A DNA stretch of 64,000 bases from a virus (taxonomy: Duplodnaviria > Heunggongvirae > Uroviricota > Caudoviricetes). The notes beneath the pieces were generated by a model. It searched no databases. It had not been told where the DNA came from and worked only from the letters and a program-made list of their open reading frames with translations. The position numbers and the translations under genes were made by a program. Location of the stretch: positions 1 to 64,000 of IMG/VR virus record IMGVR_UViG_3300028888_000051; one strand, written 5' to 3'. This document shows positions 1 to 64,000 of this stretch, one piece after another (the first letter of the stretch is position 1; every line of letters begins with the position of its first letter).

Positions 1-13
1 TGGAAATAATGTA

Positions 14-913
14 ATGGAATCAATAAATAGTATTTCTAAAATTAATGGTTTTACTGAACATATGCTTTTGGTAGATGATACAAATACATTAACTTTTGAT
101 GAAATTAACACAAAAGAATATATAAATTTTGCTAAAAACTTACTTGATAAAAAAGAAATTTTTGGTCCATATTATAATGAAAATTTTGTAAAAATCGATG
201 AACCTTCTTTTTTACAAGCTTTAAATCCATTAAAAGATAATACAGATGAACATCCAACTAAATCTGGAGTAGTTTGTCAAAATTTCTTATTTGAATGTGA
301 TTATTTGTCAAGAGAAGAACAAGAAGAACTTATTAAGCCAATTGAAAAATATACATATCGTATAGTTTGGTCAGGTAGTAGATCTTACCATATAGTAATT
401 AGAATTAATAAACCTGTATCAAGTATTTCATTTAAAAAAATTTGGTATTATCTTCAATATAAATTAGGTTTAGATGGGGCTGATGAACAATCAAGTCTTC
501 CATCAAAATATACAAGGGTACCAGATCAAATTAATCCAAAGACAGGTAATATGCAAGAATTATATAGTGAAAACAAATATATATTTGATTTAGATGAAAT
601 TCTTGAAAATATGCCAAAACTTAAAGATGAACTAAAACGACCTACACAATATAAAGGTAAAGTTGATATGAAAGCACTTGAACGTCATATAAAAAGACTT
701 AATTTTCAAGAAGGTAATCGTTTTGAAGCATGTCAAAAATTATCTCCAGTATTAATTTCTCAAGTAACTATGGAAGAATTAATTAAAATGATTCCAATAA
801 AATTGGAAAAAGATCATATTAATGTATTAAGAGCAAAATATTATTATTTTGAAAAATATAAAGATTTATTAACAGTACAAGAAGAAACACCATTAGATGA
901 AAGTGAAGAATAA
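14..913 (+). CDS. AEP-superfamily (RepB-like) primase
   Basis: FECD (DxD/ExD-like motif), SGSRSYH (sxH motif) and downstream D..YTRVP, typical of phage AEP primase-polymerases. Confidence 0.65.
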   Translation: MESINSISKINGFTEHMLLVDDTNTLTFDEINTKEYINFAKNLLDKKEIFGPYYNENFVKIDEPSFLQALNPLKDNTDEHPTKSGVVCQNFLFECDYLSREEQEELIKPIEKYTYRIVWSGSRSYHIVIRINKPVSSISFKKIWYYLQYKLGLDGADEQSSLPSKYTRVPDQINPKTGNMQELYSENKYIFDLDEILENMPKLKDELKRPTQYKGKVDMKALERHIKRLNFQEGNRFEACQKLSPVLISQVTMEELIKMIPIKLEKDHINVLRAKYYYFEKYKDLLTVQEETPLDESEE

Positions 914-915
914 AA

Positions 916-1545
916 ATGACAGAGCAAAATAAAGATTGGACAGGAAATACTAGTATATATGCATGTAATCATAGAGGAAAAGAAGAAAATGTTGCACAAG
1001 GAGATTTTTATGCAACACATCCTGAATCTATACAATTATTTCTTAAAAAATGTCAAGAACGTAATTTAATATTACCTGAATATATATGGGAACCGGCTGC
1101 TGGGCAAGGTCATATATCTAAAGAACTACAAAAAGTTGGTCATAATGTACTTTCAACTGATTTATATGATAGAGGATTCGGTTTAAGTAATATAGACTTT
1201 CTTAAAATCACACGTGATAATATAGATGAGTCTTTTAAACCATATTTAAAGTGCATATTTACTAATCCTCCGTATGCATTATCTAGTACTTTTGTAGAAA
1301 AAGCATTAGAATTATTAGATGATGATGGTATTTGTATTATGTTTCTTAAAACTACATTTCTTGAAACAAAAGGACGTGTTAATTTATTTAAAAAACATAA
1401 GCTTAAGTATGTTTGGCAATATGTAAATAGACAAGGTTGTGGTAAAAATGGAGGTACATTTAAAAATGGTGGAGCAGCTGCTTATGCTATGTTTATTTGG
1501 GATAAATCTTATAATGGTTTACCAGAATTAGATTGGATAGAATAA
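916..1545 (+). CDS. DNA amino-methyltransferase (probably N6-adenine)
   Basis: DFYAT, WEPAAGQG (SAM-binding motif I) and TNPPY (motif IV). Confidence 0.85.
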   Translation: MTEQNKDWTGNTSIYACNHRGKEENVAQGDFYATHPESIQLFLKKCQERNLILPEYIWEPAAGQGHISKELQKVGHNVLSTDLYDRGFGLSNIDFLKITRDNIDESFKPYLKCIFTNPPYALSSTFVEKALELLDDDGICIMFLKTTFLETKGRVNLFKKHKLKYVWQYVNRQGCGKNGGTFKNGGAAAYAMFIWDKSYNGLPELDWIE

Positions 1546-1558
1546 AGGAATTTAGAAG

Positions 1559-2047
1559 ATGCAAAAAGGATGTTTTAGATATTATTTTCGTATAGGTGAA
1601 TTTGGATTTAAAATACCTAGATATAATAGTTATAATGCAAATCCTTTTCTTGGATTTTTATGTGGTATAATTATGAATATTCTTGAAAGAAAACGTTATA
1701 AATATTATGTAGAATATAAACCTATAAAACAATGGGGAAGAAAATGGAAATATAATTGGATGAGACCAATATTATGTCCTTGTTATTTTAGCTTTTTTGG
1801 ATTAATTAATATATATAAACATTTACCTACAAAATTGGATTGGGATGATCTTTGTACATTTGGTGAAAGAGTTAAAGATATAGATGAACAATATTTGCAA
1901 GAACATACTGCTTATTTAATTATTAATGATATTAAACCAGAAAATTTTAGATGTGATAAAAATGGAAATTTATACTGTATTGATTATGGAGATTTTGAAA
2001 TAGGAAATATGAGAAGAACTGGAGTTTTAAATATTGATTATAAATAA
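1559..2047 (+). CDS. Minimal protein-kinase-like fold protein
   Basis: FKIP (VAIK-like), NDIKPEN catalytic loop, CIDYG (DFG-like). Confidence 0.6.
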   Translation: MQKGCFRYYFRIGEFGFKIPRYNSYNANPFLGFLCGIIMNILERKRYKYYVEYKPIKQWGRKWKYNWMRPILCPCYFSFFGLINIYKHLPTKLDWDDLCTFGERVKDIDEQYLQEHTAYLIINDIKPENFRCDKNGNLYCIDYGDFEIGNMRRTGVLNIDYK

Positions 2048-2124
2048 TGGAAAAATAATTTATTAAAAAATTTATTTATTCATATTCTATATAATAGTTT
2101 TAATTTTTTAAAGGATTAATATAA

Positions 2125-2649
2125 ATGCGATATACAAAATTTGGAAATGTAAATTCACCAAAAGGAAATAGAAAAGAAGATACAGGTTTTGATTGTTTTG
2201 TACCAAATGATTGGAATGAAGGTAAACCATATATTTTAAGACTTAATGAACAAGTTAATATCCCTTTGAATTTGAGCACAAAATTTAATTCTAATAAGAC
2301 TTTGATTATGTTTAATAAATCAGGAGTTTCTACCAAAAAAGGTACTGTACAAGGAGCTTGTGTAATTGATCCTGCTTATCGTGGAATTATTCATTGTAAT
2401 TTGCTTAAAGCAGCTAAAGGTAAAGAAGACATAAAAGTAAATTATAGAGGATTTTTTGGTTTTCTTGGTGGATTGTTAGGAATTAAACAAAATGCTACGG
2501 TGATTAAACCAGGTGAAAAAATTACACAAGGTATTATTTTTAAAGTATCTGATGAAGAATTAGAAGAGATTTCTAATAAAGAATATGAAAAAGGACCAAA
2601 AACTAAACGCGGTGCTAAAGGTTTTGGAGAAGGTACAGGTCAGAAGTAA
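2125..2649 (+). CDS. dut: Trimeric dUTPase with an insertion between motifs III and IV
   Basis: TGFDC, NKSG, VIDPAYRG, GEKITQ and RGAKGFGEGTG correspond to motifs I-V. Confidence 0.9.
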   Translation: MRYTKFGNVNSPKGNRKEDTGFDCFVPNDWNEGKPYILRLNEQVNIPLNLSTKFNSNKTLIMFNKSGVSTKKGTVQGACVIDPAYRGIIHCNLLKAAKGKEDIKVNYRGFFGFLGGLLGIKQNATVIKPGEKITQGIIFKVSDEELEEISNKEYEKGPKTKRGAKGFGEGTGQK

Positions 2650-2655
2650 TTAAAT

Positions 2656-2719
2656 AAGCCGTTTATTATTACAAAATGGTTTTAAACGGCTTTACTTTTA
2701 TTAAATTTTATACTATAAT
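2656..2719 (+). promoter_or_regulatory. Hairpin overlapping a sigma70-type promoter
   Basis: Inverted repeat aagccgttta (2656-2665)/taaacggctt (2683-2692); TTTACT (2691)-17 bp-TATAAT (2714). Confidence 0.75.
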
Positions 2720-2753
2720 ATAAATATAAAGTTGAGAATAAAGGTATAGGAAA

Positions 2754-3392
2754 ATGCAAAAAGTAATTGGAATAACAGGTTTAAAAGGTTCTGGAAAAGA
2801 TACTATAGCTAGTTTTATTTGTAAACATGATTCTAGTTTTAAAACAATAGCATTTGCTGATAAAGTAAAAGATATTTGTGCTGTTATGTTTGATTGGAAT
2901 CGTGATATGTTAAGTGGAAGATTTCCAGAATCAAGAATTTGGCGTGAGCAACCTGATATATTTTGGAGTAAAGAATTTGATACAGAATTTACTCCAAGAA
3001 AAGCGTTAACTATGGTTGGAACAGACCTTATAAAAAATACCTTTTTAAGAAATATCTGGGATATAACTGTTAAAAAAACTATTTTAGATAATCCTAATAC
3101 CAATTATATAATTACTGATTGTAGATTCCTTAATGAAATTAATATGATACATAGTATTAATGGTATTATTGTACAAGTTGAACGTGGTAATAGACCAGAT
3201 TGGTGGACAATAGCTGAAGATTATAATTTTGGTAAACTAGGAATAGACTTACCAAAAGAACTTGAAAATATTCATCCATCAGAAAGAGATTGGATTGGAA
3301 TTAATAATCCAGTACATACATTTTATAATAATAGTTCATTAGAAACACTAGAACATGAAGTCATTAAATATTTTGGATTGAATAATGAGTAA
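2754..3392 (+). CDS. Deoxynucleoside monophosphate kinase (T4 gp1-like)
   Basis: GLKGSGKDT P-loop, AFAD..K, TPRKAL...GTD, ITDCRF.NE, HPSE. Confidence 0.9.
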   Translation: MQKVIGITGLKGSGKDTIASFICKHDSSFKTIAFADKVKDICAVMFDWNRDMLSGRFPESRIWREQPDIFWSKEFDTEFTPRKALTMVGTDLIKNTFLRNIWDITVKKTILDNPNTNYIITDCRFLNEINMIHSINGIIVQVERGNRPDWWTIAEDYNFGKLGIDLPKELENIHPSERDWIGINNPVHTFYNNSSLETLEHEVIKYFGLNNE

Positions 3393-3963
3393 AATTGATT
3401 TTTTGACATATTTAAATAACATTAATTTTGGGCATTTGCACTATTATATACGTTCTACAGAAATTTGTTATTTTCCATTTTTAAATGAAGAAATAGACAT
3501 GGTTACTTTAAGTACTGAATTAAATAAATTTGGAGAATACTTAAATCATGCTGAATCTTTTGCTGAACGTAAATATATGGCCGAAAATAATATAAAATGG
3601 ATTAATTTTACTCAACAACTCAAAAAAGAAAGAAAATATACATGTGAAATAAGTAGATTTACTTATAATGATATTAAACAACTTAATCATGATATATTTG
3701 GTTTAAAATATGATGAAACTTGGATAAATAATTGGTTAGTTATACATCATAAAGATGATTTACAAGAATATGAATGTTATGATAAAGATAAGCTTTTAGT
3801 TTTAAATAGAGCAGTTCATTTAATAAAGCATAGATATAACAATTTAATTAAACATTTACCATCTCTAGAAACAAACTATAAACTTTGGTTTGAATTAGGA
3901 TGTTTAATTCCTGACAGAAATGGTGAATATCCATGGCGTAATGTAATAAAGAAAAATGTTTAA
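3385..3963 (+). CDS. Hypothetical protein
   Basis: 192-aa ORF overlapping both neighbours. Confidence 0.6.
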   Translation: MSKIDFLTYLNNINFGHLHYYIRSTEICYFPFLNEEIDMVTLSTELNKFGEYLNHAESFAERKYMAENNIKWINFTQQLKKERKYTCEISRFTYNDIKQLNHDIFGLKYDETWINNWLVIHHKDDLQEYECYDKDKLLVLNRAVHLIKHRYNNLIKHLPSLETNYKLWFELGCLIPDRNGEYPWRNVIKKNV

Positions 3964-4924
3964 TACATATGTAAGTAAAGTTGGAAAATTAGAAGCTCCA
4001 TTTGAATTAAAACTTGGAACAGAAGCTTTATTAACTTATGAATATTTTAATGATAAAATATTAGCTAAAAATACAACTCTTCCGGCTATATTTAAGAATA
4101 CTATTCTTCTTTTAGATAAATTAAATCACCATAAAACAGAACATACTTTTTATGATTTTCCTTATGATGTAAATAAAAACGATTTTTGTATGAATGTTTT
4201 AATGGCTTTTTCTGGAAGTTTAGATTCTATTTATCAGACAATACATTTAAAAAATTTTGGTTATGATGTTACACTTTTTTATTTAAATTATAATACAGCA
4301 CTAGATTATAAAAGGCTAGATATAATTAAAAATTTAGCAAATACATTAAATTTACCTCTAGTTATATGTAATGTAACATTAAATAATAAACTGTTTGTTG
4401 AAAATAGTTTTAATAATTTATTTATGTATGCATTAATGTTAGATTGCTGTCAGGCTAATAATATTTATTATATTTCAAGTGGAGATAGTTTAGTAAACAT
4501 TAGTCCTAAAAAAACCATCTCTAGTTTAAAACAAGTAACAGAAACATTTTTTAATGAATTATATTTAAAATTTAATTTTGATTTTATTCCTGCAGTAAAA
4601 GTAAATAAAATTGATAAATTGTTGAAATTAAATAGTTTAAACTTAGATGAATATTTTACAGATTGTATAAACACAGATAAATTTTTAAAGATAAAACGTA
4701 ATAAGTTACTTACAAAATTAAATATTGATTTACCTGAAAATAATTGTGGTGTATGTCCTAAATGTGTATTTTATAATTTATTAAAATATTATTACTTAAA
4801 TGAAAACTTACCACAAAATTATATAGATTTTTGTTGGAATAAAGTTGTTACTGAAAATACATATGATTTATTTAATAAAAATCTTCCACTTGCCTTACGT
4901 ATTGATAATCTTTCCAAATGTTAG
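3956..4924 (+). CDS. QueC-like PP-loop ATPase
   Basis: AFSGSLDS (variant of SGGxDS) and C-terminal C...CGVCPKC Zn motif. Confidence 0.6.
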   Translation: MFNTYVSKVGKLEAPFELKLGTEALLTYEYFNDKILAKNTTLPAIFKNTILLLDKLNHHKTEHTFYDFPYDVNKNDFCMNVLMAFSGSLDSIYQTIHLKNFGYDVTLFYLNYNTALDYKRLDIIKNLANTLNLPLVICNVTLNNKLFVENSFNNLFMYALMLDCCQANNIYYISSGDSLVNISPKKTISSLKQVTETFFNELYLKFNFDFIPAVKVNKIDKLLKLNSLNLDEYFTDCINTDKFLKIKRNKLLTKLNIDLPENNCGVCPKCVFYNLLKYYYLNENLPQNYIDFCWNKVVTENTYDLFNKNLPLALRIDNLSKC

Positions 4925-5004
4925 TAACAGAAAAATAATTTAGTAGACTTCATATATAGTAAAATTCTATAATATTATTTAATGATATATGGAGTAAATT
5001 ATCA

Positions 5005-7344
5005 ATGCCATTACAACCAAAAAAATTTAATTTTCATAAAAATAGTATAAAAAATAAATCAGTTATGAATAAAGATTTTGATTTAGATATACAAAAAGAT
5101 AAAGATGGTAATATAATATTTGATTTTGATTATTTAATATCTGATACAGTTAAAGGAACAGAATGTAGAGATGAGCCACATGATAATGATATGTGGGAAA
5201 TTATAAAAAATAATACTAAAGAAATAAATAAATATGAAGAATATCTATTTATAAAATATTGGTATAATGCTCTAAATTATGCATTAGAAAAATTAAATGA
5301 TAAAGATGATATATATAATACTATAAACTATTATATACCATTGTTTTTTAAAATTTTAGATAGAAAAAAATCTCCATTTAAAACATTTAAAATTTTTAAT
5401 TTATTTTCTAAAAAAGAAGTAATTGATCAAATTACAAAATTAAATTTTATTCAAAAAGCGTTAAAAAATAGTATTAAAGAAAGTGGACTTCCAACTATTG
5501 ATGAAATGCTTTTAGTAAAATCAAAAGAAATAAGAACAATATATTTAGAGTGTATTCAAAAAATAATCATAGATTGTGAAAATTTTTTAAATAAAATTGA
5601 TGAAAATAAATTGAAAAAAAGTTTTTATAGTGAAAATTTTAAAACATATATAGATTTAATAAATTTACCTAAAGATTCAACTTTTTATGATTGGGTATTA
5701 CTTAATTTTTATTCATCTTTAGGCATGTTTCAAAATGATTTACCAGAACTAAAAGCTTGTCTTAAAGATAATTATCCATTAATATCTGAAGTAAGAGAAT
5801 ATAAAGATTTTCTTGTAAATATTTCAGATTCATGTTTTTCATTAAAAAGTGCATATTTAGATCATATTTTTATAAAAAGATGTTTTACTAAATATAATTC
5901 TAAAGAAGAATTAGTTAGTGAAATATTACATAAAGTAAAAAAATCAAATTTGTCTGCAAAAGATTTTACATATGTCCCTGAATATTCATATATAAAAAAT
6001 ATACTTAGATATGCTCTTAAAGAAAAAAAGAAAGGTGTAAATATATTATTATATGGTAAACCAGGTACAGGTAAAACTGAATTAGCAAAAACATTAATAA
6101 AAGAACTAAATGCTGATGGTTATGAAATAATTGATACTAAACGAACAAAAATTGTTGGAAATAACTTAGATACAGATTTAAAAAATATAGATTTTGCTAC
6201 AGCAAAACAAGTATTACAAAATACAGAAAATTCAATAATTTTATATGATGAAGCTGAAGATTTTTTTAGAACACCTAATTTAAAAAATATGCCAACTAAA
6301 ACTGGTATAAATTATTTATTAGAAGATAATATCAATCCAGTTATTTGGACAGCAAATAGCCTTTCAGATTTAGAAAATTCATTTATCAGAAGATTTAGTT
6401 ATGTATGTAATGTTGAATATATGCCTAAATCAATTTATAAAAAAACATTTAATAAATTAGTAAAGGAATATCATATAAAAGCTAATGATGCATTATTTGA
6501 ATTTTGTTTTTTAAATAAAGTATCTATTGGTATTATTAAAAAAGCTTTTGAAAATAGTAATTTATCAAAAAACAGTAAAATAGAAAATGTTTTTGAAGAT
6601 ATAAAAAATACCATTAAGACATATACTACTATTAAAGAAAATGTTAGATCTAATCGTTTAGTAAAATTTAATTCTAAACTATTAAATACTTCTGATGATT
6701 TAGACTATTTTTGTAAAAAAATTGTCAATCTAAAAAAGTTAAATTTTAGTTTACTGCTTTATGGTGTATCAGGATCAGGTAAATCATATTATGCAGAATA
6801 CTTGGCAGAACAATTAGGAATGCCTATATTAAAGAAAAAAGCTTCTGATTTAGAGAGTATGTGGGTTGGTGAAACAGAAAAAAACATAGCTATGGCTTTT
6901 AGTGAGGCTAAAAAAGAAAAAGCTATTTTAGTTATCGATGAAGGAGATCATTTTATTTCAGATAGAATGAAGCATCGAATGAGTTGGGAAACAAGTCGAA
7001 CAGAAGAAATGTTGCAACAAATAGAAGCACATGATTTACCTGTAATATTTACAACAAATTTAATAGAAAATATTGATAAAGCTGCTATGAGACGTTTCAC
7101 ATATAAAACTAAATTTGATTATTTAACAAACGAACAAGTTAAAGTTGCATGGAAAGATTATTTTCCAAAAGCAAAATTACCAGATAAATTATATTTGTCT
7201 AAATTATGTCCTGGTGATTTCGCAACAGTCAGAAAAAAAGCAGAATTTGAAGGATATATTGATAATACTGATTTATTATATAAAAAATTAGAAGAAGAAA
7301 TGCAAAATAAAAAAGAAATGGAATATTCTTCAATTAAACTTTGA
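5005..7344 (+). CDS. Tandem AAA+ ATPase
   Basis: Two Walker A (GKPGTGKT, GVSGSGKS), two Walker B (LYDEAE, VIDEGD), Arg fingers (RRF). Confidence 0.9.
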   Translation: MPLQPKKFNFHKNSIKNKSVMNKDFDLDIQKDKDGNIIFDFDYLISDTVKGTECRDEPHDNDMWEIIKNNTKEINKYEEYLFIKYWYNALNYALEKLNDKDDIYNTINYYIPLFFKILDRKKSPFKTFKIFNLFSKKEVIDQITKLNFIQKALKNSIKESGLPTIDEMLLVKSKEIRTIYLECIQKIIIDCENFLNKIDENKLKKSFYSENFKTYIDLINLPKDSTFYDWVLLNFYSSLGMFQNDLPELKACLKDNYPLISEVREYKDFLVNISDSCFSLKSAYLDHIFIKRCFTKYNSKEELVSEILHKVKKSNLSAKDFTYVPEYSYIKNILRYALKEKKKGVNILLYGKPGTGKTELAKTLIKELNADGYEIIDTKRTKIVGNNLDTDLKNIDFATAKQVLQNTENSIILYDEAEDFFRTPNLKNMPTKTGINYLLEDNINPVIWTANSLSDLENSFIRRFSYVCNVEYMPKSIYKKTFNKLVKEYHIKANDALFEFCFLNKVSIGIIKKAFENSNLSKNSKIENVFEDIKNTIKTYTTIKENVRSNRLVKFNSKLLNTSDDLDYFCKKIVNLKKLNFSLLLYGVSGSGKSYYAEYLAEQLGMPILKKKASDLESMWVGETEKNIAMAFSEAKKEKAILVIDEGDHFISDRMKHRMSWETSRTEEMLQQIEAHDLPVIFTTNLIENIDKAAMRRFTYKTKFDYLTNEQVKVAWKDYFPKAKLPDKLYLSKLCPGDFATVRKKAEFEGYIDNTDLLYKKLEEEMQNKKEMEYSSIKL

Positions 7345-7398
7345 ATTATTTTGAATTCTATAAATAGATGTAATATAAATATTAAGGTGTATAATAAA

Positions 7399-8274
7399 AT
7401 GAATAGTTATGATAAACAATATTTAAATTTAGTTGATGAAATAATTAATGAAGGTGTAGTTAATCCATGCCGCACAGGTAACAATACATATGTTAAACTA
7501 AATAAAGTGTTAACACATGATTTAAATGAAGGATTTCCAATTTGTACTTTTAGACAAATGCCTTTTAAAGGAGCCTGTGGAGAATTAGAATGTTTTTTAC
7601 ATGGATATACCAATAAAGAACAATATGAAAATGCAAAATGTATGTACTGGAAAGAATGGTGTAGACCAGATCAAGTTCCATATGGTGATAAAGAAAATAT
7701 GTTAAAAAATAAGGACTTAGGTCCAATATATGGTTGGCAATGGAAGTTTGGAGGAGCAGAATATATAGATTGTAATACGGATTATACAGGTCAAGGTTCA
7801 GATCAAATTAAATATCTTATTGATACATTAAAAAAGAATAAATACGATAGACGTTTGGTTGTAAGTGCTTGGAATTTACATGATCAAAATAAAATGGCAT
7901 TGCCTCCATGTGTATATGCATTTCAATTAAATTATCTTAATGATAGATTACATATGACTGTTACACAAAGAAGTTGTGACTTAATTTTGGGTGTACCAAC
8001 AGATATTGTATTTTATAGTATATTATTACAATTAATTTGTAATACAGTTAAAATGACTTCTGGAACTATTACTTTTAATCTTTGTAATTGTCATGTATAT
8101 GATAATCATATAGAAATATATAAACAGCATAGGGATGAATTTTATAATACTAATTTTGTTTTACCTACACTGAATTTAGATACAGAAGCAGATGTATTTA
8201 ATTTTACACATGATATGGCAAAATTAGATAATTATGAACATGGTCCAAAAGTTAATTTTCCAATAGCTGTTTAA
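7399..8274 (+). CDS. thyA: Thymidylate synthase-fold enzyme, possibly dCMP-specific
   Basis: RTG, LGPIYGWQW, RRLVVSAWN, LPPC, QRSCD, HVYDNH; start moved to ATG 7399; H147V and N177D substitutions (E. coli numbering). Confidence 0.9.
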   Translation: MNSYDKQYLNLVDEIINEGVVNPCRTGNNTYVKLNKVLTHDLNEGFPICTFRQMPFKGACGELECFLHGYTNKEQYENAKCMYWKEWCRPDQVPYGDKENMLKNKDLGPIYGWQWKFGGAEYIDCNTDYTGQGSDQIKYLIDTLKKNKYDRRLVVSAWNLHDQNKMALPPCVYAFQLNYLNDRLHMTVTQRSCDLILGVPTDIVFYSILLQLICNTVKMTSGTITFNLCNCHVYDNHIEIYKQHRDEFYNTNFVLPTLNLDTEADVFNFTHDMAKLDNYEHGPKVNFPIAV

Positions 8275-8295
8275 TAATAAATTAAAGGAACCATC

Positions 8296-9048
8296 ATGAA
8301 TGAAATAGAAATAAAATGCAAACCTTTTTATATAAAAATATATAAACGTTGTAATTCGAATACAATTTCTTTTAGTAATAGTTGTAAATTTACAAAATCT
8401 AGACCTAAACAAGAATCTGATTATTTTTTATATAAATTTACTAAATATTATGAAATTATTCCTACTGATTTAGAAAAATCAACTTTTATAAAAAAACATG
8501 AATGGGACGAATCAAATGATTCACATGGTTTTGCTCAATTTTACAAAGAATTAACAAATACTGATGATTATCCTTCAAATGTATATAGATATGAATTAGT
8601 AGATAATTATTATAATTTTGTAAATGTATATAAAACTTGTAATTGGAATGATAATAATAAATATCCATATACTATAAGTTTTGCAGATCATATTTATATT
8701 GTAAAATTACAAGATGGAATACTTTTAACAGATTATACTAAAGCAGAACTAAAAGAACAAGAAAATAAAAGAAAGCAAGAAGCTGATTATAAAGTTATTT
8801 CTAGTTTATTAAAAACTTCTATAGATAATATACTAATTAAATATGGTATGGAATTAAGAGATTCTGGTATTCGCTTTAAAAATAGTACTGAATATTATAA
8901 ATTTGTTAAATTAAGTCTAAATAGAGTAATAGAAGAATTACAACAAAATGGATATAATGTAAAATTAAATCCGCGTGTAAGATCTATAAAATATTCATCT
9001 TTAATTGTCGATAAAAAAGATCTAAAATTAAAAAATGAAGATAATTAA
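8296..9048 (+). CDS. Hypothetical protein
   Basis: 250-aa ORF with AAGGA RBS. Confidence 0.6.
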   Translation: MNEIEIKCKPFYIKIYKRCNSNTISFSNSCKFTKSRPKQESDYFLYKFTKYYEIIPTDLEKSTFIKKHEWDESNDSHGFAQFYKELTNTDDYPSNVYRYELVDNYYNFVNVYKTCNWNDNNKYPYTISFADHIYIVKLQDGILLTDYTKAELKEQENKRKQEADYKVISSLLKTSIDNILIKYGMELRDSGIRFKNSTEYYKFVKLSLNRVIEELQQNGYNVKLNPRVRSIKYSSLIVDKKDLKLKNEDN

Positions 9049-9219
9049 TGACTTAGAGAAATATCGATAAAAATGTAGTAAAAAATCTTTTTAAAAAGCT
9101 ATTGTGAGAATTAACAAAATGCAAATATTTCTAAGAATAACACAAAATTATGTCAAGTTCTATACATTACTTTCAGTAATTTTCATGGTAAATTTCTAAA
9201 CAAAAAATGGACAAAAAGG

Positions 9220-9744
9220 ATGGAAAAATATAATATTATATTAGAAGAAACTTATCTCGATTATCCCTCTCCAGATGGAAATGCTGTTATAATTTATATG
9301 ATTGGTTGTGAACATCATTGTCCAGGTTGTCATAGTCCGTTATTACAACAAAGTTTAGAATATACAGAATCTAATCAGGAAATTTTAGAAAAAATACAAA
9401 ACTATGCACATCGAGCAGATACAAATAAATTAGTATTTCTTGGTGGTGATCCGATATATTCAAAAAATTTAGCGTTAACAATATTTCTTGTTAATAATTT
9501 AAAAAATGATTTTGATATTTGTATTTTTACAGGCTATACAATAGATTATATTAAAAATATTGGACTAAAAGGAGTAAAATATTGGAAATGTGGAAAATTT
9601 GATCAAACTAAATTAAGACAATCTAAAAAAACCGATAATGAATATATTTTGGCTTCGCCTAATCAAGATTTTTATGATGGTGAATATAATAAATTATCAA
9701 ATAATGGTATACTTAATTTTAACAACTTAGAAAAAGGAAATTGA
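9220..9744 (+). CDS. nrdG: Anaerobic ribonucleotide reductase activase
   Basis: GCEHHCPGCHS radical-SAM motif, FLGGDP, adjacent to nrdD. Confidence 0.9.
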   Translation: MEKYNIILEETYLDYPSPDGNAVIIYMIGCEHHCPGCHSPLLQQSLEYTESNQEILEKIQNYAHRADTNKLVFLGGDPIYSKNLALTIFLVNNLKNDFDICIFTGYTIDYIKNIGLKGVKYWKCGKFDQTKLRQSKKTDNEYILASPNQDFYDGEYNKLSNNGILNFNNLEKGN

Positions 9745-9746
9745 AT

Positions 9747-11504
9747 ATGGTTAATGATAAGAAACCTATTAAAGTTACATATCCTAGTTTTAATGTAAAT
9801 GAAGAAAATCCATATCAAGATGAAATGGATAAATGGGTTGATATTACGTTAGCAGAAGCTGGTACTACAAGAACACGTAAAAATATTATAGAATGTTTAA
9901 CAAAATCTCTTAAATCAAAATATGGTATTGTTAACAAAGATGAATTGAAAGAAAAAGTTAACAAATTCATGGATTTACATGGTTTGGGTGAAGAAAATTT
10001 TGATCCGTTAGCTGTTATTTCAAAACTTACATTTGGTAACTTACAAACAGTTAATGATATTTCTATTGATGCTAATGCCAATAAAAGTTCAACAAACACA
10101 GAAGGTATTTGTGCAGAAGCTATGTTACCATTTAAAAAATTAGTAGGATATGATTATTTATATCAAACATTAAAAGAATTGTATGGCAAAAATGAAGCTA
10201 AAAAATGTTGTGCTTCTATGTATGATATGTCTTTGTTTTTGCATGATGCAACAAATATCTTAAAGCCTTATTGTTATTGTATCGATGCTTCTAAGTTAGT
10301 TACAGAAGGACGTAATTTTGGGCAAGTACATTCTGGTCCAGCACACCGTATTTCTACATATATTACTACTCTCGGTGATACAATAAGGGAAATTAGTTTT
10401 AATATTGCTGGTGCGTGTGCTATTGGTACATTTTTTGAAGATATAGCTAATTTAGCTATTTATCGTGAGCGTATCACACTTGATGATCTAAAGAATGATA
10501 GAAAAGTAAGAAAAGCTATTAGTAATTATATGCAACAGTTTATTTATACAGTTAATCATTATTCTAGATCTGCAGTAGAAAGTCCATTTACTAATGTATC
10601 ATTATTTGATAGAGAAAAGTTACGTGGTTTATTATCTGATGATAATTATGGTTGGTATTTTCCTAAGAAGGCAGCTGTAGTAGAAGACAATGGATTAGAA
10701 AATACAAAAGAAGCCTTTAAAGAATTTGTATTAGATTACATAGAAGAATTACAAGAAATATATTTAGATGTATTTGATGCTGGTGATCCTTTAAGAAATG
10801 GTTTGCAATTTCCATTTCCCGTAACTACTATTAATTTTAGTACAGAAAAAGATGAAAATGGAAAAAATACATTAACACTAAAAGGTTCTGACAATAAATT
10901 ATTAGAATATATTTCACACAAAGATATATCAAAATATAACATTTATTGCTCAAGTGGTACAAAAGTAGCTTCTTGTTGTAGATTACTTTCTGATTCAGAA
11001 ATGCTCGGTCTCGGTTCTGGGGTTAATTCATTTGGTGGTTCTCAAGTATCTTTAGGCTCACATCGTGTTGTCACAATAGATTTTTCAAGATGTGCATATG
11101 AAGCAGAATCTTATGACGACTTTAAGCATATTATTACAGATCGTGTTGAAGAAATGACAAAAATTTTAAAAGCACATCGTGTGTTAATTCATAAATTAGA
11201 AAAATGTAAAACTCAACCGTGGATTTCAAATGGTTTTATAAATATGTCACATATGTTTTCTACCTACGGTTGTGCTGGATACGTTGAAGCTGATGAAATT
11301 CTCAAATTTAAGTTTAATCACAGCGATTTTGACTACATGAAAGATTTTTTAGTATATTTTAATCAAGAATGTGCTAGAATCGGTGAAAGAGAAAAAATGA
11401 TTTGGAATTTAGAAGCTGTCCCATTCGAAGGAGGTTCACCAAAAGCAGCTAAAGCAAATAAAATATTATTTGCTGATGAAAATGGTGATTATGTAATAGA
11501 TTAA
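9747..11504 (+). CDS. nrdD: Class III ribonucleotide reductase, N-terminal part, no ATP cone evident
   Basis: HDA...PYC, SPFTN, FPFPVTT, SCCRL, GSHRVVTI, EAVPFE; lacks the glycyl-radical C-terminus. Confidence 0.9.
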   Translation: MVNDKKPIKVTYPSFNVNEENPYQDEMDKWVDITLAEAGTTRTRKNIIECLTKSLKSKYGIVNKDELKEKVNKFMDLHGLGEENFDPLAVISKLTFGNLQTVNDISIDANANKSSTNTEGICAEAMLPFKKLVGYDYLYQTLKELYGKNEAKKCCASMYDMSLFLHDATNILKPYCYCIDASKLVTEGRNFGQVHSGPAHRISTYITTLGDTIREISFNIAGACAIGTFFEDIANLAIYRERITLDDLKNDRKVRKAISNYMQQFIYTVNHYSRSAVESPFTNVSLFDREKLRGLLSDDNYGWYFPKKAAVVEDNGLENTKEAFKEFVLDYIEELQEIYLDVFDAGDPLRNGLQFPFPVTTINFSTEKDENGKNTLTLKGSDNKLLEYISHKDISKYNIYCSSGTKVASCCRLLSDSEMLGLGSGVNSFGGSQVSLGSHRVVTIDFSRCAYEAESYDDFKHIITDRVEEMTKILKAHRVLIHKLEKCKTQPWISNGFINMSHMFSTYGCAGYVEADEILKFKFNHSDFDYMKDFLVYFNQECARIGEREKMIWNLEAVPFEGGSPKAAKANKILFADENGDYVID

Positions 11505-11531
11505 TTAATTTTTTTTAAGGATAATATAAAA

Positions 11532-11966
11532 ATGCGTAAATTTAAAATGCCAAACTTACTTGCTAATCAATGGTGTTCACTTTGGAAAGATTATACTCTT
11601 GCTGAAAAAATGAAAAGAGATGGTGAAATAAATGCCTTGATGACTGGTGGTTCAATTATACATAACAATATTGATGGAAATATAACTGCAACACAAGCAA
11701 AGAATCTTATTCAAAAAGCTGTTGAAAATAATGCTGAACATTTTGCTTTAAATGCATGTTATATTGAATGTCAAGAATGTGGTCATGTTCATAAAGGAAA
11801 ATTAGATAAATGTCCAGAATGTGGATCTGAAAAATTAAACTATTATTCAAGAATCATTGGTTATTTTTCTAAAATAAATAATTGGTCAAAAGATAGACGT
11901 GAATACGATTGGCCAAATCGTAAATTTACTAGTCAAGATTCTATAAATGAACAATTGAAAAATTAA
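11532..11966 (+). CDS. nrdD: Class III ribonucleotide reductase, C-terminal part (Zn ribbon and glycyl radical loop)
   Basis: TGGSI.H, CQECG...CPECG, SRIIGYF; own AAGGA RBS. Confidence 0.9.
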   Translation: MRKFKMPNLLANQWCSLWKDYTLAEKMKRDGEINALMTGGSIIHNNIDGNITATQAKNLIQKAVENNAEHFALNACYIECQECGHVHKGKLDKCPECGSEKLNYYSRIIGYFSKINNWSKDRREYDWPNRKFTSQDSINEQLKN

Positions 11967-11984
11967 AAATTATTTAAAAAACTG

Positions 11985-12030
11985 AATCCTCCGATAGTTC
12001 TATATATACAGGATAGATTATCGGAGGATT
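11985..12030 (+). promoter_or_regulatory. RBS-sequestering hairpin with a putative late promoter in its loop
   Basis: 12-bp inverted repeat aatcctccgata/tatcggaggatt; right arm contains GGAGG before ATG 12035; GTTCTATA at 11997 in the loop. Confidence 0.75.
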
Positions 12031-12034
12031 TTTT

Positions 12035-13024
12035 ATGTCTAGTAAAATTTATAAAATAACGAATTTAATAAATGGTAAAATATACATCGGATATACTAAA
12101 AAATCATTAGAAGAAAGATTAAAGCAGCATTCTAAATATAAGACAGATGCTCATCGTAATATGCCTATTGTTATTGCTATTAAAAAATACGGTATTGAAA
12201 ATTTTAAGATAGAATTAATAGAAGAATCTCAAGATGATGATTATATTCATTATGAAAGAGAAGTATTTTGGATAAAAGAATTAAAGAGTCAAAATCCAAA
12301 GATAGGTTATAATATAGCAAATGGTGGAGATGGTGGAGATACTTTATCTCATCATCCGGATTTAGATAATATTAAAAACATTATGAAAAAAGCTTCAAAA
12401 CATAGAAAAGGATGGCATCACTCAGAAGAGGTTAAAAAACAATTGAGTAAACGTTTTAAAGGAGTAATAAGATATATTCCAAATGAACAACAAAAGTTAA
12501 AAATGAGTGAAAGAATGAGAGGTGAAAATAATCCAAATTTTGGAAAAAAAATGAGTGAAGAAAGAAAAGAGTTTATGCATGAAGTAAATAGTAATAATTA
12601 TTATTGGAATAATGGTATTAAAAATAGACGAGCTAAAGAATGTCCTGGAGAAGGTTGGATAAGAGGTATGCTTGTTACAGAAGAATCTAAAAAATTAAGA
12701 TCGAAAGTACATAAAGGTCAACCATCCGCATTTAAAGGTAAAAAACACACAGAAGAAGCAAAGGAGAAACTAAGTAAATCTCATAAAGGATTATTTAATG
12801 GTGAAAAAAATCCAGCTGCTAAAACTGTAGAAGTTATATCACCAAGCGGAGAAAGATTTATTATAAAAGGAACAATGAAAAAATTTTGTGAAGAACATAA
12901 TATTTCCTTTATAATATATAGAAGATATAAAAATAAAGGACCTTATAAAGTAAGTAAATATATAGCTAAAGATAATCAATTGGCTAAAAATACAGATGGC
13001 TGGACCTTTAATTCTTTAGATTGA
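12035..13024 (+). CDS. Free-standing GIY-YIG homing endonuclease with NUMOD3 repeats
   Basis: KIYKITN..NGKIYIG, R..QH, E..WI, GYN...GG; HSEEVKKQLS and HTEEAKEKLS repeats. Confidence 0.92.
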   Translation: MSSKIYKITNLINGKIYIGYTKKSLEERLKQHSKYKTDAHRNMPIVIAIKKYGIENFKIELIEESQDDDYIHYEREVFWIKELKSQNPKIGYNIANGGDGGDTLSHHPDLDNIKNIMKKASKHRKGWHHSEEVKKQLSKRFKGVIRYIPNEQQKLKMSERMRGENNPNFGKKMSEERKEFMHEVNSNNYYWNNGIKNRRAKECPGEGWIRGMLVTEESKKLRSKVHKGQPSAFKGKKHTEEAKEKLSKSHKGLFNGEKNPAAKTVEVISPSGERFIIKGTMKKFCEEHNISFIIYRRYKNKGPYKVSKYIAKDNQLAKNTDGWTFNSLD

Positions 13025-13061
13025 TAAAAATTAAAAATTTTAATTACCTTTATATATAATC

Positions 13062-13100
13062 TATGTGTTCTATATAGTATAATGTAGAACACATATTTTT
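13062..13100 (+). terminator. Intrinsic terminator
   Basis: tatgtgttcta/tagaacacata stem followed by a T run. Confidence 0.65.
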
Positions 13101-13168
13101 TATCATTTTGAATTAATGGCTTTACTTTTTATATAGTATATTATATTTATTATTTATATATAATAGTA

Positions 13169-13537
13169 TTGAAAGGAACAAAAATGCAAAATAATAATTA
13201 TTTATCTAAGTATTTAGATAATTTATCAACATATTCTAAGATATGGAAAACAATATTAAATCTTCAGGTACCTGTTTATGTTAATAAATATATAGAAGGT
13301 GATAAACAAAAATTACTTGTTAGTTTTGATTTACCTGAATTAAAAAACGAGCATAAATATTTTAAACTTGAAATTTTGAGTCGTATGGCAACATTAAATA
13401 TTTTTGCTGAAAATGTACAAATCGGTAAAAAAAGATTAGTTATTTCAATAAATAAAGAAAATGCTAATAAATTTGATACATTAATTGATAATGCAATACA
13501 TTTTAAAAAACCAGATGGCAAAATTAGAGAAGATTAA
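13169..13537 (+). CDS. Hypothetical protein
   Basis: ORF downstream of a GGCTTTACT promoter; start probably at the internal MQNN. Confidence 0.6.
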   Translation: MKGTKMQNNNYLSKYLDNLSTYSKIWKTILNLQVPVYVNKYIEGDKQKLLVSFDLPELKNEHKYFKLEILSRMATLNIFAENVQIGKKRLVISINKENANKFDTLIDNAIHFKKPDGKIRED

Positions 13538-13591
13538 TTTTTTGTGGTTTTACATTTTGGATAATTTATTTTATTTTTTATTAAAATTTTT

Positions 13592-13801
13592 ATGGAAGAG
13601 AAATTAATGTGCGCTTTAAAAACACCTCAACGCTTCAAAAAAGATAATTTCGATCTTAATAGTTATATTGAAAGAGCAGCAATACTTGATATAAAATATG
13701 GTTATTATGATAGAAATGATTATTTGGCTCAACAACCAGCATATATTGCTAAAAGAAAAGAATTACTTGAACATTTAAAAGATAGAAAGGAAAATAAATA
13801 A
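13592..13801 (+). CDS. Hypothetical protein
   Basis: First ORF of a tightly coupled operon. Confidence 0.5.
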   Translation: MEEKLMCALKTPQRFKKDNFDLNSYIERAAILDIKYGYYDRNDYLAQQPAYIAKRKELLEHLKDRKENK

Positions 13802-14031
13802 TGTGGTCTATAATGTTTTTAATTTTATTTTTTGCTTCTGATAAAAGACTTATTTTGGCAACATTTTTAATTGCATCAATTGTTCAAGGAATGGAATCAT
13901 ATTTTGATTATAAAACAAAGCAAGGATACCAAACTATCTTAATTCAAAATCAAGATAAAGTTAAAGAATTATTTGAAAAAATAATTTATCCAATGGATAC
14001 AAATATTGAATATCAAGAGGATAAAAACTAA
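13801..14031 (+). CDS. Small membrane protein
   Basis: Hydrophobic N-terminus; abuts neighbours. Confidence 0.55.
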   Translation: MWSIMFLILFFASDKRLILATFLIASIVQGMESYFDYKTKQGYQTILIQNQDKVKELFEKIIYPMDTNIEYQEDKN

Positions 14032-14268
14032 ATGGATAGAGAAAATATCTATAAATATTTTATACTTCAAGCTGATTTATGGCAAGTGGCAATAAATTGG
14101 TTAAGAAAAAAAGTAGAAAATACAGAATATCAAAATATTCCATATAAAATAAATCATATTCATTTAATAGACGGTGGATGTATTGATTTTAATGTAACAT
14201 TTCTTTTAGATGATACTGAAATTAATATGAGTTATAGGATTAATGTAAAAGATTTAGAAAATATATAA
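14032..14268 (+). CDS. Hypothetical protein
   Basis: GAGG RBS, coupled ORF. Confidence 0.55.
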   Translation: MDRENIYKYFILQADLWQVAINWLRKKVENTEYQNIPYKINHIHLIDGGCIDFNVTFLLDDTEINMSYRINVKDLENI

Positions 14269-14295
14269 ATTTGTTAAATATAAAGGAATTAATAA

Positions 14296-14586
14296 ATGTC
14301 ATATGATGTTAATATAGGTACTTATCTTATAAATCATACATATAATGGTTGTGAATGTTGTAAAGATATAATTGGTATAACTCCACGTGATTTTACTGGT
14401 AAAAAAGGATCAGATGTACTTTTATTAGCAACAAAAGTTTACAATGAATTAAAAAATAATCCAAAGCGTTATGAACATTATATGCCAGATAATGAATGGG
14501 GTACTATAAAAACATGGATTAAATTTATGAAAGAAATAATAGAAGCATGTAAAAAATATCCAAATGAAATAGTAGAGGTAAATTAA
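14296..14586 (+). CDS. Phage hypothetical protein
   Basis: MSYDV...NHTYN...P.N.WG pattern recalled from phage hypotheticals; RBS. Confidence 0.6.
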   Translation: MSYDVNIGTYLINHTYNGCECCKDIIGITPRDFTGKKGSDVLLLATKVYNELKNNPKRYEHYMPDNEWGTIKTWIKFMKEIIEACKKYPNEIVEVN

Positions 14587-15189
14587 ATGTCAATATTTTT
14601 TACTTCAGATTTACATTTTGGACACAAAAATATTTTAAATTTTGCCAAACCTCGTCCTTTTTCTACAATTCAAGAGCATGATAAAGCTATAATAGATAAT
14701 TGGAATAGTGTTGTAAAAGATAATGATATAGTGTATATTCTCGGTGATTTAGCACTTGGTTTAAACATGGAGCAACTCGAAATAAATTTAAAAGCACTTA
14801 AAGGTCATAAACACCTTATAATAGGTAATCATGATAAACCTAAACAATATGCTTATTTTTTAAATAATAATTTATTAGAATCCATGAAAGAATATATGTC
14901 AATTAAGCTTATAGATAAAGTTGGCCGTGAATATGAATGTATATTATTTCATTATCCTATATTAGAACCAAATCATGTATTTTGCAAACCACAGGTTGGA
15001 AAAATTGGTCCAACTTGTCATTTTTATGGTCATATTCATAATATGAATGATTATGATGAAATATATAAAAATTTAGGTTTTAGAGCTGCACATATTGGTC
15101 TTGATGTATCTGATAAATATCCAAATACTAAAGCTTTTACACCTATAAATTTTGAAGACTTATTAACATGGTTTGATGAAAATTTTTAG
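14587..15189 (+). CDS. Calcineurin-like metallophosphoesterase
   Basis: SDLHFGH, LGD, GNHD, HYP, GHIH. Confidence 0.9.
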   Translation: MSIFFTSDLHFGHKNILNFAKPRPFSTIQEHDKAIIDNWNSVVKDNDIVYILGDLALGLNMEQLEINLKALKGHKHLIIGNHDKPKQYAYFLNNNLLESMKEYMSIKLIDKVGREYECILFHYPILEPNHVFCKPQVGKIGPTCHFYGHIHNMNDYDEIYKNLGFRAAHIGLDVSDKYPNTKAFTPINFEDLLTWFDENF

Positions 15190-15277
15190 CTATATATAAT
15201 TATAGCTTTACATTTTAAAAATAATAAATATAATTAATATAATTGATATTTAGATTATAGATTAAAGGGAAATTGAT

Positions 15278-15511
15278 ATGTCTAAACCACGCTCACCAGA
15301 AAGTATTTTAACAAAATTAGAAAATATGAAAATTGGAGATGAAATATTTGTTAAAAAGACAAACGGATATTGTAGTGATACAATAAATACAACTGTAAAA
15401 AAATTTCCTGGTAGAAAATATACACAATTATCAGTTTATACACATGAAGGTAGTGAATTTACATCTTTAAAAGATTTTATAAAAATTATATGTATAACAC
15501 GTATTGCTTAA
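15278..15511 (+). CDS. Hypothetical protein
   Basis: Own promoter (TTTACA-16-TATAAT at 15207-15234) and RBS. Confidence 0.6.
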   Translation: MSKPRSPESILTKLENMKIGDEIFVKKTNGYCSDTINTTVKKFPGRKYTQLSVYTHEGSEFTSLKDFIKIICITRIA

Positions 15512-15613
15512 ATTCAAATTTAGCTTAATTTGAAGATAATTATCTATTAAGTTCTATATACAAACAGCTTTTGATGCTAATTTTTAGATTTACATTTAAT
15601 CAGGATAAAAATT

Positions 15614-16690
15614 ATGCAATATAAATTGATGATAGGTATAGCTTTTATAATGGCTATATTATCTGCAATAATGACTTCATTTGGTATGATGGATTTATTC
15701 GCTGCAGCTGGTACCTTCATACTTTGTTTATTTATTATAATTGATTTAGGTCGTTTTCTTTTATTTAATTTTACAGTGAATGAATGGCATAACTTAAGAA
15801 GTGTAAAATATTTTATAGTTATTATTATTACACTTCTTTTTGGATATTCAGCTGTTGGTGTTTATTCAAAATTAGATTCATTAGTTACAAATGAAACTAA
15901 ACAAGCAATGGTTAACGCTGTTATTTATAATAAAGCTAATGCTAATGCAGAAGTTAAACAAAACCGTTCAGAAGATTTAGCTAGAATTGCGGAAGAAGAA
16001 TATAGAAATGCTTTAGATTGGAATAAAAACGATCTTCAAAATTGTATAGCTAGAGCTAGAGGCAATAAAAATGCTGAAAATAAGTGTAATAATACTAAAA
16101 GAGCTTTAGATAATAAAGCTTCTGCTGCATTAAAAGAAGCATTAACTAAAGCAGATGAATCATTAGATATAGTCGAAGCAAAAACTAAGATAAATACAGA
16201 AAATAGAAACGAAATAGCTAATGTATTGATGACTATTTGTAAATTAACACAAAAATCATGTGATAGTTATGAAAATTTACAAAATTCACTTACAATTGTA
16301 ATTATATTAGTTATTATAGGTACCGATTATCTTCAAATTGCAATCATATTAGCTGTTAATACACGAAAAAATAAGAAAAAGATCATTGAAAATACACAAA
16401 ATTCTAAAGAAAACAAATTAAATAATGAAAAGAAAGAACCAAAATTTGAAAGACAACATCACGCAGAATATATACAAAAACCTAACGAAAAACAAGAAAT
16501 AGAAGTATCTGAAAAGGAAATAGCTAGTTTAATTGATAAAGATGAAAATTTTAGTAAAAAAGAATTAGCTGATGGTATTTTAACAGGAAAAGAAACAATA
16601 GGATTATTAAAAAAAGTTTCTAAAAAATTAAAAAATAAAAAATCTATTTTTTCTCGTCCATTTAGATTTTCTGGTCCAAGACCACAATAA
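15614..16690 (+). CDS. Multi-pass membrane protein with a coiled-coil loop
   Basis: Three N-terminal hydrophobic helices, Ala/Asn/Lys-rich helical region with Cys pairs, fourth TM helix, basic tail. Confidence 0.7.
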   Translation: MQYKLMIGIAFIMAILSAIMTSFGMMDLFAAAGTFILCLFIIIDLGRFLLFNFTVNEWHNLRSVKYFIVIIITLLFGYSAVGVYSKLDSLVTNETKQAMVNAVIYNKANANAEVKQNRSEDLARIAEEEYRNALDWNKNDLQNCIARARGNKNAENKCNNTKRALDNKASAALKEALTKADESLDIVEAKTKINTENRNEIANVLMTICKLTQKSCDSYENLQNSLTIVIILVIIGTDYLQIAIILAVNTRKNKKKIIENTQNSKENKLNNEKKEPKFERQHHAEYIQKPNEKQEIEVSEKEIASLIDKDENFSKKELADGILTGKETIGLLKKVSKKLKNKKSIFSRPFRFSGPRPQ

Positions 16691-16757
16691 AAGCTCATTT
16701 TTTGACCATAGAGCACATTAATTTAATTTTTTTATAGATTATTAATTTTTTTTTAAT

Positions 16758-18137
16758 CTATTGTTCTATGGTCATTTTATGAGCATTTTGTATAAAATTT
16801 ACAACACGTTTACTAATTATTGAATCACGTGAATATAAATTAGTTACTATATGCATATCATCTTTATTTCTTGTTCTACTCAAAGCTACATATAATTGTC
16901 CATGAGCAAAAGCTCCTTTACCCATATCAATTATTACTTTATCTAATGTTTTTCCTTGAGACTTATGAATAGTTATGGCATAACCAAGCTGTAAAGGAAA
17001 TTGTTTAAATTCTCCTGTTTCTTTTTCAACAATTTGCTTTTTACCTTTTTCATCAATTTCAATTTCATATTCTCTGTTTTTCCAAGTTTCTTTAGTTACA
17101 ACCACAATATTGCCATTATTAAGCATTTTTACAAAAATAGAATCTTTTTTTAATGCAACAATTATTCCTGTTGAACCATTAATCCATTCTGGAGGATTAT
17201 TTTTATTAAACATTACTAAAGCGCCCTCTTTTAATATTAATTCTTTATCTGCCGGAAAAGTAGAGCTATTAGTAAAAGATCCAGATATTTCAGCTTTATA
17301 TTTTTTTGAAGTACCTTTTAACGTTTTTAATTTTGTTTGATTAATTTCTTCTGCTTTATTACGATAAGGAGTAATAGTTACTGCTGTATCTAAAATATCT
17401 TTATCTACAATTTTACAACTATTAAAATATTTTATTACATTTTGAATATCAGAATTTAAGCGTAATTTAGTAAGATTATCTAATAAGTCATCATTTAATT
17501 GGCGATAAACATAACTAAATTCTATGAATTTAAAATTTCCTTCATGATAAGCATATGAATCAAAAAAATATGGATCATCTGTACCATATTCATCTTTGAA
17601 TATCTTTAAAGCTCCGGCTTTTATAACCGGTGGTAATTGATAAATATCACCTATTAGAAGTACTTGAAGTCCACCAAAAGCTTTAGCATTATTTCTAATA
17701 ACTTTTGTTAATTTGTTTATAGCATCTAACATATCAGGTCTAACCATAGATACTTCATCTATAATTAAAACTTCAGCACGTCTAATTACATCTAATATTT
17801 TTTTACGATTTGTTTTGAATAGTGTATTTTCTGCTAAAAAATCACTTATTGGTAATTTAAAAAGTGAATGAATAGTTTGTCCACCAATATTCATCGCAGC
17901 GACTGCAGTAGGTGAACAAATAATCATACTTTTGGTAAGATTACTTTTAAGATACATAATAAATGAAGATTTACCTGTACCAGCTTGACCTTGTATAAAT
18001 AAATTATCATTTGTATTTTGAATTATATCAAAAGCTTGTTGTTGTTCTTTTGATAAAATTTGATCAGATATATTTATTTGTTTATCTATAATTTGTATTT
18101 CATCTTGTTTTTGGGTCTTTTGAATCTTTTTTCCCAT
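16758..18137 (-). CDS. PIF1-family SF1B DNA helicase
   Basis: GQAGTGKS, PTAVAA, TIHSLF, DEVSM, GDIYQLPPV, YRQ, AITIHKSQG.T, YVALSR. Confidence 0.93.
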   Translation of the reverse strand: MGKKIQKTQKQDEIQIIDKQINISDQILSKEQQQAFDIIQNTNDNLFIQGQAGTGKSSFIMYLKSNLTKSMIICSPTAVAAMNIGGQTIHSLFKLPISDFLAENTLFKTNRKKILDVIRRAEVLIIDEVSMVRPDMLDAINKLTKVIRNNAKAFGGLQVLLIGDIYQLPPVIKAGALKIFKDEYGTDDPYFFDSYAYHEGNFKFIEFSYVYRQLNDDLLDNLTKLRLNSDIQNVIKYFNSCKIVDKDILDTAVTITPYRNKAEEINQTKLKTLKGTSKKYKAEISGSFTNSSTFPADKELILKEGALVMFNKNNPPEWINGSTGIIVALKKDSIFVKMLNNGNIVVVTKETWKNREYEIEIDEKGKKQIVEKETGEFKQFPLQLGYAITIHKSQGKTLDKVIIDMGKGAFAHGQLYVALSRTRNKDDMHIVTNLYSRDSIISKRVVNFIQNAHKMTIEQ

Positions 18138-18400
18138 AACAAATTTCCCCTTTCAATATCTTCTTCTAAATCAGGTAAACAACTTAATATACATGCAGAT
18201 TCATCTCTATTGCATAAAATTTCTGCATGTATATCTTCTAATGAATTTCCACCAAGAGTACCCATTTTAATATTATTCTTTTTTGCCCAATTCAGAAACC
18301 AATCAGATGCATCTATATAACCTTGTAAATAACCAGCCACTACTCTAGGTTCATCACTATGACGACATGTAAAGCATTGACAACCTCTTCTTTTTACCAT
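18086..18400 (-). CDS. Hypothetical protein
   Basis: AAGGA RBS; CxCxxC at N-terminus. Confidence 0.5.
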   Translation of the reverse strand: MVKRRGCQCFTCRHSDEPRVVAGYLQGYIDASDWFLNWAKKNNIKMGTLGGNSLEDIHAEILCNRDESACILSCLPDLEEDIERGNLLWEKRFKRPKNKMKYKL

Positions 18401-18413
18401 AAAACTATCCTTT

Positions 18414-18686
18414 TTATAAATAAAAACTATGAATTATTTCTTTATATTGCTCAAATGTACGATTTTTAGCTATTGTTCCAATAATATTATTTAATCTTAT
18501 ATTACCAGACTTATAAAATTTAAATTTATCAATAATCAAAAATTCACCAAATATATCATGATCAATTAAACCTTCAATTTTATTATTATGACAATATTTG
18601 ATAAAATCATCCCAAGTCATTCTAGGCTCAAAATACAGATTGTTTTCATAATCTGGAGCATTACTACCAGGTAATTCTTTTGTCAT
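18414..18686 (-). CDS. Hypothetical protein
   Basis: Start moved to MTKELPG to remove overlap with the AAA gene. Confidence 0.5.
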   Translation of the reverse strand: MTKELPGSNAPDYENNLYFEPRMTWDDFIKYCHNNKIEGLIDHDIFGEFLIIDKFKFYKSGNIRLNNIIGTIAKNRTFEQYKEIIHSFYL

Positions 18687-18702
18687 TTTACTTTTTTTAG
18701 CT

Positions 18703-19614
18703 TTAGAAACTAATTGTTTTACTGCTTTTGTCAAGATTTTTCTCCTTTTGCTCAAATAGTAAATATTCGAAAACATTTTCTGATGTATAATTACCATCTT
18801 CAAGAATGTCAAGTTTATGTTTAGCTATTTTAAAATCACCTGCTGTAATATATTTCAATTGAGTATATTGTTCATCGGTAAATTTTATACCTTTACTAAA
18901 ATATGTTTTTAATCCAGCTTTAATATTATCTTTTGTCATATAATCAAATTTCCATTTAAAAACAAAACGTCTATTTGCTGCAGGATCAATTTTATCACGT
19001 AAATTTGTTGTCATAATAAACGGATAAGGATGATTTTCCATTTGTGTTAATAATTCATTTGTATGTGATGTTTGAAAATCTTGTTTAGCGTATTTACGAT
19101 CAAATAAAAATGAATCAGCTTCATCAAATAATAAAATTGCCTTTTTTTCTTTAGCTTCTTTAAAAGCATTAGCTATATTTTTTTCTGTATCACCAACAAA
19201 TTTGTCAATCATATCGGATGCGCGTTTTTTAATAAATGGCATACCTAATTCTTGAGCTAAATATTGTCCAAAATAACTTTTACCTGAACCAGATACACCA
19301 TAAAGTAAAATACCATAATCTGTTCGTTTAGATTTTTTTAATTTTTTAGTTAATTCTTTCATATCATAATTACAATTAACCATTTTAAAATCATACTTAA
19401 GCTTTTCTTTTTTAGAAATGTCTTCTTCCTTTACATTTTGTGGATTAGGTTTACCTGCTGATCCATTTGTAATTTCTCTTTCTAAAACTGCTCTAATTTC
19501 TGGTGGAATAAAATCTGCTAATCTAGGATCTAATAAGCCACCTTCTCCTGGATTTTTAATAGTTATGGTTGCCCATAAATTTGGATTATTTGAATTATTA
19601 TCTTCAGGTTTCAT
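18703..19614 (-). CDS. Single-domain AAA+ ATPase, paralog of the second domain of 5005-7344
   Basis: LLYGVSGSGKSY, LFDEADS, TTN, RRF. Confidence 0.9.
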   Translation of the reverse strand: MKPEDNNSNNPNLWATITIKNPGEGGLLDPRLADFIPPEIRAVLEREITNGSAGKPNPQNVKEEDISKKEKLKYDFKMVNCNYDMKELTKKLKKSKRTDYGILLYGVSGSGKSYFGQYLAQELGMPFIKKRASDMIDKFVGDTEKNIANAFKEAKEKKAILLFDEADSFLFDRKYAKQDFQTSHTNELLTQMENHPYPFIMTTNLRDKIDPAANRRFVFKWKFDYMTKDNIKAGLKTYFSKGIKFTDEQYTQLKYITAGDFKIAKHKLDILEDGNYTSENVFEYLLFEQKEKNLDKSSKTISF

Positions 19615-19625
19615 AATTTTCCTTT

Positions 19626-20081
19626 CTATTGAGATATAAAATTAATTAAATTACGATATAAACTTAATGTTTTGCGAATATTATTAGAATTATCATTTCC
19701 ATATTTACAAAGCATTTCAATTGTTTGCTCAGATATCTTATTAAAAGCTTGTGTATTTATAAATTCTAACATCATTTCAGTCATTTGTAATTCATAATGT
19801 AAATATGCATCAACCAATTCAATCATTTTCTTAGCTAATAATTCACGTTCTTCTTTTGGTGTAAAAGCAACATAAGATAAAAAATCTTTACTTGAAAATT
19901 CATTATCTAATTTAATTAGTGTTGATAATAAACTTTCAGCCTCTTCTCTTTTAGTGATTTCATTAGGTAAACTATCTATAAACCAACGAGTTGTTAATTT
20001 ATTTTCATGGTCAAATTCTAATTTTTGTTTCTTTTTTATAAACTTATTTTTCAAAAATGTTATAACATTATTTAAATTCAT
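19626..20081 (-). CDS. Hypothetical helical protein
   Basis: AGGAG RBS; upstream promoter at about 20134. Confidence 0.6.
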   Translation of the reverse strand: MNLNNVITFLKNKFIKKKQKLEFDHENKLTTRWFIDSLPNEITKREEAESLLSTLIKLDNEFSSKDFLSYVAFTPKEERELLAKKMIELVDAYLHYELQMTEMMLEFINTQAFNKISEQTIEMLCKYGNDNSNNIRKTLSLYRNLINFISQ

Positions 20082-20135
20082 GCTGACTCCTATGTAAATT
20101 TATATTTATTATATAAACTTTATTTTCATAAAAGT

Positions 20136-20175
20136 AAAGCCATGAATATTTAAATTATGTTATATTCATGGCTTT
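20136..20175 (-). terminator. Hairpin after hsp20 overlapping the -35 of the next promoter
   Basis: aaagccatgaatat/atattcatggcttt inverted repeat. Confidence 0.65.
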
Positions 20176-20190
20176 TTATTATTTTATTTA

Positions 20191-20682
20191 TTATTTAATT
20201 TCAATAAGTTTACGTTTTTGTTCATCTGGAACTTCTACTTTAACTGTAATTGATAGCAAACCATTAATAAAAGTTACATCTTTAATTACAGCATATTTTG
20301 GAAGAGATAATTTCCAATTAAAACTTTGATTTGTTATACCTTTATAAAAATAATCTTCTGATACATTTTGTTCTTTGTCTGTTTCTTGTGCTTTACTACC
20401 GACATAGAGCATTCCTTCTTCAGTCTCTACTCGAATGTCTTCTTTGTTCCAACCGGCTAATGCCATTTCAATTACAAACCCATTGTCATATGTATTAGAA
20501 TCACCTTTTTCACTATAAAGGCGTTTAATATTATATTTTGGAAATGAATCTTGTTTAATTAAAGTTGTTGGAAAAGAATTATTAAAAAATTCATCGATTA
20601 AAGAATTGAATGGTGAATCTATCATTCGATCTAAATAGTTACGTGCAGAACGTAACATTAAAGTATTATTTTTCATTTTCAT
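20191..20682 (-). CDS. Small heat shock protein (Hsp20/IbpA-like)
   Basis: FPKYNI, IEMALAG..KEDI, YKGI...F, NGLL.I, P.....IEIK. Confidence 0.92.
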   Translation of the reverse strand: MKMKNNTLMLRSARNYLDRMIDSPFNSLIDEFFNNSFPTTLIKQDSFPKYNIKRLYSEKGDSNTYDNGFVIEMALAGWNKEDIRVETEEGMLYVGSKAQETDKEQNVSEDYFYKGITNQSFNWKLSLPKYAVIKDVTFINGLLSITVKVEVPDEQKRKLIEIK

Positions 20683-20857
20683 AAATCCTAATTAAAGTTA
20701 GCAATTAATGTGTTTTGTATAACTCATTCATATGACATTATACAATTATATAGAACAACATATTTTTATAAAAGTAAAGCTTTATTTGAAGTTCTACTAA
20801 AATAAATATTATTTACAAAAATAAAAATACATTATATAATATATAAAAGGATTTTAT

Positions 20858-21409
20858 ATGATAAAAGAATATGATATGATGTTAAATGGTTTCAAAAGAC
20901 CAAATTTAAGAGCAATTTCTTTTGCTTCACCTAGACGTGGAAGAATAATACATACTCATACAACAAATCATTTTACAAAATTTCCATTTTTTAATAAGCA
21001 AAAAAAGTCAAATTTAACATATGCGATTGCTGATAATGGTAAAAAAATACGTTGTGGCAGTTCTGTAATTGAAGATAAGTGGCTAGATAAATTAAATGTT
21101 CGTTTAAGACAAAAAGTAATAATATTAGCAGGTAAAACATATATCGTTGATGGTTTTGATCCAAAAACAATGACTTGTTTTGAAATGCTAGGAGACTATT
21201 ATCATGGTTCACATAAAGTTTTTCCAACCAATAGAAATCTTATTTCTAAGCATTTAGGAAAATCACCTAATGAGTTATATAATGGAACAATTGCAAGATT
21301 TAAAATTTTAAAAAGCCATTCATTTAAAATTTATTTTGTATGGGAATCAGATTTTAAAAAAGGTCAACTTGGTCGTTTATATCGTGGTGGTAATGATAAT
21401 TTATATTAA
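20858..21409 (+). CDS. Vsr-like/PD-(D/E)xK endonuclease
   Basis: VDGF....FE..GDYYHG and VWESD motifs. Confidence 0.65.
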   Translation: MIKEYDMMLNGFKRPNLRAISFASPRRGRIIHTHTTNHFTKFPFFNKQKKSNLTYAIADNGKKIRCGSSVIEDKWLDKLNVRLRQKVIILAGKTYIVDGFDPKTMTCFEMLGDYYHGSHKVFPTNRNLISKHLGKSPNELYNGTIARFKILKSHSFKIYFVWESDFKKGQLGRLYRGGNDNLY

Positions 21410-21421
21410 AAAGGAAAAAAT

Positions 21422-21781
21422 ATGAGATTACAACAAGTATTAGATGATTTATTAGAAATGCTTAAAGCAGAAGAAGAAGGTAAACATTTTAAAACTCTAG
21501 GTGCATTAAGAAAATCAAAATTTCAAAATAATAAATCTGAAGATGAATTATTTCTAAAAAGCGATATGTATGCTGGAACGATTGGTAATTCAGAGGCTGT
21601 TAAAAAAGGTCACATTACACGTAAAAAACATGGTATTGATAAAATTATTAATAAAAAAGCTGCTGCTAAACGTAAAGCTTGGTATCAAGACCCAGAAAAT
21701 AAAAAGAAATTTCAAGCTATTATTGCAAAGCGTGATGCCAAAAGAAAAAATTTAATAAAAAACAAAAAGGGAAATGACTAA
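21422..21781 (+). CDS. Basic, Lys-rich protein, possibly DNA-binding or virion-internal
   Basis: Acidic N-terminus ending LKAEEE, very basic C-terminus. Confidence 0.55.
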   Translation: MRLQQVLDDLLEMLKAEEEGKHFKTLGALRKSKFQNNKSEDELFLKSDMYAGTIGNSEAVKKGHITRKKHGIDKIINKKAAAKRKAWYQDPENKKKFQAIIAKRDAKRKNLIKNKKGND

Positions 21782-21798
21782 AAAATCATTTCCCTTTT
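21765..21798. terminator. Bidirectional terminator
   Basis: aaaagggaaatga/tcatttccctttt between convergent genes. Confidence 0.7.
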
Positions 21799-21814
21799 CC
21801 GGTGAATTAAAGGT

Positions 21815-22219
21815 CTATCTTAAAATTACTTCTTCTATAGACTTTATTTTATCCATTTTATCAAAAATAGAATGAATCTTTTCTTTATCTTTATATGTTA
21901 AAAAATGATGTGAAGCTATTTTTTTCAAAAACGGTTTAGTTTCTTGATCATAATATTTTAATGTTAAATCTTTATGTGAAGTTTCAGCTTGAACTTTATC
22001 ATCGAAATAATAAAGATGTTTACAAGCTGACGATAACCCTCCACCATTTACAGTTACATCAAAATAATATCTAGCTTGTCCATTAGTTTCATTGTTTTTA
22101 CAATTTACATATCTACATATATTAGATAAATTTACAATTTTTGTTTTTATTTTAGGTAAATCATTTGTATGAACTACCACCTGTTTATAACCAACTGTAC
22201 TCATTACTATATTCTCCAA
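21815..22219 (-). CDS. Hypothetical protein
   Basis: ORF in minus-strand operon. Confidence 0.55.
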   Translation of the reverse strand: MENIVMSTVGYKQVVVHTNDLPKIKTKIVNLSNICRYVNCKNNETNGQARYYFDVTVNGGGLSSACKHLYYFDDKVQAETSHKDLTLKYYDQETKPFLKKIASHHFLTYKDKEKIHSIFDKMDKIKSIEEVILR

Positions 22220-22227
22220 TAATAATG

Positions 22228-22644
22228 TTAATCTTCTTTTATATCTTTTCCATATACTACCATATTAGTTGGTTCAAAACGTTTAATCACATTCATTACC
22301 GACCAATGATCAAAAAGTGGATTAGAAGCAGCTAGTTTTTCTAAATCTGTTTTATGTTTTTGCATAAAAGACTCAGCTTCTTGTCTATTAGAAAAACATA
22401 AACCTGAATATAATTTTTTTCTATCTTGAATATACGAAATATCTTTACGTCTCGATATACTAGTATCCCAACTTTTCCATTTCGTACTTCCAGACTTTAG
22501 TGTTATTTGTTTGGAATCTTTAGACATTTCTACAAAACCTTCACGAGGAGCTAAACCACGTTTAAATTTTGTATCACGCGTTCCACAACGATTCCAAGTA
22601 TTCATACGTATTTTAACTAATGCCATATTTTTTTCCTCATACAT
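22228..22644 (-). CDS. Hypothetical protein
   Basis: ORF; probable start MALVK after GAGG. Confidence 0.6.
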   Translation of the reverse strand: MYEEKNMALVKIRMNTWNRCGTRDTKFKRGLAPREGFVEMSKDSKQITLKSGSTKWKSWDTSISRRKDISYIQDRKKLYSGLCFSNRQEAESFMQKHKTDLEKLAASNPLFDHWSVMNVIKRFEPTNMVVYGKDIKED

Positions 22645-22760
22645 AAAATATATTTTTCTACATTAACAAAATATATAATAATAAGAAAAAAATAAAAAGA
22701 AAAGCCAACTTTATATAATACACACATTAAATTTCCAAATAGTAAATTATTATCATTAAG

Positions 22761-23345
22761 TTATTGTTTTTCAATAATAATTTTCATACCATTGTAAGTT
22801 AATGAAATTTTATCCTGATTATTATTAGTATTTGTATTAAAATTTGATAAATTATTTATATATGTTTGATTACTAAGAATCGCTTTAAGATTAGCAAAAG
22901 TTATTTTAAAACCTTTTGTATTACCAATAAGATAAAATGTAAAATTATCGTCTTCTTGATTATACATATATTTAACTTTAAGTTCACCTCTATCTTTTAC
23001 TGTAAAAATAATTTCATTTTTAAATTGTCTTAAAATATAATATTCAAAATTATCATCTTTTTGAGTAGTCAAATAAGCATCTAATTTTTTTATAAGCTCT
23101 TCTTGCTCATCAAAAAGAGATAAATATCGCATAATTGCAAATGGAGTATTGAGCTTATTTTTAAAATCTTGATAAATCGGAACATTGTTATCTGTTAAAA
23201 ACTTTTCAACAGTTTCATTATTTAATTCTTTTAAAATTGTGGCTTTTTCTCCAATATAAGGTATTAATTCTTCTAAAACAAGATCTATTTTTTTCTTATT
23301 TTCATCATCTAATAAATTATATTGCCATTCTTCTTGTTCTGTCAT
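22761..23345 (-). CDS. Hypothetical protein
   Basis: 194-aa ORF. Confidence 0.6.
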   Translation of the reverse strand: MTEQEEWQYNLLDDENKKKIDLVLEELIPYIGEKATILKELNNETVEKFLTDNNVPIYQDFKNKLNTPFAIMRYLSLFDEQEELIKKLDAYLTTQKDDNFEYYILRQFKNEIIFTVKDRGELKVKYMYNQEDDNFTFYLIGNTKGFKITFANLKAILSNQTYINNLSNFNTNTNNNQDKISLTYNGMKIIIEKQ

Positions 23346-23354
23346 TTTTTTCTC

Positions 23355-23537
23355 TTAATGTTTATTTGTAAAATCTATTTCTGCAGAAATACCTTCAAAT
23401 TTAACTAAAGTTAAAATCAATTGAGTTACTTCTTCAGTACTACATTCATTATTTGAAATAAATTCATTTCCATTGATGATAATTTTCCACTTATCACCTA
23501 ATCTTTCTACTTTTATTTTCATAGTAAAGCCTTTCAT
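23355..23537 (-). CDS. Small hypothetical protein
   Basis: ORF between operon neighbours. Confidence 0.45.
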   Translation of the reverse strand: MKGFTMKIKVERLGDKWKIIINGNEFISNNECSTEEVTQLILTLVKFEGISAEIDFTNKH

Positions 23538-23606
23538 TTTTTAATTACACACATATATAGAATATAAAAAATGAAATATTCTACCAAATTAATTTTCTAA
23601 AATTTT

Positions 23607-24596
23607 TTATAAATCAAGAGTATCAATAATTAAATTTGGATTGAATTTAGGTTCGATTTCATCTTCTTTATAAGGAATATAACCACAAGGATTGACTATA
23701 TATTTTACATTTCTTTTTCCAAAAGTAAAATTAGATCTATTATGTACATGACCAGAAATAACTAATTTTATTCCAAGTAAATCTCTATCTATCCAATTTT
23801 CTAAATCTGAAGTATAACTTGCATTGAGTAAACCTTTTTTATATTTTTCTGATATACATTGTGGAGATAGACAATGATGAGTCATAAGTATAATTTTAGC
23901 TTTAGGATTTATTTTTAAAATTTTATCATGACATCTTTTAACTTCTTTTTTAGCTAATTTGTGTAGTTTAAGATAATATTCAGGTGAAAGATAAAATCTA
24001 TTGTTTTCTTTACCCCATTTAAAATCATTCATTCGACTACTAGCTTCAGCCATAGTTTCATTACGAATAATTTGCTTAGTTAGTTTTTCTACTGGTTCAT
24101 ACTTACTCGGAAGACCATAAAGTCTAGTCCAAAAATCCCATGATTTTAGTTTTTCATTAAATTCTTCAAGTGTTAAATCACAGTAATTATAGTCAGTATA
24201 AAATGTACTTCCAATAATAGCTGTGTTTTCATCTATCCAACACCAATTATTTTCTAAATATTTCCAAAACAAATGAGTAATTGGAAATTTTTGCTTCAAT
24301 TCTTTTTTGAGTTCAGACAATATTGGATGTTTATTATCTTTAGTATATTCATAACATATATGATTGCCATCTATAAAGATTACTTTTTGATTAGGAAAAA
24401 ATTTTTCTAAAAATTCTTGATGCTTATTAATACCTGCTGCAATATCACCAGCAATAAGATTTATACAATCTGTATCTTTTTGTAAATCTTTATAGTATTT
24501 TTTATAAAATAAAGAAGTATTAAATGGATCTCTAAAATCAGGTCCATTTATTCTACTTGTATAATGTATATCTGATATTATTCTACATTTTGTCAT
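23607..24596 (-). CDS. Calcineurin-like metallophosphoesterase
   Basis: SDIH, AGDI, GNH, THH, GHVH, NPCGY. Confidence 0.9.
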   Translation of the reverse strand: MTKCRIISDIHYTSRINGPDFRDPFNTSLFYKKYYKDLQKDTDCINLIAGDIAAGINKHQEFLEKFFPNQKVIFIDGNHICYEYTKDNKHPILSELKKELKQKFPITHLFWKYLENNWCWIDENTAIIGSTFYTDYNYCDLTLEEFNEKLKSWDFWTRLYGLPSKYEPVEKLTKQIIRNETMAEASSRMNDFKWGKENNRFYLSPEYYLKLHKLAKKEVKRCHDKILKINPKAKIILMTHHCLSPQCISEKYKKGLLNASYTSDLENWIDRDLLGIKLVISGHVHNRSNFTFGKRNVKYIVNPCGYIPYKEDEIEPKFNPNLIIDTLDL

Positions 24597-25048
24597 TATT
24601 TTAATTTATAATCTAAAAGTTCTTTTATTTTTTTAATTTCATCTATAGTTAAAGGTTCTTGTTTTCCATAACCATATGCTAAATGTTCTAATTTTTGCAT
24701 TAAACAGCAATAGCTAGAATTAGCTTTTTCAGTAAATTTATTTATTTCTTCTTTAGCTGCTTCATATCCATCTTCATATGTATCAGTTTCTCCGTGAATA
24801 TCAGCATAAGCATCATCGACATCATCATCAGAAAGTTCTATCTCATCCACCCTTGCATTTAAACGAAAATACTCAGGAAAATTTGAAAGCATATCTAAAG
24901 CATCTTCTAAATTACTTAAATCCTTTTTAGTATAGAGTTTAGCAGTTTTATTCCATGATTCAAATTGTTCAATTAATCTTTTGTTATTGTCTTCATCGAA
25001 TTCTACATCAACATCTTGTTCTTTATCAACATTAATAAAAGTCCACAT
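24596..25048 (-). CDS. Acidic hypothetical protein
   Basis: Asp/Glu-rich; coupled to the next gene. Confidence 0.6.
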   Translation of the reverse strand: MWTFINVDKEQDVDVEFDEDNNKRLIEQFESWNKTAKLYTKKDLSNLEDALDMLSNFPEYFRLNARVDEIELSDDDVDDAYADIHGETDTYEDGYEAAKEEINKFTEKANSSYCCLMQKLEHLAYGYGKQEPLTIDEIKKIKELLDYKLK

Positions 25049-25050
25049 TA

Positions 25051-25242
25051 TTAATTTTTTCCTTTCGTTTTTTTCTTTTCTTTTCTTTCTATTGCTTTTT
25101 GTATACGACGTTCTTTATGATTCAATTTACGCATAATAGGGGAATTACCAGTATCTTCGGCAATCCATGAACCCTCTTTATTAAACTTCATTCCTAATAA
25201 ATCATATAATGATTTATTTTCTTTTTTCTCATCTTCTGTCAT
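25051..25242 (-). CDS. Small basic hypothetical protein
   Basis: Coupled ORF. Confidence 0.5.
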   Translation of the reverse strand: MTEDEKKENKSLYDLLGMKFNKEGSWIAEDTGNSPIMRKLNHKERRIQKAIERKEKKKTKGKN

Positions 25243-25655
25243 TATAACATACCTTTCGTAACATTAATGAAATTTTTATGATTTGGTAAAAGTACTAATA
25301 TACAATTATCTTTTAATTTATTATTTGTTTTAGGTGCCCATAATAAAGAATCCATGGCAGCCATATTTTTAAGATAATGTTCTGTATAATTACGACTATA
25401 TTTATTTTTAGTTTTAATTAAATTAAAATGAATTAATTTATTACATTTCATAATAGTATTAGAATTAGCTTGAATATTTTGATAATGATATTTATTAAAT
25501 TTATTTTGTTTAAGCATAATTTTAATATCTTCCATTATATTAGTAGCTTTATATAAATCTTCATAACATAATATATTTTTATTATCAAAAATATTATTTG
25601 ATAGAGTATATATTTTTTCTTTTTTCATAAATAATTTTTTTAAAAAATTAAACAT
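25242..25655 (-). CDS. Hypothetical protein
   Basis: Coupled ORF with GGAGG RBS. Confidence 0.55.
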   Translation of the reverse strand: MFNFLKKLFMKKEKIYTLSNNIFDNKNILCYEDLYKATNIMEDIKIMLKQNKFNKYHYQNIQANSNTIMKCNKLIHFNLIKTKNKYSRNYTEHYLKNMAAMDSLLWAPKTNNKLKDNCILVLLPNHKNFINVTKGML

Positions 25656-26894
25656 TTACTTTTCCTCCAAAAAACTATTTATATATTCTAAATCAACTTT
25701 GTTTATAAAATCATTAATAATTTTATCATCTTTTAATGCTAAGAACATAATAGATTTTATATTTGATGGTTTATTTTTTATCATTTCTGCATAGTTTTTC
25801 TTACTAAGTTTTTCATCATCATTATTATTTATTTTTAAATCGCTATAAATATTTTTTGCTGAAATTATGATATTATTAATTTTAGTCTTAAATATTTTTA
25901 ATTTTTCTTTAAGTTCGGTTAATTTATCTTTAAGTTCTGGAAATATTTCTAACAAATCATCTTCTGATTCATTACGTATACATTGAAGTAAAAATTTTTC
26001 ACTTATACCCATCTCATGTTTAGCAAATTTTATTTTAAGATATTCATTACATTTAATTTTAAAGCGATGAAAATTAATATCACATACAACGACACCTTCT
26101 TTATCTATATTATCATATCCATTACAACGAGTTAATACTTCTTCGATATTTTTGTCCATATATAATTCTGGATGTTTAAAAGCACTTAGAATTATATTGT
26201 CAGATATATCTTCTGGACCATATTCCCACCACGTATTTATATTACGACATCCTAAATACCAAAGTTCTGTTTTTGGATAATCACAAATAATTCTCGTTTT
26301 TGGAGATACTAGTTCAAACATATATGTATAATTTTTATCTAATTGTTCATACCAATTTTCAGTTAATTTAGCATGTTTAAATGCAAGCTTAAGTAAATCC
26401 AAAAAACTGTTTGCGTTTTTAGAATCTTCTTCTTGATATTTTGAAATTAATGTTTCTGGTAATTGACAATTTATATCCCAACCATTATTAGATACCCATA
26501 TCCAACGATTAAGTTTTTTCGAATACCAACATTTCATTAACATACCATCTATTTTATCATGCACTTTGGCTGTTGACCAATCTATTTCATCTTCATCATC
26601 TTGTCCATGATTCATAAATTTATAGAATGGTGTGCATATCATTTCAGGACTATTCAAATCTGATACATCAACAATAGAACCTCGGCATGCTTTAACAATT
26701 CTATTAGTAAAATCACTTTCAAATTGACTATAACTCACCATATAAGCTTCTGAATAAATTAAATTATTATTTTCATCTTTAAATGGACATTGTTTGGCTG
26801 TAATAAAATATGGAGCTTTAGCTATTTCAGAAATCCAATTTTTACCATGAAAACGTATAAAATCAAGTAAATCGTTATAATAAAGTTCTTGCAT
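25656..26894 (-). CDS. RNA ligase (T4 Rnl1-like)
   Basis: CRG, PFYKFMN, KIDG (motif I), FEL, EGVV, KIK. Confidence 0.88.
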   Translation of the reverse strand: MQELYYNDLLDFIRFHGKNWISEIAKAPYFITAKQCPFKDENNNLIYSEAYMVSYSQFESDFTNRIVKACRGSIVDVSDLNSPEMICTPFYKFMNHGQDDEDEIDWSTAKVHDKIDGMLMKCWYSKKLNRWIWVSNNGWDINCQLPETLISKYQEEDSKNANSFLDLLKLAFKHAKLTENWYEQLDKNYTYMFELVSPKTRIICDYPKTELWYLGCRNINTWWEYGPEDISDNIILSAFKHPELYMDKNIEEVLTRCNGYDNIDKEGVVVCDINFHRFKIKCNEYLKIKFAKHEMGISEKFLLQCIRNESEDDLLEIFPELKDKLTELKEKLKIFKTKINNIIISAKNIYSDLKINNNDDEKLSKKNYAEMIKNKPSNIKSIMFLALKDDKIINDFINKVDLEYINSFLEEK

Positions 26895-27466
26895 TAATCA
26901 ATCCTTTTAAATATTGTATTACAAATATTATTTACACTTACATTTAAATCCGCAGTTGTTTCTAAAGTATTTAACAAAAATTTTTCTATTTCGTTTTTTG
27001 TTTTTGGTAAACTTAAATACTTTTCATACATTGTCATTGCTCCCATGGCTTCTCTTGCCCCACAACCAATAGCTACATATGCTTTATCTGTCTCTCCAAC
27101 TTGAAAATCTGATTCTATTTTATAAATTTTATTTTGAATTCCTAATAAAATATCACCAGGACTAGCAAAATCAGTTTCATCATTCTTTACACATATATTT
27201 TTTTCTATAAACAAATTTCTAATACCATTAATAACTGTTGTTCGAACATATTTATCTATATCTTCATTTATCTTTAATTTTGGTATATCTAATTCATACA
27301 TTAATACATCACGCATTCTAAAAGATCCACATGTAGCAATTAACATATCATTTAATTTAAAAATTTTTGGATCTAGACGTGTTTCTTTAGTATCTTCATT
27401 TGATCCTTGAGTATCACTAGCAAAGCAAAGCATTTTATTAGTTTTATAACCAATACAACAAGTCAT
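26894..27466 (-). CDS. HslV/proteasome-beta-like Ntn protease
   Basis: N-terminal (M)TCC nucleophile Thr, ASDTQ, K, AIGCG...A.GA. Confidence 0.8.
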   Translation of the reverse strand: MTCCIGYKTNKMLCFASDTQGSNEDTKETRLDPKIFKLNDMLIATCGSFRMRDVLMYELDIPKLKINEDIDKYVRTTVINGIRNLFIEKNICVKNDETDFASPGDILLGIQNKIYKIESDFQVGETDKAYVAIGCGAREAMGAMTMYEKYLSLPKTKNEIEKFLLNTLETTADLNVSVNNICNTIFKRID

Positions 27467-27476
27467 TTCCCAACTC

Positions 27477-28010
27477 CTAAATTATTTCTTTAAGCCAATA
27501 TAATATTTCATTATGATTATGTAAAGCCCTAAATGAATACATGTTTGAATTTTGCTTTAATAAATTTCTATACATTCTTTCAATTACATTATCTGGTACA
27601 CGTTTATATTCTGGTAATCTTAAAGAATTTCTAATTTTTGCTTCTGATAATGATACATCTGAAAAATCAATTATGATTAATTCTGCTCCATATTTATTAG
27701 CTAATTTTTCATAATTTTTTAATTGCCAAACATTAATATTAGTGGCATCAATTGTAGTCGATTTATGTAATTCTAATGATTTTTCTAACTGATTAAATAT
27801 TTCTTTCCAAACAGTTTCATTATTTAATTGACTAATATATTCTCTACCGTTTTCAACTGTTCTACCACTAATTTTTTCGCGAATTATATCAGATTCAATA
27901 ACATTTGAAATCTTAGTCATATAATCTCTAGTGAAACTACTTTTTCCACATCCTGGAATTCCACGCATTACAAAAAAATAAAAATTATTAGAATTATAAG
28001 GTTGTAGCAT
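27477..28010 (-). CDS. Polynucleotide kinase (AAA_33 family)
   Basis: RGIPGCGKS, SD.IR, IDATN, RN..R...VP..VI..M. Confidence 0.85.
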   Translation of the reverse strand: MLQPYNSNNFYFFVMRGIPGCGKSSFTRDYMTKISNVIESDIIREKISGRTVENGREYISQLNNETVWKEIFNQLEKSLELHKSTTIDATNINVWQLKNYEKLANKYGAELIIIDFSDVSLSEAKIRNSLRLPEYKRVPDNVIERMYRNLLKQNSNMYSFRALHNHNEILYWLKEII

Positions 28011-28593
28011 TTATATCTCCATTTTCTTTTGACTGCTCTAATTTTCTTTTCCAAGCTGATGAAATTTTCTTTAAAAATTTATATCTTAAAGTTTCTAATT
28101 CTTCGTCATTATATTCATCTCTATGTGCTAATAAATATTTTCTAATTAAACTCAATTTATCAAAACTATAAGCATCTAACCTTTTTGCAAACCATAAATT
28201 AACTTTTAATTCATAATTATTTTTTATTACTCTATCATCAAAATTTTTAATTTTTTCTTCTTCTTTTTGTTTTTTCTCAATCAATTTAATTTTACGCCAC
28301 GACATAATTTTTTTATTCCATGCTTTTAATTCACATGGATCTGCTGTTTTGTTTATAATAGAGCAAATAAGATCATTTAATTTTTCTTTATTTTCGTTAG
28401 ATTTACCATTAGAATCATGAAAATATTCATAATTTCCTTCATAATAAACATAATGATGACGTATATAATCTACTTTGTCACCAAAATCTAATCTCGAATC
28501 TTTTATAATGTCATAAATACTACGTCTACCAAAATGTAAAGTTTTTCTTTTAACACCGCGTAATATTTTATAATCATAGTGTTTTATAGTCAT
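27994..28593 (-). CDS. Hypothetical protein
   Basis: GGAGG RBS and own promoter. Confidence 0.6.
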   Translation of the reverse strand: MTIKHYDYKILRGVKRKTLHFGRRSIYDIIKDSRLDFGDKVDYIRHHYVYYEGNYEYFHDSNGKSNENKEKLNDLICSIINKTADPCELKAWNKKIMSWRKIKLIEKKQKEEEKIKNFDDRVIKNNYELKVNLWFAKRLDAYSFDKLSLIRKYLLAHRDEYNDEELETLRYKFLKKISSAWKRKLEQSKENGDINATTL

Positions 28594-28643
28594 TTTAACC
28601 TCCTAATATATAAAATATAGTTAAAAGGATTAAATGTAAAACC

Positions 28644-28871
28644 CTATTTTATTTTTCTAAACCAATCTATTAATATTTCACGAGAAACTTTCATATAGTT
28701 TTTATTATATAATTTCAAAAGAATATCATATTGTTGTTTTTCTTCTTCTGTTGAACATGCATATAAAAGCATAAATAAACTAGCAGATGAATTCATATAC
28801 TCTTTTAAAGACTCTTCTGTGATCACTTTACTGTCATTTAAAGTTATGTTACCTATATATCACATTACCAT
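28644..28871 (-). pseudogene. Y.xLLKL module paralog with TGA at codon 4 (or a shorter gene from GTG 28826)
   Basis: ATG GTA ATG TGA TAT... in frame with the ORF, starting at a TAATG overlap; EKQQYDILLKLYNKNY. Confidence 0.45.
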
Positions 28872-29287
28872 TATTTTTTATTCCTATCTGATTCAAGTAT
28901 TAATTTTATTAGAGCTTTGTCTCTTTCTGTTTTAATTAATTCAGCTAGTGCTGTTTTATAATTATAATTTGAAAGTTTAAGTAGTGTTAAATATTCATTT
29001 TTTGTTTCAGTGTTATCTACTTTTTTTAATTCTAATTCAAATAATAACTTGTATACAATTTCATCTGAAGAATTAGAAATAGCTTTACATAAAATTTCTA
29101 TAATGTTACCTTCATGAGCTATTTCATTTTTAGTTCCTGTTGCATTAGCCCAAGTTAAAGTAGTCGGATTAGTTGAACTACTACTAACAAAAACTGGATT
29201 TGTAAAAGTTTTTGATCCTGAAATAGTTTGACCAGGAGTTATGTGTACAACATTAGAAATAGAATTATTTGATTTTGCTTGTGGCAT
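28871..29287 (-). CDS. Y.TLLKL module protein with an N-terminal tail-fibre-like motif
   Basis: VHITPGQTISGSKTF then KNEYLTLLKLSNYNYKT. Confidence 0.6.
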   Translation of the reverse strand: MPQAKSNNSISNVVHITPGQTISGSKTFTNPVFVSSSSTNPTTLTWANATGTKNEIAHEGNIIEILCKAISNSSDEIVYKLLFELELKKVDNTETKNEYLTLLKLSNYNYKTALAELIKTERDKALIKLILESDRNKK

Positions 29288-29288
29288 T

Positions 29289-29534
29289 TTATAATCCTTT
29301 ATTATATTCAATTTGTAAAACAGTTTTTCTATAATTATTGTCATTAAGTTTTAAAAGTACTTGATATTCTGCTTTAATTTCATCATCTTCATTTTCATTC
29401 AATTTATCAAATATTATATGATAATAAGCTTCAGTAGATATAGTATTTTTTGTATTTATCCAATTGAGAGTAGCCAATTTTGGAAAAGATATATTTTTTA
29501 ATTCGGTACATTGCTCAAATATATTATTCATCAT
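29289..29534 (-). CDS. Y.xLLKL module protein with one BspA-like LRR
   Basis: IFEQCTELKNISFPKL then KAEYQVLLKLNDNNYRKTVLQIEY. Confidence 0.6.
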   Translation of the reverse strand: MMNNIFEQCTELKNISFPKLATLNWINTKNTISTEAYYHIIFDKLNENEDDEIKAEYQVLLKLNDNNYRKTVLQIEYNKGL

Positions 29535-29887
29535 AATAAATTCCTATATGAATTCAAAATATTATTTGTATCAATTGTTAATCCATTATTATACTCAATC
29601 TGTAAAACTGTACGCCGATAATCATTATCATTCAACTTTAATAACGTTTCATATTCTGCTTTTTTATCCTCATTTTCATCACAAAGATTCATGAATACAT
29701 TACGATATAAACAATTATTATCAAATGGAAGTCTGCTTTCTTCATTTGAGGCTGAAAAAATTGATGGATATAAACTAGAAGTATCTAACTCTACTAATTT
29801 AAGCAACTCATTTTCATTTCCAACAACATAATTTATACCATCAAAATTAAACATTGAACCTGGAATAAGTTTATCTGGATGCATCAT
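29531..29887 (-). CDS. Y.TLLKL module protein with a PolB motif A-like peptide
   Basis: LDTSSLYPSI then KAEYETLLKLNDNDYRRTVLQIEY. Confidence 0.6.
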   Translation of the reverse strand: MMHPDKLIPGSMFNFDGINYVVGNENELLKLVELDTSSLYPSIFSASNEESRLPFDNNCLYRNVFMNLCDENEDKKAEYETLLKLNDNDYRRTVLQIEYNNGLTIDTNNILNSYRNLL

Positions 29888-30239
29888 TATTTCCTTTCAA
29901 AATTTCTTGTATTAAACCTGTTTGAATAGCTAATACTGTTTTAGCACAATTACCATCTAATAATTTAAAAAGCGTATCATATTGATTCTTTGTTTCATCA
30001 TCAGCAGCTCTCCAAAGTTTACGATATATAAAACTATATAATTCATCAAGGTCTAATTTTTCAATAAAATCGTTAATACAATCTTTAATGTTATAATCTT
30101 TTATACAACAACCTAAATTAATTTCTATATCGCGTATATCACGTATAGCCTTAAATATATTATACTTTAATTTTGATATATCTTCGAGAGTTTGTACCTC
30201 GTAATCTTCATAATAATCACGATTATAGTCATAATTCAT
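29871..30239 (-). CDS. Y.TLFKL module protein
   Basis: ETKNQYDTLFKLLDGNCAKTVL; AAGGAG RBS before MNYD. Confidence 0.6.
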   Translation of the reverse strand: MNYDYNRDYYEDYEVQTLEDISKLKYNIFKAIRDIRDIEINLGCCIKDYNIKDCINDFIEKLDLDELYSFIYRKLWRAADDETKNQYDTLFKLLDGNCAKTVLAIQTGLIQEILKGNNDASR

Positions 30240-32187
30240 GGTAATTAAACTCCTTATAAGCTTCATCTAAAGATAAAATTTTGATTCCTAATTGTAAAGC
30301 CTTTTTCATTTTAGTTGAAGTACTGTTTTTATCTTTAACAATTAAACAATTTGTATTTTTTGTCCAATTATCTCCAGCTTGACCTCCATTATCTATAATA
30401 TGCTGAATAAGTCCTTTATCACGTATACCTGAAAAGCAAACAACATAATCTTGATAAATATTTGAATTTATATTATTTTCTTCTGTTTTGAATTTAACAC
30501 CATAATCAAAAAGTTCCATGTGTGTTTTACGCATATACCAAGCATTTCTATATTCCATATATTGACTAATTCTAGATTCACCCAAACCTGGAATTGTTCT
30601 AAGTTCATCTTCTGTACAATAACAGCTAAATTCACCAAATTTATCCCAAATAGGTTGAAGAACACGTTCACCCATATCAGGACCAAATGCCCCACAAGCT
30701 ACCGCAAATTTGACTTCCGTAATAGTTGTTTTTTTGGCTTCTAGACTATTTTCTATCTTTTTTCCATTCTTCCCTATTACTTTTTCAATTATGCCTTTGT
30801 GAAGTGAAAAAATGTCTTCTGAATGATATATTGTGTTTTTGTTTAATAAGGTTTCATAAATTTTTACACAATTACCATAACCAAGCATATCTATTTCTAA
30901 TTTTTGACCAAGATATTCTAAAGCTCTTATTTCTGCTTCTTTACGATAATCATCATAATCTGTTGACCAAATATATTGTAAATCTACACCATTTATTTTT
31001 GTAGCACATTGTGGCAAATTATATTGTTCAGATGGTACAAGTACTTCTTCTAATTTAGGAATAACCAAACCAGCTCGCTTAAATTTAATTTTTGCACCTA
31101 TTCCACATTTAGATTTTATGACATTTTCATAATTATGAGCCGTTATATTTGTAATTAAAGCACCTGCGACTTCTATTGGTTCAATTTCAAGTACAGGAGT
31201 AAATATACCCCAACGACTAATTTGCCAATTAATGTTTTTTACAACAGATTCAGCAACATTATCATAAATACCTATTTTAAATTTACGACTACACTTTGGA
31301 TTTATAGTTCCTCCAACAAATCCAGTATCACTATAATCATTCTGAGTAATAATTATACCATCTAATTCGTAATCAGAAAATTTTAAACGAGTTTTTACTA
31401 TTTCTAAACAATTTTCATCAGTTAAAATTTCACTAGAGCATTCTTGATAATAAGGTACAGTAAAGCCTAAATGTTCTAATTGTTTAAAAGCTTTTGCTGT
31501 TCCTTGATTATTAGATGTCCAATAAGCAACAAATTTACAATTATTAAAAATATTAGCATCTGTATCTTTTTTATTTAAAGCACCTGCTATTGTATTACGA
31601 CCATTTTTTTGTTTTTTACCAGTTTTTAATTCAATTTCATTAAGTATAGATTCAATTCTATTTTTCTTAAAAAGAAGTTCGCCCCGAATAATTAATTTAT
31701 TTTTGTAATCAATTGTTTGTGGTATATTAGGAACCTGACTTATGTGACGCATAATATCTTTTCCTTTTATACCATGACCACGAGTGGCCGCTATACTTAA
31801 TTTTCCATTAATATATGTAAGAATAACGGAACAACCGTCTAATTTATCTGAAAATACAAAATTTTTATGTTTACCAATCCATTTTTCTAAATCACCTTCT
31901 TTTAATTCTTCCATACTACCCATTGGAATCTCATGAATAATATCTTGACCATATCCGGTATTTTCTGAAGTTAATTCATTAAAAAATGAATCTTCTGGCC
32001 ATTTTTCTTTAGCACAAAAATAAAGTAAATCATATAATTGATCGTCTATGAATAGACTAGGAAGGGTAATATTAAATTCATTTTCTATAACAGGATATTC
32101 ATCTTCTTTCAAACAATATATTTCACCCTTAGAATAAAATTCATTACATTTTTTCAAAATATGCTTAATCTGGGTATTCATTTGCAT
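30229..32187 (-). CDS. ligA: NAD-dependent DNA ligase
   Basis: KLDG, TRG.G..G.D, RGE, RN..AG, DGII, OB-fold, HhH, C-terminal BRCT; start moved to MQMN. Confidence 0.93.
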   Translation of the reverse strand: MQMNTQIKHILKKCNEFYSKGEIYCLKEDEYPVIENEFNITLPSLFIDDQLYDLLYFCAKEKWPEDSFFNELTSENTGYGQDIIHEIPMGSMEELKEGDLEKWIGKHKNFVFSDKLDGCSVILTYINGKLSIAATRGHGIKGKDIMRHISQVPNIPQTIDYKNKLIIRGELLFKKNRIESILNEIELKTGKKQKNGRNTIAGALNKKDTDANIFNNCKFVAYWTSNNQGTAKAFKQLEHLGFTVPYYQECSSEILTDENCLEIVKTRLKFSDYELDGIIITQNDYSDTGFVGGTINPKCSRKFKIGIYDNVAESVVKNINWQISRWGIFTPVLEIEPIEVAGALITNITAHNYENVIKSKCGIGAKIKFKRAGLVIPKLEEVLVPSEQYNLPQCATKINGVDLQYIWSTDYDDYRKEAEIRALEYLGQKLEIDMLGYGNCVKIYETLLNKNTIYHSEDIFSLHKGIIEKVIGKNGKKIENSLEAKKTTITEVKFAVACGAFGPDMGERVLQPIWDKFGEFSCYCTEDELRTIPGLGESRISQYMEYRNAWYMRKTHMELFDYGVKFKTEENNINSNIYQDYVVCFSGIRDKGLIQHIIDNGGQAGDNWTKNTNCLIVKDKNSTSTKMKKALQLGIKILSLDEAYKEFNYHEL

Positions 32188-32482
32188 TAAATATCTCCTT
32201 TTTATACTTTTCAACCATCGCCATAAATTTCCAATATTTTTTTTCATCATATTTAAAATTTTGTTTATATATACATAATACTTCAAATTCATTTAGTATT
32301 AATTTTGAACCAAGTGTATAATTTATATAATGGAAAAATTTACCAGTTCTGCAATCATATATAATTGCATTAATATAATTATCTGTATTTTTAGGCTGAG
32401 TAGAAAGAAAAATATAATCATAACCACTGTTTGTAGTTTTTATATATACATATTGTCTTGTTTTTTCTTTAACTATATTCAT
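32165..32482 (-). CDS. Hypothetical protein
   Basis: AAGGAG RBS and own promoter. Confidence 0.6.
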   Translation of the reverse strand: MNIVKEKTRQYVYIKTTNSGYDYIFLSTQPKNTDNYINAIIYDCRTGKFFHYINYTLGSKLILNEFEVLCIYKQNFKYDEKKYWKFMAMVEKYKKEIFNANEYPD

Positions 32483-32535
32483 AATTAACTCCTTATATAT
32501 TAATTATATAATAGATAAAGCAAATAGTAAAGCCA

Positions 32536-32973
32536 TTATAAATTTAAATTAGTACATTTAACTCCAGCTTCTTTTAAAATAGATTGAGCAATATTTAAAT
32601 TATCTTTCCAATGTTCAGATATTTGATATTCATTTGGTATTGTGTAATATATAGCTTTTATACCACTTTGAATAATCATTGCTGCACAATGTGCACAAGG
32701 TGGTAAACCATAAATATACATTATACAATTAGATAAATCTTGTTTTGAACAAAGTATTGCGTTTTCTTCAGCATGTAAAGTAATTGCTCTTTTAAATTCT
32801 TTATCATTAAGCCTATCTTCTGTATCATTAATATTTTTAGGAAAGCCATTATAACCTGTTGAAATAATTTTATTTTCTTTATTTACAATTACCACACCTA
32901 TTTTTTTAGATGGATCTTTTGACCAAGTTGATACAAATTTAGCCATATTTATAAACCTAATATGCCATTTCAT
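32536..32973 (-). CDS. dCMP deaminase
   Basis: SKDPS.K.G, GYNG, HAEENA, PCAHC. Confidence 0.93.
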   Translation of the reverse strand: MKWHIRFINMAKFVSTWSKDPSKKIGVVIVNKENKIISTGYNGFPKNINDTEDRLNDKEFKRAITLHAEENAILCSKQDLSNCIMYIYGLPPCAHCAAMIIQSGIKAIYYTIPNEYQISEHWKDNLNIAQSILKEAGVKCTNLNL

Positions 32974-33203
32974 TATATTCTTTCCTTATTTAGCATTGTT
33001 TCATTCCATATTCTTATAGCACTTTTTTTACTTGCTCCCAAAAATTCATAAATATCCCAATGTTTACAATTTGGACATTGTGCATAATAAAGTTCTTCAC
33101 CATTAATTTCAACAATTCTTGGATAAATAAGAAGACCTTTACGCTTACAATGCTTGCATGGTGCTGCACCATCTTGATTATACATTATTTCTTTTTTTAT
33201 CAT
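32973..33203 (-). CDS. Lar-like Zn-ribbon protein
   Basis: PCKHC...CPNC...AIRIWN pattern of the restriction-alleviation Lar family. Confidence 0.5.
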   Translation of the reverse strand: MIKKEIMYNQDGAAPCKHCKRKGLLIYPRIVEINGEELYYAQCPNCKHWDIYEFLGASKKSAIRIWNETMLNKERI

Positions 33204-33216
33204 TTTAAATCTCTTT

Positions 33217-33786
33217 TCAATTTTCTACAATAAATGATATTTTATTCATTTTTAAATTAAGTGATTTTACTTCATTTTTTATTAAATTCCAAAGTATTTC
33301 TTTATTTAAATATACTTCTTTAGTAGTTATATGTTTAATAATTTTACTATGTTGACATATTTTTTTACATTCATTTCTAGTTTTAAAAGATTTTTTATCT
33401 ATTAAAATTCTAGCAGGATTTGGTTTATTTATAGCAATACATTTATAAACTGCAATTTTACCAGGTATTAAATTATATGTTTCATAATGATGTACATATT
33501 CTCTATATTTTGCTTTTTTATTGTTATGTGTAATAATTAGCTCTCTTCCTATTTCACTTTCTTTTACTGAATTAGTTCGTTCTATTTCACCAGTCATTTT
33601 AAATAATGTAAGATATTCATTAAGTTTTTTATCAGTATGTATTGGTTCAACTAATTCTAATACAATTTGATGATAAGATTGATTACCTAATTTATTAGAT
33701 AAATAATAATCATCTGTCAAATATAGATATTTAGGAAAATTAAAAAATTTTGACATATTATTATATATCCTTTTGAGGTCTAACAA
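33217..33786 (-). CDS. Hypothetical protein with an internal NEYLTLFKM motif
   Basis: ORF translation. Confidence 0.55.
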   Translation of the reverse strand: MLDLKRIYNNMSKFFNFPKYLYLTDDYYLSNKLGNQSYHQIVLELVEPIHTDKKLNEYLTLFKMTGEIERTNSVKESEIGRELIITHNNKKAKYREYVHHYETYNLIPGKIAVYKCIAINKPNPARILIDKKSFKTRNECKKICQHSKIIKHITTKEVYLNKEILWNLIKNEVKSLNLKMNKISFIVEN

Positions 33787-34990
33787 TACATATAGTAAAT
33801 TTTTTATTTGCCATAGCTTTAGCTAATTTAAATATTTGTTCTTTTGTTACATTCATACGCTTTTTCAATTCTTCTTCATAATTGAATTCTTTATTGAAAT
33901 AAAATAAATTATTAACATAATATTTTATTATATTTTTACCTTCATTTGCAGTCGCAAAAGCATATGATAATGTATTTTTAGCTTTAGTTAATTCTTCATC
34001 TGTAATTGAATTACATAACGTCATAAAGGTATCTTTAATAGCTTGAATAGCTTTGTCTTCATTTACTGGTTCTACAATTGAAAATATTATAAAAGTATTA
34101 GCAATTCTACAAGTATCAGTAAAAGTTGAAGTACTATATGTCAAACCTAACTTTTCACGCATTGTTTGAAATAATCTTGTTGACATACCACCATCAAATA
34201 TAGCCATCATAACATCATAAATAGGTTGCCATTCAGAATCAATTTTAATGGCTGGCATTCCCATATAAATATAACTTTGTTCTATTCCTGGTTTATAAAT
34301 TATTGTTTTTTTATCTTCTGCAATTTTTACTCTTTCAAAAATTTCTTCTTCACCACGTGATAAATCATTAAACAAATTAGAAATATAGCTTGTAATTTCA
34401 TCTAAATTATAATTTTCTGGTACAATAAGAGAAAATATCATATTATTCGGAATATAATGTTTTTTATAATATTTAATTAAATCTTCTTGTTTAAAATTTT
34501 TAATATTTTCTAATGTACCTATTACTTGACGTTCCAATCTATGTCCTTCAAAACCTAATTTCATTAAACCTAAATAACCTGTATAGTTTGGATCATCATT
34601 ACGTTGTTTATATTCTTGAATAATTACTTCACGTTCTTTTTCTAATTCTTCAATAGGAAAAATTGAATTTCTAACAATATCTGTTAAAAAATTACAAGCC
34701 TCTTTCCAAAAATTACCTGGCATACTTACTGTATAGCAAGTTCTATCATCAGCTGTATATGCATTAGTATTACCGCCTAAATTTTCAATATAATCAATTA
34801 ATTCTTTTGCTGTTTTTGTTTTAGTACCTTTAAATGCCATATGTTCAAGAAAATGTGATATACCATTCTCTTCGTCTGTTTCATTCAACATTCCAGTTTT
34901 AACGGTAATTGCCCCATTAACAGTATATATATCTTTTGACATAAGTATAATTTTTAAACCATTATCTAAAGTAACTAATTTTGTTAACAT
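33761..34990 (-). CDS. M16 (pitrilysin/PqqL-like) zinc peptidase
   Basis: HFLEHMAFKGT, NAYT, SxRLF..RE..GL.Y. Confidence 0.93.
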   Translation of the reverse strand: MLTKLVTLDNGLKIILMSKDIYTVNGAITVKTGMLNETDEENGISHFLEHMAFKGTKTKTAKELIDYIENLGGNTNAYTADDRTCYTVSMPGNFWKEACNFLTDIVRNSIFPIEELEKEREVIIQEYKQRNDDPNYTGYLGLMKLGFEGHRLERQVIGTLENIKNFKQEDLIKYYKKHYIPNNMIFSLIVPENYNLDEITSYISNLFNDLSRGEEEIFERVKIAEDKKTIIYKPGIEQSYIYMGMPAIKIDSEWQPIYDVMMAIFDGGMSTRLFQTMREKLGLTYSTSTFTDTCRIANTFIIFSIVEPVNEDKAIQAIKDTFMTLCNSITDEELTKAKNTLSYAFATANEGKNIIKYYVNNLFYFNKEFNYEEELKKRMNVTKEQIFKLAKAMANKKFTICIVRPQKDI

Positions 34991-35064
34991 TTAATATCCT
35001 TTCTTTTAATACATCATTTGATTTATAATAATTATATAATTATTATTTTATAAAGTAAAACCAT

Positions 35065-35100
35065 AAAAAAGGCCATATTAATTATAAAACTAATATGGCC
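35065..35100 (-). terminator. Intrinsic terminator
   Basis: ggccatatta/taatatggcc stem with a U run on the minus strand. Confidence 0.65.
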
Positions 35101-35132
35101 GTACCCAATAATGAAAGGAGGTATTTGGGATT

Positions 35133-35747
35133 TTACTTATCAAAGTCGCTCAAAATACTTAAAATTTGAGCAGCTTGAGAATAGTTTTTTGTATCAGTCA
35201 ATAAATTAGCAGACTTAACAAGATTTTGAATAATCATATCTTTTGTTGATACTTCTTTAATATTCGATTGCTCAATAAATTGGGTGTTATTATTTCTATG
35301 AATGTTTCTTGTAATAGAAGATTCTTTAAAGCCATACGTATGATTTACCCTTTTTACCATTGGTGATAAACGAATATAACTTTTACCTTGTTTATCAATA
35401 AATTTACCTGTTTCTTCCATTTTTACACTCATAGTCCACATATTAATTCCTAATTCTTTAGCAATTGCTCCAATACTAGGATAAATCTTACCAGTTTCTA
35501 AACATTTTACTTGAACTGCAGCTTTTGGACCTCTAGTTATTTTTTGAATAGGCTTTACTTCAGATTTATATAAATTATAAGAATTTTTTCCAAGTTTTTG
35601 TATAACGTAACCTTTAACATAAGATTGATTTTTACTTAAAGCATTATATAATGCACCTTTAGACATATCACATAGATTAGCTGCATCTCTAACTGAATCA
35701 AAATGAACATTATCGACACTAATTTCAATAAAAGGTTTTTTACTCAT
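35133..35747 (-). CDS. NUMOD1/IENR1-type HTH DNA-binding protein, no nuclease domain evident
   Basis: FDSVRDAA..CDM and CLETGKIYPSIGAIAKELG. Confidence 0.65.
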   Translation of the reverse strand: MSKKPFIEISVDNVHFDSVRDAANLCDMSKGALYNALSKNQSYVKGYVIQKLGKNSYNLYKSEVKPIQKITRGPKAAVQVKCLETGKIYPSIGAIAKELGINMWTMSVKMEETGKFIDKQGKSYIRLSPMVKRVNHTYGFKESSITRNIHRNNNTQFIEQSNIKEVSTKDMIIQNLVKSANLLTDTKNYSQAAQILSILSDFDK

Positions 35748-35827
35748 TTTTATAAATCTCCAAAAATTGTTAAAATTAATCATTAAACATTTATTTTATA
35801 TAGTAAAATTTTTATTTTGTAAAGCCA

Positions 35828-36190
35828 TCATTTTAAATTATTTATCATATTTATAACACTACTTATCGGTATTAATTTATTTGCCCAAAATACAATATTC
35901 TTATCTAATTTTTTATTTTTAATTATTTCATAATTTTCTTCATTTCCAGAATACATAATAACTTTTGTTTTAAGATTATTATCATCTAAATATTTTAACA
36001 TTTCTAATGCAGTTTCATTTTGCATATCATAATCTGAAATTATAACACGTGCTTTTTTATATAATTCTTTTTCTACAAGAGAAGGCATTTCAAATTGTTT
36101 TAAAATATAATTAGAAAATTTAGAAAAAGCTAATTTAAAACTCTCTCTAACTATATAATCATCCTCTAAATGTATAATTATTTTATTCAT
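35828..36190 (-). CDS. Single-domain response regulator (CheY-like receiver)
   Basis: LEDD, ISDYDM phosphoacceptor, MYSG, conserved K. Confidence 0.8.
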   Translation of the reverse strand: MNKIIIHLEDDYIVRESFKLAFSKFSNYILKQFEMPSLVEKELYKKARVIISDYDMQNETALEMLKYLDDNNLKTKVIMYSGNEENYEIIKNKKLDKNIVFWANKLIPISSVINMINNLK

Positions 36191-36402
36191 AATTTTTTCT
36201 CTTTATTAATATTTCTATGAAATAGTTTTGTTTCTGGATATAAAATAATTTTTCCCTTAGTTGAATGTATAATTACAGACATAGCACAAAGAGAAGTATT
36301 TAAATTAGATAAAATTCGAATATCTTGCGTTTCATCATATTTTTCTAAAACACGTAATAATTCTCCAACTGTTTTAATATGTGCTTTAATTAATTCAGCC
36401 AT
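36187..36402 (-). CDS. Small hypothetical protein
   Basis: KTVGELL..LE.YD pattern common in small phage proteins. Confidence 0.55.
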   Translation of the reverse strand: MAELIKAHIKTVGELLRVLEKYDETQDIRILSNLNTSLCAMSVIIHSTKGKIILYPETKLFHRNINKEKKL

Positions 36403-36406
36403 AATA

Positions 36407-37012
36407 TTATTCCTTTGTTTTAATCTTTGTTAAATTTTCTAATATTTCAGCTCCTCTTTTTTTTCTATCTTCGGGATTACCAAAAAAGCTTAATTCCCAA
36501 AATAAACCGTATATAACATGCATTAAAGTAGGATGTACATGTACTTTTTTGATTAGATTGCCTTTTTCATCATAAAATGGAGCTTCACAATCAAAAGTTA
36601 ACTCTAAATTTTTAATATCATTAGCACCTAAAAAATCTATACCAAAAATTTCACCTTTTTCATCAATACCATCTACTTCCATTTTAATCGGAGCTGTTTC
36701 AAAATATTCTTTATTAAATTCTAAACCATACCAATAAAAACGTAATTTACCATTTACGTCTTTTGCTTCTGATTTTTGTTCAGCTTCAGCTAAAAATTCA
36801 TCAGCATAAAATAAAATCGGTTTAATTTGTTCATTTTTCTTAACTAAATTAAAAATAGTTTGTACAGTTGATCCTTTAGCAAATACTACAGGAGTAGATG
36901 CTAATGTATATGGATTAATATTACATTTTTCTTTTTTTTCAGAATATCTTTTATAATACATATCTCCATTTATATCTACATATACATATTCCATTGGAAA
37001 ATCTTTTTTCAT
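36407..37012 (-). CDS. Hypothetical protein
   Basis: TL...I.GLFWELSFFG.PE; own promoter. Confidence 0.6.
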   Translation of the reverse strand: MKKDFPMEYVYVDINGDMYYKRYSEKKEKCNINPYTLASTPVVFAKGSTVQTIFNLVKKNEQIKPILFYADEFLAEAEQKSEAKDVNGKLRFYWYGLEFNKEYFETAPIKMEVDGIDEKGEIFGIDFLGANDIKNLELTFDCEAPFYDEKGNLIKKVHVHPTLMHVIYGLFWELSFFGNPEDRKKRGAEILENLTKIKTKE

Positions 37013-37095
37013 AACTAATTCCTTTCTTTTTTACTATTTATTTTATATTAGTATATAATTAACTATTTGTAAAACCATTTATTTTTGTCAATTTT

Positions 37096-37467
37096 TTATA
37101 TTTTATGTATATTTCCTACAACTGACCATGTTTGCCAAGTAATATCTAAAGACTCTAATGTTTCATCTGGATTATCTGTTCTTAAAACAAATCCTAATTT
37201 TTCTTGACACCATTCAACTAAATATTTTTTACCTTTAGTATTTTCAACATAATCATTTTGAAATATCATTTTTTGTGATTTATCTAACATTCCAGTACTT
37301 CTATCTAATTGAATATTGTAAGTACCAGGTTTATCTTTATCTGTCAAGCCAGTAATAATATTAGAATAATTAAATGCATTAGCATATGCAACGTGTACCG
37401 GAATAGATTTTTTATTCTCTGTCTTATAAGTTACATATCTATATAAATCACCTCGCATTTTACACAT
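37096..37467 (-). CDS. YopX-family protein
   Basis: STGMLDK...IFQND.V and VVGNIH. Confidence 0.75.
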   Translation of the reverse strand: MCKMRGDLYRYVTYKTENKKSIPVHVAYANAFNYSNIITGLTDKDKPGTYNIQLDRSTGMLDKSQKMIFQNDYVENTKGKKYLVEWCQEKLGFVLRTDNPDETLESLDITWQTWSVVGNIHKI

Positions 37468-37512
37468 TTATTAACCTCCAATATTTAAATTATATTTAAT
37501 TTATAATTTAAA

Positions 37513-38205
37513 CTATTTAATTTGTAAAGCCTTTTTACATTCTTTTAAAATTTTATTGATCCAACCTTTATTCATTTCTATTATATTAACATTTGGATTA
37601 TTTATCATTGTATAAGCTGCTAAAGAATGTGTTGCAACAATTATTTGTACATTTTTATTTAAAATACATAAATTTTCAAACCATTTAAATAATCCAAATT
37701 GCATATTTAATGCCATATTATTATCTGGTTCATCTGCAATAATTATACAATTATTATCATATTCTATCTTATTATCAACTAATTCTTTAATTTGTTCATC
37801 ATTTAATTTATGGGTTTTTTTAAGATTTTCTGAAAACCAAGTATGATAATCATAATTACTTTCTCCTCTACTAGAAAAATGACCAGAAATAGCAGTAAAT
37901 ATATCACAACTCATACTATTAAAATCAGGGGCCTCAAAAATTTCATTTGGATTATATTTGATTATTTTACTAACTTTACCTTTTGCTCTAGCATCAAGAT
38001 ATTTTTGAAAATTTAAAAAATCATTTTGCTTAGGACCATTATAACATTTTCTATAACCATTATATTGTTCAATTAATGCTAATAATGATGATTTACCACT
38101 AGTATTTGCTCCAACAATTATATTAAGTCCTGGTTTAAATATAAATTCACGAAAATCAGAATTCTTGAATCTTTCATTTCTTCTAACTTCTAAATATTCA
38201 ATCAT
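37513..38205 (-). CDS. Stand-alone ABC/AAA_21-type ATPase
   Basis: GANTSGKS, SRGE signature, IIADEPD, ATHS. Confidence 0.85.
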   Translation of the reverse strand: MIEYLEVRRNERFKNSDFREFIFKPGLNIIVGANTSGKSSLLALIEQYNGYRKCYNGPKQNDFLNFQKYLDARAKGKVSKIIKYNPNEIFEAPDFNSMSCDIFTAISGHFSSRGESNYDYHTWFSENLKKTHKLNDEQIKELVDNKIEYDNNCIIIADEPDNNMALNMQFGLFKWFENLCILNKNVQIIVATHSLAAYTMINNPNVNIIEMNKGWINKILKECKKALQIK

Positions 38206-38210
38206 AGCTA

Positions 38211-38600
38211 TTATTTCCTTAAAAGTAAAAGACTTAATAAATCTTTTTTATGTCTTTCGCCATTTTTTGTAAGTTTAACTTTAAGTGTAGTTTGAAAATA
38301 TTTTTGAGCCTTTATATGTAAAATATCTAGTATTTCTAAATACTTGTTTAATTGATAAAAATTAATAAAATCATTTATTAATTTTTCATTTAATTTGTAA
38401 TCTTCTGTATTTATCATAAATGCTATACCAAACTCATCAGTTTTATTATTATAATCTATATAATCTATAGTAACACAATAAGGTTTTATATATTTCACAA
38501 AAGTACCATATATAACCTTAAAAAGTTTCGATGTTACTGTATATTTCATATCTTTTGCCCATTTATTTATTTTATATAAATATTGTATACTATTTTTCAT
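38211..38600 (-). CDS. Array protein, weak tag
   Basis: LNKYLEI segment; ends DLLSLLLLRK. Confidence 0.55.
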   Translation of the reverse strand: MKNSIQYLYKINKWAKDMKYTVTSKLFKVIYGTFVKYIKPYCVTIDYIDYNNKTDEFGIAFMINTEDYKLNEKLINDFINFYQLNKYLEILDILHIKAQKYFQTTLKVKLTKNGERHKKDLLSLLLLRK

Positions 38601-38616
38601 ATAAAGTAAAGCCTTT

Positions 38617-39000
38617 TCAATCTATACTATTTAAAGTTTCTGTATATCCAAATAAAGCTAATAAACCTATTATAAATTCTATGTCATCTTTTGTTATGTT
38701 ATTTTTTAAACTTATTTTTGCAGCATAACTATTAGGATTTTTACCATATTCAATATCTATAAATTTACGAATACCGTCTTGACTTAATTTATATTCAAAA
38801 GAAGTTTGTAAATTATTATTATCATAAAAAGTATTATAATATAGATTAAGCTCTATTGTATAATATAAAGTAGATGAACTACCTACTACAACTTTATTCT
38901 TTTTAGTCGTAAATTTTTGCATTGTAGCTTTTAAATAATCTATAAGCATCCACCAACATTTTATTTTTGGTTCAACATTTTCTAACCAATTAATTGACAT
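38617..39000 (-). CDS. Array protein, weak tag
   Basis: IRKFIDI...ISLKNN...IEFIIGLLAL. Confidence 0.55.
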   Translation of the reverse strand: MSINWLENVEPKIKCWWMLIDYLKATMQKFTTKKNKVVVGSSSTLYYTIELNLYYNTFYDNNNLQTSFEYKLSQDGIRKFIDIEYGKNPNSYAAKISLKNNITKDDIEFIIGLLALFGYTETLNSID

Positions 39001-39004
39001 TATA

Positions 39005-39466
39005 TTACCTCATAGTATTTTCTATTAAAATTAAATTTTTCGTAATATCTAAATATCTAATATCTCGATCTACAAAAATAATTAAATTTTTTTGTGTAAT
39101 ATTACTAGCTCTTGGAAATAAAGCGGTATTAGCATCAAAATATTTTTTAAAAAATTCAATTAATACTTCTCTATATGATTTATGCTTTTCTTTAATTATA
39201 GAAAAATAAATCAATGTAGCTAAATCATTTGAAATTTTAAATTCTATATACACAGGAAAAGAATTTTTCATAACTGTAAATAATTTTTTATCAGAATATC
39301 TATTTTTATCATAATATTTACCGTATCTGCCATTTTTACATAAATAATTTTTGCTAAAATGCCAAATTTTATATTCTGGACATATTTTGGTTAACCATTT
39401 TATAAATTTATCACGCCTATTACCCTCTATAATTAACCAATGTGTTTTTCCAATTTCTTCTAACAT
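39005..39466 (-). CDS. Hypothetical array protein
   Basis: Internal NDLATLIY. Confidence 0.55.
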   Translation of the reverse strand: MLEEIGKTHWLIIEGNRRDKFIKWLTKICPEYKIWHFSKNYLCKNGRYGKYYDKNRYSDKKLFTVMKNSFPVYIEFKISNDLATLIYFSIIKEKHKSYREVLIEFFKKYFDANTALFPRASNITQKNLIIFVDRDIRYLDITKNLILIENTMR

Positions 39467-40212
39467 TTATTATTTTTCCTATAACTATATGCATATTCTA
39501 AGGCTTCTTCAAGTGTATCATCAAAATATTTTTTTATATCTTTCGATGGCATAAAACTAAAAGCAGCATTTAAATAAAGACTAGTTAAATTTATATAAAG
39601 TTGAGATGCATTTTTACCTTGTTTATATAAATCATATGCATATTCTTTTTCTAATTTACATTTTTTCATAAGGTAAACAATAAATAATTTATAGTCATTT
39701 GGTTTTAGATGACAGAAATATGTATGATCTTTTTTATCAATAAAATCATGTTTACTATAATTAGTTAAATTTACTTTATATATTATTATTTCTTTATGTT
39801 GATTATCATATGTATTTTTTAATTGTTTAATTCTAGCTTTTCCTTCTTTTTGTCCACACGAAATAGCTGTTTTGACTATTCTTTTTAACCAATGGCTTTT
39901 TTCTTCATTATGATATTTAGTTTCTAAAATATCTTTTGATAAATTCTCTATATTAAACCAAACTGTATCAGCATATTGTTTAAATATAGAAAAAGGATTA
40001 TTATAATTTTTAAGTGAATTGTCTATATAATTACTAATTTCATTTTTTTCATACATATCTCTTTCTACAATCCAATCAAAGCATATATCATTTAAATCTT
40101 TTCCAACTAAATTTTTTAAATAGACAAGATTAAAAAAGATAGTACGATAAGAAAAATAAATTTTATCGCCTTCATAAAAATTAATAGTTATCATATCCTT
40201 TTCTTCAGTCAT
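39460..40212 (-). CDS. Hypothetical protein
   Basis: Own promoter and RBS. Confidence 0.6.
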   Translation of the reverse strand: MTEEKDMITINFYEGDKIYFSYRTIFFNLVYLKNLVGKDLNDICFDWIVERDMYEKNEISNYIDNSLKNYNNPFSIFKQYADTVWFNIENLSKDILETKYHNEEKSHWLKRIVKTAISCGQKEGKARIKQLKNTYDNQHKEIIIYKVNLTNYSKHDFIDKKDHTYFCHLKPNDYKLFIVYLMKKCKLEKEYAYDLYKQGKNASQLYINLTSLYLNAAFSFMPSKDIKKYFDDTLEEALEYAYSYRKNNKC

Positions 40213-40283
40213 TTTAATTTCCTTAATGTGGATAATATATTAATATTTATACTATATATAATTACAGATGTAAAGCCGTTAAT

Positions 40284-40619
40284 TCATAAAAGGTTTTTGA
40301 TTTTTAATAAAACATACATTTCTTCTATTGTAATTTGTTTATATTCTAATTCTTCTATTTCAGTTGACATAAATTCATTTATAGATTTAAAAATTATTTT
40401 GCTTTTACTTTTTTCTAATCCTAATTTTTCTAAAAATAATTTCCGTATATCAGAAGCAATAGAATAACCAGAATCAAATATTTTATATTTAATATTCATA
40501 GTTTTACGATATTTATTAAAATATACATAATCTAAACACCACATAGCAGCTGGTATATTATTATCAATTAATTTAAAGATTGTTTCACATACTATATCAT
40601 TATCAAAATACAAATCCAA
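40284..40619 (-). CDS. C-terminal tag family protein
   Basis: Ends EEMYVLLKIKNLL; start uncertain. Confidence 0.6.
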   Translation of the reverse strand: MDLYFDNDIVCETIFKLIDNNIPAAMWCLDYVYFNKYRKTMNIKYKIFDSGYSIASDIRKLFLEKLGLEKSKSKIIFKSINEFMSTEIEELEYKQITIEEMYVLLKIKNLL

Positions 40620-40710
40620 AGCACTCCATTAAATATATACCGCTATATATTATTAAAAAACTTAATAACAATATAATTAATAAATCTAAAGTATCAAATT
40701 CCATATTATA

Positions 40711-41067
40711 TTAATCTCCAAAAACCATCTTTAAATACACATAAAAATAATTTATATCATCTTTTATTTCAAAGCATAAATATTCTTTACGATAATCTTT
40801 TTCTAAATATTTTAAATTATATTTTTCACATATTTCTTTTACTATGTTTTTTCTATTTTTACAAATTTTAAAATATATTATTTTGAAATTTGAATGAATT
40901 AAATGTCTATAATATTTTCCATATCCATCACTATATGCTAATATATGTCTTTTTAATACTCGACAATTTAAAGAATAATTAAAAGAATATCTAACATGAC
41001 GTTCAATTATCTCTAAGCATTCATCATACTTCTCTAAATATTCTTTAGTTATATCTAAATTATTCAT
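40711..41067 (-). CDS. C-terminal tag family protein, subfamily A
   Basis: Ends NYFYVYLKMVFGD. Confidence 0.65.
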   Translation of the reverse strand: MNNLDITKEYLEKYDECLEIIERHVRYSFNYSLNCRVLKRHILAYSDGYGKYYRHLIHSNFKIIYFKICKNRKNIVKEICEKYNLKYLEKDYRKEYLCFEIKDDINYFYVYLKMVFGD

Positions 41068-41389
41068 ATTTTTCCCTATATGATAGTTTATATAAAGTAA
41101 CTATATTAAATACTTCATTTAAATATTCTTCTTTAAAACTTAGTTGTAAATAAGTAATTAGTTCACTATTTGTATATTGAAAATCAAAATATTTATCTAT
41201 ATTAAAATATTTCAAATAAAAATTTATTCGATCTATTGGGTTTATTATTAAAAATGATATATACCAATTACTTAAACTAAGTTTATAAGTAAAAAGTTCA
41301 TCATTTGAATATGATAATGATGAAACATTACATGTATTGTATATTATCTTATTTGTTAACCAATTTGCTAATTCTATTTCTTTACTCAT
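41060..41389 (-). CDS. C-terminal tag family protein, subfamily B
   Basis: Ends NIVTLYKLSYREKYE. Confidence 0.65.
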   Translation of the reverse strand: MSKEIELANWLTNKIIYNTCNVSSLSYSNDELFTYKLSLSNWYISFLIINPIDRINFYLKYFNIDKYFDFQYTNSELITYLQLSFKEEYLNEVFNIVTLYKLSYREKYE

Positions 41390-41732
41390 TTTGTTCCATT
41401 AATTTATAACTAATAATTATCTCTTCTGTTTGATTTAAATATTTTTTATTAAATTGAAGTGTAATAGCTGATCCAGGTTCATATATACTTGTTGGATTGG
41501 TATAATCTGCATCTAAATATTTATTTAATAATTTTTTATTAATATAATCTTGTAAAGTTCCACAAATTTCTCTTGCATCCCTATATTCAACTTCTAAATA
41601 TACAATCATTATTCCTGATTCTATTACAGATAAAGGAGCATTTAAAGCCTTATGCATAACATATATAAGAAAATCATTAATCAAATCAATTCTTTTTTGA
41701 TATAAATCTTCTTTTTTTAATAAATTATTCAT
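41382..41732 (-). CDS. C-terminal tag family protein, subfamily B
   Basis: Ends EEIIISYKLMEQNE. Confidence 0.65.
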   Translation of the reverse strand: MNNLLKKEDLYQKRIDLINDFLIYVMHKALNAPLSVIESGIMIVYLEVEYRDAREICGTLQDYINKKLLNKYLDADYTNPTSIYEPGSAITLQFNKKYLNQTEEIIISYKLMEQNE

Positions 41733-42029
41733 TTATACTTCCTTTAATTTCATTAATGTATATAAATCTGCAAAAGAACTACCACTGTTAAACGGAGCTC
41801 CACACATTACTACAAATTGTTCATCTTCATCAATTTTTTTACCTTTAGCTGCTCCAATATAATATTTTATTTCTTTTGTTAAGGTATCTAATACTTTAAC
41901 GATACCAATAGTATTAAGTTCACCTTTATCCATATAATGATATGTTGTTAAAGGAAACCAAATACTATCAATTATAACAAAATTAGTCATACCATAACAT
42001 TTAACTCTACGCTTATTTGTATCAGTCAT
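41733..42029 (-). CDS. Unrelated small phage domain with the tag appended
   Basis: IGIV...YIG...G...DEQ....GA.F, then NSGSS linker and ADLYTLMKL. Confidence 0.65.
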   Translation of the reverse strand: MTDTNKRRVKCYGMTNFVIIDSIWFPLTTYHYMDKGELNTIGIVKVLDTLTKEIKYYIGAAKGKKIDEDEQFVVMCGAPFNSGSSFADLYTLMKLKEV

Positions 42030-42096
42030 ATTTTTTATCCTTTAATTTTTAACTATATAGTATTATATAAATTTATATAATGTAAAACCATCTAAA

Positions 42097-42453
42097 TCAT
42101 ATTAATCCCATTAATTTTATCAATGTCAAAAATTCATTAAATTCTATTTCAGTTAAGTTATTTTTTAATTTTATTTTAATTGAATAGTTTGATATATTTA
42201 CTTTAATATAATTATCAAAATTTTTATTTTTTAAATATTGTTCAATACTATGTTTTATCATATATAAAGCATTATTTAATCCAATTTTATCATAATTTGG
42301 ATTATCTATTAATTTGAATTTTACTTTTGCAGAACCATCATAATTATGCCAAATATTTCCAAACAAAGTTTTATCATACTTAATTATGTGTGAAACAAGT
42401 ATTTCATATAAAATCATTGAAATTTTAGTTAGTTCTTGATTATTAATAATCAT
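42097..42453 (-). CDS. C-terminal tag family protein, subfamily B
   Basis: Ends NEFLTLIKLMGLI. Confidence 0.65.
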   Translation of the reverse strand: MIINNQELTKISMILYEILVSHIIKYDKTLFGNIWHNYDGSAKVKFKLIDNPNYDKIGLNNALYMIKHSIEQYLKNKNFDNYIKVNISNYSIKIKLKNNLTEIEFNEFLTLIKLMGLI

Positions 42454-42457
42454 ATTT

Positions 42458-42853
42458 TTATTCCTTATTACTTATAAATTTACATAATGTATACAATTCA
42501 TTAAATTTATCATTAGATATATAAAAACTTAAATGTTTCAATCTATAATTTTCATTTTCTAAACAAAGACCAAAATTTTTCATGATATTTTCACTTTTCT
42601 TTCTACGATTTGTTTTACTCCACACATTAAATTTAATTAAATTATTTGGTATATTATTAAATTGTATATGTACAAACCCTTCTGAATAAATATAACAACC
42701 ATCTGTAATCCTATCACCATTAGATTCCCAATGATCATTTAAAGTATTAATAATAAAATTATATTTTTTATTAAATTCATTAATATCTTTAATAAATTTT
42801 ACACGCTCAATTAATTGCATTTCAACAGCTTTTATAATTTTATTTTCTTTCAT
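42458..42853 (-). CDS. C-terminal tag family protein, subfamily A
   Basis: Ends NELYTLCKFISNKE. Confidence 0.65.
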   Translation of the reverse strand: MKENKIIKAVEMQLIERVKFIKDINEFNKKYNFIINTLNDHWESNGDRITDGCYIYSEGFVHIQFNNIPNNLIKFNVWSKTNRRKKSENIMKNFGLCLENENYRLKHLSFYISNDKFNELYTLCKFISNKE

Positions 42854-42904
42854 GATACATTTCCTTTTTATTGATATATTTTTATTATCATTTATATGCA
42901 TAAA

Positions 42905-43336
42905 TCATTTAATTAACATTTTTGATAAAGTATATAAATCGTTAAACATATTTGATTGTATTTTAAATATATAATATTGACTTCTATAATTAATAATATC
43001 AATTGGAATTAAATCAAAAACATTCGTTAATTCTTCAACTAAAATTTTTCTTTTATTACCAAATGTAAATATAAATGTAATATAATCATCTTGAAGATTT
43101 GCTTTTTTTGATAATCTAAATAGATTATTTTTACTATTATTATCTATTTCAAATCCATTATGTATAATAAAAGATATATGACGTAAAAAAGATTTTGAAC
43201 TTTTACCATTATAAGCTAATTCAGTAGTTTTAAATTTATTACTTAAATACATAATAATATTACGATTTATATCATTATATATTTGTTCATATTCTGTGAT
43301 GTTTTTTGCTATAATTTCAAATTCATCTATAGTCAT
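42905..43336 (-). CDS. C-terminal tag family protein, subfamily A
   Basis: Ends NDLYTLSKMLIK. Confidence 0.65.
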   Translation of the reverse strand: MTIDEFEIIAKNITEYEQIYNDINRNIIMYLSNKFKTTELAYNGKSSKSFLRHISFIIHNGFEIDNNSKNNLFRLSKKANLQDDYITFIFTFGNKRKILVEELTNVFDLIPIDIINYRSQYYIFKIQSNMFNDLYTLSKMLIK

Positions 43337-43927
43337 TTAGATAATTCCTAACAATTTTATTGTGGTTAATGTATTATCAGAATCAATTATTTTATATATC
43401 ACACATTGTTTTTCAAAAGATCTCTCAATTTCTTGAATATCTAAAAGTTTAAATGTATTTTCTAAAGAATCTGTTAATTTACAAAATGGAATAAATAAGA
43501 TATTATTTAATTTATACTGATTTATATTTATGTAATTTTCAAAAAAATTAGTATGAATAAGTTTAAAATATATTATTTCTTTAACTAATTGATCTTTAAA
43601 TTTTTTTGGTAAAACTACATCATTGATAAATTCTGAAATTTTATCTTTATAAATAAATATTTGCTTTTTATTTAAAAATCCAAAACTATTTAATGCAAAT
43701 ATATCAGGATATTCTCTTTCTAATTGATCTACAATTTTAATAAATCTAGACTCATTAAAATGTCTACTTTTCATATAACCTATTTCATATCCATTTATTT
43801 CAGAATATGGAGATTCATTTACAAGAATAAGTCCTTGTTTATTTTGTATTCTGTCTGTAATTTTAATTAGTCTATTTAATTTATATTCAATTTTTGCTGT
43901 TGTTAAAAAATCTATACTTTTCAACAT
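43337..43927 (-). CDS. C-terminal tag family protein
   Basis: Ends DNTLTTIKLLGII. Confidence 0.65.
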   Translation of the reverse strand: MLKSIDFLTTAKIEYKLNRLIKITDRIQNKQGLILVNESPYSEINGYEIGYMKSRHFNESRFIKIVDQLEREYPDIFALNSFGFLNKKQIFIYKDKISEFINDVVLPKKFKDQLVKEIIYFKLIHTNFFENYININQYKLNNILFIPFCKLTDSLENTFKLLDIQEIERSFEKQCVIYKIIDSDNTLTTIKLLGII

Positions 43928-43949
43928 CTTTTTTTCCTTTCTATATAAA

Positions 43950-43981
43950 ATTATAGGCTTTACTTAGTTAAAAGTAAAGCC
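43950..43981 (-). promoter_or_regulatory. Palindromic sigma70-type promoter/hairpin
   Basis: Minus strand GGC-TTTACT-17 bp-TATAAT; ggctttactt/aagtaaagcc inverted repeat. Confidence 0.75.
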
Positions 43982-44009
43982 GTTTATAAAAATAAATAAA
44001 ATAAATTAT

Positions 44010-44435
44010 TTATAGATTACCATTAAATCCATATATATTATTAAATTTATATAACATTTTAATCATAGCTATTGTATTAGAGTCATTAGAATAGAGAGAG
44101 GCTTTTAATTTATTAAATTCTGGTATAAGATTATGATTATTTAATTCACGTAAATTAATATCAGCTAATTTTCTTAAACCACTATCTGTCCACATACCAA
44201 TATTTGCATGTGCTAAATTAGACCTATTTTCTAAAGCTGCTTCATTATGTTTATTTGTCAAAATACTTATAAATTGATCATTAGTTATACCATAATCAGC
44301 AAACTTTTTCTGTTTTTCTTTCCAATCACGATTATGAGCTTGTTTACTTAAAGTATCTATATTATAGATTTTTTCTTCTAATTTATGACAAGCTTCTCTA
44401 AACAATATTAAGTATTTATTCATATGATTAAACAT
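44010..44435 (-). CDS. Putative virion-internal protein, paralog 1
   Basis: MNKYLILFREACHKLEE leader; similar to 44428-44874 throughout. Confidence 0.6.
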   Translation of the reverse strand: MFNHMNKYLILFREACHKLEEKIYNIDTLSKQAHNRDWKEKQKKFADYGITNDQFISILTNKHNEAALENRSNLAHANIGMWTDSGLRKLADINLRELNNHNLIPEFNKLKASLYSNDSNTIAMIKMLYKFNNIYGFNGNL

Positions 44436-44874
44436 GTATATTATCTAAATCTGGATCATCACTAAATCTATAAAGCATTTTTACCATGGCTGTTGCATTT
44501 TTGTCAGCTGGATATAATATTTCTTTAAGTTTATTAAATGAATCAATACAACCTTTTTCTTTAACTATATCTAGCATTTTATTTCCTAATTTTTGTAACC
44601 CCAAATCTTGCCAATTACCAATTCTTGCTTGTGACATAAGATTACGATCTTGGATACCTCTTTCTGCTGCATTACCTACAACAGTACTAATAAATCTACC
44701 ATCAGCAATATCATATTTTTCAAATTTTTCTTTTTGCTGTTTCCAATTTGTAGTGTTAAATTGATTTGTATTTCTAAATGGATTTATATGAGATTTTAAT
44801 TTATTTGAACTATAAATATCTTCTTCTAATTTAGTAACAGCTTCTTTAAAAAGTTGTACATATTTATTTATCAT
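44428..44874 (-). CDS. Putative virion-internal protein, paralog 2
   Basis: MINKYVQLFKEAVTKLEE leader; AAGTTCTA upstream (44921-44928, minus). Confidence 0.6.
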   Translation of the reverse strand: MINKYVQLFKEAVTKLEEDIYSSNKLKSHINPFRNTNQFNTTNWKQQKEKFEKYDIADGRFISTVVGNAAERGIQDRNLMSQARIGNWQDLGLQKLGNKMLDIVKEKGCIDSFNKLKEILYPADKNATAMVKMLYRFSDDPDLDNIHV

Positions 44875-44965
44875 TTTATATTATATCCTTAATTTATATA
44901 TAAATTAAATATCTAAAAATTAGAACTTACACAACTAATAAAAAATAATATATATTTAATGGTTT

Positions 44966-45298
44966 TTATCTCAATATTTTCCATAATGTATAAACTTCAT
45001 CTAAAAATTCGGATTTATTTGAAAGAGGGTAGAGTTTAAGAATATAAAATTCACCACCTGTACCTTGTAGTTTTACACCTAAATAATTTTCAAAACCTAG
45101 TTTATTTATATATTGTTGCAAACCAAAATAATATCGATTGGGCTTTTGTTGATAATGAATATAACGCATAATACAAGGTTGATCTAGATTAGTTTTTACA
45201 ATTACTTTTTTACGTAATGTTTGTTTATTAAGACTATCAAACCAAGACAAATAGATATCTTTTAATAATTCAATAACTTGTTCTGAATCTAACATCAT
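44966..45298 (-). CDS. C-terminal tag family protein, subfamily B
   Basis: Ends DEVYTLWKILR. Confidence 0.65.
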   Translation of the reverse strand: MMLDSEQVIELLKDIYLSWFDSLNKQTLRKKVIVKTNLDQPCIMRYIHYQQKPNRYYFGLQQYINKLGFENYLGVKLQGTGGEFYILKLYPLSNKSEFLDEVYTLWKILR

Positions 45299-45738
45299 AT
45301 TTTTCCTTCCAGCTTTAATAATGTATAAAGATTGTCAAAAGCCTCTCTGAGTATAAATAAACTTTTTTCAGATTTACGATAGTATTCTGGTTGAATTATA
45401 GAAAGTCCAAATGTATCTTGTAAAGTTTTACAAATTTGTCTACGTTTACGTGGTATCTGAAAGGTAAATTTAACGATAGTTTTATTATTTTCAACAAATC
45501 TATATAATTTTTCTAATTTTTTACTTATACTATCAGATCTACATGGATCATCTAAATTATTATCTAAAAAAGCGATTAAACGCGGAATAGGAAGATCATA
45601 GGCATAAATAGTATAATGCAGTTTATTTCTTCGTATAGAATCACATATATATTCGAGAACTGCATAATATTCTTTGTTAAAATTAACAGCTACCTTACGT
45701 AATTCTTTATATTCTTTTTGCTTATCGTTAATATCCAT
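45295..45738 (-). CDS. C-terminal tag family protein, subfamily A
   Basis: Ends DNLYTLLKLEGKI. Confidence 0.65.
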   Translation of the reverse strand: MDINDKQKEYKELRKVAVNFNKEYYAVLEYICDSIRRNKLHYTIYAYDLPIPRLIAFLDNNLDDPCRSDSISKKLEKLYRFVENNKTIVKFTFQIPRKRRQICKTLQDTFGLSIIQPEYYRKSEKSLFILREAFDNLYTLLKLEGKI

Positions 45739-45757
45739 TTATCAATTCCTTATATTT

Positions 45758-45826
45758 ATAAATATAATTTAACCTATATTATATCTAAAGTAAAACCATC
45801 TTTAAACCATATTAAAATAATTTATG
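45758..45826 (-). repeat. About 70-bp promoter cassette, copy 1
   Basis: Near-identical to 47014-47082. Confidence 0.8.
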
Positions 45827-45889
45827 AAAAATGCATCTTAAAAAGGTTTATTTAATCTCATATAGTTTAAATGATATTCGAAAAGTTCT

Positions 45890-46243
45890 TTACTGATTAT
45901 TGATATTTTTATTTTCCCAAAAATCTTGTAATTTAAGTACAGTTTCTAAATCTTCCATTTGATCTATGTATTCTTTTTTAAGAATAATATGTATAGAAGA
46001 CTTATATCTTTTTATATTAAAATAACCGTCTATGTTTTTATCTCTAAAACTTTTTCTTATTTCTGCATAATGCGATTCACTAGCCCAATTTTCTGTATAA
46101 AAAATAACTCCTGGTTCTTTATTGTTATATTCAACAAGATTAAATCCATCAAGTGTAATACAATTTTTTAAAACTTCTAGACAAAAATGATTTGCATTTT
46201 CATGTCTAAATCTCGCTTCTTCTGAAATACCGATGGCTATCAT
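45890..46243 (-). CDS. C-terminal tag family protein, subfamily B, paralog of 49722-50048
   Basis: HENANHFC...EYNN.PG; EDLETVLKL. Confidence 0.65.
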   Translation of the reverse strand: MIAIGISEEARFRHENANHFCLEVLKNCITLDGFNLVEYNNKEPGVIFYTENWASESHYAEIRKSFRDKNIDGYFNIKRYKSSIHIILKKEYIDQMEDLETVLKLQDFWENKNINNQ

Positions 46244-46259
46244 GATTATTCTCTTTTTA

Positions 46260-46643
46260 TTAATTTACATATATACAAAGCAAAGTATAAAGCATATTTA
46301 TATCATTAGTTTCTAAAACATAATATGTATTTGCATAATTTTTGGCATATACATCTATACGCTTTATATTAAAATTTGTTTCAAGATAATTTATAAGTTT
46401 TTTTCTATTTTTCCATACTCTTAAAATAAATCTTACTCCAGTATTTTTATCATAGGTATATGACACAGCATCATATGGAGCTGAATCAAATATATCTCCG
46501 CGAAAAGTATAAGCGTAATTTTTGTATAAAAAAGTACTATAGTGATAAAAATAATCTGTTGTTGGATTAACCTTCATAAATTCATACAAAATGTCATTTA
46601 ATTTATTAATAGTTTCTGTATATAATCTTTCTTCACAAATCAT
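46260..46643 (-). CDS. C-terminal tag family protein, subfamily A
   Basis: Ends NMLYTLLCIYVN. Confidence 0.65.
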   Translation of the reverse strand: MICEERLYTETINKLNDILYEFMKVNPTTDYFYHYSTFLYKNYAYTFRGDIFDSAPYDAVSYTYDKNTGVRFILRVWKNRKKLINYLETNFNIKRIDVYAKNYANTYYVLETNDINMLYTLLCIYVN

Positions 46644-46996
46644 TATATTTCCTCTAATAAATATAACAAATCAAACATCTTCATATAAACATATAAATAA
46701 TTTAAACCCTCATCATTTTTATAATTATTTTTGAAGTTAAGAATAAATTGATTTTCATCAGATATAATTTTAAGGTCTATAAAATATTCCAAACCAGTAG
46801 TATAAAGAAAATCCCTTGTATTTTTACTAAAAGATACTTGTCCAGTTATAGAAGGATCAATTTTATACATAACCAAATATACTGTTAAATCAGGTGTTTT
46901 TGCATTATGAGCATATTCAAATTGGACTACTTTATCACCATTACATGTCAAAATTATATTCTTCAAAAGATGTGTGATTTCATTTAATTGAATCAT
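46643..46996 (-). CDS. C-terminal tag family protein, subfamily B
   Basis: NYLYVYMKMF near the C-terminus. Confidence 0.65.
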   Translation of the reverse strand: MIQLNEITHLLKNIILTCNGDKVVQFEYAHNAKTPDLTVYLVMYKIDPSITGQVSFSKNTRDFLYTTGLEYFIDLKIISDENQFILNFKNNYKNDEGLNYLYVYMKMFDLLYLLEEI

Positions 46997-47013
46997 GATT
47001 ATCCCTTTCATTC

Positions 47014-47082
47014 ATAAATATAATTTAACCTATATTATATCCAAAGTAAAACCGTTTTTAAGCCACATTAAAATAATCTATG
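47014..47082 (-). repeat. About 70-bp promoter cassette, copy 2
   Basis: Near-identical to 45758-45826. Confidence 0.8.
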
Positions 47083-47125
47083 GTGCATCAAGTTATTGAG
47101 GTTATATTACAATATAAAAGATATC

Positions 47126-47536
47126 TTAGTTAGCCATTATTTTAGCTAATGTACAAAGCTCATCAAAATTTTCTCGTGGAATCTTAAAGCTAAAAGTCTG
47201 CATCCTATAGTCATGTGTATAACTAGGAATTAAACCAAAGATTTCTACAAGTCTTTGACATATTTGTTTACGTTTATTGAACATATAAAAAGTTATGTTA
47301 AAATATTGATTTGGTGTATTATTTTTATAACCAATTTTAGCAGCTAAATTATTTAATCTTTCATTATCATCTGTGTGCATAGTATATAACATAGATTTAT
47401 AATTTATACCACTAAATGCTGGTTTTATACCGAATTCATTTTTAACATATTGCTGTATATTACGCATCATTTCATTATATCTATCTTGATGGTTTATAGC
47501 ATAATTATAAAAATCTTCAAATTCTTTACTTGTCAT
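47126..47536 (-). CDS. C-terminal tag family protein, subfamily A
   Basis: Ends DELCTLAKIMAN. Confidence 0.65.
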   Translation of the reverse strand: MTSKEFEDFYNYAINHQDRYNEMMRNIQQYVKNEFGIKPAFSGINYKSMLYTMHTDDNERLNNLAAKIGYKNNTPNQYFNITFYMFNKRKQICQRLVEIFGLIPSYTHDYRMQTFSFKIPRENFDELCTLAKIMAN

Positions 47537-47537
47537 G

Positions 47538-47912
47538 TTATATCTCCGTCATTTTACAAATCATATATAAATCATTGAAATCATCAAAATCTATATAAAA
47601 TATATAATGCGATTCATAGATATAAGTTCCATCATCTGGTTTAAGACCGAATGTATTTTTAAGATAAATTTCTACTTCATCACTTCTATCATCTACAGCA
47701 AACCAAAGTTTTCTTAATTTTACAAAATAATTATCCAACGATCCAATGCCAGCTAATTTAAAGCCAGAAGAATCTAAGTATCCAGGTACTATACGTATAT
47801 CTCTACTAAATCTTTTTTGTAAATTTTCAGATATAATACTAGTTACTAAAATAAATTTATCCCAATGTGGATATAATTCTGGCATATATACTGATATTTC
47901 ATCATTGATCAT
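47538..47912 (-). CDS. C-terminal tag family protein, subfamily A
   Basis: Ends NDLYMICKMTEI. Confidence 0.65.
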   Translation of the reverse strand: MINDEISVYMPELYPHWDKFILVTSIISENLQKRFSRDIRIVPGYLDSSGFKLAGIGSLDNYFVKLRKLWFAVDDRSDEVEIYLKNTFGLKPDDGTYIYESHYIFYIDFDDFNDLYMICKMTEI

Positions 47913-47970
47913 GATTTATTCCTTTCGTTAACTATATATAATAATATATAAATGGCTATTGTAAAACTGT

Positions 47971-48936
47971 TTAATTCATTAACTTTATTAAAGTATTTAT
48001 TTCATCATAAGGAAAATCATTAGTTATTTTTATATAATCAAAATTTGTTTTATAATAGTTTTTGCTATCTATTTCACTTGGTTTAAATGAACCTAATTCA
48101 AAGTACTTTTCTAAATTAAACTGTTTTACACCAGCTTTAAATCTATCTACAAAATTACTATTATTTTCTTTATATATAAATATATTATTTCCAAAATAGG
48201 TAATCTCAGGACTATATTCGTTTCTTTTATGAATATTCTCTAATGTATTAATTATTCTATTTATCTTTTTATCCTCTTCTATTTTTATCTTTCTATTTAA
48301 TTCATACATATCAAATTCTAATCCAAGTAAATGTAAATGTTTTTGTAATTCGCCTATATGGCTTTTACTACAATAGAAATTAAAAATTCTGAATTGTCTC
48401 ATTGTAACTAAATCATAATATGTATATATACCATAAAACATTAAACCTAAAATAGTATTAGTCGATAAAGTTTCAAATGCGATTCTATGTTTTAATTTCT
48501 CTTCAAAAGATAATTTATTTAAATTATTAAAAACTTCCATTAAATTATTTTTGAGTATCTTTTCCATATACTTTTCTTGATCTTTTTCAGCTAGACCTGG
48601 ATATATAGGTTTTGCATATTTTCTATTTAAAGCATAACCATTTACTGGATTAGTATTAGCGTATCCTGTTGATTTCACTTTGAACAAAACTTTTTCTTCA
48701 CATAATTTATTCATTATTTCTTTTAAATTATCAGGACACAGTGGCTTATATTTTCTATATTCATCTATATATTTTTTTGACCTACATTTAGCTAATATAT
48801 CATTTTCAAATATTAATACATGCTCTAATATTTGTCCTTCATATTCAGCTAATATAGCATTATTATATTCAGAAAAGCATTCCATAACTACTCTTTTTAT
48901 TAACATATATAAATCATTCCATTTGGCTGAATCCAT
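47971..48936 (-). CDS. Multidomain protein with an RNAP alpha-CTD-like domain and the C-terminal tag
   Basis: LSTNTILGLMFYGIYTYYDLV...ELQKHLHLLGLEFDM; ends DEINTLIKLMN. Confidence 0.6.
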   Translation of the reverse strand: MDSAKWNDLYMLIKRVVMECFSEYNNAILAEYEGQILEHVLIFENDILAKCRSKKYIDEYRKYKPLCPDNLKEIMNKLCEEKVLFKVKSTGYANTNPVNGYALNRKYAKPIYPGLAEKDQEKYMEKILKNNLMEVFNNLNKLSFEEKLKHRIAFETLSTNTILGLMFYGIYTYYDLVTMRQFRIFNFYCSKSHIGELQKHLHLLGLEFDMYELNRKIKIEEDKKINRIINTLENIHKRNEYSPEITYFGNNIFIYKENNSNFVDRFKAGVKQFNLEKYFELGSFKPSEIDSKNYYKTNFDYIKITNDFPYDEINTLIKLMN

Positions 48937-49050
48937 AATATTATTCCTTTTACTAATGTTAACTATACATATATAATAGTATATAAAGAAAGAAAAGTAA
49001 AGCCATAGAAGCTAAAATTAAGTTCTAATTAAAAGATTATTTTTTATAAA

Positions 49051-49725
49051 ATGGATAAAGCTATGAATAAATATATACAAAAATTTAGAGAATCTATAGC
49101 TAAATTAAATGAAGAACAAATTATATATCGTACTTATGCAGATAAGCCATATTTAAATAATATAGATGGTAGTTTTATGAATAAACCATCTAAAGGTTTG
49201 TGGGGTTGTAGAGATAATGGTTGGAAAGAATGGTGTGAAGAGAATGATTTTGGTTATGACTCACATTATTTTGAATGGACATTAAAACCAGAATCTAAAT
49301 TATATACTGTTAGCAATAAAAATGATTTTATATATTTATTAAAAAATTATCAATTAGAAGAATCTGATGGTAATGTATTTATAGATTATTCAAAATTAGC
49401 TAAAGATTATGATGCCATTGAATTAACTAAAAATGGTAACATGGATCTTCATTATGGTATAGAAACAGATGATCCTGAATTGCAAGATCCTAAATATAGA
49501 ATAGCCTTAACAATGGCTATGAATACATGGGATGTACCTAGTATATGTGTATTTAATCCAAGTAAAACTGTAAACGTTATTAATAAACCTATTGAAGAAG
49601 ATACAGTTAAGCAAGGTAATTCATGGACAAATAAAGGAAAAGAAGGCACACATGGTACCTTCAAGACTAAAAAACAAGCTGATGCTCAAAGAAAAGCTAT
49701 GTTTGCAAATGGATATAAAGGTTAA
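49051..49725 (+). CDS. Putative late or virion-internal protein
   Basis: MNKYIQKFRESIAKLNEE leader; AGTTCTA at 49021; basic C-terminal module. Confidence 0.6.
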   Translation: MDKAMNKYIQKFRESIAKLNEEQIIYRTYADKPYLNNIDGSFMNKPSKGLWGCRDNGWKEWCEENDFGYDSHYFEWTLKPESKLYTVSNKNDFIYLLKNYQLEESDGNVFIDYSKLAKDYDAIELTKNGNMDLHYGIETDDPELQDPKYRIALTMAMNTWDVPSICVFNPSKTVNVINKPIEEDTVKQGNSWTNKGKEGTHGTFKTKKQADAQRKAMFANGYKG

Positions 49726-50048
49726 ATTATTCCTTGTATTTTAAATAAGGTTTCTAATTCTTGTATTTGATTTACATATTCTTTTTTAAGATTAATTTGT
49801 ATTGAATACTGATATTCTTTAATGTCAAAATATATATCTATTGTATAATTTTTTAAAATTTTTTCAATCATACGCATATAATTAAAGCTAGTATTATTAC
49901 ATTTAACTATAATTCCAGGAACAAAATTATTATATTCAATATCTTCAAAAGAAGACCACATAATAAATTTACTTAAAAGATTAAAGCAAAAGTGATTAGC
50001 TTGCTCATGTTGCCATTGTAATTCTTCAGCTATATTTGATGAAATCAT
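49722..50048 (-). CDS. C-terminal tag family protein, subfamily B
   Basis: HEQANHFC; ends QELETLFKIQGII. Confidence 0.65.
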   Translation of the reverse strand: MISSNIAEELQWQHEQANHFCFNLLSKFIMWSSFEDIEYNNFVPGIIVKCNNTSFNYMRMIEKILKNYTIDIYFDIKEYQYSIQINLKKEYVNQIQELETLFKIQGII

Positions 50049-50066
50049 AATTTTAATTCCTTTTAA

Positions 50067-51035
50067 TTATATTTCAAGTTCTGGTGATCCCATTTTAATA
50101 TAGTTACCATAGGTAATATGTTCACCAGTTTTTTGATAATGACGAGCCAACATTTTTAAAGCAGGTAAAGCACTAAGACATGCATCCATATCTTGACTAT
50201 CATATTCAAAACTTTTACGTATATTATTATACCTAGCTTGTACACGTGCACAAAAACCCCAAGCATTCCATTTCTTAGATGGATTTCTATAATGTATATT
50301 TTTTGGTAAATTAACAGTACGTAATCCACTTGGTGTTTCTCTAGTTATTTGTTTTTCGGCTAAAATAACACCTTGTTTACATTTACAAGCACTATATTTA
50401 GGATAGGATATATGTCCAATTACTAATTCACCACAATCAAGACATTTCCATGTACAATTACTACCTTCAATTTTAATTAATTGACGATTATTAACAATAT
50501 CTCCAATATTATACTTTCTTTTATGTTCACATCTACATTTTCTTTCACTTAATTCATCTGATCTTCTTTTTGTAATTTTACCACATTTTAAACATTTTAC
50601 ATTATAAGGATATCTATAATCATTAGTAATCTCTACTATTTCATAATTATTTATAATATCTCCAACACTATATTTTAATTTAGGCAAATTTCCTTTTGTT
50701 AAACTTTTAGACCATTCTATTGTATATTCTGAAAAGTCATTATGATGAAATTTTGCCCACATTGCAATACTTCTTTTACTTACGCCTAATTTTTTTGCCA
50801 TATCAGTTTGATTATAGAATAATTGTCCATTCCATTCTATTGCAAATTTACATTTTTCGCATTTTGCAAGACGTAATCTATTAACGTTAGACTCTTTAAA
50901 TATATTACCACAACGTAAGCATTTAGTGACATATACCCTACCTACTTTTCCACCTCTAGAAATCAAAGGTTCATATACAATATCAATAACTTGACGAGTA
51001 CCTATGATATCACCAATTTTTAAATCAATAGACAT
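50067..51035 (-). CDS. Repeated Zn-ribbon/HTH DNA-binding protein, homing-endonuclease-like
   Basis: Three GDI[IV]...KCL.CG repeats and QTDMAKKLGVSKRSI HTH. Confidence 0.6.
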   Translation of the reverse strand: MSIDLKIGDIIGTRQVIDIVYEPLISRGGKVGRVYVTKCLRCGNIFKESNVNRLRLAKCEKCKFAIEWNGQLFYNQTDMAKKLGVSKRSIAMWAKFHHNDFSEYTIEWSKSLTKGNLPKLKYSVGDIINNYEIVEITNDYRYPYNVKCLKCGKITKRRSDELSERKCRCEHKRKYNIGDIVNNRQLIKIEGSNCTWKCLDCGELVIGHISYPKYSACKCKQGVILAEKQITRETPSGLRTVNLPKNIHYRNPSKKWNAWGFCARVQARYNNIRKSFEYDSQDMDACLSALPALKMLARHYQKTGEHITYGNYIKMGSPELEI

Positions 51036-51064
51036 AAAATATCTCCTTTCATGAGTAATATTTC

Positions 51065-51751
51065 TTATTTATCTAACATATGACTAGCAAATAAACTTTT
51101 TGCATGCTCTATCATTTCTTTATAATTTTCATCTGTAAAATATCTTACGTATAAATTTGTTTTCTGGTCACTACGTTCCTTATCTCTATTTTCTATAAAT
51201 TTATTTTGTAAATTTAAACGTTGAAGAATATTCATTTTATTCCATCTATTAAGTAACATATCTTCTTCTGCTAAAGCTAATAATTCTTGTAAATAAGCAT
51301 GATATTCCATTTTATCATTAATATAATCTTTCATATTATCAGATTTAGAAGACATATCTTCTGTAATTAAACCACAACAAGCATCATTATAATGAATTAA
51401 TTCATGAAATACCGCAAGATTATGCTCTGTAAGTAAATAAAGATATAATTCTGCTATTTGTTTTTTATTTGATAAATCTACAGAATCATCTAATATAGCA
51501 AAACTAATTTGATATTTATTATTTTCTCTAAAGCCAAAAGCTCCTGCAGAATTATATGATTTACTAAATAATTCAAAATATAAATCACCAAAAAGAATAG
51601 ATACGTAATCTAAGCCTTCTATATCTTTTCCTACATAAATATAATTATAATCATTAGATTTAATCATATTTATTAAATGATCTTTTAAAGTTTCCATTAA
51701 AAAATAAACTGCTTTACGCTGACTATTTAATTCAAAATCTGTATACTTCAT
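51065..51751 (-). CDS. Putative zincin metallopeptidase
   Basis: FHELIH followed by Y....EY.AY; start moved to MKYT. Confidence 0.55.
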   Translation of the reverse strand: MKYTDFELNSQRKAVYFLMETLKDHLINMIKSNDYNYIYVGKDIEGLDYVSILFGDLYFELFSKSYNSAGAFGFRENNKYQISFAILDDSVDLSNKKQIAELYLYLLTEHNLAVFHELIHYNDACCGLITEDMSSKSDNMKDYINDKMEYHAYLQELLALAEEDMLLNRWNKMNILQRLNLQNKFIENRDKERSDQKTNLYVRYFTDENYKEMIEHAKSLFASHMLDK

Positions 51752-51821
51752 GATATTATTCCTTTTATTATCATTAACTATATATATAATATAGTATATA
51801 TAATAACAAAAGTAAAACCGT

Positions 51822-52748
51822 TTATTCATCTTTCCATTCTTGTATTGCATATTTTGTTAAATTATTATCTATTATATACTTATTCCTAGCCTCAACAGCT
51901 TCTTTAAGATCAGAATAAAAACCAACATATTTACATTCATTATTTACAATTAATCTTACACTCCATTTTTTTCTTTGTTTATTCCAATTTATTCCAGTAT
52001 ATCCACTAGTATTAGTAACTTTAATAACAGGATCAGTATTAAGTACACTAAATTCACCTTTATATTTTTGTATATGATACTCTAGATTATTATCAATTAT
52101 ATATTTATTTCTAACTTCTAATGCCTCTTTTTGTGTTTTATATGTACCTAAATATATAGTTTTATAATCTGAATAAATATCAGCTTCCCACATTTGTCTA
52201 TTATTTTTCATATTTTTAATATGAATACCTACATATCCACTTGTATTATTTAATGGTTTATTTCGATTAATAGATTGAATTTTACTTGTTGTCCATCTGC
52301 AATTTTCTGGACAATAATCACCGTTTACATTTATTCTATCTATACTTAATCCTTGTTTATATCCATTATTTATAGCCCAATTATAAAAACATTCAAAACT
52401 ATTAAACCATTTATCACATATTGTTATATTTCGTTTACCATAATATTTATAATGATCTCTATTTTGATTATAACATCTTTGTTTCATATCATTCCATACT
52501 AAATATAAAGGATGATCTGATAATCCGTGAGTAGTATTTATTTCATTTAAATATTTTAAAGCACAATTTCGACATTGTGTAGTATTACCATTAATCAAAT
52601 TACTTAAAGCATGAATACTTTCTGTTCCACATTCACATCTACATTTTACAATTTTATGACCATCTTTACTTTTACCAGCATTTTCTAATATAGTCCATTT
52701 ACCAAATTTTTTACCAATATAATCTTCTACTTTATATATTTTAGGCAT
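51822..52748 (-). CDS. HNH homing endonuclease with two AP2 domains
   Basis: CRCECG, MKQRCYN, SIDRINVNGDYCPENCRW, two NTSGY.GI...A..RN units. Confidence 0.85.
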   Translation of the reverse strand: MPKIYKVEDYIGKKFGKWTILENAGKSKDGHKIVKCRCECGTESIHALSNLINGNTTQCRNCALKYLNEINTTHGLSDHPLYLVWNDMKQRCYNQNRDHYKYYGKRNITICDKWFNSFECFYNWAINNGYKQGLSIDRINVNGDYCPENCRWTTSKIQSINRNKPLNNTSGYVGIHIKNMKNNRQMWEADIYSDYKTIYLGTYKTQKEALEVRNKYIIDNNLEYHIQKYKGEFSVLNTDPVIKVTNTSGYTGINWNKQRKKWSVRLIVNNECKYVGFYSDLKEAVEARNKYIIDNNLTKYAIQEWKDE

Positions 52749-53152
52749 TAATACTTATACTCCTATTAACAATTCTAATTTTATTACAATAGAATACATT
52801 TATATATACAATTCTACTAAAATAAATTACTAAAAAAAGAATAATAATTAGAATAAAACAATAAACTATCTAAATTGAACAGTTCTATAAAATACAATAA
52901 CAATAATAAAAACACGTCAATATAAAATAACTTTTTTATAAAGACATATATAAAAGCATATTTATATCTATTCTGGACATAGTGATTAATAGTAGAATAA
53001 AGTATATATAAGACAGGTCATATACACATGCGTATAGAAACATTCTACCACATAACAGACGATGAAAAAAACACGTCTCTAAATAAACTAAAATATAAAC
53101 AACCTTGAAAAACTTAAAACAAAAATATTTTATAGAAGGAATGATAACTACT

Positions 53153-54706
53153 ATGTCTATATTAAACAAAATTAATGACGCTAACGTAGCAGCTAAAGCT
53201 AGAAGCGCAAAAATCAACGAAGGCATTGCTCACGCAGCTAAGGTTTTACACGAGTCTGTACTCGGTACTCGTTGCCCTAACCTCGTAAAAGGCATTGAGT
53301 CTGACTCCAAGGAAGCTAAATACCAAGCAGCTACCTTGACACAGATCCTTGAGAACACAGCAGCATATGTACAAAAGATGGATGGCATTAACTTGCTTAC
53401 AGAAGATGCATATGCTTCTACTAATGCTGTATCTTTGCTGAGCCCTGGAGTTGCAACTTTAACTCCTCAAGTGCTTGATATTGTTAACGTTTTTTACCCA
53501 CAGATGGTAGCAAACTACATTGCTGATATTCAAGCTCTTGATCGTCAGACTGGTCAAATCTTCACCATTAAGACACGTTACAGCCAAAAAGCCGCTGGTG
53601 TTGAAGCTGGTGACATTGTTTTTGAAGAAGCAACAGACGGTACATATTCTTCTGAGTATGTTGGTTATGCTCCTGTAGCTATTGCTGCTGAAGTTGAAGC
53701 TGAGCCTTCTTCTGAATTAGATGGTGCTACAGTTAAGATTCGTGCTGGTTCTTTCATTGTTCGTTTGGCTGGTAAAGAAGTTGCACGTGACTATGGCAAT
53801 GGTTCTGCTAAGTTAGATGGTGTTAACGAAGGTAAATACAACGTAATTGGTCGTGGTGTTTCTGGTACATTAGATGCTCAGACTGGTAAAGCCGAATTAA
53901 AGTTTGATGAAGAGATGTTTGCTGAAGCTATTGCTGCTCATGCTATGTTGTCTTTCGAAGCTGCTTTCGATACAGAAACTGATGTTGACTTAATCCGTAA
54001 GATTCAGTTTGATATTCCTAACCAACCAGTTACTGCTAAAGAGCACCCATTAATGAGCTCTTACTCTGTAGCTGCTTCTTTGGTTATGAATGCTCACTTA
54101 GCAGTTGATACTGATGAATTGATTAGCAATCAAATTGCTGGTACAATTCGTTGGGAACGTGACTTAACTTTGATCCAAACTGTTTCTAATGCTGCTCAGT
54201 TAGTTGAAGACTTAACATTTGACTGTGCTGCAAATGGTACTAACTTGACATTACAACAAAGATATAGCTCATACACAACTACAATTTCTAGTGCTCGTGG
54301 ATATATCCAAGAAGTTGCTGGTCGTGGTACTGTTGAGTTCATTATCTGCTCTGCACGTGTTGGTTTGCCAGTTATTGAACAAATCGAAGGCTTTAAGGCT
54401 GCTCCTGAAGCTAAGAAACCAATTGGTCCGTATTTAGCAGGTACATTGCGTGAAGGTACAATTGCTGTTATTGCAGTTCCTTATAGCAAGACCTTACAAG
54501 AAGACCATGTAATCTTTGGTTTCAAAGGATTCCAATTAGGAGACTCTAGCATTGTGCTCGCTGAGTGGGTAAGTTTATATTTCACACCTACTTTCCAAGC
54601 TCCTAATTTGAAAAACCATAAAGGTGCTTTGTCTTTCTACGATTTATTCGTTAATAAACCTGAATATCTTTGCAAAGGTGTTATTTCTAACTTTAACGTT
54701 GCTTAA
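53153..54706 (+). CDS. Major capsid protein (T4 gp23-like)
   Basis: IQAL...TGQIF....Y, I..ERD..LI, RG..EFIICS, AGTL, TFQ match gp23 blocks; strongly biased high-expression codons; strong terminator downstream. Confidence 0.85.
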   Translation: MSILNKINDANVAAKARSAKINEGIAHAAKVLHESVLGTRCPNLVKGIESDSKEAKYQAATLTQILENTAAYVQKMDGINLLTEDAYASTNAVSLLSPGVATLTPQVLDIVNVFYPQMVANYIADIQALDRQTGQIFTIKTRYSQKAAGVEAGDIVFEEATDGTYSSEYVGYAPVAIAAEVEAEPSSELDGATVKIRAGSFIVRLAGKEVARDYGNGSAKLDGVNEGKYNVIGRGVSGTLDAQTGKAELKFDEEMFAEAIAAHAMLSFEAAFDTETDVDLIRKIQFDIPNQPVTAKEHPLMSSYSVAASLVMNAHLAVDTDELISNQIAGTIRWERDLTLIQTVSNAAQLVEDLTFDCAANGTNLTLQQRYSSYTTTISSARGYIQEVAGRGTVEFIICSARVGLPVIEQIEGFKAAPEAKKPIGPYLAGTLREGTIAVIAVPYSKTLQEDHVIFGFKGFQLGDSSIVLAEWVSLYFTPTFQAPNLKNHKGALSFYDLFVNKPEYLCKGVISNFNVA

Positions 54707-54735
54707 TCCTAAAGCATTGATATTACTGCACTTTG

Positions 54736-54770
54736 GAAGGGTCCTAGAGAAATCTGGGGCCTTTCTTTAT
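54736..54770 (+). terminator. Intrinsic terminator of the capsid gene
   Basis: gaagggtcctaga-GAAA-tctggggcctttc followed by Ts. Confidence 0.85.
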
Positions 54771-54843
54771 TCTAAAAATTAGACTCATATATTCTATTCA
54801 TTAGTGATAGAAAAATTTATATTTACTTTATAAAAAATTCATG

Positions 54844-54927
54844 TTAATATAATGACAAAATAAAAGTTCCATATAATTAATATGATGACAGAATCATCGT
54901 TTTAGCTAATTAATATAATGACGAAAT
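54844..54927 (+). repeat. Three 18-bp direct repeats at 33-bp period
   Basis: TTAATATRATGACRRAAT at 54844, 54877 and 54910. Confidence 0.8.
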
Positions 54928-54941
54928 AAAGGATAGTTAAT

Positions 54942-55637
54942 ATGAATAAAGAGTTTTGTAAAGAAATAGAAGAAATGTTTGCAGATATAGATGATCCTTT
55001 TGAAAGAGCTCGATTAATAAAAAATGAAAAAACACGACGCTGGAAATTAGCTAATAAAGAAAAAGTCTTAACTGCACGTAAAAGATATTGTCTAAAGTAT
55101 CCTGAAAAAATAAAACAAGAAAATGCAAAATTTAGAAATAATAATCCAGATTATAAAAAAGAATATTATCAAGCTCATAAGAAAGAAGCTTCTGAATGGT
55201 GGGATAATAGAAGCAAAGAACAAAAAGAAGCAAAAGCTGAATACAATCGTAAATGGAAGAATGATAGATATGCCAATAATATAGGATATAAGTTAAGATG
55301 TATTATATCTACAGCCGTAAGAAGATCTTTAATAAGTGAAAAAGATGATAGTATACGTAATATATTAGGATATAGTATTCAAGAGCTCAAAGAACATTTA
55401 GAAAGTCAATTTGAAGATTGGATGACTTGGGATAATATTGGCTTAACTGCTAAAGCTTTAAAAGAAACTTGGCAAATAGATCATATAAGACCTATAAATA
55501 CTTTTAACATTACTGATGTATATTGTGAAGATTTTAAAAAATGCTGGGCATTAGAGAACTTAAGACCTTTAGATTCATATATAAATGCAACTAGACCAAG
55601 TGATGGTTCAGATATTAAAGGAGATTGTCATGCGTAA
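54942..55637 (+). CDS. HNH-type endonuclease
   Basis: LG.S...LK.HLE.QF...M.W.N, WQIDHIRP, W.L.NL.PL...N; N-terminal helical repeats. Confidence 0.8.
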   Translation: MNKEFCKEIEEMFADIDDPFERARLIKNEKTRRWKLANKEKVLTARKRYCLKYPEKIKQENAKFRNNNPDYKKEYYQAHKKEASEWWDNRSKEQKEAKAEYNRKWKNDRYANNIGYKLRCIISTAVRRSLISEKDDSIRNILGYSIQELKEHLESQFEDWMTWDNIGLTAKALKETWQIDHIRPINTFNITDVYCEDFKKCWALENLRPLDSYINATRPSDGSDIKGDCHA

Positions 55638-56649
55638 AATAGAAGATAAGTTGTGTTTATATTGTGGTAAATTATTTCATCCTGCTAGAAAGACTAGAGA
55701 ATTTTGTTCACGTGAATGTAATATTGCATACCGAAAAGAACATGAAGGATATGTTGTCTCACCAGAAACTAGACAGAAGATGAGCAATAGTCATACTGGA
55801 AAAACACGTATACCTAAGCAATTAAAATGTTTAACTAGAGAAAGAATAACACAATTAAAGAATACTAAAATGTTTGGTATATCTAAATATCGTCTATTAG
55901 AATTCTGTGTTTTATCTGATTTTCCTGGTACAAAGAAATGGCCTGCAGATCATCCAATATGGGACTGTAATGTAGCAGGTAAATTATCACCAAAAGAAGC
56001 TTGGAATGATCCTAATTATCTTATTAAAGCTATAGATAATCTTTACTATATGTTAAATAAAGATCTATTCAATGATTCTAACTGGGTAATGAAAGTACAA
56101 GAAGCTCTTCTTAATATGGATAATAAGATATTAGAAGTTGTTTTATATCGTTTTACTATAGCTAAGATAGCTCCAAAAGTAACAGCTTTTATGCCTTCAG
56201 CTTTTGAAAGGATACTCAAAGAAAGTGGTAAAGATATTTCTAAAGGTATATATTGTCCTATGGCTGGATTTGGTGGAATAGTGGAAGGAGCCAAAAGATA
56301 TTACGAAAAGAATAATATACATGCTGATATAGAGGCGTATGATATAAATCCTATATTTTGTAAATATTATGGTTGGGCTCAGCGGGATGTATTAGCACAG
56401 CATATAAAAACAGATAAAATTGTATTTGTATGTCCACCTTTTGGTCCTAATACAGAAAGATGGAAGGGTACACCGGATACTATGTATTATGACTTTGAAG
56501 AATGGGTAGAGCTCATTAAGAAATATATAGATGCTCCAGATTATATATTTGTTGGTCCAGAAATAACAGAAGAAGAAAGTAAAAAGAAAAATGGATTATT
56601 TGCTAAAAAATATGGCATTCAATATTACGATACTTATTTCAGTGCTTAG
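55630..56649 (+). CDS. Zn finger/NUMOD3 fused to a DNA methyltransferase-like domain
   Basis: CLYCG...FCSREC, SPETRQKMSNSH, CPMAGFGG, YDIN, CPPF. Confidence 0.6.
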   Translation: MRKIEDKLCLYCGKLFHPARKTREFCSRECNIAYRKEHEGYVVSPETRQKMSNSHTGKTRIPKQLKCLTRERITQLKNTKMFGISKYRLLEFCVLSDFPGTKKWPADHPIWDCNVAGKLSPKEAWNDPNYLIKAIDNLYYMLNKDLFNDSNWVMKVQEALLNMDNKILEVVLYRFTIAKIAPKVTAFMPSAFERILKESGKDISKGIYCPMAGFGGIVEGAKRYYEKNNIHADIEAYDINPIFCKYYGWAQRDVLAQHIKTDKIVFVCPPFGPNTERWKGTPDTMYYDFEEWVELIKKYIDAPDYIFVGPEITEEESKKKNGLFAKKYGIQYYDTYFSA

Positions 56650-56986
56650 TTTGTTTTTTTTTGTCTATAGCCATTTATACTTACCCCTTATAAAAACAGA
56701 GACCAAATGACGTAAAATCAATAGCTTATAAATTTACTAATTTTTAGACAAAAACTTCTTGAGTAAATAAAAAAAGAGCTAGACTATTTAATTAATCTAA
56801 CTCTTGGACTTTAAATCATAAAATATTCAATTATATTTATATAGTATGTTTTTGTATTTGTAAAATCATTTTCTTTTAGTCTAAAAATTAGAGTTCTATA
56901 TATACATATATATTAGCACACAGACGCTAGTTAATATATATGTTCCTTGTGTTAGCGTCTAATAAATTTTATAAGGAATGATTACT

Positions 56987-57346
56987 ATGACAACTAAAAT
57001 TGTTGCTTCTGGTAAAGTAGTTGATACAGAAGATTTGAAAATTGTTGCTGAAGTTGCTGCTGTTTATGCAGATGATGAGTCTGGTTCTAATTCTGGATCA
57101 GGTGTAGCTGAAAAGCACATTGTTTCTTTACGCGTTAAGCAATTTAATGCAGACGAAATGCCAGCTGATGTTATGAATTATGCAGCTATTGCAGAATTAG
57201 CTGGTGGTGATATGGTTGTTCCTGGTGTAGCTGGAAATGATGATGTTACATTGGAAGAGCCTGTTGCAGTTAAAGCTAATAAAATGAAAGCTTTTATGTA
57301 TAAAGGTGCTGCTAATATAATTTGTAACTTACGTTATGAATTTTAG
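56987..57346 (+). CDS. Probable highly expressed head or structural protein
   Basis: Same codon bias and AAGGAATGAT leader as the capsid gene; GTTCTATA at 56893; Ala/Val-rich. Confidence 0.55.
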   Translation: MTTKIVASGKVVDTEDLKIVAEVAAVYADDESGSNSGSGVAEKHIVSLRVKQFNADEMPADVMNYAAIAELAGGDMVVPGVAGNDDVTLEEPVAVKANKMKAFMYKGAANIICNLRYEF

Positions 57347-57391
57347 TAGTTCTATAATTAGTTAGTTTAATCTAACATATATTATTATAAA

Positions 57392-57437
57392 AAAGACGTA
57401 CTGCTTTATTTCCTTTCACAGTACGTCTTTATTTTTT
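57392..57437. terminator. Bidirectional terminator
   Basis: aaagacgtactg/cagtacgtcttt with A and T runs, between convergent genes. Confidence 0.75.
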
Positions 57438-57451
57438 TGGAGATTTATAAA

Positions 57452-57775
57452 TTAATTATAACCATCATTTTCTATATCATAAGTATTAAATGGATCATCA
57501 TCGTCATATGAATCATAGTCTTCTTCTTCATCATCATCTTCATCATATTTATATCCATCTAAATCATCAAGATCAATGCGTTCTGAAGAAGGATATAAAA
57601 TAAGTATACCACCTTCACAGCCATATGAGGTATCACCTGTTGGATCGAAAGTATTAAAGTTATTTCCTTCTTCGTCACTAGACATTACTACGGGAATATC
57701 TCCTTCTTTTTCTAGTAAATCCTGCAGGTTTTCGATTAATGTAGAAAGTTTAGCTGTTTTAATAGTAACACTCAT
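57452..57775 (-). CDS. Very acidic small protein
   Basis: GDIPVV.SSDEEGN; Asp/Glu-rich tail. Confidence 0.65.
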   Translation of the reverse strand: MSVTIKTAKLSTLIENLQDLLEKEGDIPVVMSSDEEGNNFNTFDPTGDTSYGCEGGILILYPSSERIDLDDLDGYKYDEDDDEEEDYDSYDDDDPFNTYDIENDGYN

Positions 57776-57891
57776 TTTATATTTCTCCAAAAGCAAGGTT
57801 ATATAACATATTAAAATTTAAAAGTAAATAACTTTTTGTAATAACATTGAACTATTTTTGTTTTAAATTCTACTAAAATAATTTTCCATTT

Positions 57892-58257
57892 CTATACATT
57901 AACTTTTATTTTTCTATCTACCGTTATATTAACTATACCTTTTGGATAGTCTTTGCCATAAGCTTCGTATAAGTCAGTATATAGATGTTGTATGAGTCTT
58001 ACATGATCTTTAGTTAAATGCATATATTGTTCTTTTTCTATATCAACGCCAGTATATATAATAAATTTATAATATGCTTTAGTCATAGCTTCTAGCATTT
58101 CATCTGGGTCTGAATGATTATAATAGCGTCCAATAGGATGTACACACATCATATTCCAAATACCAGACTGCTGAACAGCCATATAAGCCCAAAACATTTC
58201 TTTTGGAATAGCTGACATGTATATGAGATTTTTAAATTTATCATCTACTTCACTCAT
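57892..58257 (-). CDS. Hypothetical protein
   Basis: AY..VQ.SG..NM; coupled ORF. Confidence 0.6.
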   Translation of the reverse strand: MSEVDDKFKNLIYMSAIPKEMFWAYMAVQQSGIWNMMCVHPIGRYYNHSDPDEMLEAMTKAYYKFIIYTGVDIEKEQYMHLTKDHVRLIQHLYTDLYEAYGKDYPKGIVNITVDRKIKVNV

Positions 58258-58607
58258 CTCTGTTCTCCTTCGACTAATTTATTCATTACAAAATATGTTT
58301 CTATTTCATTTTCAGTCATATAGAATAAAGTATTTTCATCATATAGACAATCATTAGGGAATCTATGTAATGCTAAACCTCTGCTTTCAAATACTTTTTG
58401 CATATCTCTAAGTATATCTAGAGCTAATTCTTTAAATGCATATGGAAAGTGAAATTGCCAATGACCTTTATTATCATATAAAGGCTGAGCTACTTCACCT
58501 GTTTCAGCAATTATATTTTCTAAAAGAATACTCAAAGTCTTTTTTAATTTAGGCTTTTGCCGAAGTCTTGCCATTGCATCTAATCTTCTTTTAGTTAAAT
58601 CAGTCAT
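58254..58607 (-). CDS. Hypothetical protein with a tag-like C-terminus
   Basis: NEIETYFVMNKL. Confidence 0.6.
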   Translation of the reverse strand: MTDLTKRRLDAMARLRQKPKLKKTLSILLENIIAETGEVAQPLYDNKGHWQFHFPYAFKELALDILRDMQKVFESRGLALHRFPNDCLYDENTLFYMTENEIETYFVMNKLVEGEQR

Positions 58608-58627
58608 TGTTATTCACCCCCTTTATG

Positions 58628-58903
58628 TTAATTTGATAGTTTATTACATATATAGAAATCAGTAAAGTCTTTATGACTCATTTTAAATATGTGTTTAGTT
58701 TCTTCATATGGAATACCATATAAATCAGCATTAGTTTTAATAAGAGTAATAAAAAGATTTTGTGGATCTTTCTCATTAATACTTTTATATATAATAAGTT
58801 CTTTATCTGTTACACGTAGTATTCCACCTTCTTCTAAATTTTGTGCAATACTAGTTGTCAGATTGGCTATTTGTTCCATCTCTTGAGTTGTTAATCGTGT
58901 CAT
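58628..58903 (-). CDS. Hypothetical protein with a tag-like C-terminus
   Basis: DFTDFYICNKLSN. Confidence 0.6.
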   Translation of the reverse strand: MTRLTTQEMEQIANLTTSIAQNLEEGGILRVTDKELIIYKSINEKDPQNLFITLIKTNADLYGIPYEETKHIFKMSHKDFTDFYICNKLSN

Positions 58904-59183
58904 TGTTAACCTCCTTTTGAGTCATTGCATGAAGAATGTATGGAATTAATTCCACAGTATAATCGGTTATATGAGGAGCAAAGAGTTCAAATTCCTCTTT
59001 TGTTACACCTCTTTCTGGTAATCTATTCTTAAACTTTTGAAGGAGAACCTGAAATTTCTGAGCACTATCTGAAGTCTTATTAAGACAAGCATTAGCTAAA
59101 TCAGAAAATTCAGTATAATTATTATCAATTATATTTCTAGCTTCTTCAATAAAAATATTACCAATTTCTTCTATAGTCTTCAT
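58851..59183 (-). CDS. Hypothetical protein
   Basis: AAGGAG RBS. Confidence 0.6.
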   Translation of the reverse strand: MKTIEEIGNIFIEEARNIIDNNYTEFSDLANACLNKTSDSAQKFQVLLQKFKNRLPERGVTKEEFELFAPHITDYTVELIPYILHAMTQKEVNNDTINNSRDGTNSQSDN

Positions 59184-59193
59184 TTATATCTCC

Positions 59194-59436
59194 TTATACA
59201 TTTGTAGCTATAATTTCTGTTTCTGTTTCTCCATTCTTATAGTTAGGATAGAGTTTTACAAAAACAATTTTATGTGTTTTATATTCTTTGATTAATTCAT
59301 CATATTTGGTTTTACCTTCTTTTAAACCATCTATAATTGTTTTTACTGTATTACTATTAGTATCGATTTTAGATACCGTATAGAATTCAAATTTTTTATT
59401 AGTATTTAGATCTTCAACTATATATTTACAAGTCAT
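59194..59436 (-). CDS. Hypothetical protein
   Basis: AAGGAG RBS. Confidence 0.6.
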   Translation of the reverse strand: MTCKYIVEDLNTNKKFEFYTVSKIDTNSNTVKTIIDGLKEGKTKYDELIKEYKTHKIVFVKLYPNYKNGETETEIIATNV

Positions 59437-59508
59437 TATGAATCTCCTTACTAAAAAGATTAGATAGAGTAGAGAGGATAACTATTATTACCCTCTCTAT
59501 ATTATATA

Positions 59509-59640
59509 TTATTCATAGATGATATCAAAAATACTTGGACCATTAGCCGCACGTAATTGATTCATAGCTTTAATTGCATCTTCCATTGTTAAATATGGTT
59601 GAGGTAATTTAACACCATTCATTACTATATAACACATCAT
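59509..59640 (-). CDS. 43-aa protein missing from the ORF track
   Basis: AAAGGAG RBS; MMCYIVMNGVKLPQPYLTMEDAIKAMNQLRAANGPSIFDIIYE. Confidence 0.6.
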   Translation of the reverse strand: MMCYIVMNGVKLPQPYLTMEDAIKAMNQLRAANGPSIFDIIYE

Positions 59641-59688
59641 GATTAATCTCCTTTACTAAAATATTGAAACAAAAGATAAAATTTAATT

Positions 59689-59760
59689 TTATTTACGCTT
59701 TCCACCATTTTTAATTTTCTTTAAGCCTGCTAAAAAAGATGTACGTGTTGATTTTGCCAT
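59689..59760 (-). CDS. 23-aa basic peptide missing from the ORF track
   Basis: AAAGGAG RBS; MAKSTRTSFLAGLKKIKNGGKRK. Confidence 0.5.
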   Translation of the reverse strand: MAKSTRTSFLAGLKKIKNGGKRK

Positions 59761-59786
59761 AGTTGTTACTCCTTTCTGTTAATAAA

Positions 59787-60071
59787 TTAATCTAAATGAT
59801 CTTCGACATATTCATGATTTGGATCATATTCACAATAATCAAAAGCCTTTTTAGAACATCTAACAAGTTCAGAATCAGGTAAACCCATATCAATAGGTTT
59901 AACTATTGGATGAAAATTATCATGCTTTTCATCATAATATACATTTTTCATCATAGGCATAAGAATCATTTGGGTTTTAGTAATACGTAAGATTTTATAA
60001 AATTCATATATAATCATACTCCATCCTACTTGTTTAACTACTATATCACCAACATTAACAGACTGTAACAT
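59787..60071 (-). CDS. Hypothetical protein
   Basis: GGAGG RBS. Confidence 0.6.
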   Translation of the reverse strand: MLQSVNVGDIVVKQVGWSMIIYEFYKILRITKTQMILMPMMKNVYYDEKHDNFHPIVKPIDMGLPDSELVRCSKKAFDYCEYDPNHEYVEDHLD

Positions 60072-60611
60072 TTATACCTCCTCTACTATAGGTTGATATG
60101 TTTGATAACCTTCAAAAAGTTTTTCAACTTCTTCTTTGGTTTCTGCTGTAAATCTTTTTGCTAAAAATTTATCATAAACAGGCCAAACATGTCTTGATGA
60201 TTTCTTTTTAATATAATTTCTTGATCCACAAAATAACATAGATACAACAAATGTCTTTTTAACTACTTTAGTTTGAGTCTTTTTATATTCAATAAACTCA
60301 CGTGCATACTGTAACCATAAATCTTTATCTTTACTATGTGTCCACCAGTCATAATTTCTTTCTTTCATAAACTTGTTAGCAAGTGTAACATTTTTTCTCC
60401 AAGATGCTGAATAGAATCTATCACCAGAACCTGTAGAATATAATTCAAATACAGCTCTTAATTCATCATTATTTGCTGTTGGAAATTCTTTACTAAAATA
60501 AGTCATATGATAACGTGACCAATCTTTAGGAAAAACATTACTTGATGCACATATACAATCGAATGTACCATCAGGTAATTGTTTAATAGATTTATAAATT
60601 TCGTAACTCAT
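60072..60611 (-). CDS. Hypothetical protein
   Basis: Start moved to MSYEI after AAGGA. Confidence 0.6.
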   Translation of the reverse strand: MSYEIYKSIKQLPDGTFDCICASSNVFPKDWSRYHMTYFSKEFPTANNDELRAVFELYSTGSGDRFYSASWRKNVTLANKFMKERNYDWWTHSKDKDLWLQYAREFIEYKKTQTKVVKKTFVVSMLFCGSRNYIKKKSSRHVWPVYDKFLAKRFTAETKEEVEKLFEGYQTYQPIVEEV

Positions 60612-60657
60612 ATTTCTGTTCCTTTCATTCTGTTGTGGTTGTGAGGGAGAACCAGGC

Positions 60658-60936
60658 TTACTCATATATAGTTGAGATTACCCAGTTCTTTGTATATTTG
60701 TTTGGGTTATATAAAAGAAAGCATATCCATTCATGTGTATCCTTATTTGTTAAATTTAAGGTGTCACTAGCATCTGCTTTATTTCCATATTCCCATTGAT
60801 TAACAATATACTGACCTTTCTTTATAATCAATCCTTTTGGATATATGTCTTTGCCAGGCTTTACATCTTTAGGTATTGTAACTATAGCACGTATTTCTGT
60901 CATAGCTTTATTCCTTTTAGATACATGTTGATTCAA
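60658..60936 (-). CDS. Hypothetical protein
   Basis: Operon ORF. Confidence 0.5.
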   Translation of the reverse strand: MNQHVSKRNKAMTEIRAIVTIPKDVKPGKDIYPKGLIIKKGQYIVNQWEYGNKADASDTLNLTNKDTHEWICFLLYNPNKYTKNWVISTIYE

Positions 60937-61144
60937 TTAGTTTATAATCTATTTGTCTTACTACAAAACCTCGTGGACCAAACTTATCAGTAATTCTTTT
61001 AAGTTCAGCTTCAGCTTGTTTCTTTGTAGTATAACCACCATAGATATTATTTAAGTCTATTTGACAAAAATTATCTTCATAACATAAGACCCATACTTTT
61101 TTAGACATCATTAGATTCCTTTCATTATCTATTAATAAAATCAA
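60917..61144 (-). CDS. Hypothetical protein
   Basis: Operon ORF; G.Y.TKKQAE. Confidence 0.5.
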   Translation of the reverse strand: MILLIDNERNLMMSKKVWVLCYEDNFCQIDLNNIYGGYTTKKQAEAELKRITDKFGPRGFVVRQIDYKLIESTCI

Positions 61145-61346
61145 ATACTTCTTCTTTAGCTTTATCTAAAGTATTACAGAAATATTCATCTGTACTGATT
61201 TCAAAATTATCTTCGATAGTTAACGTATCTATATAATCTAGAAATTTTTGTTGATCATCTGCATTAGAAAATGTCCAAGTTGCATCATTATCTGGATTAC
61301 CATTACAATCTAATTCAGTAACAGTAACTGTAAAGATTTTATTCAT
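61125..61346 (-). CDS. Small acidic hypothetical protein
   Basis: AAGGAG RBS. Confidence 0.55.
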   Translation of the reverse strand: MNKIFTVTVTELDCNGNPDNDATWTFSNADDQQKFLDYIDTLTIEDNFEISTDEYFCNTLDKAKEEVFDFINR

Positions 61347-61758
61347 GTCCTAACTCCTTCCAATGTTTAATTACCCAAGAAGCATTTTGATTAATGTCTT
61401 TAGCTAATGCTTCAAAATTAGTTGTTTCATATATGCAGTATTCACAATCATCACATACATCTCCATTATCAGGATTATATGGAAGATTAAAATCTACATC
61501 ATAATCACATTGCATCATACTATTAGATGGTTGATAACCTACTTTAACAGCAAGTCTCCAAGTATCATCTTGATATTTATCTTTATCAGGATCATTCTTA
61601 TCAAAACCATCTGTCCAACCTAAGACAATACTTATGTCTTTATTGTCATCAGTATTAGCATATACTTTCCAATGATAACAACCACCTTGTTCTTTAGTAG
61701 AAGCAAGATAGTCTGCAGCTTTTTTAAGTTCAGTTGCTGTTACATATAATTTAGTCAT
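61339..61758 (-). CDS. Hypothetical protein
   Basis: AAGGAGGT RBS. Confidence 0.65.
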   Translation of the reverse strand: MTKLYVTATELKKAADYLASTKEQGGCYHWKVYANTDDNKDISIVLGWTDGFDKNDPDKDKYQDDTWRLAVKVGYQPSNSMMQCDYDVDFNLPYNPDNGDVCDDCEYCIYETTNFEALAKDINQNASWVIKHWKELGHE

Positions 61759-61768
61759 TATTACCTCC

Positions 61769-62614
61769 TTACAAAATATCTTTAGTTTGGATTTTAAATT
61801 CTAATGGATTACAACAATTTTCATTAAGTTTGTTTGTAATGGCATCAAATACAGTATCTATAGATAATCTATTTGCATTTAATATTTCTCTAAATTTACC
61901 ATCAAACATTTCATTAAAAATTTCTTCTTTAAATTTAACTAATGTTTTTAATAATTCAGATCTAAATTTATCTTCTGCTTTAAGAGTCAGAGCAATTGTA
62001 TTACCTCCATCACTAAGTGTTGCTAAATCACTAAAAGAATATTTATTTAGTCCAACAAACTTTAAATCATTTTCTAAAGATGCTGCATACATTGTATTAA
62101 ATACTTTTAGCTTATAATCATTTCTCAAAGCAGGTTCAGGATATTTTTCTGTAGGAATATATTTTACAGAATCTTTTAGAATAGCAAATGTTTTAAAATG
62201 TTTACGTTTATTTCTTTCATTATTAAATGATGATGTACCAAGACCAAATCTTTTGGTATTATAAAAATTAAGTACTTCTGGATAATCATTTCTAGCTAAA
62301 TAAATATTTGCATATTTTACAAAACTATCTATTGTACCTGTATTATTTTGATAGCAAGCATTAGTAACTGCTTCCCAACAATAAGAAAACAAATTAACTT
62401 CAACTACTTCATATTCGAAAACATCACATTCATCTCTATTTACTTTTTCAATATCCTCTTTATCAATAACAAAAGCTCTTTTTGAATATGATATATCATT
62501 ACTAAATACTTGTGATACTGTACCTTCTAAAGTATATAGACTACCAATATCATTACATAAAGCATCTTTACGTATATTTACATAATATTTTTTTCTAGTA
62601 TTCATATCTAACAT
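61769..62614 (-). CDS. Hypothetical protein
   Basis: 281-aa ORF with RBS. Confidence 0.65.
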   Translation of the reverse strand: MLDMNTRKKYYVNIRKDALCNDIGSLYTLEGTVSQVFSNDISYSKRAFVIDKEDIEKVNRDECDVFEYEVVEVNLFSYCWEAVTNACYQNNTGTIDSFVKYANIYLARNDYPEVLNFYNTKRFGLGTSSFNNERNKRKHFKTFAILKDSVKYIPTEKYPEPALRNDYKLKVFNTMYAASLENDLKFVGLNKYSFSDLATLSDGGNTIALTLKAEDKFRSELLKTLVKFKEEIFNEMFDGKFREILNANRLSIDTVFDAITNKLNENCCNPLEFKIQTKDIL

Positions 62615-62925
62615 ATTATATCTCCTTTCAATTTATAAAAAGTCACAAGTGATTCAAGTTGTTCATCAGTAATAACAATAACATTACTTCCATATAAAGG
62701 AAGAAGTAAGCCACAATCATTTTTTATCACAGCTCTAAGCTCTCGTGTTTTAAGATCTTGATAAGCTCGACTACCACAATAACCAGCACAAATCCAATTG
62801 ATATCATCATTGGCATTTATTATATATCTGGTTTTAGGTGTAAAGATATCAGCTGTTACAAAAATACGTTTATAAATTATTTTTTTCATATTTTTATAAA
62901 GTAATGCTCTTTGATATTCTTTCAT
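62608..62925 (-). CDS. Hypothetical protein with the C-terminal tag
   Basis: Ends ESLVTFYKLKGDIIC. Confidence 0.6.
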   Translation of the reverse strand: MKEYQRALLYKNMKKIIYKRIFVTADIFTPKTRYIINANDDINWICAGYCGSRAYQDLKTRELRAVIKNDCGLLLPLYGSNVIVITDEQLESLVTFYKLKGDIIC

Positions 62926-62963
62926 GACTTAATCACCATCCTTTCTATAAAGTAGACTTTTTT

Positions 62964-63036
62964 TGACCGTAGAATAACATCTTTTAATTTCTTAGATAAA
63001 CTATAAGGAAAATTAAATTCAGCTATTCTACGGTCA
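62964..63036. other. Long intergenic stem-loop
   Basis: tgaccgtagaata/tattctacggtca outer stem with an imperfect inner stem. Confidence 0.65.
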
Positions 63037-63051
63037 TTTAATGAGATTTAT

Positions 63052-63456
63052 TTATGATTTTAGAGGTTGTTCTTTAAACATTAAAATGTCACCACCATCA
63101 ATATTAAAATCATAAGACTGATTATATTTAGCGCAATTAACATAATTACTAAAGACTTTACCCATATTAGTAGTTTTACCAGTATGTAATAACTTACCAT
63201 TTGGACTAAAGACTTTAATTAAACCTTCTTTTTTATAGAAGAATTTAACATTCTGACGCGTAATTCTTATTGCTCCAGCAAAATCATCTTGCTGAAGATC
63301 CTGGTCAACAGTTTGTGGTTGTACCGTATCTTCAACAAATTCAATTTTAAAGAAGTTACGTTGTGGTCCCATATTAGCTAAACATTCTTTAGCATCCTCT
63401 TCTTTATGGAAAGAAGCTTTAACAACTGAACCGTTTTTACGAATGACTTTATACAT
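63052..63456 (-). CDS. Hypothetical protein with a degenerate GIY-YIG-like C-terminal half
   Basis: GLIKVFSPNGKLLHTGKTTNM; own promoter. Confidence 0.5.
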   Translation of the reverse strand: MYKVIRKNGSVVKASFHKEEDAKECLANMGPQRNFFKIEFVEDTVQPQTVDQDLQQDDFAGAIRITRQNVKFFYKKEGLIKVFSPNGKLLHTGKTTNMGKVFSNYVNCAKYNQSYDFNIDGGDILMFKEQPLKS

Positions 63457-63520
63457 GATATTTTCCTTTCAAAAGTTAATGTTAAATTAAATAAACTATT
63501 TATTAGATAAAGTAAAACCA

Positions 63521-63982
63521 TTAATTGTTATCTTCAACAATCTCTGCTTCACTAAAATCTATAAGGGTTGTAGCCATAATACTTGCATTTTTAGTGGGTT
63601 TAACTCCTGTCAAATGCATATGTTTTTCAATTCTTGGTATCATAGTATCTAGTAGATACAGAGCTGCTTGACGTGCATCTACTATTCTAATTGCTTTACC
63701 TCTGACACCAAGACCAGCTTCTTTTAATAAAGCTTTTAGACTAGGATCATTAACAAAGTTAAGATAAAAGTCTGCAGCTTTTTCTCTTTTTTCTTTCTTT
63801 AAAGCATTACGTATATTACTATACATATTCTTATAAATTTGTTTGGTTGTTTCAGAACATTGAGCTAAACGTTTGTTATGTTTAACATAATCATCCCAAG
63901 CTTCATTCAATATTCTTCTACACACTTCTCTACCATTATAATAAGTCATAAACCTATCATAATATTCTTCAGCATATTGCAT
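63521..63982 (-). CDS. Hypothetical protein, may begin beyond the window
   Basis: ORF near the window edge. Confidence 0.55.
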   Translation of the reverse strand: MQYAEEYYDRFMTYYNGREVCRRILNEAWDDYVKHNKRLAQCSETTKQIYKNMYSNIRNALKKEKREKAADFYLNFVNDPSLKALLKEAGLGVRGKAIRIVDARQAALYLLDTMIPRIEKHMHLTGVKPTKNASIMATTLIDFSEAEIVEDNN

Positions 63983-64000
63983 ATAGTATTCAATATGTTC

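Follow-up and report, generated by a model that had tools for sequence, protein, structure and literature searches.

The open reading frame at 7399-8274 encodes a thymidylate synthase (TS) homolog, and the question raised by this locus is whether its product methylates dUMP or dCMP. The window analysed here is the first 64 kb (64,000 nucleotides) of a phage genome, a 227,383-bp IMG/VR record that is 95% complete by CheckV and has a G+C content of 26.6%. The first-pass annotation of the window had described the gene as a ThyA homolog that could make either 5-methyl-dCMP or 5-hydroxymethyl-dCMP. Our analysis indicates that 7399-8274 probably codes for a folate-dependent dCMP C5-methyltransferase, or 5-methyl-dCMP synthase, a prediction that derives from its active-site residues and from the genes that accompany it.

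Both the reading frame and the short residue strings quoted for it were recovered exactly, in coordinates and in residues. A ribosome-binding site (AAGGTG) precedes the gene by about 10 nt, and the encoded protein, of 291 aa, matches the entire Pfam PF00303 (Thymidylat_synt) profile (positions 1-266 of 266; E 5e-70; 236 bits, cut-off 24.3). It also scores 181 bits against NCBIfam TIGR03284, the thymidylate synthase equivalog (cut-off 108), and falls below the respective cut-offs of all seven other TS equivalog models. Since TIGR03284 is passed, annotation pipelines will name the protein an ordinary thymidylate synthase. Its AlphaFold model (pLDDT 95.5) has TM-scores of 0.90-0.91 to the human, Pneumocystis and Babesia TS structures, and the TS catalytic set is complete in the protein and in its clade (Cys146, Arg21, Glu58, Tyr94, Arg126', Arg127', Arg166, Ser167, Asp169, His207 and Tyr209). 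Identity to E. coli ThyA, which serves here as the frame for residue numbering, is only 29-31%, and identity to the nearest bacterial and archaeal TS is about 40%.

The residues that surround the base depart from the canonical enzyme at two positions. Asp202 (GAT at 8002-8004) aligns to Asn177 of E. coli ThyA, and Val172 (GTA at 7912-7914), which adjoins the catalytic Cys171 (TGT at 7909-7911), aligns to His147; an HMMER alignment to the Babesia bovis DHFR-TS structures 3i3r and 3nrr gave the same motif correspondence as the E. coli alignment. The first-pass annotation had reported the Asp and the loss of His at these same codons in an otherwise canonical ThyA, and our alignment agrees on each point: the full TS fold and catalytic set are present, and 10 of the 12 residues within 6 A of C5 of dUMP, as listed in PMC13326640, are identical to those of E. 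coli ThyA, with H147V and N177D as the only differences. Thus Asn177, which reads O4/N3 of uracil in the canonical dUMP-specific TS (EC 2.1.1.45), and His147, likewise expected there, are both replaced in this protein. Glu58, Trp80 and Tyr94 are kept, and the C-terminus reads FPIAV, the canonical IAV tail of TS. Agarwalla et al. reportedly described in 1997 a His199Ala/Asn229Asp double mutant that was a better dCMP methylase. In PMC8670742, N177D is described as turning the preference of TS from dUMP to dCMP, and the MetaGPA analysis of that work found positions 177 and 147 to be the best separators of TS genes on cytosine-modified and unmodified phage contigs. By these residues, the 7399-8274 protein resembles a naturally occurring form of the engineered N177D dCMP methylase.

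Other positions bear on the group that would be added to C5. Bulky hydrophobic Leu143 is associated with methyl products and Asp or Glu at 143 with hydroxymethyl or hydroxy products, and D169N is the mark of flavin-dependent 5-hydroxy-dCMP synthases (PMC13326640). The protein has Leu168 at the position of Leu143, where all 19 clade members have Leu and none has an acidic residue, and Asp194 at the position of Asp169, with no D169N. Enzymes of the MilA type, which act on ribo-CMP, carry Ala167 and Lys126' (PMC5175136), and here the residues are of the deoxyribose type, Ser167 and Arg126'.

The two substitutions are shared by a whole group of proteins. A search of 5.8 billion proteins with the 7399-8274 protein as query returned a tight group at 51-87% identity (P0002-P0018), followed by a gap down to ordinary TS at about 40%; in the exhaustive search of representatives, a single 50%-identity cluster representative lay near the query and canonical TS came next. 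Asp177 is present in all 19 clade members (metagenomic proteins), with position 147 occupied by Val, Leu, Met or Ile; the combination of Asp177 and non-His147 recurs in five IMG/VR loci that are 50-62% identical. The next relatives, at about 40% identity, have Asn177 and His147, and so the pattern is not a matter of chance. The 221 sampled homologs used for comparison were picked as Asn177/His147, and Asn177 in 221 of 221 is therefore a matter of definition.

The maximum-likelihood tree groups the 19 proteins in a single clade (SH-aLRT 99) that is nested in the canonical ThyA radiation and lies far from the enzymes of phages Xp12 and PaMx74 and from T4 gp42. Asp177 requires at least two changes on this tree, with seven being the most parsimonious number. 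The tree was built by a "quick" method with the mixture model off, and the branches of T4 gp42 and of the Xp12 pair are long; reliable conclusions are therefore limited to the clade being monophyletic and distinct from gp42 and from Xp12/PaMx74. Other changes accompany the switch: T47F in 18 of 19 members (Tyr in the remaining one), D205N in 17 of 19, and loss of F176, which becomes Thr, Ala or Ser. Neighbouring phage TS genes with Asn177 and His147 likewise have I79Y and lack Phe at 176; these two features thus predate the switch and are not part of it. The gene appears to be derived from an ordinary phage ThyA. Megablast of window positions 5000-12000 against GenBank phages gave no match. 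When the protein was compared with phages by tblastn, identity reached at most 35% in the 40 listed records (of 4,073) and was below 60% in every record; the protein thus has no cultured close relative.

The genome encodes a broad set of nucleotide enzymes around this activity (Table 1). The first-pass annotation had advised looking for a second TS, and none was found: 7399-8274 is the only PF00303 gene in the whole genome, and ThyX had no match in it, at 95% completeness. The dUTPase-family gene and the gp1-type kinase lie on the same strand as the TS homolog, 4-5 kb upstream of it, and the deaminase, dihydrofolate reductase (DHFR) and SHMT genes are not adjacent to it but dispersed over the 227-kb genome. 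The DHFR and SHMT genes are both conserved in two near-complete relatives, and with the TS homolog they would make up a complete folate one-carbon cycle. The dCMP deaminase noted earlier in the window belongs to that family by both of its profile matches; it shares 31% identity with the Xp12 deaminase and matches the PBCV-1 dCMP/dCTP deaminase structure 7fh4 (4.5e-17). The PBCV-1 enzyme is also the closest structure to the 5mC deaminase described in a recent preprint, in which one linked deaminase, mSCD-B5, preferred 5mdCTP (bioRxiv 10.1101/2024.12.05.627091).

Table 1. Positions of the TS homolog and of the other nucleotide-metabolism genes in the phage genome
Feature	Position	Strand	Evidence or location
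Trimeric dUTPase-family dNTP pyrophosphatase (dUTPase and perhaps the dCTPase of the pathway as well)	2125..2649	+	PF00692 34.5 bits (cut-off 22); phrog_135 dUTPase 3.6e-14
T4 gp1-type deoxynucleoside monophosphate (dNMP) kinase	2754..3392	+	PF21448 DNMK 53.7 bits; phrog_139 9e-41
ThyA-family enzyme, predicted dCMP C5-methyltransferase (5-methyl-dCMP synthase)	7399..8274	+	PF00303, residue mapping, AlphaFold model
Probable NrdG activase, 174 aa	9220..9744	+	Position only: directly upstream of NrdD
NrdD in two ORFs (9741-11504 and 11532-11966)	9741..11966	+	PF13597 on the second ORF; the first by position and summed length (587 + 144 aa against 715-725 aa)
dCMP-deaminase-family enzyme that may convert 5-methyl-dC nucleotides to thymidine nucleotides	32536..32973	-	PF00383 68 bits; phrog_174 1e-41
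DHFR	174945-175400	+	Genome, outside the window
SHMT (serine hydroxymethyltransferase)	204585-205760	-	Genome, outside the window

A dCTPase had also been named as a gene to look for. None of the all-alpha type is recognisable, as searches of the whole genome for MazG, PRA-PH, dUTPase_2 and PF18909 (PF01503, PF03819, PF08761, PF18909) gave no match; for PF18909 none of the named genomes served as a positive control, but the relative G003 did give a match. The trimeric dUTPase-family protein is the only candidate left. Its best solved relatives, 4wrk and 4gv8, were deposited as dUTPase, all five dUTPase motifs are present when the sequence is read against their consensus, and it shares 56-66% identity with its counterparts at the same place in four relatives. 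BLASTP gave no alignment between this protein and the T4 dCTPase gp56, but gp56 is of the all-alpha dUTPase_2/PRA-PH type, and so the comparison says nothing on whether the trimeric protein hydrolyses dCTP. Searches for Tet/JBP dioxygenases and for C5 DNA methyltransferases found none, and there is thus no sign of post-replicative 5mC or 5hmC chemistry.

Gene order around the TS homolog is partly conserved. In four relatives from other samples, a dUTPase-family gene stands upstream of it and NrdG/NrdD downstream; the dNMP kinase is at its place in one of these four only (L012). The near-complete relatives G002 and G003 (98% and 93%) likewise have a single TS homolog with Asp177, no ThyX, and genes for DHFR, SHMT and the deaminase. 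Between the dUTPase-family gene and the TS homolog, this phage family has either a gp1-type dNMP kinase, as in the window, L012 (7935-8585) and G002, or an all-alpha PF18909 "dATP/dGTP diphosphohydrolase" protein, as in L009 (7851-8507), L010 (9004-9372), L013 (8869-9240) and G003, and the two never occur together in one genome among those compared. Further upstream, the relatives (L010 at 1-8322 and the upstream regions of L012 and L013) carry SHMT, ClpP, RecA, a GapR-like DNA-binding protein and a protein of about 1,200 aa, and L010 has besides these NifS/NifU-like genes, ribosomal protein S21, GrpE and a formate/nitrite transporter.

Several other genes were observed in the window. Upstream of the nucleotide block, 916-1545 encodes a 209-aa protein that matches PHROG 799 "DNA methyltransferase" (1.2e-46) and, weakly, Eco57I, and a faint Eco57I match is found at the equivalent place in L012. 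Two genes sit between the dNMP kinase and an AAA+ ATPase gene, upstream of the TS homolog: 3385-3963 encodes 192 aa with no Pfam or PHROG match and has a homolog in one of the four compared relatives (L010), and 3956-4924 encodes 322 aa with a weak similarity to QueC-like PP-loop ATPases (18 bits, below the cut-off) and has a homolog in none of the four. The AAA+ gene itself (5005-7344), directly upstream of the TS homolog, codes for a protein of 779 aa with two AAA+ ATPase domains. The window also contains a PIF1-like helicase (16758-18137), an NAD-dependent DNA ligase with a BRCT domain (30229-32292), which adjoins the deaminase gene here as in L009, and an M16 insulinase-type peptidase (33761-34990).

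Downstream of the TS homolog lie the genes of an anaerobic ribonucleotide reductase. The ORFs at the NrdG position in the relatives carry Radical_SAM/Fer4_12 domains. In the window NrdD appears to be divided into ORFs of 587 and 144 aa, whereas the relatives have a single ORF of 715-753 aa, and the second ORF matches the C-terminal end of PF13597 (profile positions 447-554 of 562). The gap between the two ORFs is 27 bp, and the second has an AAGGA ribosome-binding site of its own. An ORF for a GIY-YIG and NUMOD3 homing endonuclease (12035-13024) directly follows the split NrdD, and one relative has an intein in NrdD.

The reaction that we propose would proceed as in a TS, with dCMP in the place of dUMP. 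Cys171 would attack C6 of dCMP, the methylene of CH2-THF would be transferred to C5, and a hydride from the folate would leave a methyl group and dihydrofolate, which the phage DHFR and SHMT would recycle. Dihydrofolate is formed only by the reductive methyl reaction. A TS-family enzyme calls for DHFR only when it oxidises its folate, and the presence of a phage DHFR would accordingly fit a reductive methyl transfer. Given that Leu143, the C-terminal tail and Asp169 are kept and that DHFR and SHMT are encoded, the predicted product is narrowed to methyl over hydroxymethyl; of the two products first suggested, 5-methyl-dCMP is thus the one that the sequence supports, and the signatures of hydroxymethylation are absent. 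As for the flow of substrate, NrdD could supply dCTP, and the pyrophosphatase or host enzymes could yield dCMP. The gp1-type kinase and the host NDP kinase would then convert 5-methyl-dCMP to the triphosphate, from which 5-methylcytosine would enter DNA, and the deaminase would turn part of the 5-methyl-dC nucleotide pool into thymidine nucleotides. Such a route of methylation followed by deamination would explain how a phage with 73% A+T lives without a dUMP-specific thymidylate synthase of its own. Both uses, modified DNA through the dNMP kinase and dT through the deaminase, had been put forward in the first-pass annotation and are sound, but they restate a published model of the Xp12 type and their novelty was overstated. 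That pathway was proposed for Xp12, including the deaminase route to dT, and has experimental support in Xp12 and in metagenomic phages (bioRxiv 10.1101/2024.12.05.627091).

Several observations weigh against a dCMP methylase: the low identity to E. coli ThyA and the separate branch from the Xp12/PaMx74 enzymes, the dispersal of the deaminase, DHFR and SHMT genes, the TIGR03284 score above its cut-off, and the lack of any recognisable all-alpha dCTPase, an enzyme that known C-replacing systems carry. The last of these would also suit a different reading, in which 7399-8274 encodes a thymidylate synthase that still works on dUMP or a methylase for both dUMP and dCMP, Asp177 and Val147 are tolerated or broaden the specificity, and the deaminase provides dUMP as it does in T4. 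The canonical fold, the ten unchanged active-site residues and the score above the TIGR03284 cut-off are all compatible with this, and a sole TS in a very T-rich genome, with DHFR, SHMT, a dUTPase-family enzyme and a dCMP deaminase, is the classical set for dTMP. Nevertheless, we consider this reading unlikely. The whole clade has Asp177 against the Asn of the 221 homologs chosen as Asn177/His147, and, according to PMC8670742, N177D switches the preference to dCMP and Asp177 with non-His147 marks C-modified contigs. Moreover, the Xp12 enzyme and five of the seven metagenomic Asp177 phage homologs that were tested made 5mdC in vivo (bioRxiv 10.1101/2024.12.05.627091). Within the preferred assignment as a dCMP methylase, the main role of the enzyme might still be to open a route to dT by methylation first, or it might retain activity on dUMP.

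The same Asp177 is found in enzymes with other products. The statement that T4 dCMP hydroxymethylase has Asp at position 177 agrees with our alignment, and that enzyme also has a non-His residue after the catalytic Cys and is partnered, like the one studied here, by a gp1-type kinase, so that hydroxymethylation of dCMP, with 5-hydroxymethylcytosine (possibly further decorated) in the DNA, has to be weighed. It is improbable, because the clade keeps Leu143 where hydroxymethylases have Asp or Glu (PMC13326640) and T4 gp42 itself has Asp, because the C-terminal tail that gp42 lacks is retained and gp42 lies far away on the tree, and because the DHFR and SHMT set fits a reaction that produces dihydrofolate, with no Tet/JBP gene found. 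Asp177 likewise occurs in RB69 gp48, which carries out flavin-dependent 5-hydroxylation, and in MilA-type enzymes, which hydroxymethylate ribo-CMP. Yet D169N is absent and residue 143 is not acidic, contrary to the 5-hydroxy-dCMP synthases, and Ser and Arg stand in place of the Ala167 and Lys126 of the MilA type, which makes either of these chemistries highly improbable.

A broader proposal can be made for the phage family as a whole, although we regard it as speculative and rather doubtful in its full extent. In this proposal, an A+T-rich family with genomes of roughly 230 kb would have given up dUMP-based thymidylate synthesis and would make all of its own thymidine by methylation of dCMP and subsequent deamination, with one ThyA-derived enzyme and the phage DHFR and SHMT. 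Asn177Asp would have been gained independently of Xp12, and either the trimeric dUTPase-family enzyme would clear dCTP in place of an all-alpha MazG/PRA-PH enzyme, or there would be no such step and ordinary C would be kept in the DNA.

Since Xp12, dCMP methylases have been known in nature; description of the 177/147 signature followed in 2021 and validation of metagenomic Asp177 homologs in 2024. The concept is thus already published and the gain from this locus is incremental. What seems to be new, judging from the alignments and the tree, is a separate ThyA lineage with the same Asp177 switch as Xp12 and PaMx74. This clade would join the known dCMP methylases as an independent lineage and suggests that Asn177Asp arose more than once within ThyA. 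Its active site predicts 5-methylcytosine in the nucleotide pool of the phage, as opposed to what an annotation as ordinary TS would imply, and 5mC, if present as predicted, would affect the behaviour of the DNA towards restriction enzymes, in bisulfite, EM-seq and nanopore sequencing, and towards host defences. The clade also allows the two-residue specificity rule to be tested cleanly in a natural TS scaffold that is otherwise canonical, and the deaminase of the window may be 5mC-selective, a type of enzyme that methylation sequencing now employs.

Among known systems, the dCMP C5-methyltransferases (5mdCMP synthases, EC 2.1.1.54) of Xanthomonas phage Xp12 (MT664984, 45326-46195) and Pseudomonas phage PaMx74 (gp52) are those that the locus most resembles in its active site: Asp177, a residue other than His next to the catalytic Cys, and nothing acidic at 143. 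Like these phages, the one studied here encodes a dCMP-deaminase-family enzyme and DHFR and no other TS, which holds in G002 and G003 too, and its predicted product is likewise 5-methyl-dCMP, with dT arising by deamination. However, the residue after the catalytic Cys is Pro in the Xp12 and PaMx74 enzymes and Val in the window protein, which keeps the IAV tail, lacks a 4-residue insert before the catalytic Cys, and is not an ortholog of theirs but stands on a separate, strongly supported branch. Because of this separation from the validated enzymes, function is transferred here by active-site signature and not by orthology. The genomic arrangement is also different, since Xp12 and PaMx74 have a cassette of PRA-PH, TS, deaminase and DHFR, whereas in the window phage the partners are scattered and there is no pyrophosphohydrolase of the PRA-PH/MazG type. 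PaMx74 gp53 and the Xp12 neighbour match PRA-PH and T4 gp56 matches dUTPase_2, each beside its TS homolog.

With the engineered N177D (E. coli) and N229D (L. casei) enzymes the protein shares a canonical TS scaffold with Asn changed to Asp, to which the loss of His147 is added; unlike those mutants, it is a natural variant, fixed in its clade, with the co-changes T47F, D205N and loss of Phe176. T4 gp42 has in common with it Asp177, the catalytic Cys, Glu58, Arg166, Ser167, Asp169, His207, Tyr209 and the gp1-type kinase partner, but gp42 differs by Asp at the Leu143 position, by the missing C-terminal tail and by a very long branch, and T4 has in addition a separate TS, td, and the all-alpha dCTPase gp56. 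The 5-hydroxy-dCMP synthases RB69 gp48 and DLP3 gp80 carry D169N and L143E, and the CMP hydroxymethylases MilA and BcmA have Ala and Lys in place of Ser167 and Arg126'; the window protein shows none of these changes. With canonical ThyA the protein shares its fold and most of the residues around C5, and it differs from it by the replacement of Asn177 and His147 throughout the clade.

Follow-up and report, generated by a model that had tools for sequence, protein, structure and literature searches.

Why does a phage carry five small neighbouring genes that end alike but begin differently? The question is raised by a cluster of genes, here called g5 to g1, at positions 28644-30239 of the window (the whole 64,000-nt stretch of DNA that we analysed) from an uncultured 227-kb gut phage. 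The first-pass annotation had described five tandem genes with a constant C-terminal module, and both parts of this description were borne out by our analysis. The five ORFs are tightly packed and co-oriented on the minus strand, and a homologous module of ~45-60 aa lies at the C-terminus of each.

An array of small genes behind a DNA ligase

The features of the locus, in the direction of the genes, are as follows.

30229-32292, minus strand: NAD-dependent DNA ligase; the array lies directly behind it
29871-30239, minus strand: g5, 122 aa, the first member of the array; module at ~29916-30053
29531-29884/29887, minus strand: g4, 117/118 aa; module at ~29579-29719
29289-29534, minus strand: g3, 81 aa; module at ~29292-29429
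29475-29528, minus strand: LRR_5 (BspA-type) unit in the g3 head, residues 3-20, NNIFEQCTELKNISFPKL; profile match to the PDB
28871-29287, minus strand: g2, 138 aa; module at ~28883-29065
29102-29248, minus strand: in-frame tail-fibre (BppL_N-type) cassette of g2, residues 14-62
28860-28865, minus strand: vestigial g1 start, an ATG (28863-28865) followed immediately by an in-frame TGA (28860-28862)
28644-28826, minus strand: g1, 60 aa from a GTG at 28826 or 50 aa from an ATG at 28796; a near-headless module

The stop and start codons of adjacent array genes overlap or abut, as in the ATGA shared by the g4 stop and the g3 start. The ATG of g5 lies 11 nt within the 3' end of the ligase gene, with AAGGAG 10 nt upstream of it, and orthologues of g4 begin at its second ATG (29884); ribosome-binding sites and coupled starts are retained in the array. 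Since the starts and stops overlap and no terminator-like site was found in the stretch from the ligase to the array, this layout suggests that the array shares a transcript with the ligase and is probably coupled to it in translation as well. The neighbours are replication and repair genes (the ligase, a dCMP deaminase, a PNK-like kinase and an RnlA-like RNA ligase), with no virion genes among them. Median pI is 5.1 in the family, whereas the small ORFs of the genome, taken together, have a median of 8.3.

We compared the modules by aligning subfamily profiles that had been built independently. Against the g3-type profile, hhalign gave E values of 3.6e-22 for the g4-type profile, 2.6e-9 for the g5-type, 7.4e-9 for the g2-type and 5.2e-6 for the g1 orthologue, and in every case the alignment was confined to the module; shared ancestry of the g3 and g4 heads is rejected on the same grounds. 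The K, Y, L, K and L of K..Y..L.KL are invariant across the five genes, all of which match the hallmarks of the module profile: a conserved Y..(I/L)F helix, then K.EY.TLLKL, then (D/N)Y..TVL.I. The genome as a whole holds exactly five copies. A likeness of g3 and g4 at the DNA level, also pointed out by the first-pass annotation, extends over 121 nt (29272-29392 vs 29559-29679; 73% identical), with mismatches mostly at third codon positions. We considered and rejected a diversity-generating retroelement as the source of this repeat, since the mismatches are not adenine-specific and fall at third codon positions.

Searches among 1.8 billion protein representatives recovered 23 clusters, comprising 21 of small proteins (44-138 aa) and two LysM-repeat artefacts. 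Kinship with LysM (PF01476) was rejected: no member matches LysM at E <= 10, and the sole link consists of 15 profile positions summed across 8-9 repeats of two LysM-repeat proteins. A match to T4_y05I_C was likewise set aside, as it came from one member only (E 0.037). Neither cultured phages nor 185,579 prokaryote genomes yielded a match to the module family, and no match to the module as a family was obtained from Pfam, PHROGs or NCBIfam, or from the PDB or BFVD.

AlphaFold2 predicts the module as a confident three-helix bundle. In g4, pLDDT exceeds 90 across residues 57-100 and for helices 57-71, 73-85 and 90-117, and is below 50 for residues 34-53; in g2, a disordered N-terminal half is followed by four helices (58-71, 75-89, 93-105 and 110-135; helix pLDDT 85-97). 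Confidence is low for the heads, which, on this prediction, may need a partner in order to fold or may stay unfolded. Fold searches with Foldseek against the PDB gave no match at E <= 0.001, those of BFVD and the ESM Atlas gave no match, and the wide VIA-align search returned generic helical bundles only (best Z 5.5). A prediction of a two-copy module complex gave no support for such a pairing (score 0.13, mark 0.42), but counts neither way. Judged by sequence, this is a previously unnamed three-helix module, and the five genes are its diverged copies.

Mosaic heads on a common module

The first-pass annotation had likened three of the N-termini to snippets of unrelated proteins: that of g2 to tail fibres, that of g3 to BspA/LRR_5 repeats and that of g4 to motif A of a family B DNA polymerase. 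The first likeness was upheld, the second was upheld at the profile level, and the third was not.

Over 34 aa, the g2 head shares 50% identity with a tail protein of the phage itself (195305-196564; BLASTP E 2e-5), with a Smith-Waterman score of 78 compared to 38.2 +/- 5.6 for shuffled sequences, none of which (0/2000) reached 78. A second tail protein is encoded at 197320-198294. The phage tail proteins score 44.5 and 45.6 bits for BppL_N (PF18338), above the Pfam cut-off of 25.8, while g2 itself scores 15.1 bits (E 0.017), below the 25.8-bit gathering score; the top seven PDB matches of the g2-type profile are all TP901-1 BppL chains (E ~0.08 each). Residues 11-44 of g2 align with the ..VVH.T..QTI.G.KTF.. 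of BppL_N from the lower baseplate/receptor-binding protein of lactococcal phage TP901-1. Unlike that protein, g2 is without a fibre shaft or receptor-binding domain and bears the motif on a helical bundle. Moreover, BppL_N heads a trimeric fibre/receptor-binding protein in the tail module, whereas g2 (138 aa, with a helical C-terminus) lies in the ligase operon, although its tail-fibre motif could instead signal a virion-associated role.

The tail-fibre motif belongs to a 49-aa in-frame cassette that is present in the 138-aa orthologues of g2; on contigs of 85 kb and 204 kb, the orthologues are 89 aa long and lack precisely this block. The gene illustrates cleanly how a tail-fibre motif cassette is gained or lost in frame inside an unrelated gene. 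At the DNA level, the cassette scores 31 against the tail gene, compared to 13.4 +/- 1.7. This likeness (~73% over 63 nt) does not prove a recent intragenomic copy of tail-gene DNA into g2, since 50% amino acid identity combined with a strong AT codon bias would give ~73%.

For g3, the top three PDB matches of the subfamily profile are all BspA-type LRR proteins (4gt6_A, E 2.3e-8; 4fs7_A, 8.1e-8; 6mlx_A, 3.8e-4), and in these alignments profile positions 3-19 are matched 5-10 times over. None of the four remaining subfamily profiles, which share the module, matched an LRR protein in the PDB. In comparisons with Pfam LRR_5 (PF13306), the best member (P0051) scored 17.5 bits (E 0.004), below the gathering score of 27.7 bits, and the g3 sequence alone gave nothing at E <= 1. 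The g3-type head fits the repeat consensus F..C..L..I.FP.L and is retained in members that are only ~30-40% identical. However, LRR_5 proteins stack many units, while g3 has a single one (~18-20 aa) with the helical module directly after it, and therefore a solenoid is impossible. No LRR_5 gene of the phage's own was found in its genome.

A DTSSLYPS stretch does sit within the N-terminus of g4, but its score against the phage's own polB (51) is matched by that against an unrelated 141-aa ORF (50), and the DNA comparison of g4 with polB was not significant (17 vs 15.7 +/- 1.9). The g4-type profile matched no polymerase in the PDB at E <= 10, a search of g4 for family B DNA polymerase (PF00136) gave nothing from Pfam at E <= 1, and the DxxSLYPS motif is absent from the g4-type members P0033 and P0034. 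By these comparisons of sequence, the polB likeness is at chance level. Three other g4-type members (P0035, P0037 and P0038), in which unrelated bacterial N-termini precede an identical g4-type tail, are most likely chimeric assemblies; because they are singletons on 538-1475-bp contigs, we discounted them as evidence of capture.

The heads of g4 and g5 have no recognisable relatives; the g5 N-terminus is helical and rich in Tyr, Asp and Glu. The orthologue of g1 (P0041) is 75 aa long, and its homology to g1 runs on downstream of the TGA at 28860-28862. Since homology to this longer protein extends beyond the in-frame stop, the original start of g1 has been lost. We rejected an alternative genetic code as the explanation of this TGA: the codon terminates 13 of the 155 long ORFs, and genes are dense under code 11.

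Copy number and conservation among relatives

DNA was compared with that of two relatives, L006 (identical to L011) and the distant relative L008, making three phages with the present one. Copy number is one in L008, three in L006/L011 and five here. In L006/L011, g5 and g1 are absent, and the module of the L006 g3-type copy is no longer recognised by the module HMM. In all three phages, a family member begins on, or 2 nt past, the ligase stop, but its head type differs (g5-type in the present phage, g4-type in L006 and a further type in L008).

Intact orthologues of g2, g3, g4 and g5 occur in many metagenome contigs, with heads conserved down to 30-50% identity; those of g5 are P0040, P0046 and P0050. 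The dN/dS of g4 relative to L006 is 0.13 in the head and 0.06 in the module. The first-pass annotation had suggested looking for swapped N-termini across relatives; heads are conserved among orthologues, and no swap between relatives was seen among the orthologues compared. What varies between relatives is copy number (1, 3 or 5), the loss of a whole cassette and the decay of single copies.

These results bear on the earlier proposal that the locus is a nursery of new genes built by fragment capture. Capture itself draws real support for one gene (g2) and is plausible for a second (g3). In contrast, the locus is not an active nursery, since the heads are old and orthologously conserved, the g4 head evolves under constraint (dN/dS 0.13) and no swaps occur. 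Individual members are dispensable, since relatives have lost the g2 cassette, g5 and g1 and the g3-type module has decayed, although these losses and this decay also fit near-neutral turnover.

Explanations for the family

The explanation that we favour, with about even confidence, is that these are lineage-specific intracellular accessory proteins (50-138 aa, mostly acidic, soluble) with a common helical scaffold and a head peptide of their own. The family has grown by tandem duplication right behind the NAD-dependent DNA ligase, from one copy in the distant relative to three to five. Every paralogue retains a distinct N-terminal extension that orthologues share and that is held by purifying selection, as the dN/dS of the g4 head (0.13) indicates, and the heads form a mosaic: a BppL_N-type cassette in g2, one LRR unit in g3 and a nearly bare module in g1. 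From this architecture, we infer that the helical bundle would serve as a common scaffold or handle and that the short, mostly unstructured heads would provide paralogue-specific binding specificity. The proteins would probably act within the infected cell as host-takeover or counter-defence accessories, rather than in the virion.

We considered four other explanations. The first, which we think unlikely, is that the family is an offshoot of the early-gene family at 38-50 kb of the window, where ~30 genes end in [ED]-L-Y-T-L-x-K-[LMI]; the central helix of the module, E-Y-x-T-L-L-K-L, would then correspond to this ending, through common descent or because both serve as a docking helix. For example, EDLETVLKL (ORF 45890-46243) and ELETLFKI (ORF 49722-50048) resemble EYETLLKL, hhalign pairs exactly these helices, and, when the present family is scored with an HMM of the other family's last helix, 7 of 30 members exceed the 99th percentile of shuffles. 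However, the hhalign pairing covers 18 columns only (E 0.04, probability 1.3%), the helix scores are <= 8.7 bits, no alignment at the helix was obtained with the second subfamily and the module HMM recovers none of the 38-50 kb genes at E <= 10. Furthermore, the array helix is the middle of a bundle with 20-35 residues beyond it, whereas the 38-50 kb helix is the end of the protein.

Also unlikely, in our view, is a role for the family in tuning DNA joining or repair, with the module as a binding partner of the NAD-dependent ligase or of some other replisome component. A member sits at the ligase stop in 3/3 phages despite the difference in head type, but adjacency is the one line of evidence for this role, and five copies with unrelated heads are unexpected for a stoichiometric partner of an enzyme. 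Direct binding to DNA is unlikely, since the proteins are acidic to neutral.

It is also improbable that most of the genes are decaying duplicates, with one functional copy, the others drifting, and heads that are translated junk whose motif likenesses are meaningless. The lost start codon of g1, the unrecognised L006 g3-type module and the lack of g5 and g1 in L006 speak for this reading. In contrast, g2, g3, g4 and g5 have intact orthologues in many metagenome contigs with heads conserved at 30-50% identity, the g4 head has a dN/dS of 0.13, and ribosome-binding sites and coupled starts are retained.

Least probable is the decoy or display idea of the first-pass annotation, in which the constant module would display short mimics of conserved proteins that host immune sensors, or multimers during assembly, bind in place of their target. 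In its favour, the BppL_N-type motif of the g2 head is genuine and recurs in tail proteins of the same phage, the g3 head amounts to a single LRR_5 unit, each parent motif is a beta-strand element that ordinarily packs on identical neighbours, and RNA-repair genes of a kind typical of counter-defence lie nearby. Against it, only 1/5 heads (g2) copies a protein of the phage itself (the polB likeness is at chance level and the phage is without an LRR_5 protein), relatives on the 85-kb and 204-kb contigs deleted exactly the g2 mimic while retaining the remaining gene, and the turnover of heads that an arms-race decoy set might show is not seen between relatives. Since the parent motifs pack on identical neighbours, an isolated copy could in principle dock by strand addition. 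The three-helix handle would then present isolated self-stacking beta units (the BppL_N strand, the LRR_5 unit) that dock on parent-type assemblies, or on immune sensors recognising them, and cap, poison or decoy these targets. We regard this mechanism as a long shot; if it were true, each paralogue would cap, poison or decoy a different target.

The handle with variable heads that we favour has parallels in other viruses. The ankyrin-repeat/PRANC (F-box-like) host-range proteins of poxviruses form an expanded family in which a variable N-terminal binding part is joined to a constant C-terminal handle, whose partner is the SCF ubiquitin ligase. The architectural logic is the same as in the array, although these are proteins of eukaryotic viruses with no sequence or fold relation to it. 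The internal proteins of T-even phages (IPI, IPII, IPIII and the polymorphic Ip loci) are small polymorphic accessories from a hyperplastic locus that also share a short constant segment, and IPI, at least, acts against host defence. In T4, however, what is constant is a peptide of ~10 aa at the N-terminus, which targets the capsid and is removed by the prohead protease, whereas the constant part of the array is C-terminal, predicted to be folded and much longer; the array N-termini differ between paralogues, and nothing ties the module to the capsid.

Expanded families of small orphan proteins account for a large share of jumbo-phage genomes. They probably form a reservoir of functions in host takeover and anti-defence, yet a mechanism is known for almost none of them. 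The present family offers natural 'experiments' (orthologues with and without the head cassette, copy numbers from one to five, and a member with a bare module). Since it is also small and its module is predicted with pLDDT >90, it provides a tractable test of a handle with exchangeable specificity peptides. Giant phages commonly carry accessory gene families that evolve fast, and the array adds a new example of them. Like the lineage-specific multigene families of jumbo phages, it consists of tandem small paralogues with a constant C-terminal part and variable bodies, lies in an early/replication-region context, belongs to no database family and varies in copy number among close relatives. 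Unlike them, it has only five copies, its constant part is a full three-helix bundle of 45-60 aa rather than a single terminal helix, and two of its heads can be recognised as fragments from known families of repeats.

A common C-terminal module in five tandem genes

The five tandem genes g1-g5, numbered against reading order, lie beside the gene for a DNA ligase in the following arrangement.

25656-26894, minus strand: RnlA-family RNA ligase
26894-27466, minus strand: proteasome/HslV-like Ntn hydrolase
27477-28010, minus strand: PNK-like P-loop kinase
27994-28593: unknown gene, 199 aa, bordering the array on the g1 side
28644-28826, minus strand: g1
28871-29287, minus strand: g2
29289-29534, minus strand: g3
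29531-29884/29887, minus strand: g4
29871-30239, minus strand: g5
30229-32292, minus strand: NAD-dependent DNA ligase, bordering the array on the g5 side

Alignment of the five proteins bore out the first-pass annotation in its claim of one C-terminal module common to all, with K..Y..L.KL invariant within ~45 aa. As had also been claimed, two copies are alike in DNA (g3 versus g4, 73% identity over 121 nt), with 14 of 25 differences at third codon positions and without adenine bias. We made subfamily profiles separately from metagenome orthologues of each gene and aligned them pairwise by hhalign, and found that the aligned region was the module only (E 3.6e-22, 2.6e-9 and 7.4e-9 for g4-type, g5-type and g2-type against g3-type; 5.2e-6 for a g1 orthologue against g3-type). 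The genome holds exactly five copies. AlphaFold2, run with a 30-sequence family alignment for g4, predicted three helices in g4 (57-71, 73-85 and 90-117; pLDDT >90 at residues 57-100), and for g2 it predicted a further helix in addition to this bundle (pLDDT 85-97).

The module had no significant match in Pfam, PHROGs or NCBIfam, and no match in the ESM Atlas, in a PDB sequence profile search or, as a fold, in PDB and BFVD (Foldseek); VIA-align returned generic helical bundles and nothing specific (best Z 5.5). Among 1.84 billion representative proteins, a full search with HMMER matched 23 clusters, 21 of them proteins of 44-138 aa and two of them LysM-repeat proteins, in which 15 profile positions matched eight or nine times over. 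We ruled out a LysM relationship, since Pfam LysM matched no family member. Thus, with the LysM-repeat matches spurious, the module family is rare and occurs only in small proteins, never joined to a larger body. Three singleton metagenome proteins (P0035, P0037 and P0038, on ENA contigs of 538-1475 bp) carry an identical g4-type C-terminal tail on unrelated bacterial N-termini (membrane protein, GerXC-like lipoprotein and pullulanase PUD domain), with junctions all within ~12 codons of each other; they probably arose as assembly chimeras at the repeated module.

In its central helix, E-Y-x-T-L-L-K-L, the module looks like the motif [ED]-L-Y-T-L-x-K-[LMI], with which ~30 early genes at 38-50 kb end (38211-50048, minus strand). 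hhalign paired the two helices in a weak match (E 0.04, probability 1.3%), and an HMM of the last helix of the 38-50 kb family scored 7 of 30 module-family members above the 99th percentile of shuffles (maximum 8.7 bits). The likeness is real as a motif, and may reflect homology. The string EYYTLFKL also ends an ORF at 203233-203790 (minus strand) of the whole record, and EYLTLFKM lies inside the window ORF 33217-33756 (minus strand).

Heads specific to each subfamily

The N-terminal parts (heads) differ from gene to gene. The tail-fibre-like start proposed for g2 held up: over residues 11-44 it has 50% identity to two repeats of a tail protein that the phage itself encodes at 195305-196564 (BLASTP E 2e-5 and 4e-5), and the score of the g2 motif was reached by 0 of 2000 shuffles. 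Both this tail protein and the adjacent one (197320-198294) score above the Pfam cut-off for the tail-fibre motif BppL_N (PF18338), with 44.5 and 45.6 bits; g2 itself scored 15.1 bits, and the best seven PDB matches of the g2-type profile were all TP901-1 BppL chains. The g2 segment (residues 14-62) is clearly similar to the tail gene in DNA as well. We rejected this likeness as proof of a recent intragenomic copy from the tail gene, since conserved residues and AT-biased codons would account for all of it. Orthologues of g2 at 138 aa make up sixteen clusters, and exactly residues 14-62, the tail-fibre-like segment, are absent from the 89-aa proteins P0087, P0088 and P0091 (P0088 and P0091 from 85- and 204-kb contigs), which are otherwise nearly identical to the 138-aa P0086. 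Since the long form is present across the more divergent lineages, deletion is the simpler reading of this difference.

For g3, a BspA/LRR_5-like N-terminus had been suggested, and the top three PDB matches of the g3-type profile were indeed BspA-type leucine-rich repeat (LRR) proteins (E 2.3e-8, 8.1e-8 and 3.8e-4), with profile positions 3-19 matching successive repeats again and again. Profiles of the other subfamilies, which have the same module, did not match LRR proteins. One distant member matched Pfam LRR_5 (PF13306) under the cut-off (E 0.004), and there is no LRR_5 gene in the phage genome. We read the g3 head as one LRR_5 unit, its 18 residues being compatible with descent or convergence.

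The family B polymerase motif A ascribed to the g4 head did not survive comparison with the phage polB (224425-227383). The motif is DVASLYPS in polB and DTSSLYPS in g4, and the best local score was 51, versus 50 for an unrelated 141-aa ORF. The two genes showed no significant likeness in DNA, no polymerase was among the PDB matches of the g4-type profile, the motif is missing in distant g4-type members, and pLDDT in the g4 stretch is <50 (AF2). The g5 head is helical and Tyr/Asp/Glu-rich, and we found no relatives of it beyond its orthologues. The polB itself (plus strand) is divergent, with only 13 bits against PF00136, and extends past the 3' end of the record, which is thus cut inside polB.

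At the DNA level we compared two relatives, L006 (identical to L011) and L008. Orthologues of g4 are 75-97% identical and a second g4-type set 45-59%, and the g3-type head is retained in members of only 30-49% identity. Between the window and L006, the g4 head had a dN/dS of 0.13 and the g4 module one of 0.06. A comparison of relatives for swapped N-termini had been proposed; we saw no head exchange. The heads are selected protein sequence, fixed inside each subfamily. Fragment capture, raised earlier as a nursery of new genes, has support in g2, and plausibly in g3, as something that happened in the past; as an ongoing process it is not supported. In g4 (29531-29884, versus L006 5004-5342), dS was ~1.7 in the module (16 synonymous differences per 24 synonymous sites) and 0.25 in the head, a difference that may come from exchange between paralogous modules or from noise in a small sample.

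Copy number, loss and decay

Family members number one in L008, whose ligase is 65% identical to that of the window, three in L006 (g4-, g3- and g2-type) and five in the window. The g5 gene is present or absent exactly between the ligase and g4, by insertion in the window or deletion in the relative. The L006 g3-type copy retains the head and first helix; the module HMM does not recognise the remainder. At 28860-28865 (minus strand), the ancestral ATG of g1 is followed immediately by an in-frame TGA, and likeness to the 75-aa orthologue P0041 resumes past the stop, so that g1 would either have re-initiated at GTG 28826 or ATG 28796 or be a young pseudogene. An opposite-strand 327-aa gene (5949-6932, minus strand) takes the place of g1 in L006, the closest relative; it has no family match, and its best PHROG (E 0.007) is of unknown function. 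Together, these data outline a lineage-specific paralogue family that expands and contracts downstream of the ligase through tandem duplication and deletion. Its constant folded module carries a different head in each subfamily, and two of the heads are recognisable repeat-protein snippets.

Genomic setting and possible role

The window covers the first 64 kb of an IMG/VR record of 227,383 bp (95% complete by CheckV; GC 26.6%), which fits code 11, with long ORFs ending in TAA, TAG and TGA alike. We found no DNA-level likeness of the region to any cultured phage, and the adjoining ligase has ≤30% identity to known jumbo phage ligases. An AAGGAG stands 10 nt before the g5 ATG, which itself lies 11 nt within the ligase gene; g4 and g5 overlap by 14-17 nt, g3 and g4 have an ATGA in common (start/stop overlap), and 1 nt separates the g3 stop from the g2 start. 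This tight packing suggests one transcript with coupled translation; no terminator-like site was found across 27.4-32.6 kb.

Family members are mostly acidic (median pI 5.1), making direct DNA binding unlikely. The neighbours belong to replication and RNA repair (ligase, dCMP deaminase, PNK-like kinase and RnlA-like RNA ligase), with no virion genes among them, which together with the acidic proteins argues for an intracellular accessory role. In the mechanism that we favour from the architecture, every paralogue would carry a common helical handle, and the head peptide would give each its own partner. A decoy cassette, with the g2 and g3 heads as mimics, is possible but unlikely, and several observations count against it. 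An RNA-repair-style cluster occupies 25656-28010 (minus strand), just downstream of the array.

Follow-up and report, generated by a model that had tools for sequence, protein, structure and literature searches.

About thirty small early genes of a T4-like, AT-rich jumbo phage from the ruminant gut are probably mostly diverged copies of one small domain rather than carriers of a free tag on otherwise unrelated proteins. The phage genome (227,383 bp, 303 called genes) comes from sheep gut, and the window analysed here, a stretch of 64,000 nucleotides, holds 23 of the 30 carriers found genome-wide. The carriers account for 9.9% of the called genes and 5.3% of the genome; almost all are of single-domain size, the proteins of the family being small (about 90-150 aa). 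They end in a helical consensus, [DN][ED]LYTLxK[LM]; the amphipathic helix that it forms at the terminus is 10-13 residues long and has a Lys close to its end.

The initial annotation had named 18 ORFs between 40284 and 50048 that end in variants of this helix, and all 18 quoted strings are present, 2-12 residues ahead of the stop. The recurrence at 62608 and the weaker ones at 58254 and 58628 are confirmed as well; 33217 contains its internal copy, and the five genes at 28644-30266 contain copies of the EYxTLLKL type. The C-terminal enrichment of the motif exceeds composition: the loose pattern [LIVMF][YLVIECNT][TVMI][LVIFY]xK[LIMF], counted at most 15 residues from the C-terminus, has 20 C-terminal matches against 1.4 +/- 1.2 in residue shuffles (maximum 6 in 200) and just 7 internal matches across the 303 proteins, and the strict form L[YCE]T[LV]xK[LIMF] has 8 against 0. 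With a leave-one-out weight matrix, by which 28 carriers were compared with the C-termini of 275 non-carriers, 20 of the 28 score above the best non-carrier and 3 more are beaten by at most two; five carriers (41060, 41382, 43337, 58254 and 75297) cannot be separated from non-carriers by the motif alone. Polar positions are among the best kept (Lys in 26/28, Thr in 20/28, Tyr in 17/28), and their conservation exceeds what burial alone would require.

The bodies had been claimed to be mostly unrelated, and this is contradicted by what remains once the helix is cut off, as at least 17 carriers still fall into two profile-linked clusters, A (7 window genes) and B (about 10) (Table 1). When the helix is removed from query and targets alike, a profile built on the five BLAST-linked genes recovers 40711 (E=8e-4) and 46260 for cluster A, and the 40711-group aligns with the 42458-group at 89% in helix-cut hhalign. 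In all helix-cut hhalign links, the alignment covers the 40-60 residues that immediately precede the helix. Carrier 47971 has a 245-aa N-terminal extension ahead of its cluster B-type domain, and together with L007_11754 it is profile-linked to cluster B across 72-82 columns. For about 12 carriers, body similarity to A or B is confined in profiles to the strand and the helix. As to a single superfamily over all carriers, similarity outside the helix exists within A and within B, none is found between A and B by profile, and the body of 41733 belongs to another family.

Table 1. Genes carrying the C-terminal helix or a related copy of it
Feature	Coordinates	Strand	Evidence
Probable cluster B member, degenerate helix DLLSLLLL	38211..38600	-	aligns in A3; profile support weak
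Cluster B member, degenerate helix IEFIIGLLAL without Lys	38617..39000	-	helix-cut hhalign 65% to 42097
Unclustered carrier, EEMYVLLKI	40284..40619	-	string and matrix; alignment to A or B in the helix only
Cluster A carrier, 118 aa, NYFYVYLKM	40711..41067	-	helix-less profile E=8e-4; helix-cut hhalign 89%
Cluster B carrier, 109 aa, NIVTLYKL	41060..41389	-	helix-cut hhalign; alignment A3
Cluster B carrier, 116 aa, EEIIISYKL	41382..41732	-	alignment A3
Exception: beta-rich body, variable G/S-rich loop, canonical helix ADLYTLMKL	41733..42029	-	body homologues, matrix
Cluster B carrier, 118 aa, NEFLTLIKL, modelled member	42097..42453	-	AF2, pLDDT 84
Cluster A carrier, 147 aa, NELYTLCKF	42458..42901	-	BLAST group of five; alignment A2
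Cluster A carrier, 143 aa, NDLYTLSKM, modelled member	42905..43336	-	AF2, helix pLDDT 87-95
Unclustered carrier, 196 aa, weak motif DNTLTTIKL	43337..43927	-	string and matrix
Cluster B carrier, 110 aa, DEVYTLWKI	44966..45298	-	helix-cut hhalign 24% to 42097; alignment A3
Cluster A carrier, 147 aa, DNLYTLLKL	45295..45738	-	BLAST group of five; alignment A2
Cluster B carrier, 117 aa, EDLETVLKL + 12 aa	45890..46243	-	helix-cut hhalign: 42097 52%, 41060 50%
Cluster A carrier, 127 aa, NMLYTLLCI	46260..46643	-	helix-less profile search; helix-cut hhalign
Probable cluster B carrier, 122 aa, NYLYVYMKM + 10 aa	46643..47011	-	A3 by eye; weak profile support
Cluster A carrier, 136 aa, DELCTLAKI	47126..47536	-	BLAST group of five; alignment A2
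Cluster A carrier, 124 aa, NDLYMICKM	47538..47912	-	BLAST group of five; alignment A2
321-aa carrier, C-terminal ~75 aa cluster B-type	47971..48936	-	hhalign with A3, 53% over 72 columns
Cluster B carrier, 108 aa, QELETLFKI	49722..50048	-	BLAST pair with 45890
Weak carrier, ETYFVMNKL	58254..58607	-	motif alone does not distinguish
Weak carrier, TDFYICNKL	58628..58903	-	7.8 bits; 0/275 non-carriers higher
Dispersed carrier, 105 aa, ESLVTFYKL	62608..62925	-	helix invariant in six orthologues
Five tandem genes, internal EYxTLLKL-type copy, then 25-45 residues	28644..30266	-	28871 matrix match 13.9 bits
Internal copy NEYLTLFKM, ~residue 55 of 189	33217..33786	-	19.3 bits; TGEI next, as in carrier tails
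Out-of-window carriers	74222, 75297, 75626, 76138, 203233, 203774, 220616		

AlphaFold models were obtained for one member of each cluster and have the same secondary-structure order, contrary to the different body folds anticipated by the initial annotation. The cluster A model (42905) has strand 85-91, helix 96-107, strand 121-127 and helix 128-142, and the cluster B model (42097) has helix 5-26, strands 30-37 and 41-48, helix 56-76, strands 83-88 and 91-96, and helix 102-114; the C-terminal half common to both is strand-helix-strand-strand-helix. In each, the motif helix follows the last strand after a connector of 0-5 residues, with pLDDT 84-95. Over the carriers as a whole, a strand-like pattern lies upstream of the helix in 75% (34% in the background) and a helix-end pattern in 64% (29% in the background), and the sequence of the dispersed carrier 62608 appears to read as helix-strand-strand-helix-strand-strand-helix. 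A profile-profile comparison of A with B aligned only the 15-column helix, at 8% probability, and detected no body similarity. Given that this match is limited to the helix, the common ancestry of A and B is argued from the secondary-structure order and from structural neighbours that are weak but shared: 5 of the top 50 are common to both models among 48,161 chains, where about 0.05 would be expected by chance, and they include EpsL/PilO-type permuted ferredoxin-like domains. A homodimer prediction for 42097 scored 0.02 and gives no verdict on binding either way.

Fold searches (PDB by Foldseek, VIA wide, BFVD and ESM Atlas) returned only generic alpha/beta sandwich neighbours and no functional lead (best Z 7.9, Foldseek E >= 3e-3, TM <= 0.6). 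The individual values, 6.1 for model B against both 2w7v_B and 6ghu_A, and 5.2, 3.9 and 3.9 for model A against 2rjz_B, 2w7v_B and 1uv7_B, are Z-scores within the range of common arrangements. Permuted ferredoxin-like domains of the EpsL/EpsM/PilO type, defined by two helix-strand-strand repeats that form a four-stranded sheet with two helices, and phage tail-terminator-like sandwiches resemble the carriers in their helix-strand-strand-helix-strand-strand core (Z 3.9-6.1); however, the Z values are below kinship level, the matches end before the motif helix, and neither sequence similarity nor a common context was found. LAGLIDADG proteins, which combine a helix-strand-strand-helix-strand-strand-helix order with the motif and an acidic catalytic residue at the end of helix 1, came up weakly in Foldseek with model A (E 0.27-0.7, TM 0.24-0.33), and the secondary-structure order of model B agrees with theirs; no LAGLIDADG-like Gly-rich motif was seen in helix 1 of the carrier alignments.

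Gene 41733 is the case in which the motif does sit on a different domain, as had been claimed. Homologues of its body in unrelated small phages are 39-43% identical and lack the motif (matrix scores of -12 to -14 bits, against 17.7 bits for 41733). Its jumbo-phage orthologues all keep the helix almost unchanged behind a variable loop, which looks like selection on the helix itself; in ESM Atlas the gene gives a poor model (pLDDT 0.46) with uninformative neighbours. The view of the helix as a portable tag is only partly supported: this body fits it, but not clusters A and B, in whose models the helix joins the last strand directly and confidently with no flexible linker.

The carriers evolve fast and turn over fast. 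Against their counterparts in the related loci L004 and L007 they show 27-89% identity and dN/dS of 0.06-0.87, compared with 94-97% and 0.04-0.08 for the capsid protein of the same loci, and gene content varies between relatives; metagenomic orthologues of 45295 are 75-82% identical. Promoter-like G[TC]TTTAC...TATAWT sites interrupt the array, in line with the early-type promoters noted near the carriers, and the carriers are probably expressed early. Scanning the array for generic sigma-70 promoters (156 sites, with 141 expected) is uninformative in AT-rich DNA. Among public runs, none with RNA is listed as holding the phage.

Tight packing of the genes, with the GGA or GGAG of the next gene's ribosome-binding site often falling in the 2-5 codons past the motif, could suggest that the motif is a by-product of a DNA signal at gene 3' ends, be it a promoter, a ribosome-binding site, a terminator or a recombination site. 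We give this next to no credence. Synonymous codons differ at every conserved position (Thr: ACA 11, ACT 7, ACC 2; Lys: AAA 20, AAG 6; Leu: TTA, CTT, TTG, CTA and CTG), and conservative replacements are made through unrelated codons (TTA, ATG, ATA). The codon variation, the variable spacing (10 to 941 nt from the motif to the next ATG) and one carrier on the opposite strand rule out a DNA-level origin, and from the synonymous variation and the spacing it follows that selection acts at the protein level. A C-terminal amphipathic membrane-targeting helix, as known from MinD and FtsA, would also be terminal, of 10-13 residues and with a Lys near the end, and could bring the family to the inner membrane; with its acidic N-terminal half ([DN][ED]), a single basic residue in place of a basic cluster, and its position abutting a strand without a linker in the models, the helix makes this a very improbable reading.

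It is also conceivable, though we consider it doubtful, that the helix acts as a docking module in its own right, one that ties many different early effectors to a single hub of phage or host and spreads between bodies by recombination within the array. The separate-family body of 41733, motif-less elsewhere and yet followed by a conserved canonical helix behind a variable loop, is consistent with such a module, as are the restriction of A-B similarity to the helix at profile level, the polar Thr, Lys and Tyr among the best-conserved positions, and the genes at 28644-30266 and 33217, where the motif comes after a helix and away from the C-terminal end, a different context. Placement of the helix directly after the last strand in both models argues against it, as do the helix-independent homology inside each cluster and the lack of a known domain on any carrier. 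Moreover, some orthologue groups of more distant relatives have Glu or Gln in place of the Lys (LLFEL, IIFEL, ITLLQL), while other groups on the same contig still read LYTLLKL; the residue is therefore not uniformly constrained, which is not as expected of a contact residue for a single hub. Co-variation of the helix across a lineage, which would favour a co-evolving hub, was not seen, the L012 groups being mixed between Glu/Gln and canonical forms. No candidate hub was found, and the common hub proposed for all carriers would be hypothetical. It seems unlikely, too, that the LYTLxK[LM] helix suffices by itself for docking and that recombination within the array has placed it on at least three body kinds, linking some 30-36 fast-evolving early proteins to one hub of phage or host; the kinds in question would be clusters A/B, the family of 41733, taken over from other phages, and the group at 28.6-30.2 kb. 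If true, this would amount to a phage-encoded adaptor system with interchangeable heads.

We favour the explanation by duplication, according to which one small alpha/beta domain would have given rise to most carriers through tandem duplication and divergence, and cluster A, cluster B and the dispersed copies would probably have a common ancestor. The C-terminal half of this domain would run from a strand through a helix (usually with a hydrophobic-Gly/Asn-hydrophobic end), two strands and capping residues to the amphipathic helix. The last helix would be the slowest-evolving element and hence the sole part still recognisable across subfamilies, and its place close to the stop codon would reflect that the domain ends with it. 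The bodies evolve rapidly through duplication, loss and divergence, and could have a binding role in host takeover or anti-defence. Within the array, the helix-coding 3' end would at least once have landed on a body of other origin (41733), and in 33217 it apparently became internal through a fusion.

As had been stated of the carriers, no recognisable enzyme or structural domain was found on them: the Pfam scan of 28 carriers gave nothing at cut-off (best E 0.0034), the PHROG scan of the same 28 two matches at E about 0.009, below the family threshold, and a PDB sequence search with profiles A2, A3 and A5 nothing below E=0.2. The family is matched by just 29 clusters in a set of 1.84 billion proteins. 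Close DNA or protein relatives were absent from INPHARED phages and from IMG/VR, and relatives were found only in ENA and Logan metagenome contigs; on these searches, the family appears restricted to this phage clade. A literature search for a described family of such kind returned nothing specific.

One in ten genes of a jumbo phage thus falls to a family that is described by no database and evolves several times faster than the structural genes. To our knowledge, family expansions this large are rare in phages; such expansions usually signal that phage and host are in an arms race. Here, natural variants of a single scaffold, all with one invariant helix, are available as a compact set. Should the helix be a shared binding surface, it would lead to a central host-takeover target in an uncultured gut phage lineage; if not, the family would still be a clean case of birth-and-death evolution and C-terminal module capture in a phage early region.

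Among known systems, short terminal peptides on diverse proteins include clamp-binding motifs (QL[SD]LF or QLxLxL-type) and the N-terminal capsid-targeting sequence of T4 internal proteins, which are extended or cleavable elements at flexible ends of different known domains. The carriers resemble these in that a short terminal element is common to divergent phage proteins, but here the element is a helix, capped and joined to the domain's final strand. A sliding-clamp-binding motif was rejected, as the consensus is helical, abuts a strand and contains no Gln, and QL[SD]LF is absent. The T4-like hyperplastic early regions and SPO1-like host-takeover modules are made up of small, fast-evolving early genes with strong host-type promoters and variable content. 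The array described here is similar in its small, fast-evolving genes and in content that varies between relatives; however, whereas those blocks consist mostly of unrelated small genes, one family fills most of the block here. Bacillus phage G has a zinc-ribbon family of about 35 copies that was termed unprecedented (PMC7824862). Both families comprise tens of small paralogues in one large genome, mostly in tandem and clade-restricted, but the present one is an alpha/beta sandwich that lacks metal-binding residues and bears its signature helix at the C-terminus, and it belongs to a T4-like lineage of the ruminant gut.

The C-terminal motif reported in the initial annotation is confirmed. All 18 of the quoted C-termini were recovered on minus-strand ORFs from 40284 to 50048 (genes are named by their start coordinates), together with the further copies at 62608, 58254 and 58628; 33217 and a set of five tandem genes have the motif internally. 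A loose form of the pattern gave 20 C-terminal hits versus 1.4 +/- 1.2 in shuffled controls, with 7 internal hits across the entire proteome, and a strict form gave 8 versus 0. On a leave-one-out weight matrix, 20 of 28 carriers scored above all 275 non-carriers. The rest of the genome adds seven carriers, at 74-76 kb, 203-204 kb and 220.6 kb, for a total of 30 genes (median 122 aa), or 9.9% of the genes and 5.3% of the genome, including two degenerate members (38211 and 38617). In the five tandem genes, the element preceding the motif looks helical and acidic rather than strand-like.

These genes most likely arose by expansion of a single small alpha/beta domain, whose conserved core is the terminal helix, into a fast-evolving family. 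BLAST alone links only five carriers, plus one pair, but a profile of the five still finds 40711 and 46260 when the helix is deleted from query and targets. Helix-less profile-profile comparison, performed after the addition of orthologues from the related contigs L004 and L007, resolved two clusters, A and B, the second of which probably also includes 46643 and 38211. The aligned region in every such comparison is the 40-60 residues immediately upstream of the helix, and 47971, a carrier of 321 aa, joins cluster B through its last 75 residues. The bodies, described earlier as apparently unrelated, are mostly not so, given that A and B assemble without the helix; the description holds for the body of 41733. 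Nearly all unclustered carriers, when anchored on the motif, read as a helix with a hydrophobic-Gly/Asn-hydrophobic end, a pair of short strands and, leading into the motif helix, a capping box that is often Ser/Thr/Asp/Asn-x-x-Glu. The preceding-strand pattern occurs in 75% of carriers versus 34% and the helix-end pattern in 64% versus 29%, both patterns having been picked after inspection and counted over non-independent paralogues. Carrier 47971 also has a second motif-like helix, WNDLYMLIKRV, at residues 5-16, whose counterpart in an orthologue reads WRALYELIKAV.

AlphaFold models were obtained for one member of each cluster. That of 42905 (cluster A; pLDDT 72.9) opens with a long N-terminal helix and, after a central part of poor model quality, continues with E85-91, H96-107, E121-127 and H128-142, and that of 42097 (cluster B; pLDDT 84.3, pTM 0.77) comprises H5-26, E30-37, E41-48, H56-76, E83-88, E91-96 and H102-114. 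The orthologue alignment of 62608 has the same seven-element pattern, with the motif helix invariant. Structure searches with both models returned only generic two-layer alpha/beta sandwiches (best Z 7.9), and the models have 5 of their top 50 neighbours in common among 48,161 chains. Most matches stop just short of the motif helix, which suggests that the core is a ferredoxin-like sandwich extended by a single helix at the C-terminus. In both models the motif forms the final helix (pLDDT 84-95) and starts 0-5 residues past the last strand, so it is part of the domain, within which it is presumably buried.

The alternative, that the helix is a docking tag tied to one hub, is unlikely. In the models of A and B the helix is joined directly to the last strand and does not hang on a flexible linker. 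Moreover, in the more distant contig L012 the Lys is replaced by Glu or Gln in some groups, while cluster A members retain LYTLLKL, and drift of this independent sort speaks against a single rigid contact common to all members. The docking reading nonetheless keeps some weight because conservation extends to the polar residues Tyr, Thr and Lys, because A and B have only the helix in common at profile level (it alone aligns, with 8% probability), and because of 41733. The body of this exceptional carrier is beta-rich, without an N-terminal helix, and has homologues (P0053-P0056; 39-43% identical) in phages with small genomes (about 37-43 kb, 33% G+C) that encode recombinases of the ERF or Rad52 type and whose capsid gene is a different one. 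The C-termini of these homologues are KKEWLGDIINMFMER-like, with motif-matrix scores of -12 to -14 bits versus 17-25 bits for 41733 and its jumbo-phage orthologues, and no carriers were found among the 43-47 genes of their loci.

Given that these homologues are motif-less and the helix is kept in the jumbo clade, the helix can persist on a body of separate origin, and to this extent 41733 bears out the idea of portability. Across that clade the preceding loop varies (NSGSS, SAGTN, NAGNH, EACGS) and the helix is nearly invariant. Within the preferred reading of one expanded domain family, a foreign body would have captured the terminal helix at least once, the simplest route being capture of a carrier's 3' end within the array. 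The converse seems to hold for gene 33217, where loss of a stop codon would have joined a small carrier to the downstream ORF: a short carrier-like N-terminal part with an internal motif copy (19.3 bits), followed by TGEI as in carrier tails, continues into another 120 residues.

The signal is at the protein and not the DNA level. At the conserved positions Thr is encoded by ACA (11), ACT (7) and ACC (2), Lys by AAA (20) and AAG (6), and Leu by TTA, CTT, TTG, CTA and CTG; unrelated codons encode the conservative replacements, and the motif lies 10 to 941 nt from the next start codon. The tails past the motif are short and variable because their 2-5 residues (EGKI, KEV, TEI, KGDI, AGEI and similar) overlap the GGA/GGAG upstream of the next ATG, commonly 5-12 nt before it in the carrier 3' ends from 40284 to 50048. 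Several carrier stops overlap the following start (ATGA, or 4-8 nt overlaps), which suggests translational coupling. A promoter-like motif, which resembles T4 early promoters, occurs in the intergenic gaps of the array (13 matches in the window versus about 0.7 expected), with looser copies upstream of 45295, 46643, 47538, 47971 and 39460.

Features of the carrier array and related loci
Feature	Coordinates or genes	Strand	Basis or remark
Cluster A	42458, 42905, 45295, 47126, 47538, 40711, 46260	-	BLAST and helix-less profiles
Cluster B	42097, 45890, 49722, 41060, 41382, 44966, 38617	-	Helix-less profile-profile comparison
Exceptional carrier 41733	41733-42029	-	
Gene 33217	33217-33786	-	Internal motif copy
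Carrier 47971	47971-48936	-	
Five tandem genes with common module [AEQN][EQ]Yx[TVI]L[LF]KL, then NYxKTVL-like sequence	28644-30266	-	25-45 aa before stop
Promoter-like motif, examples	42062-42088, 43950-43980, 35031-35061, 32503-32533, 51788-51818	-	G[TC]TTTAC-N13-19-TATAWT
Promoter-like motif overlapping terminator-like hairpin	43956-43981		
M16 (insulinase-type) peptidase	33761-34990	-	Just downstream of array, syntenic in relatives
Receiver-domain protein	35828-36190	-	As above
AAA_15/AAA_21-type ATPase	37513-38205	-	As above
Non-carriers with common N-terminal leader MNKY..F[RK]E..KL[EN]E	44010-44435, 44428-44874, 49051-49725	-, -, +	Sequence
L012 array, interrupted by opposite-strand genes	10317-15342 (L012)	-	
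Cys-rich paralogues	185079-188834 (genome)	-	BLAST cluster; outside window

The carrier family is new to databases, although its kind is already known: lineage-specific expansion in a jumbo phage has precedent (PMC7824862). Among 1.84 billion representative proteins the cluster B profile matched only 29 clusters, all alike in size and in type of C-terminus. Carriers in the window and their counterparts in L004 or L007 are 27-89% identical with dN/dS of 0.06-0.87, versus 94-97% and 0.04-0.08 for the capsid protein, these ratios being rough because dS is near saturation. Gene content differs among relatives, and the array of L012 is shorter and interrupted by other genes, including seven of 184-349 aa on the opposite strand that are absent from the window array.

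The genome, a single contig of 227,383 bp with 26.6% G+C (the window is its first 64 kb), is that of an uncultured T4-like jumbo phage of the ruminant gut. Only one run, a metagenome from sheep gut, contains the full stretch; runs from bovine gut contain small shares of it. No near relative was found in INPHARED or IMG/VR, and isolated phages match the capsid at no more than about 33% identity. The related contigs carry a capsid gene of the Gp23 type and are syntenic with the window at this locus. The array lies between a Gp23-like gene and that of an AAA_15-type ATPase, beyond which are an M16 peptidase, a receiver-domain protein and a NAD-dependent ligase. Three non-carriers within the array, two of them tandem paralogues (44010 and 44428), have a common leader similar to the sequence that targets internal proteins of T4 to the capsid, and so may be injected internal proteins. 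Elsewhere in the genome, four tandem paralogues of 288-348 aa have a Cys-rich ending, CGH...DSDEC..CD.
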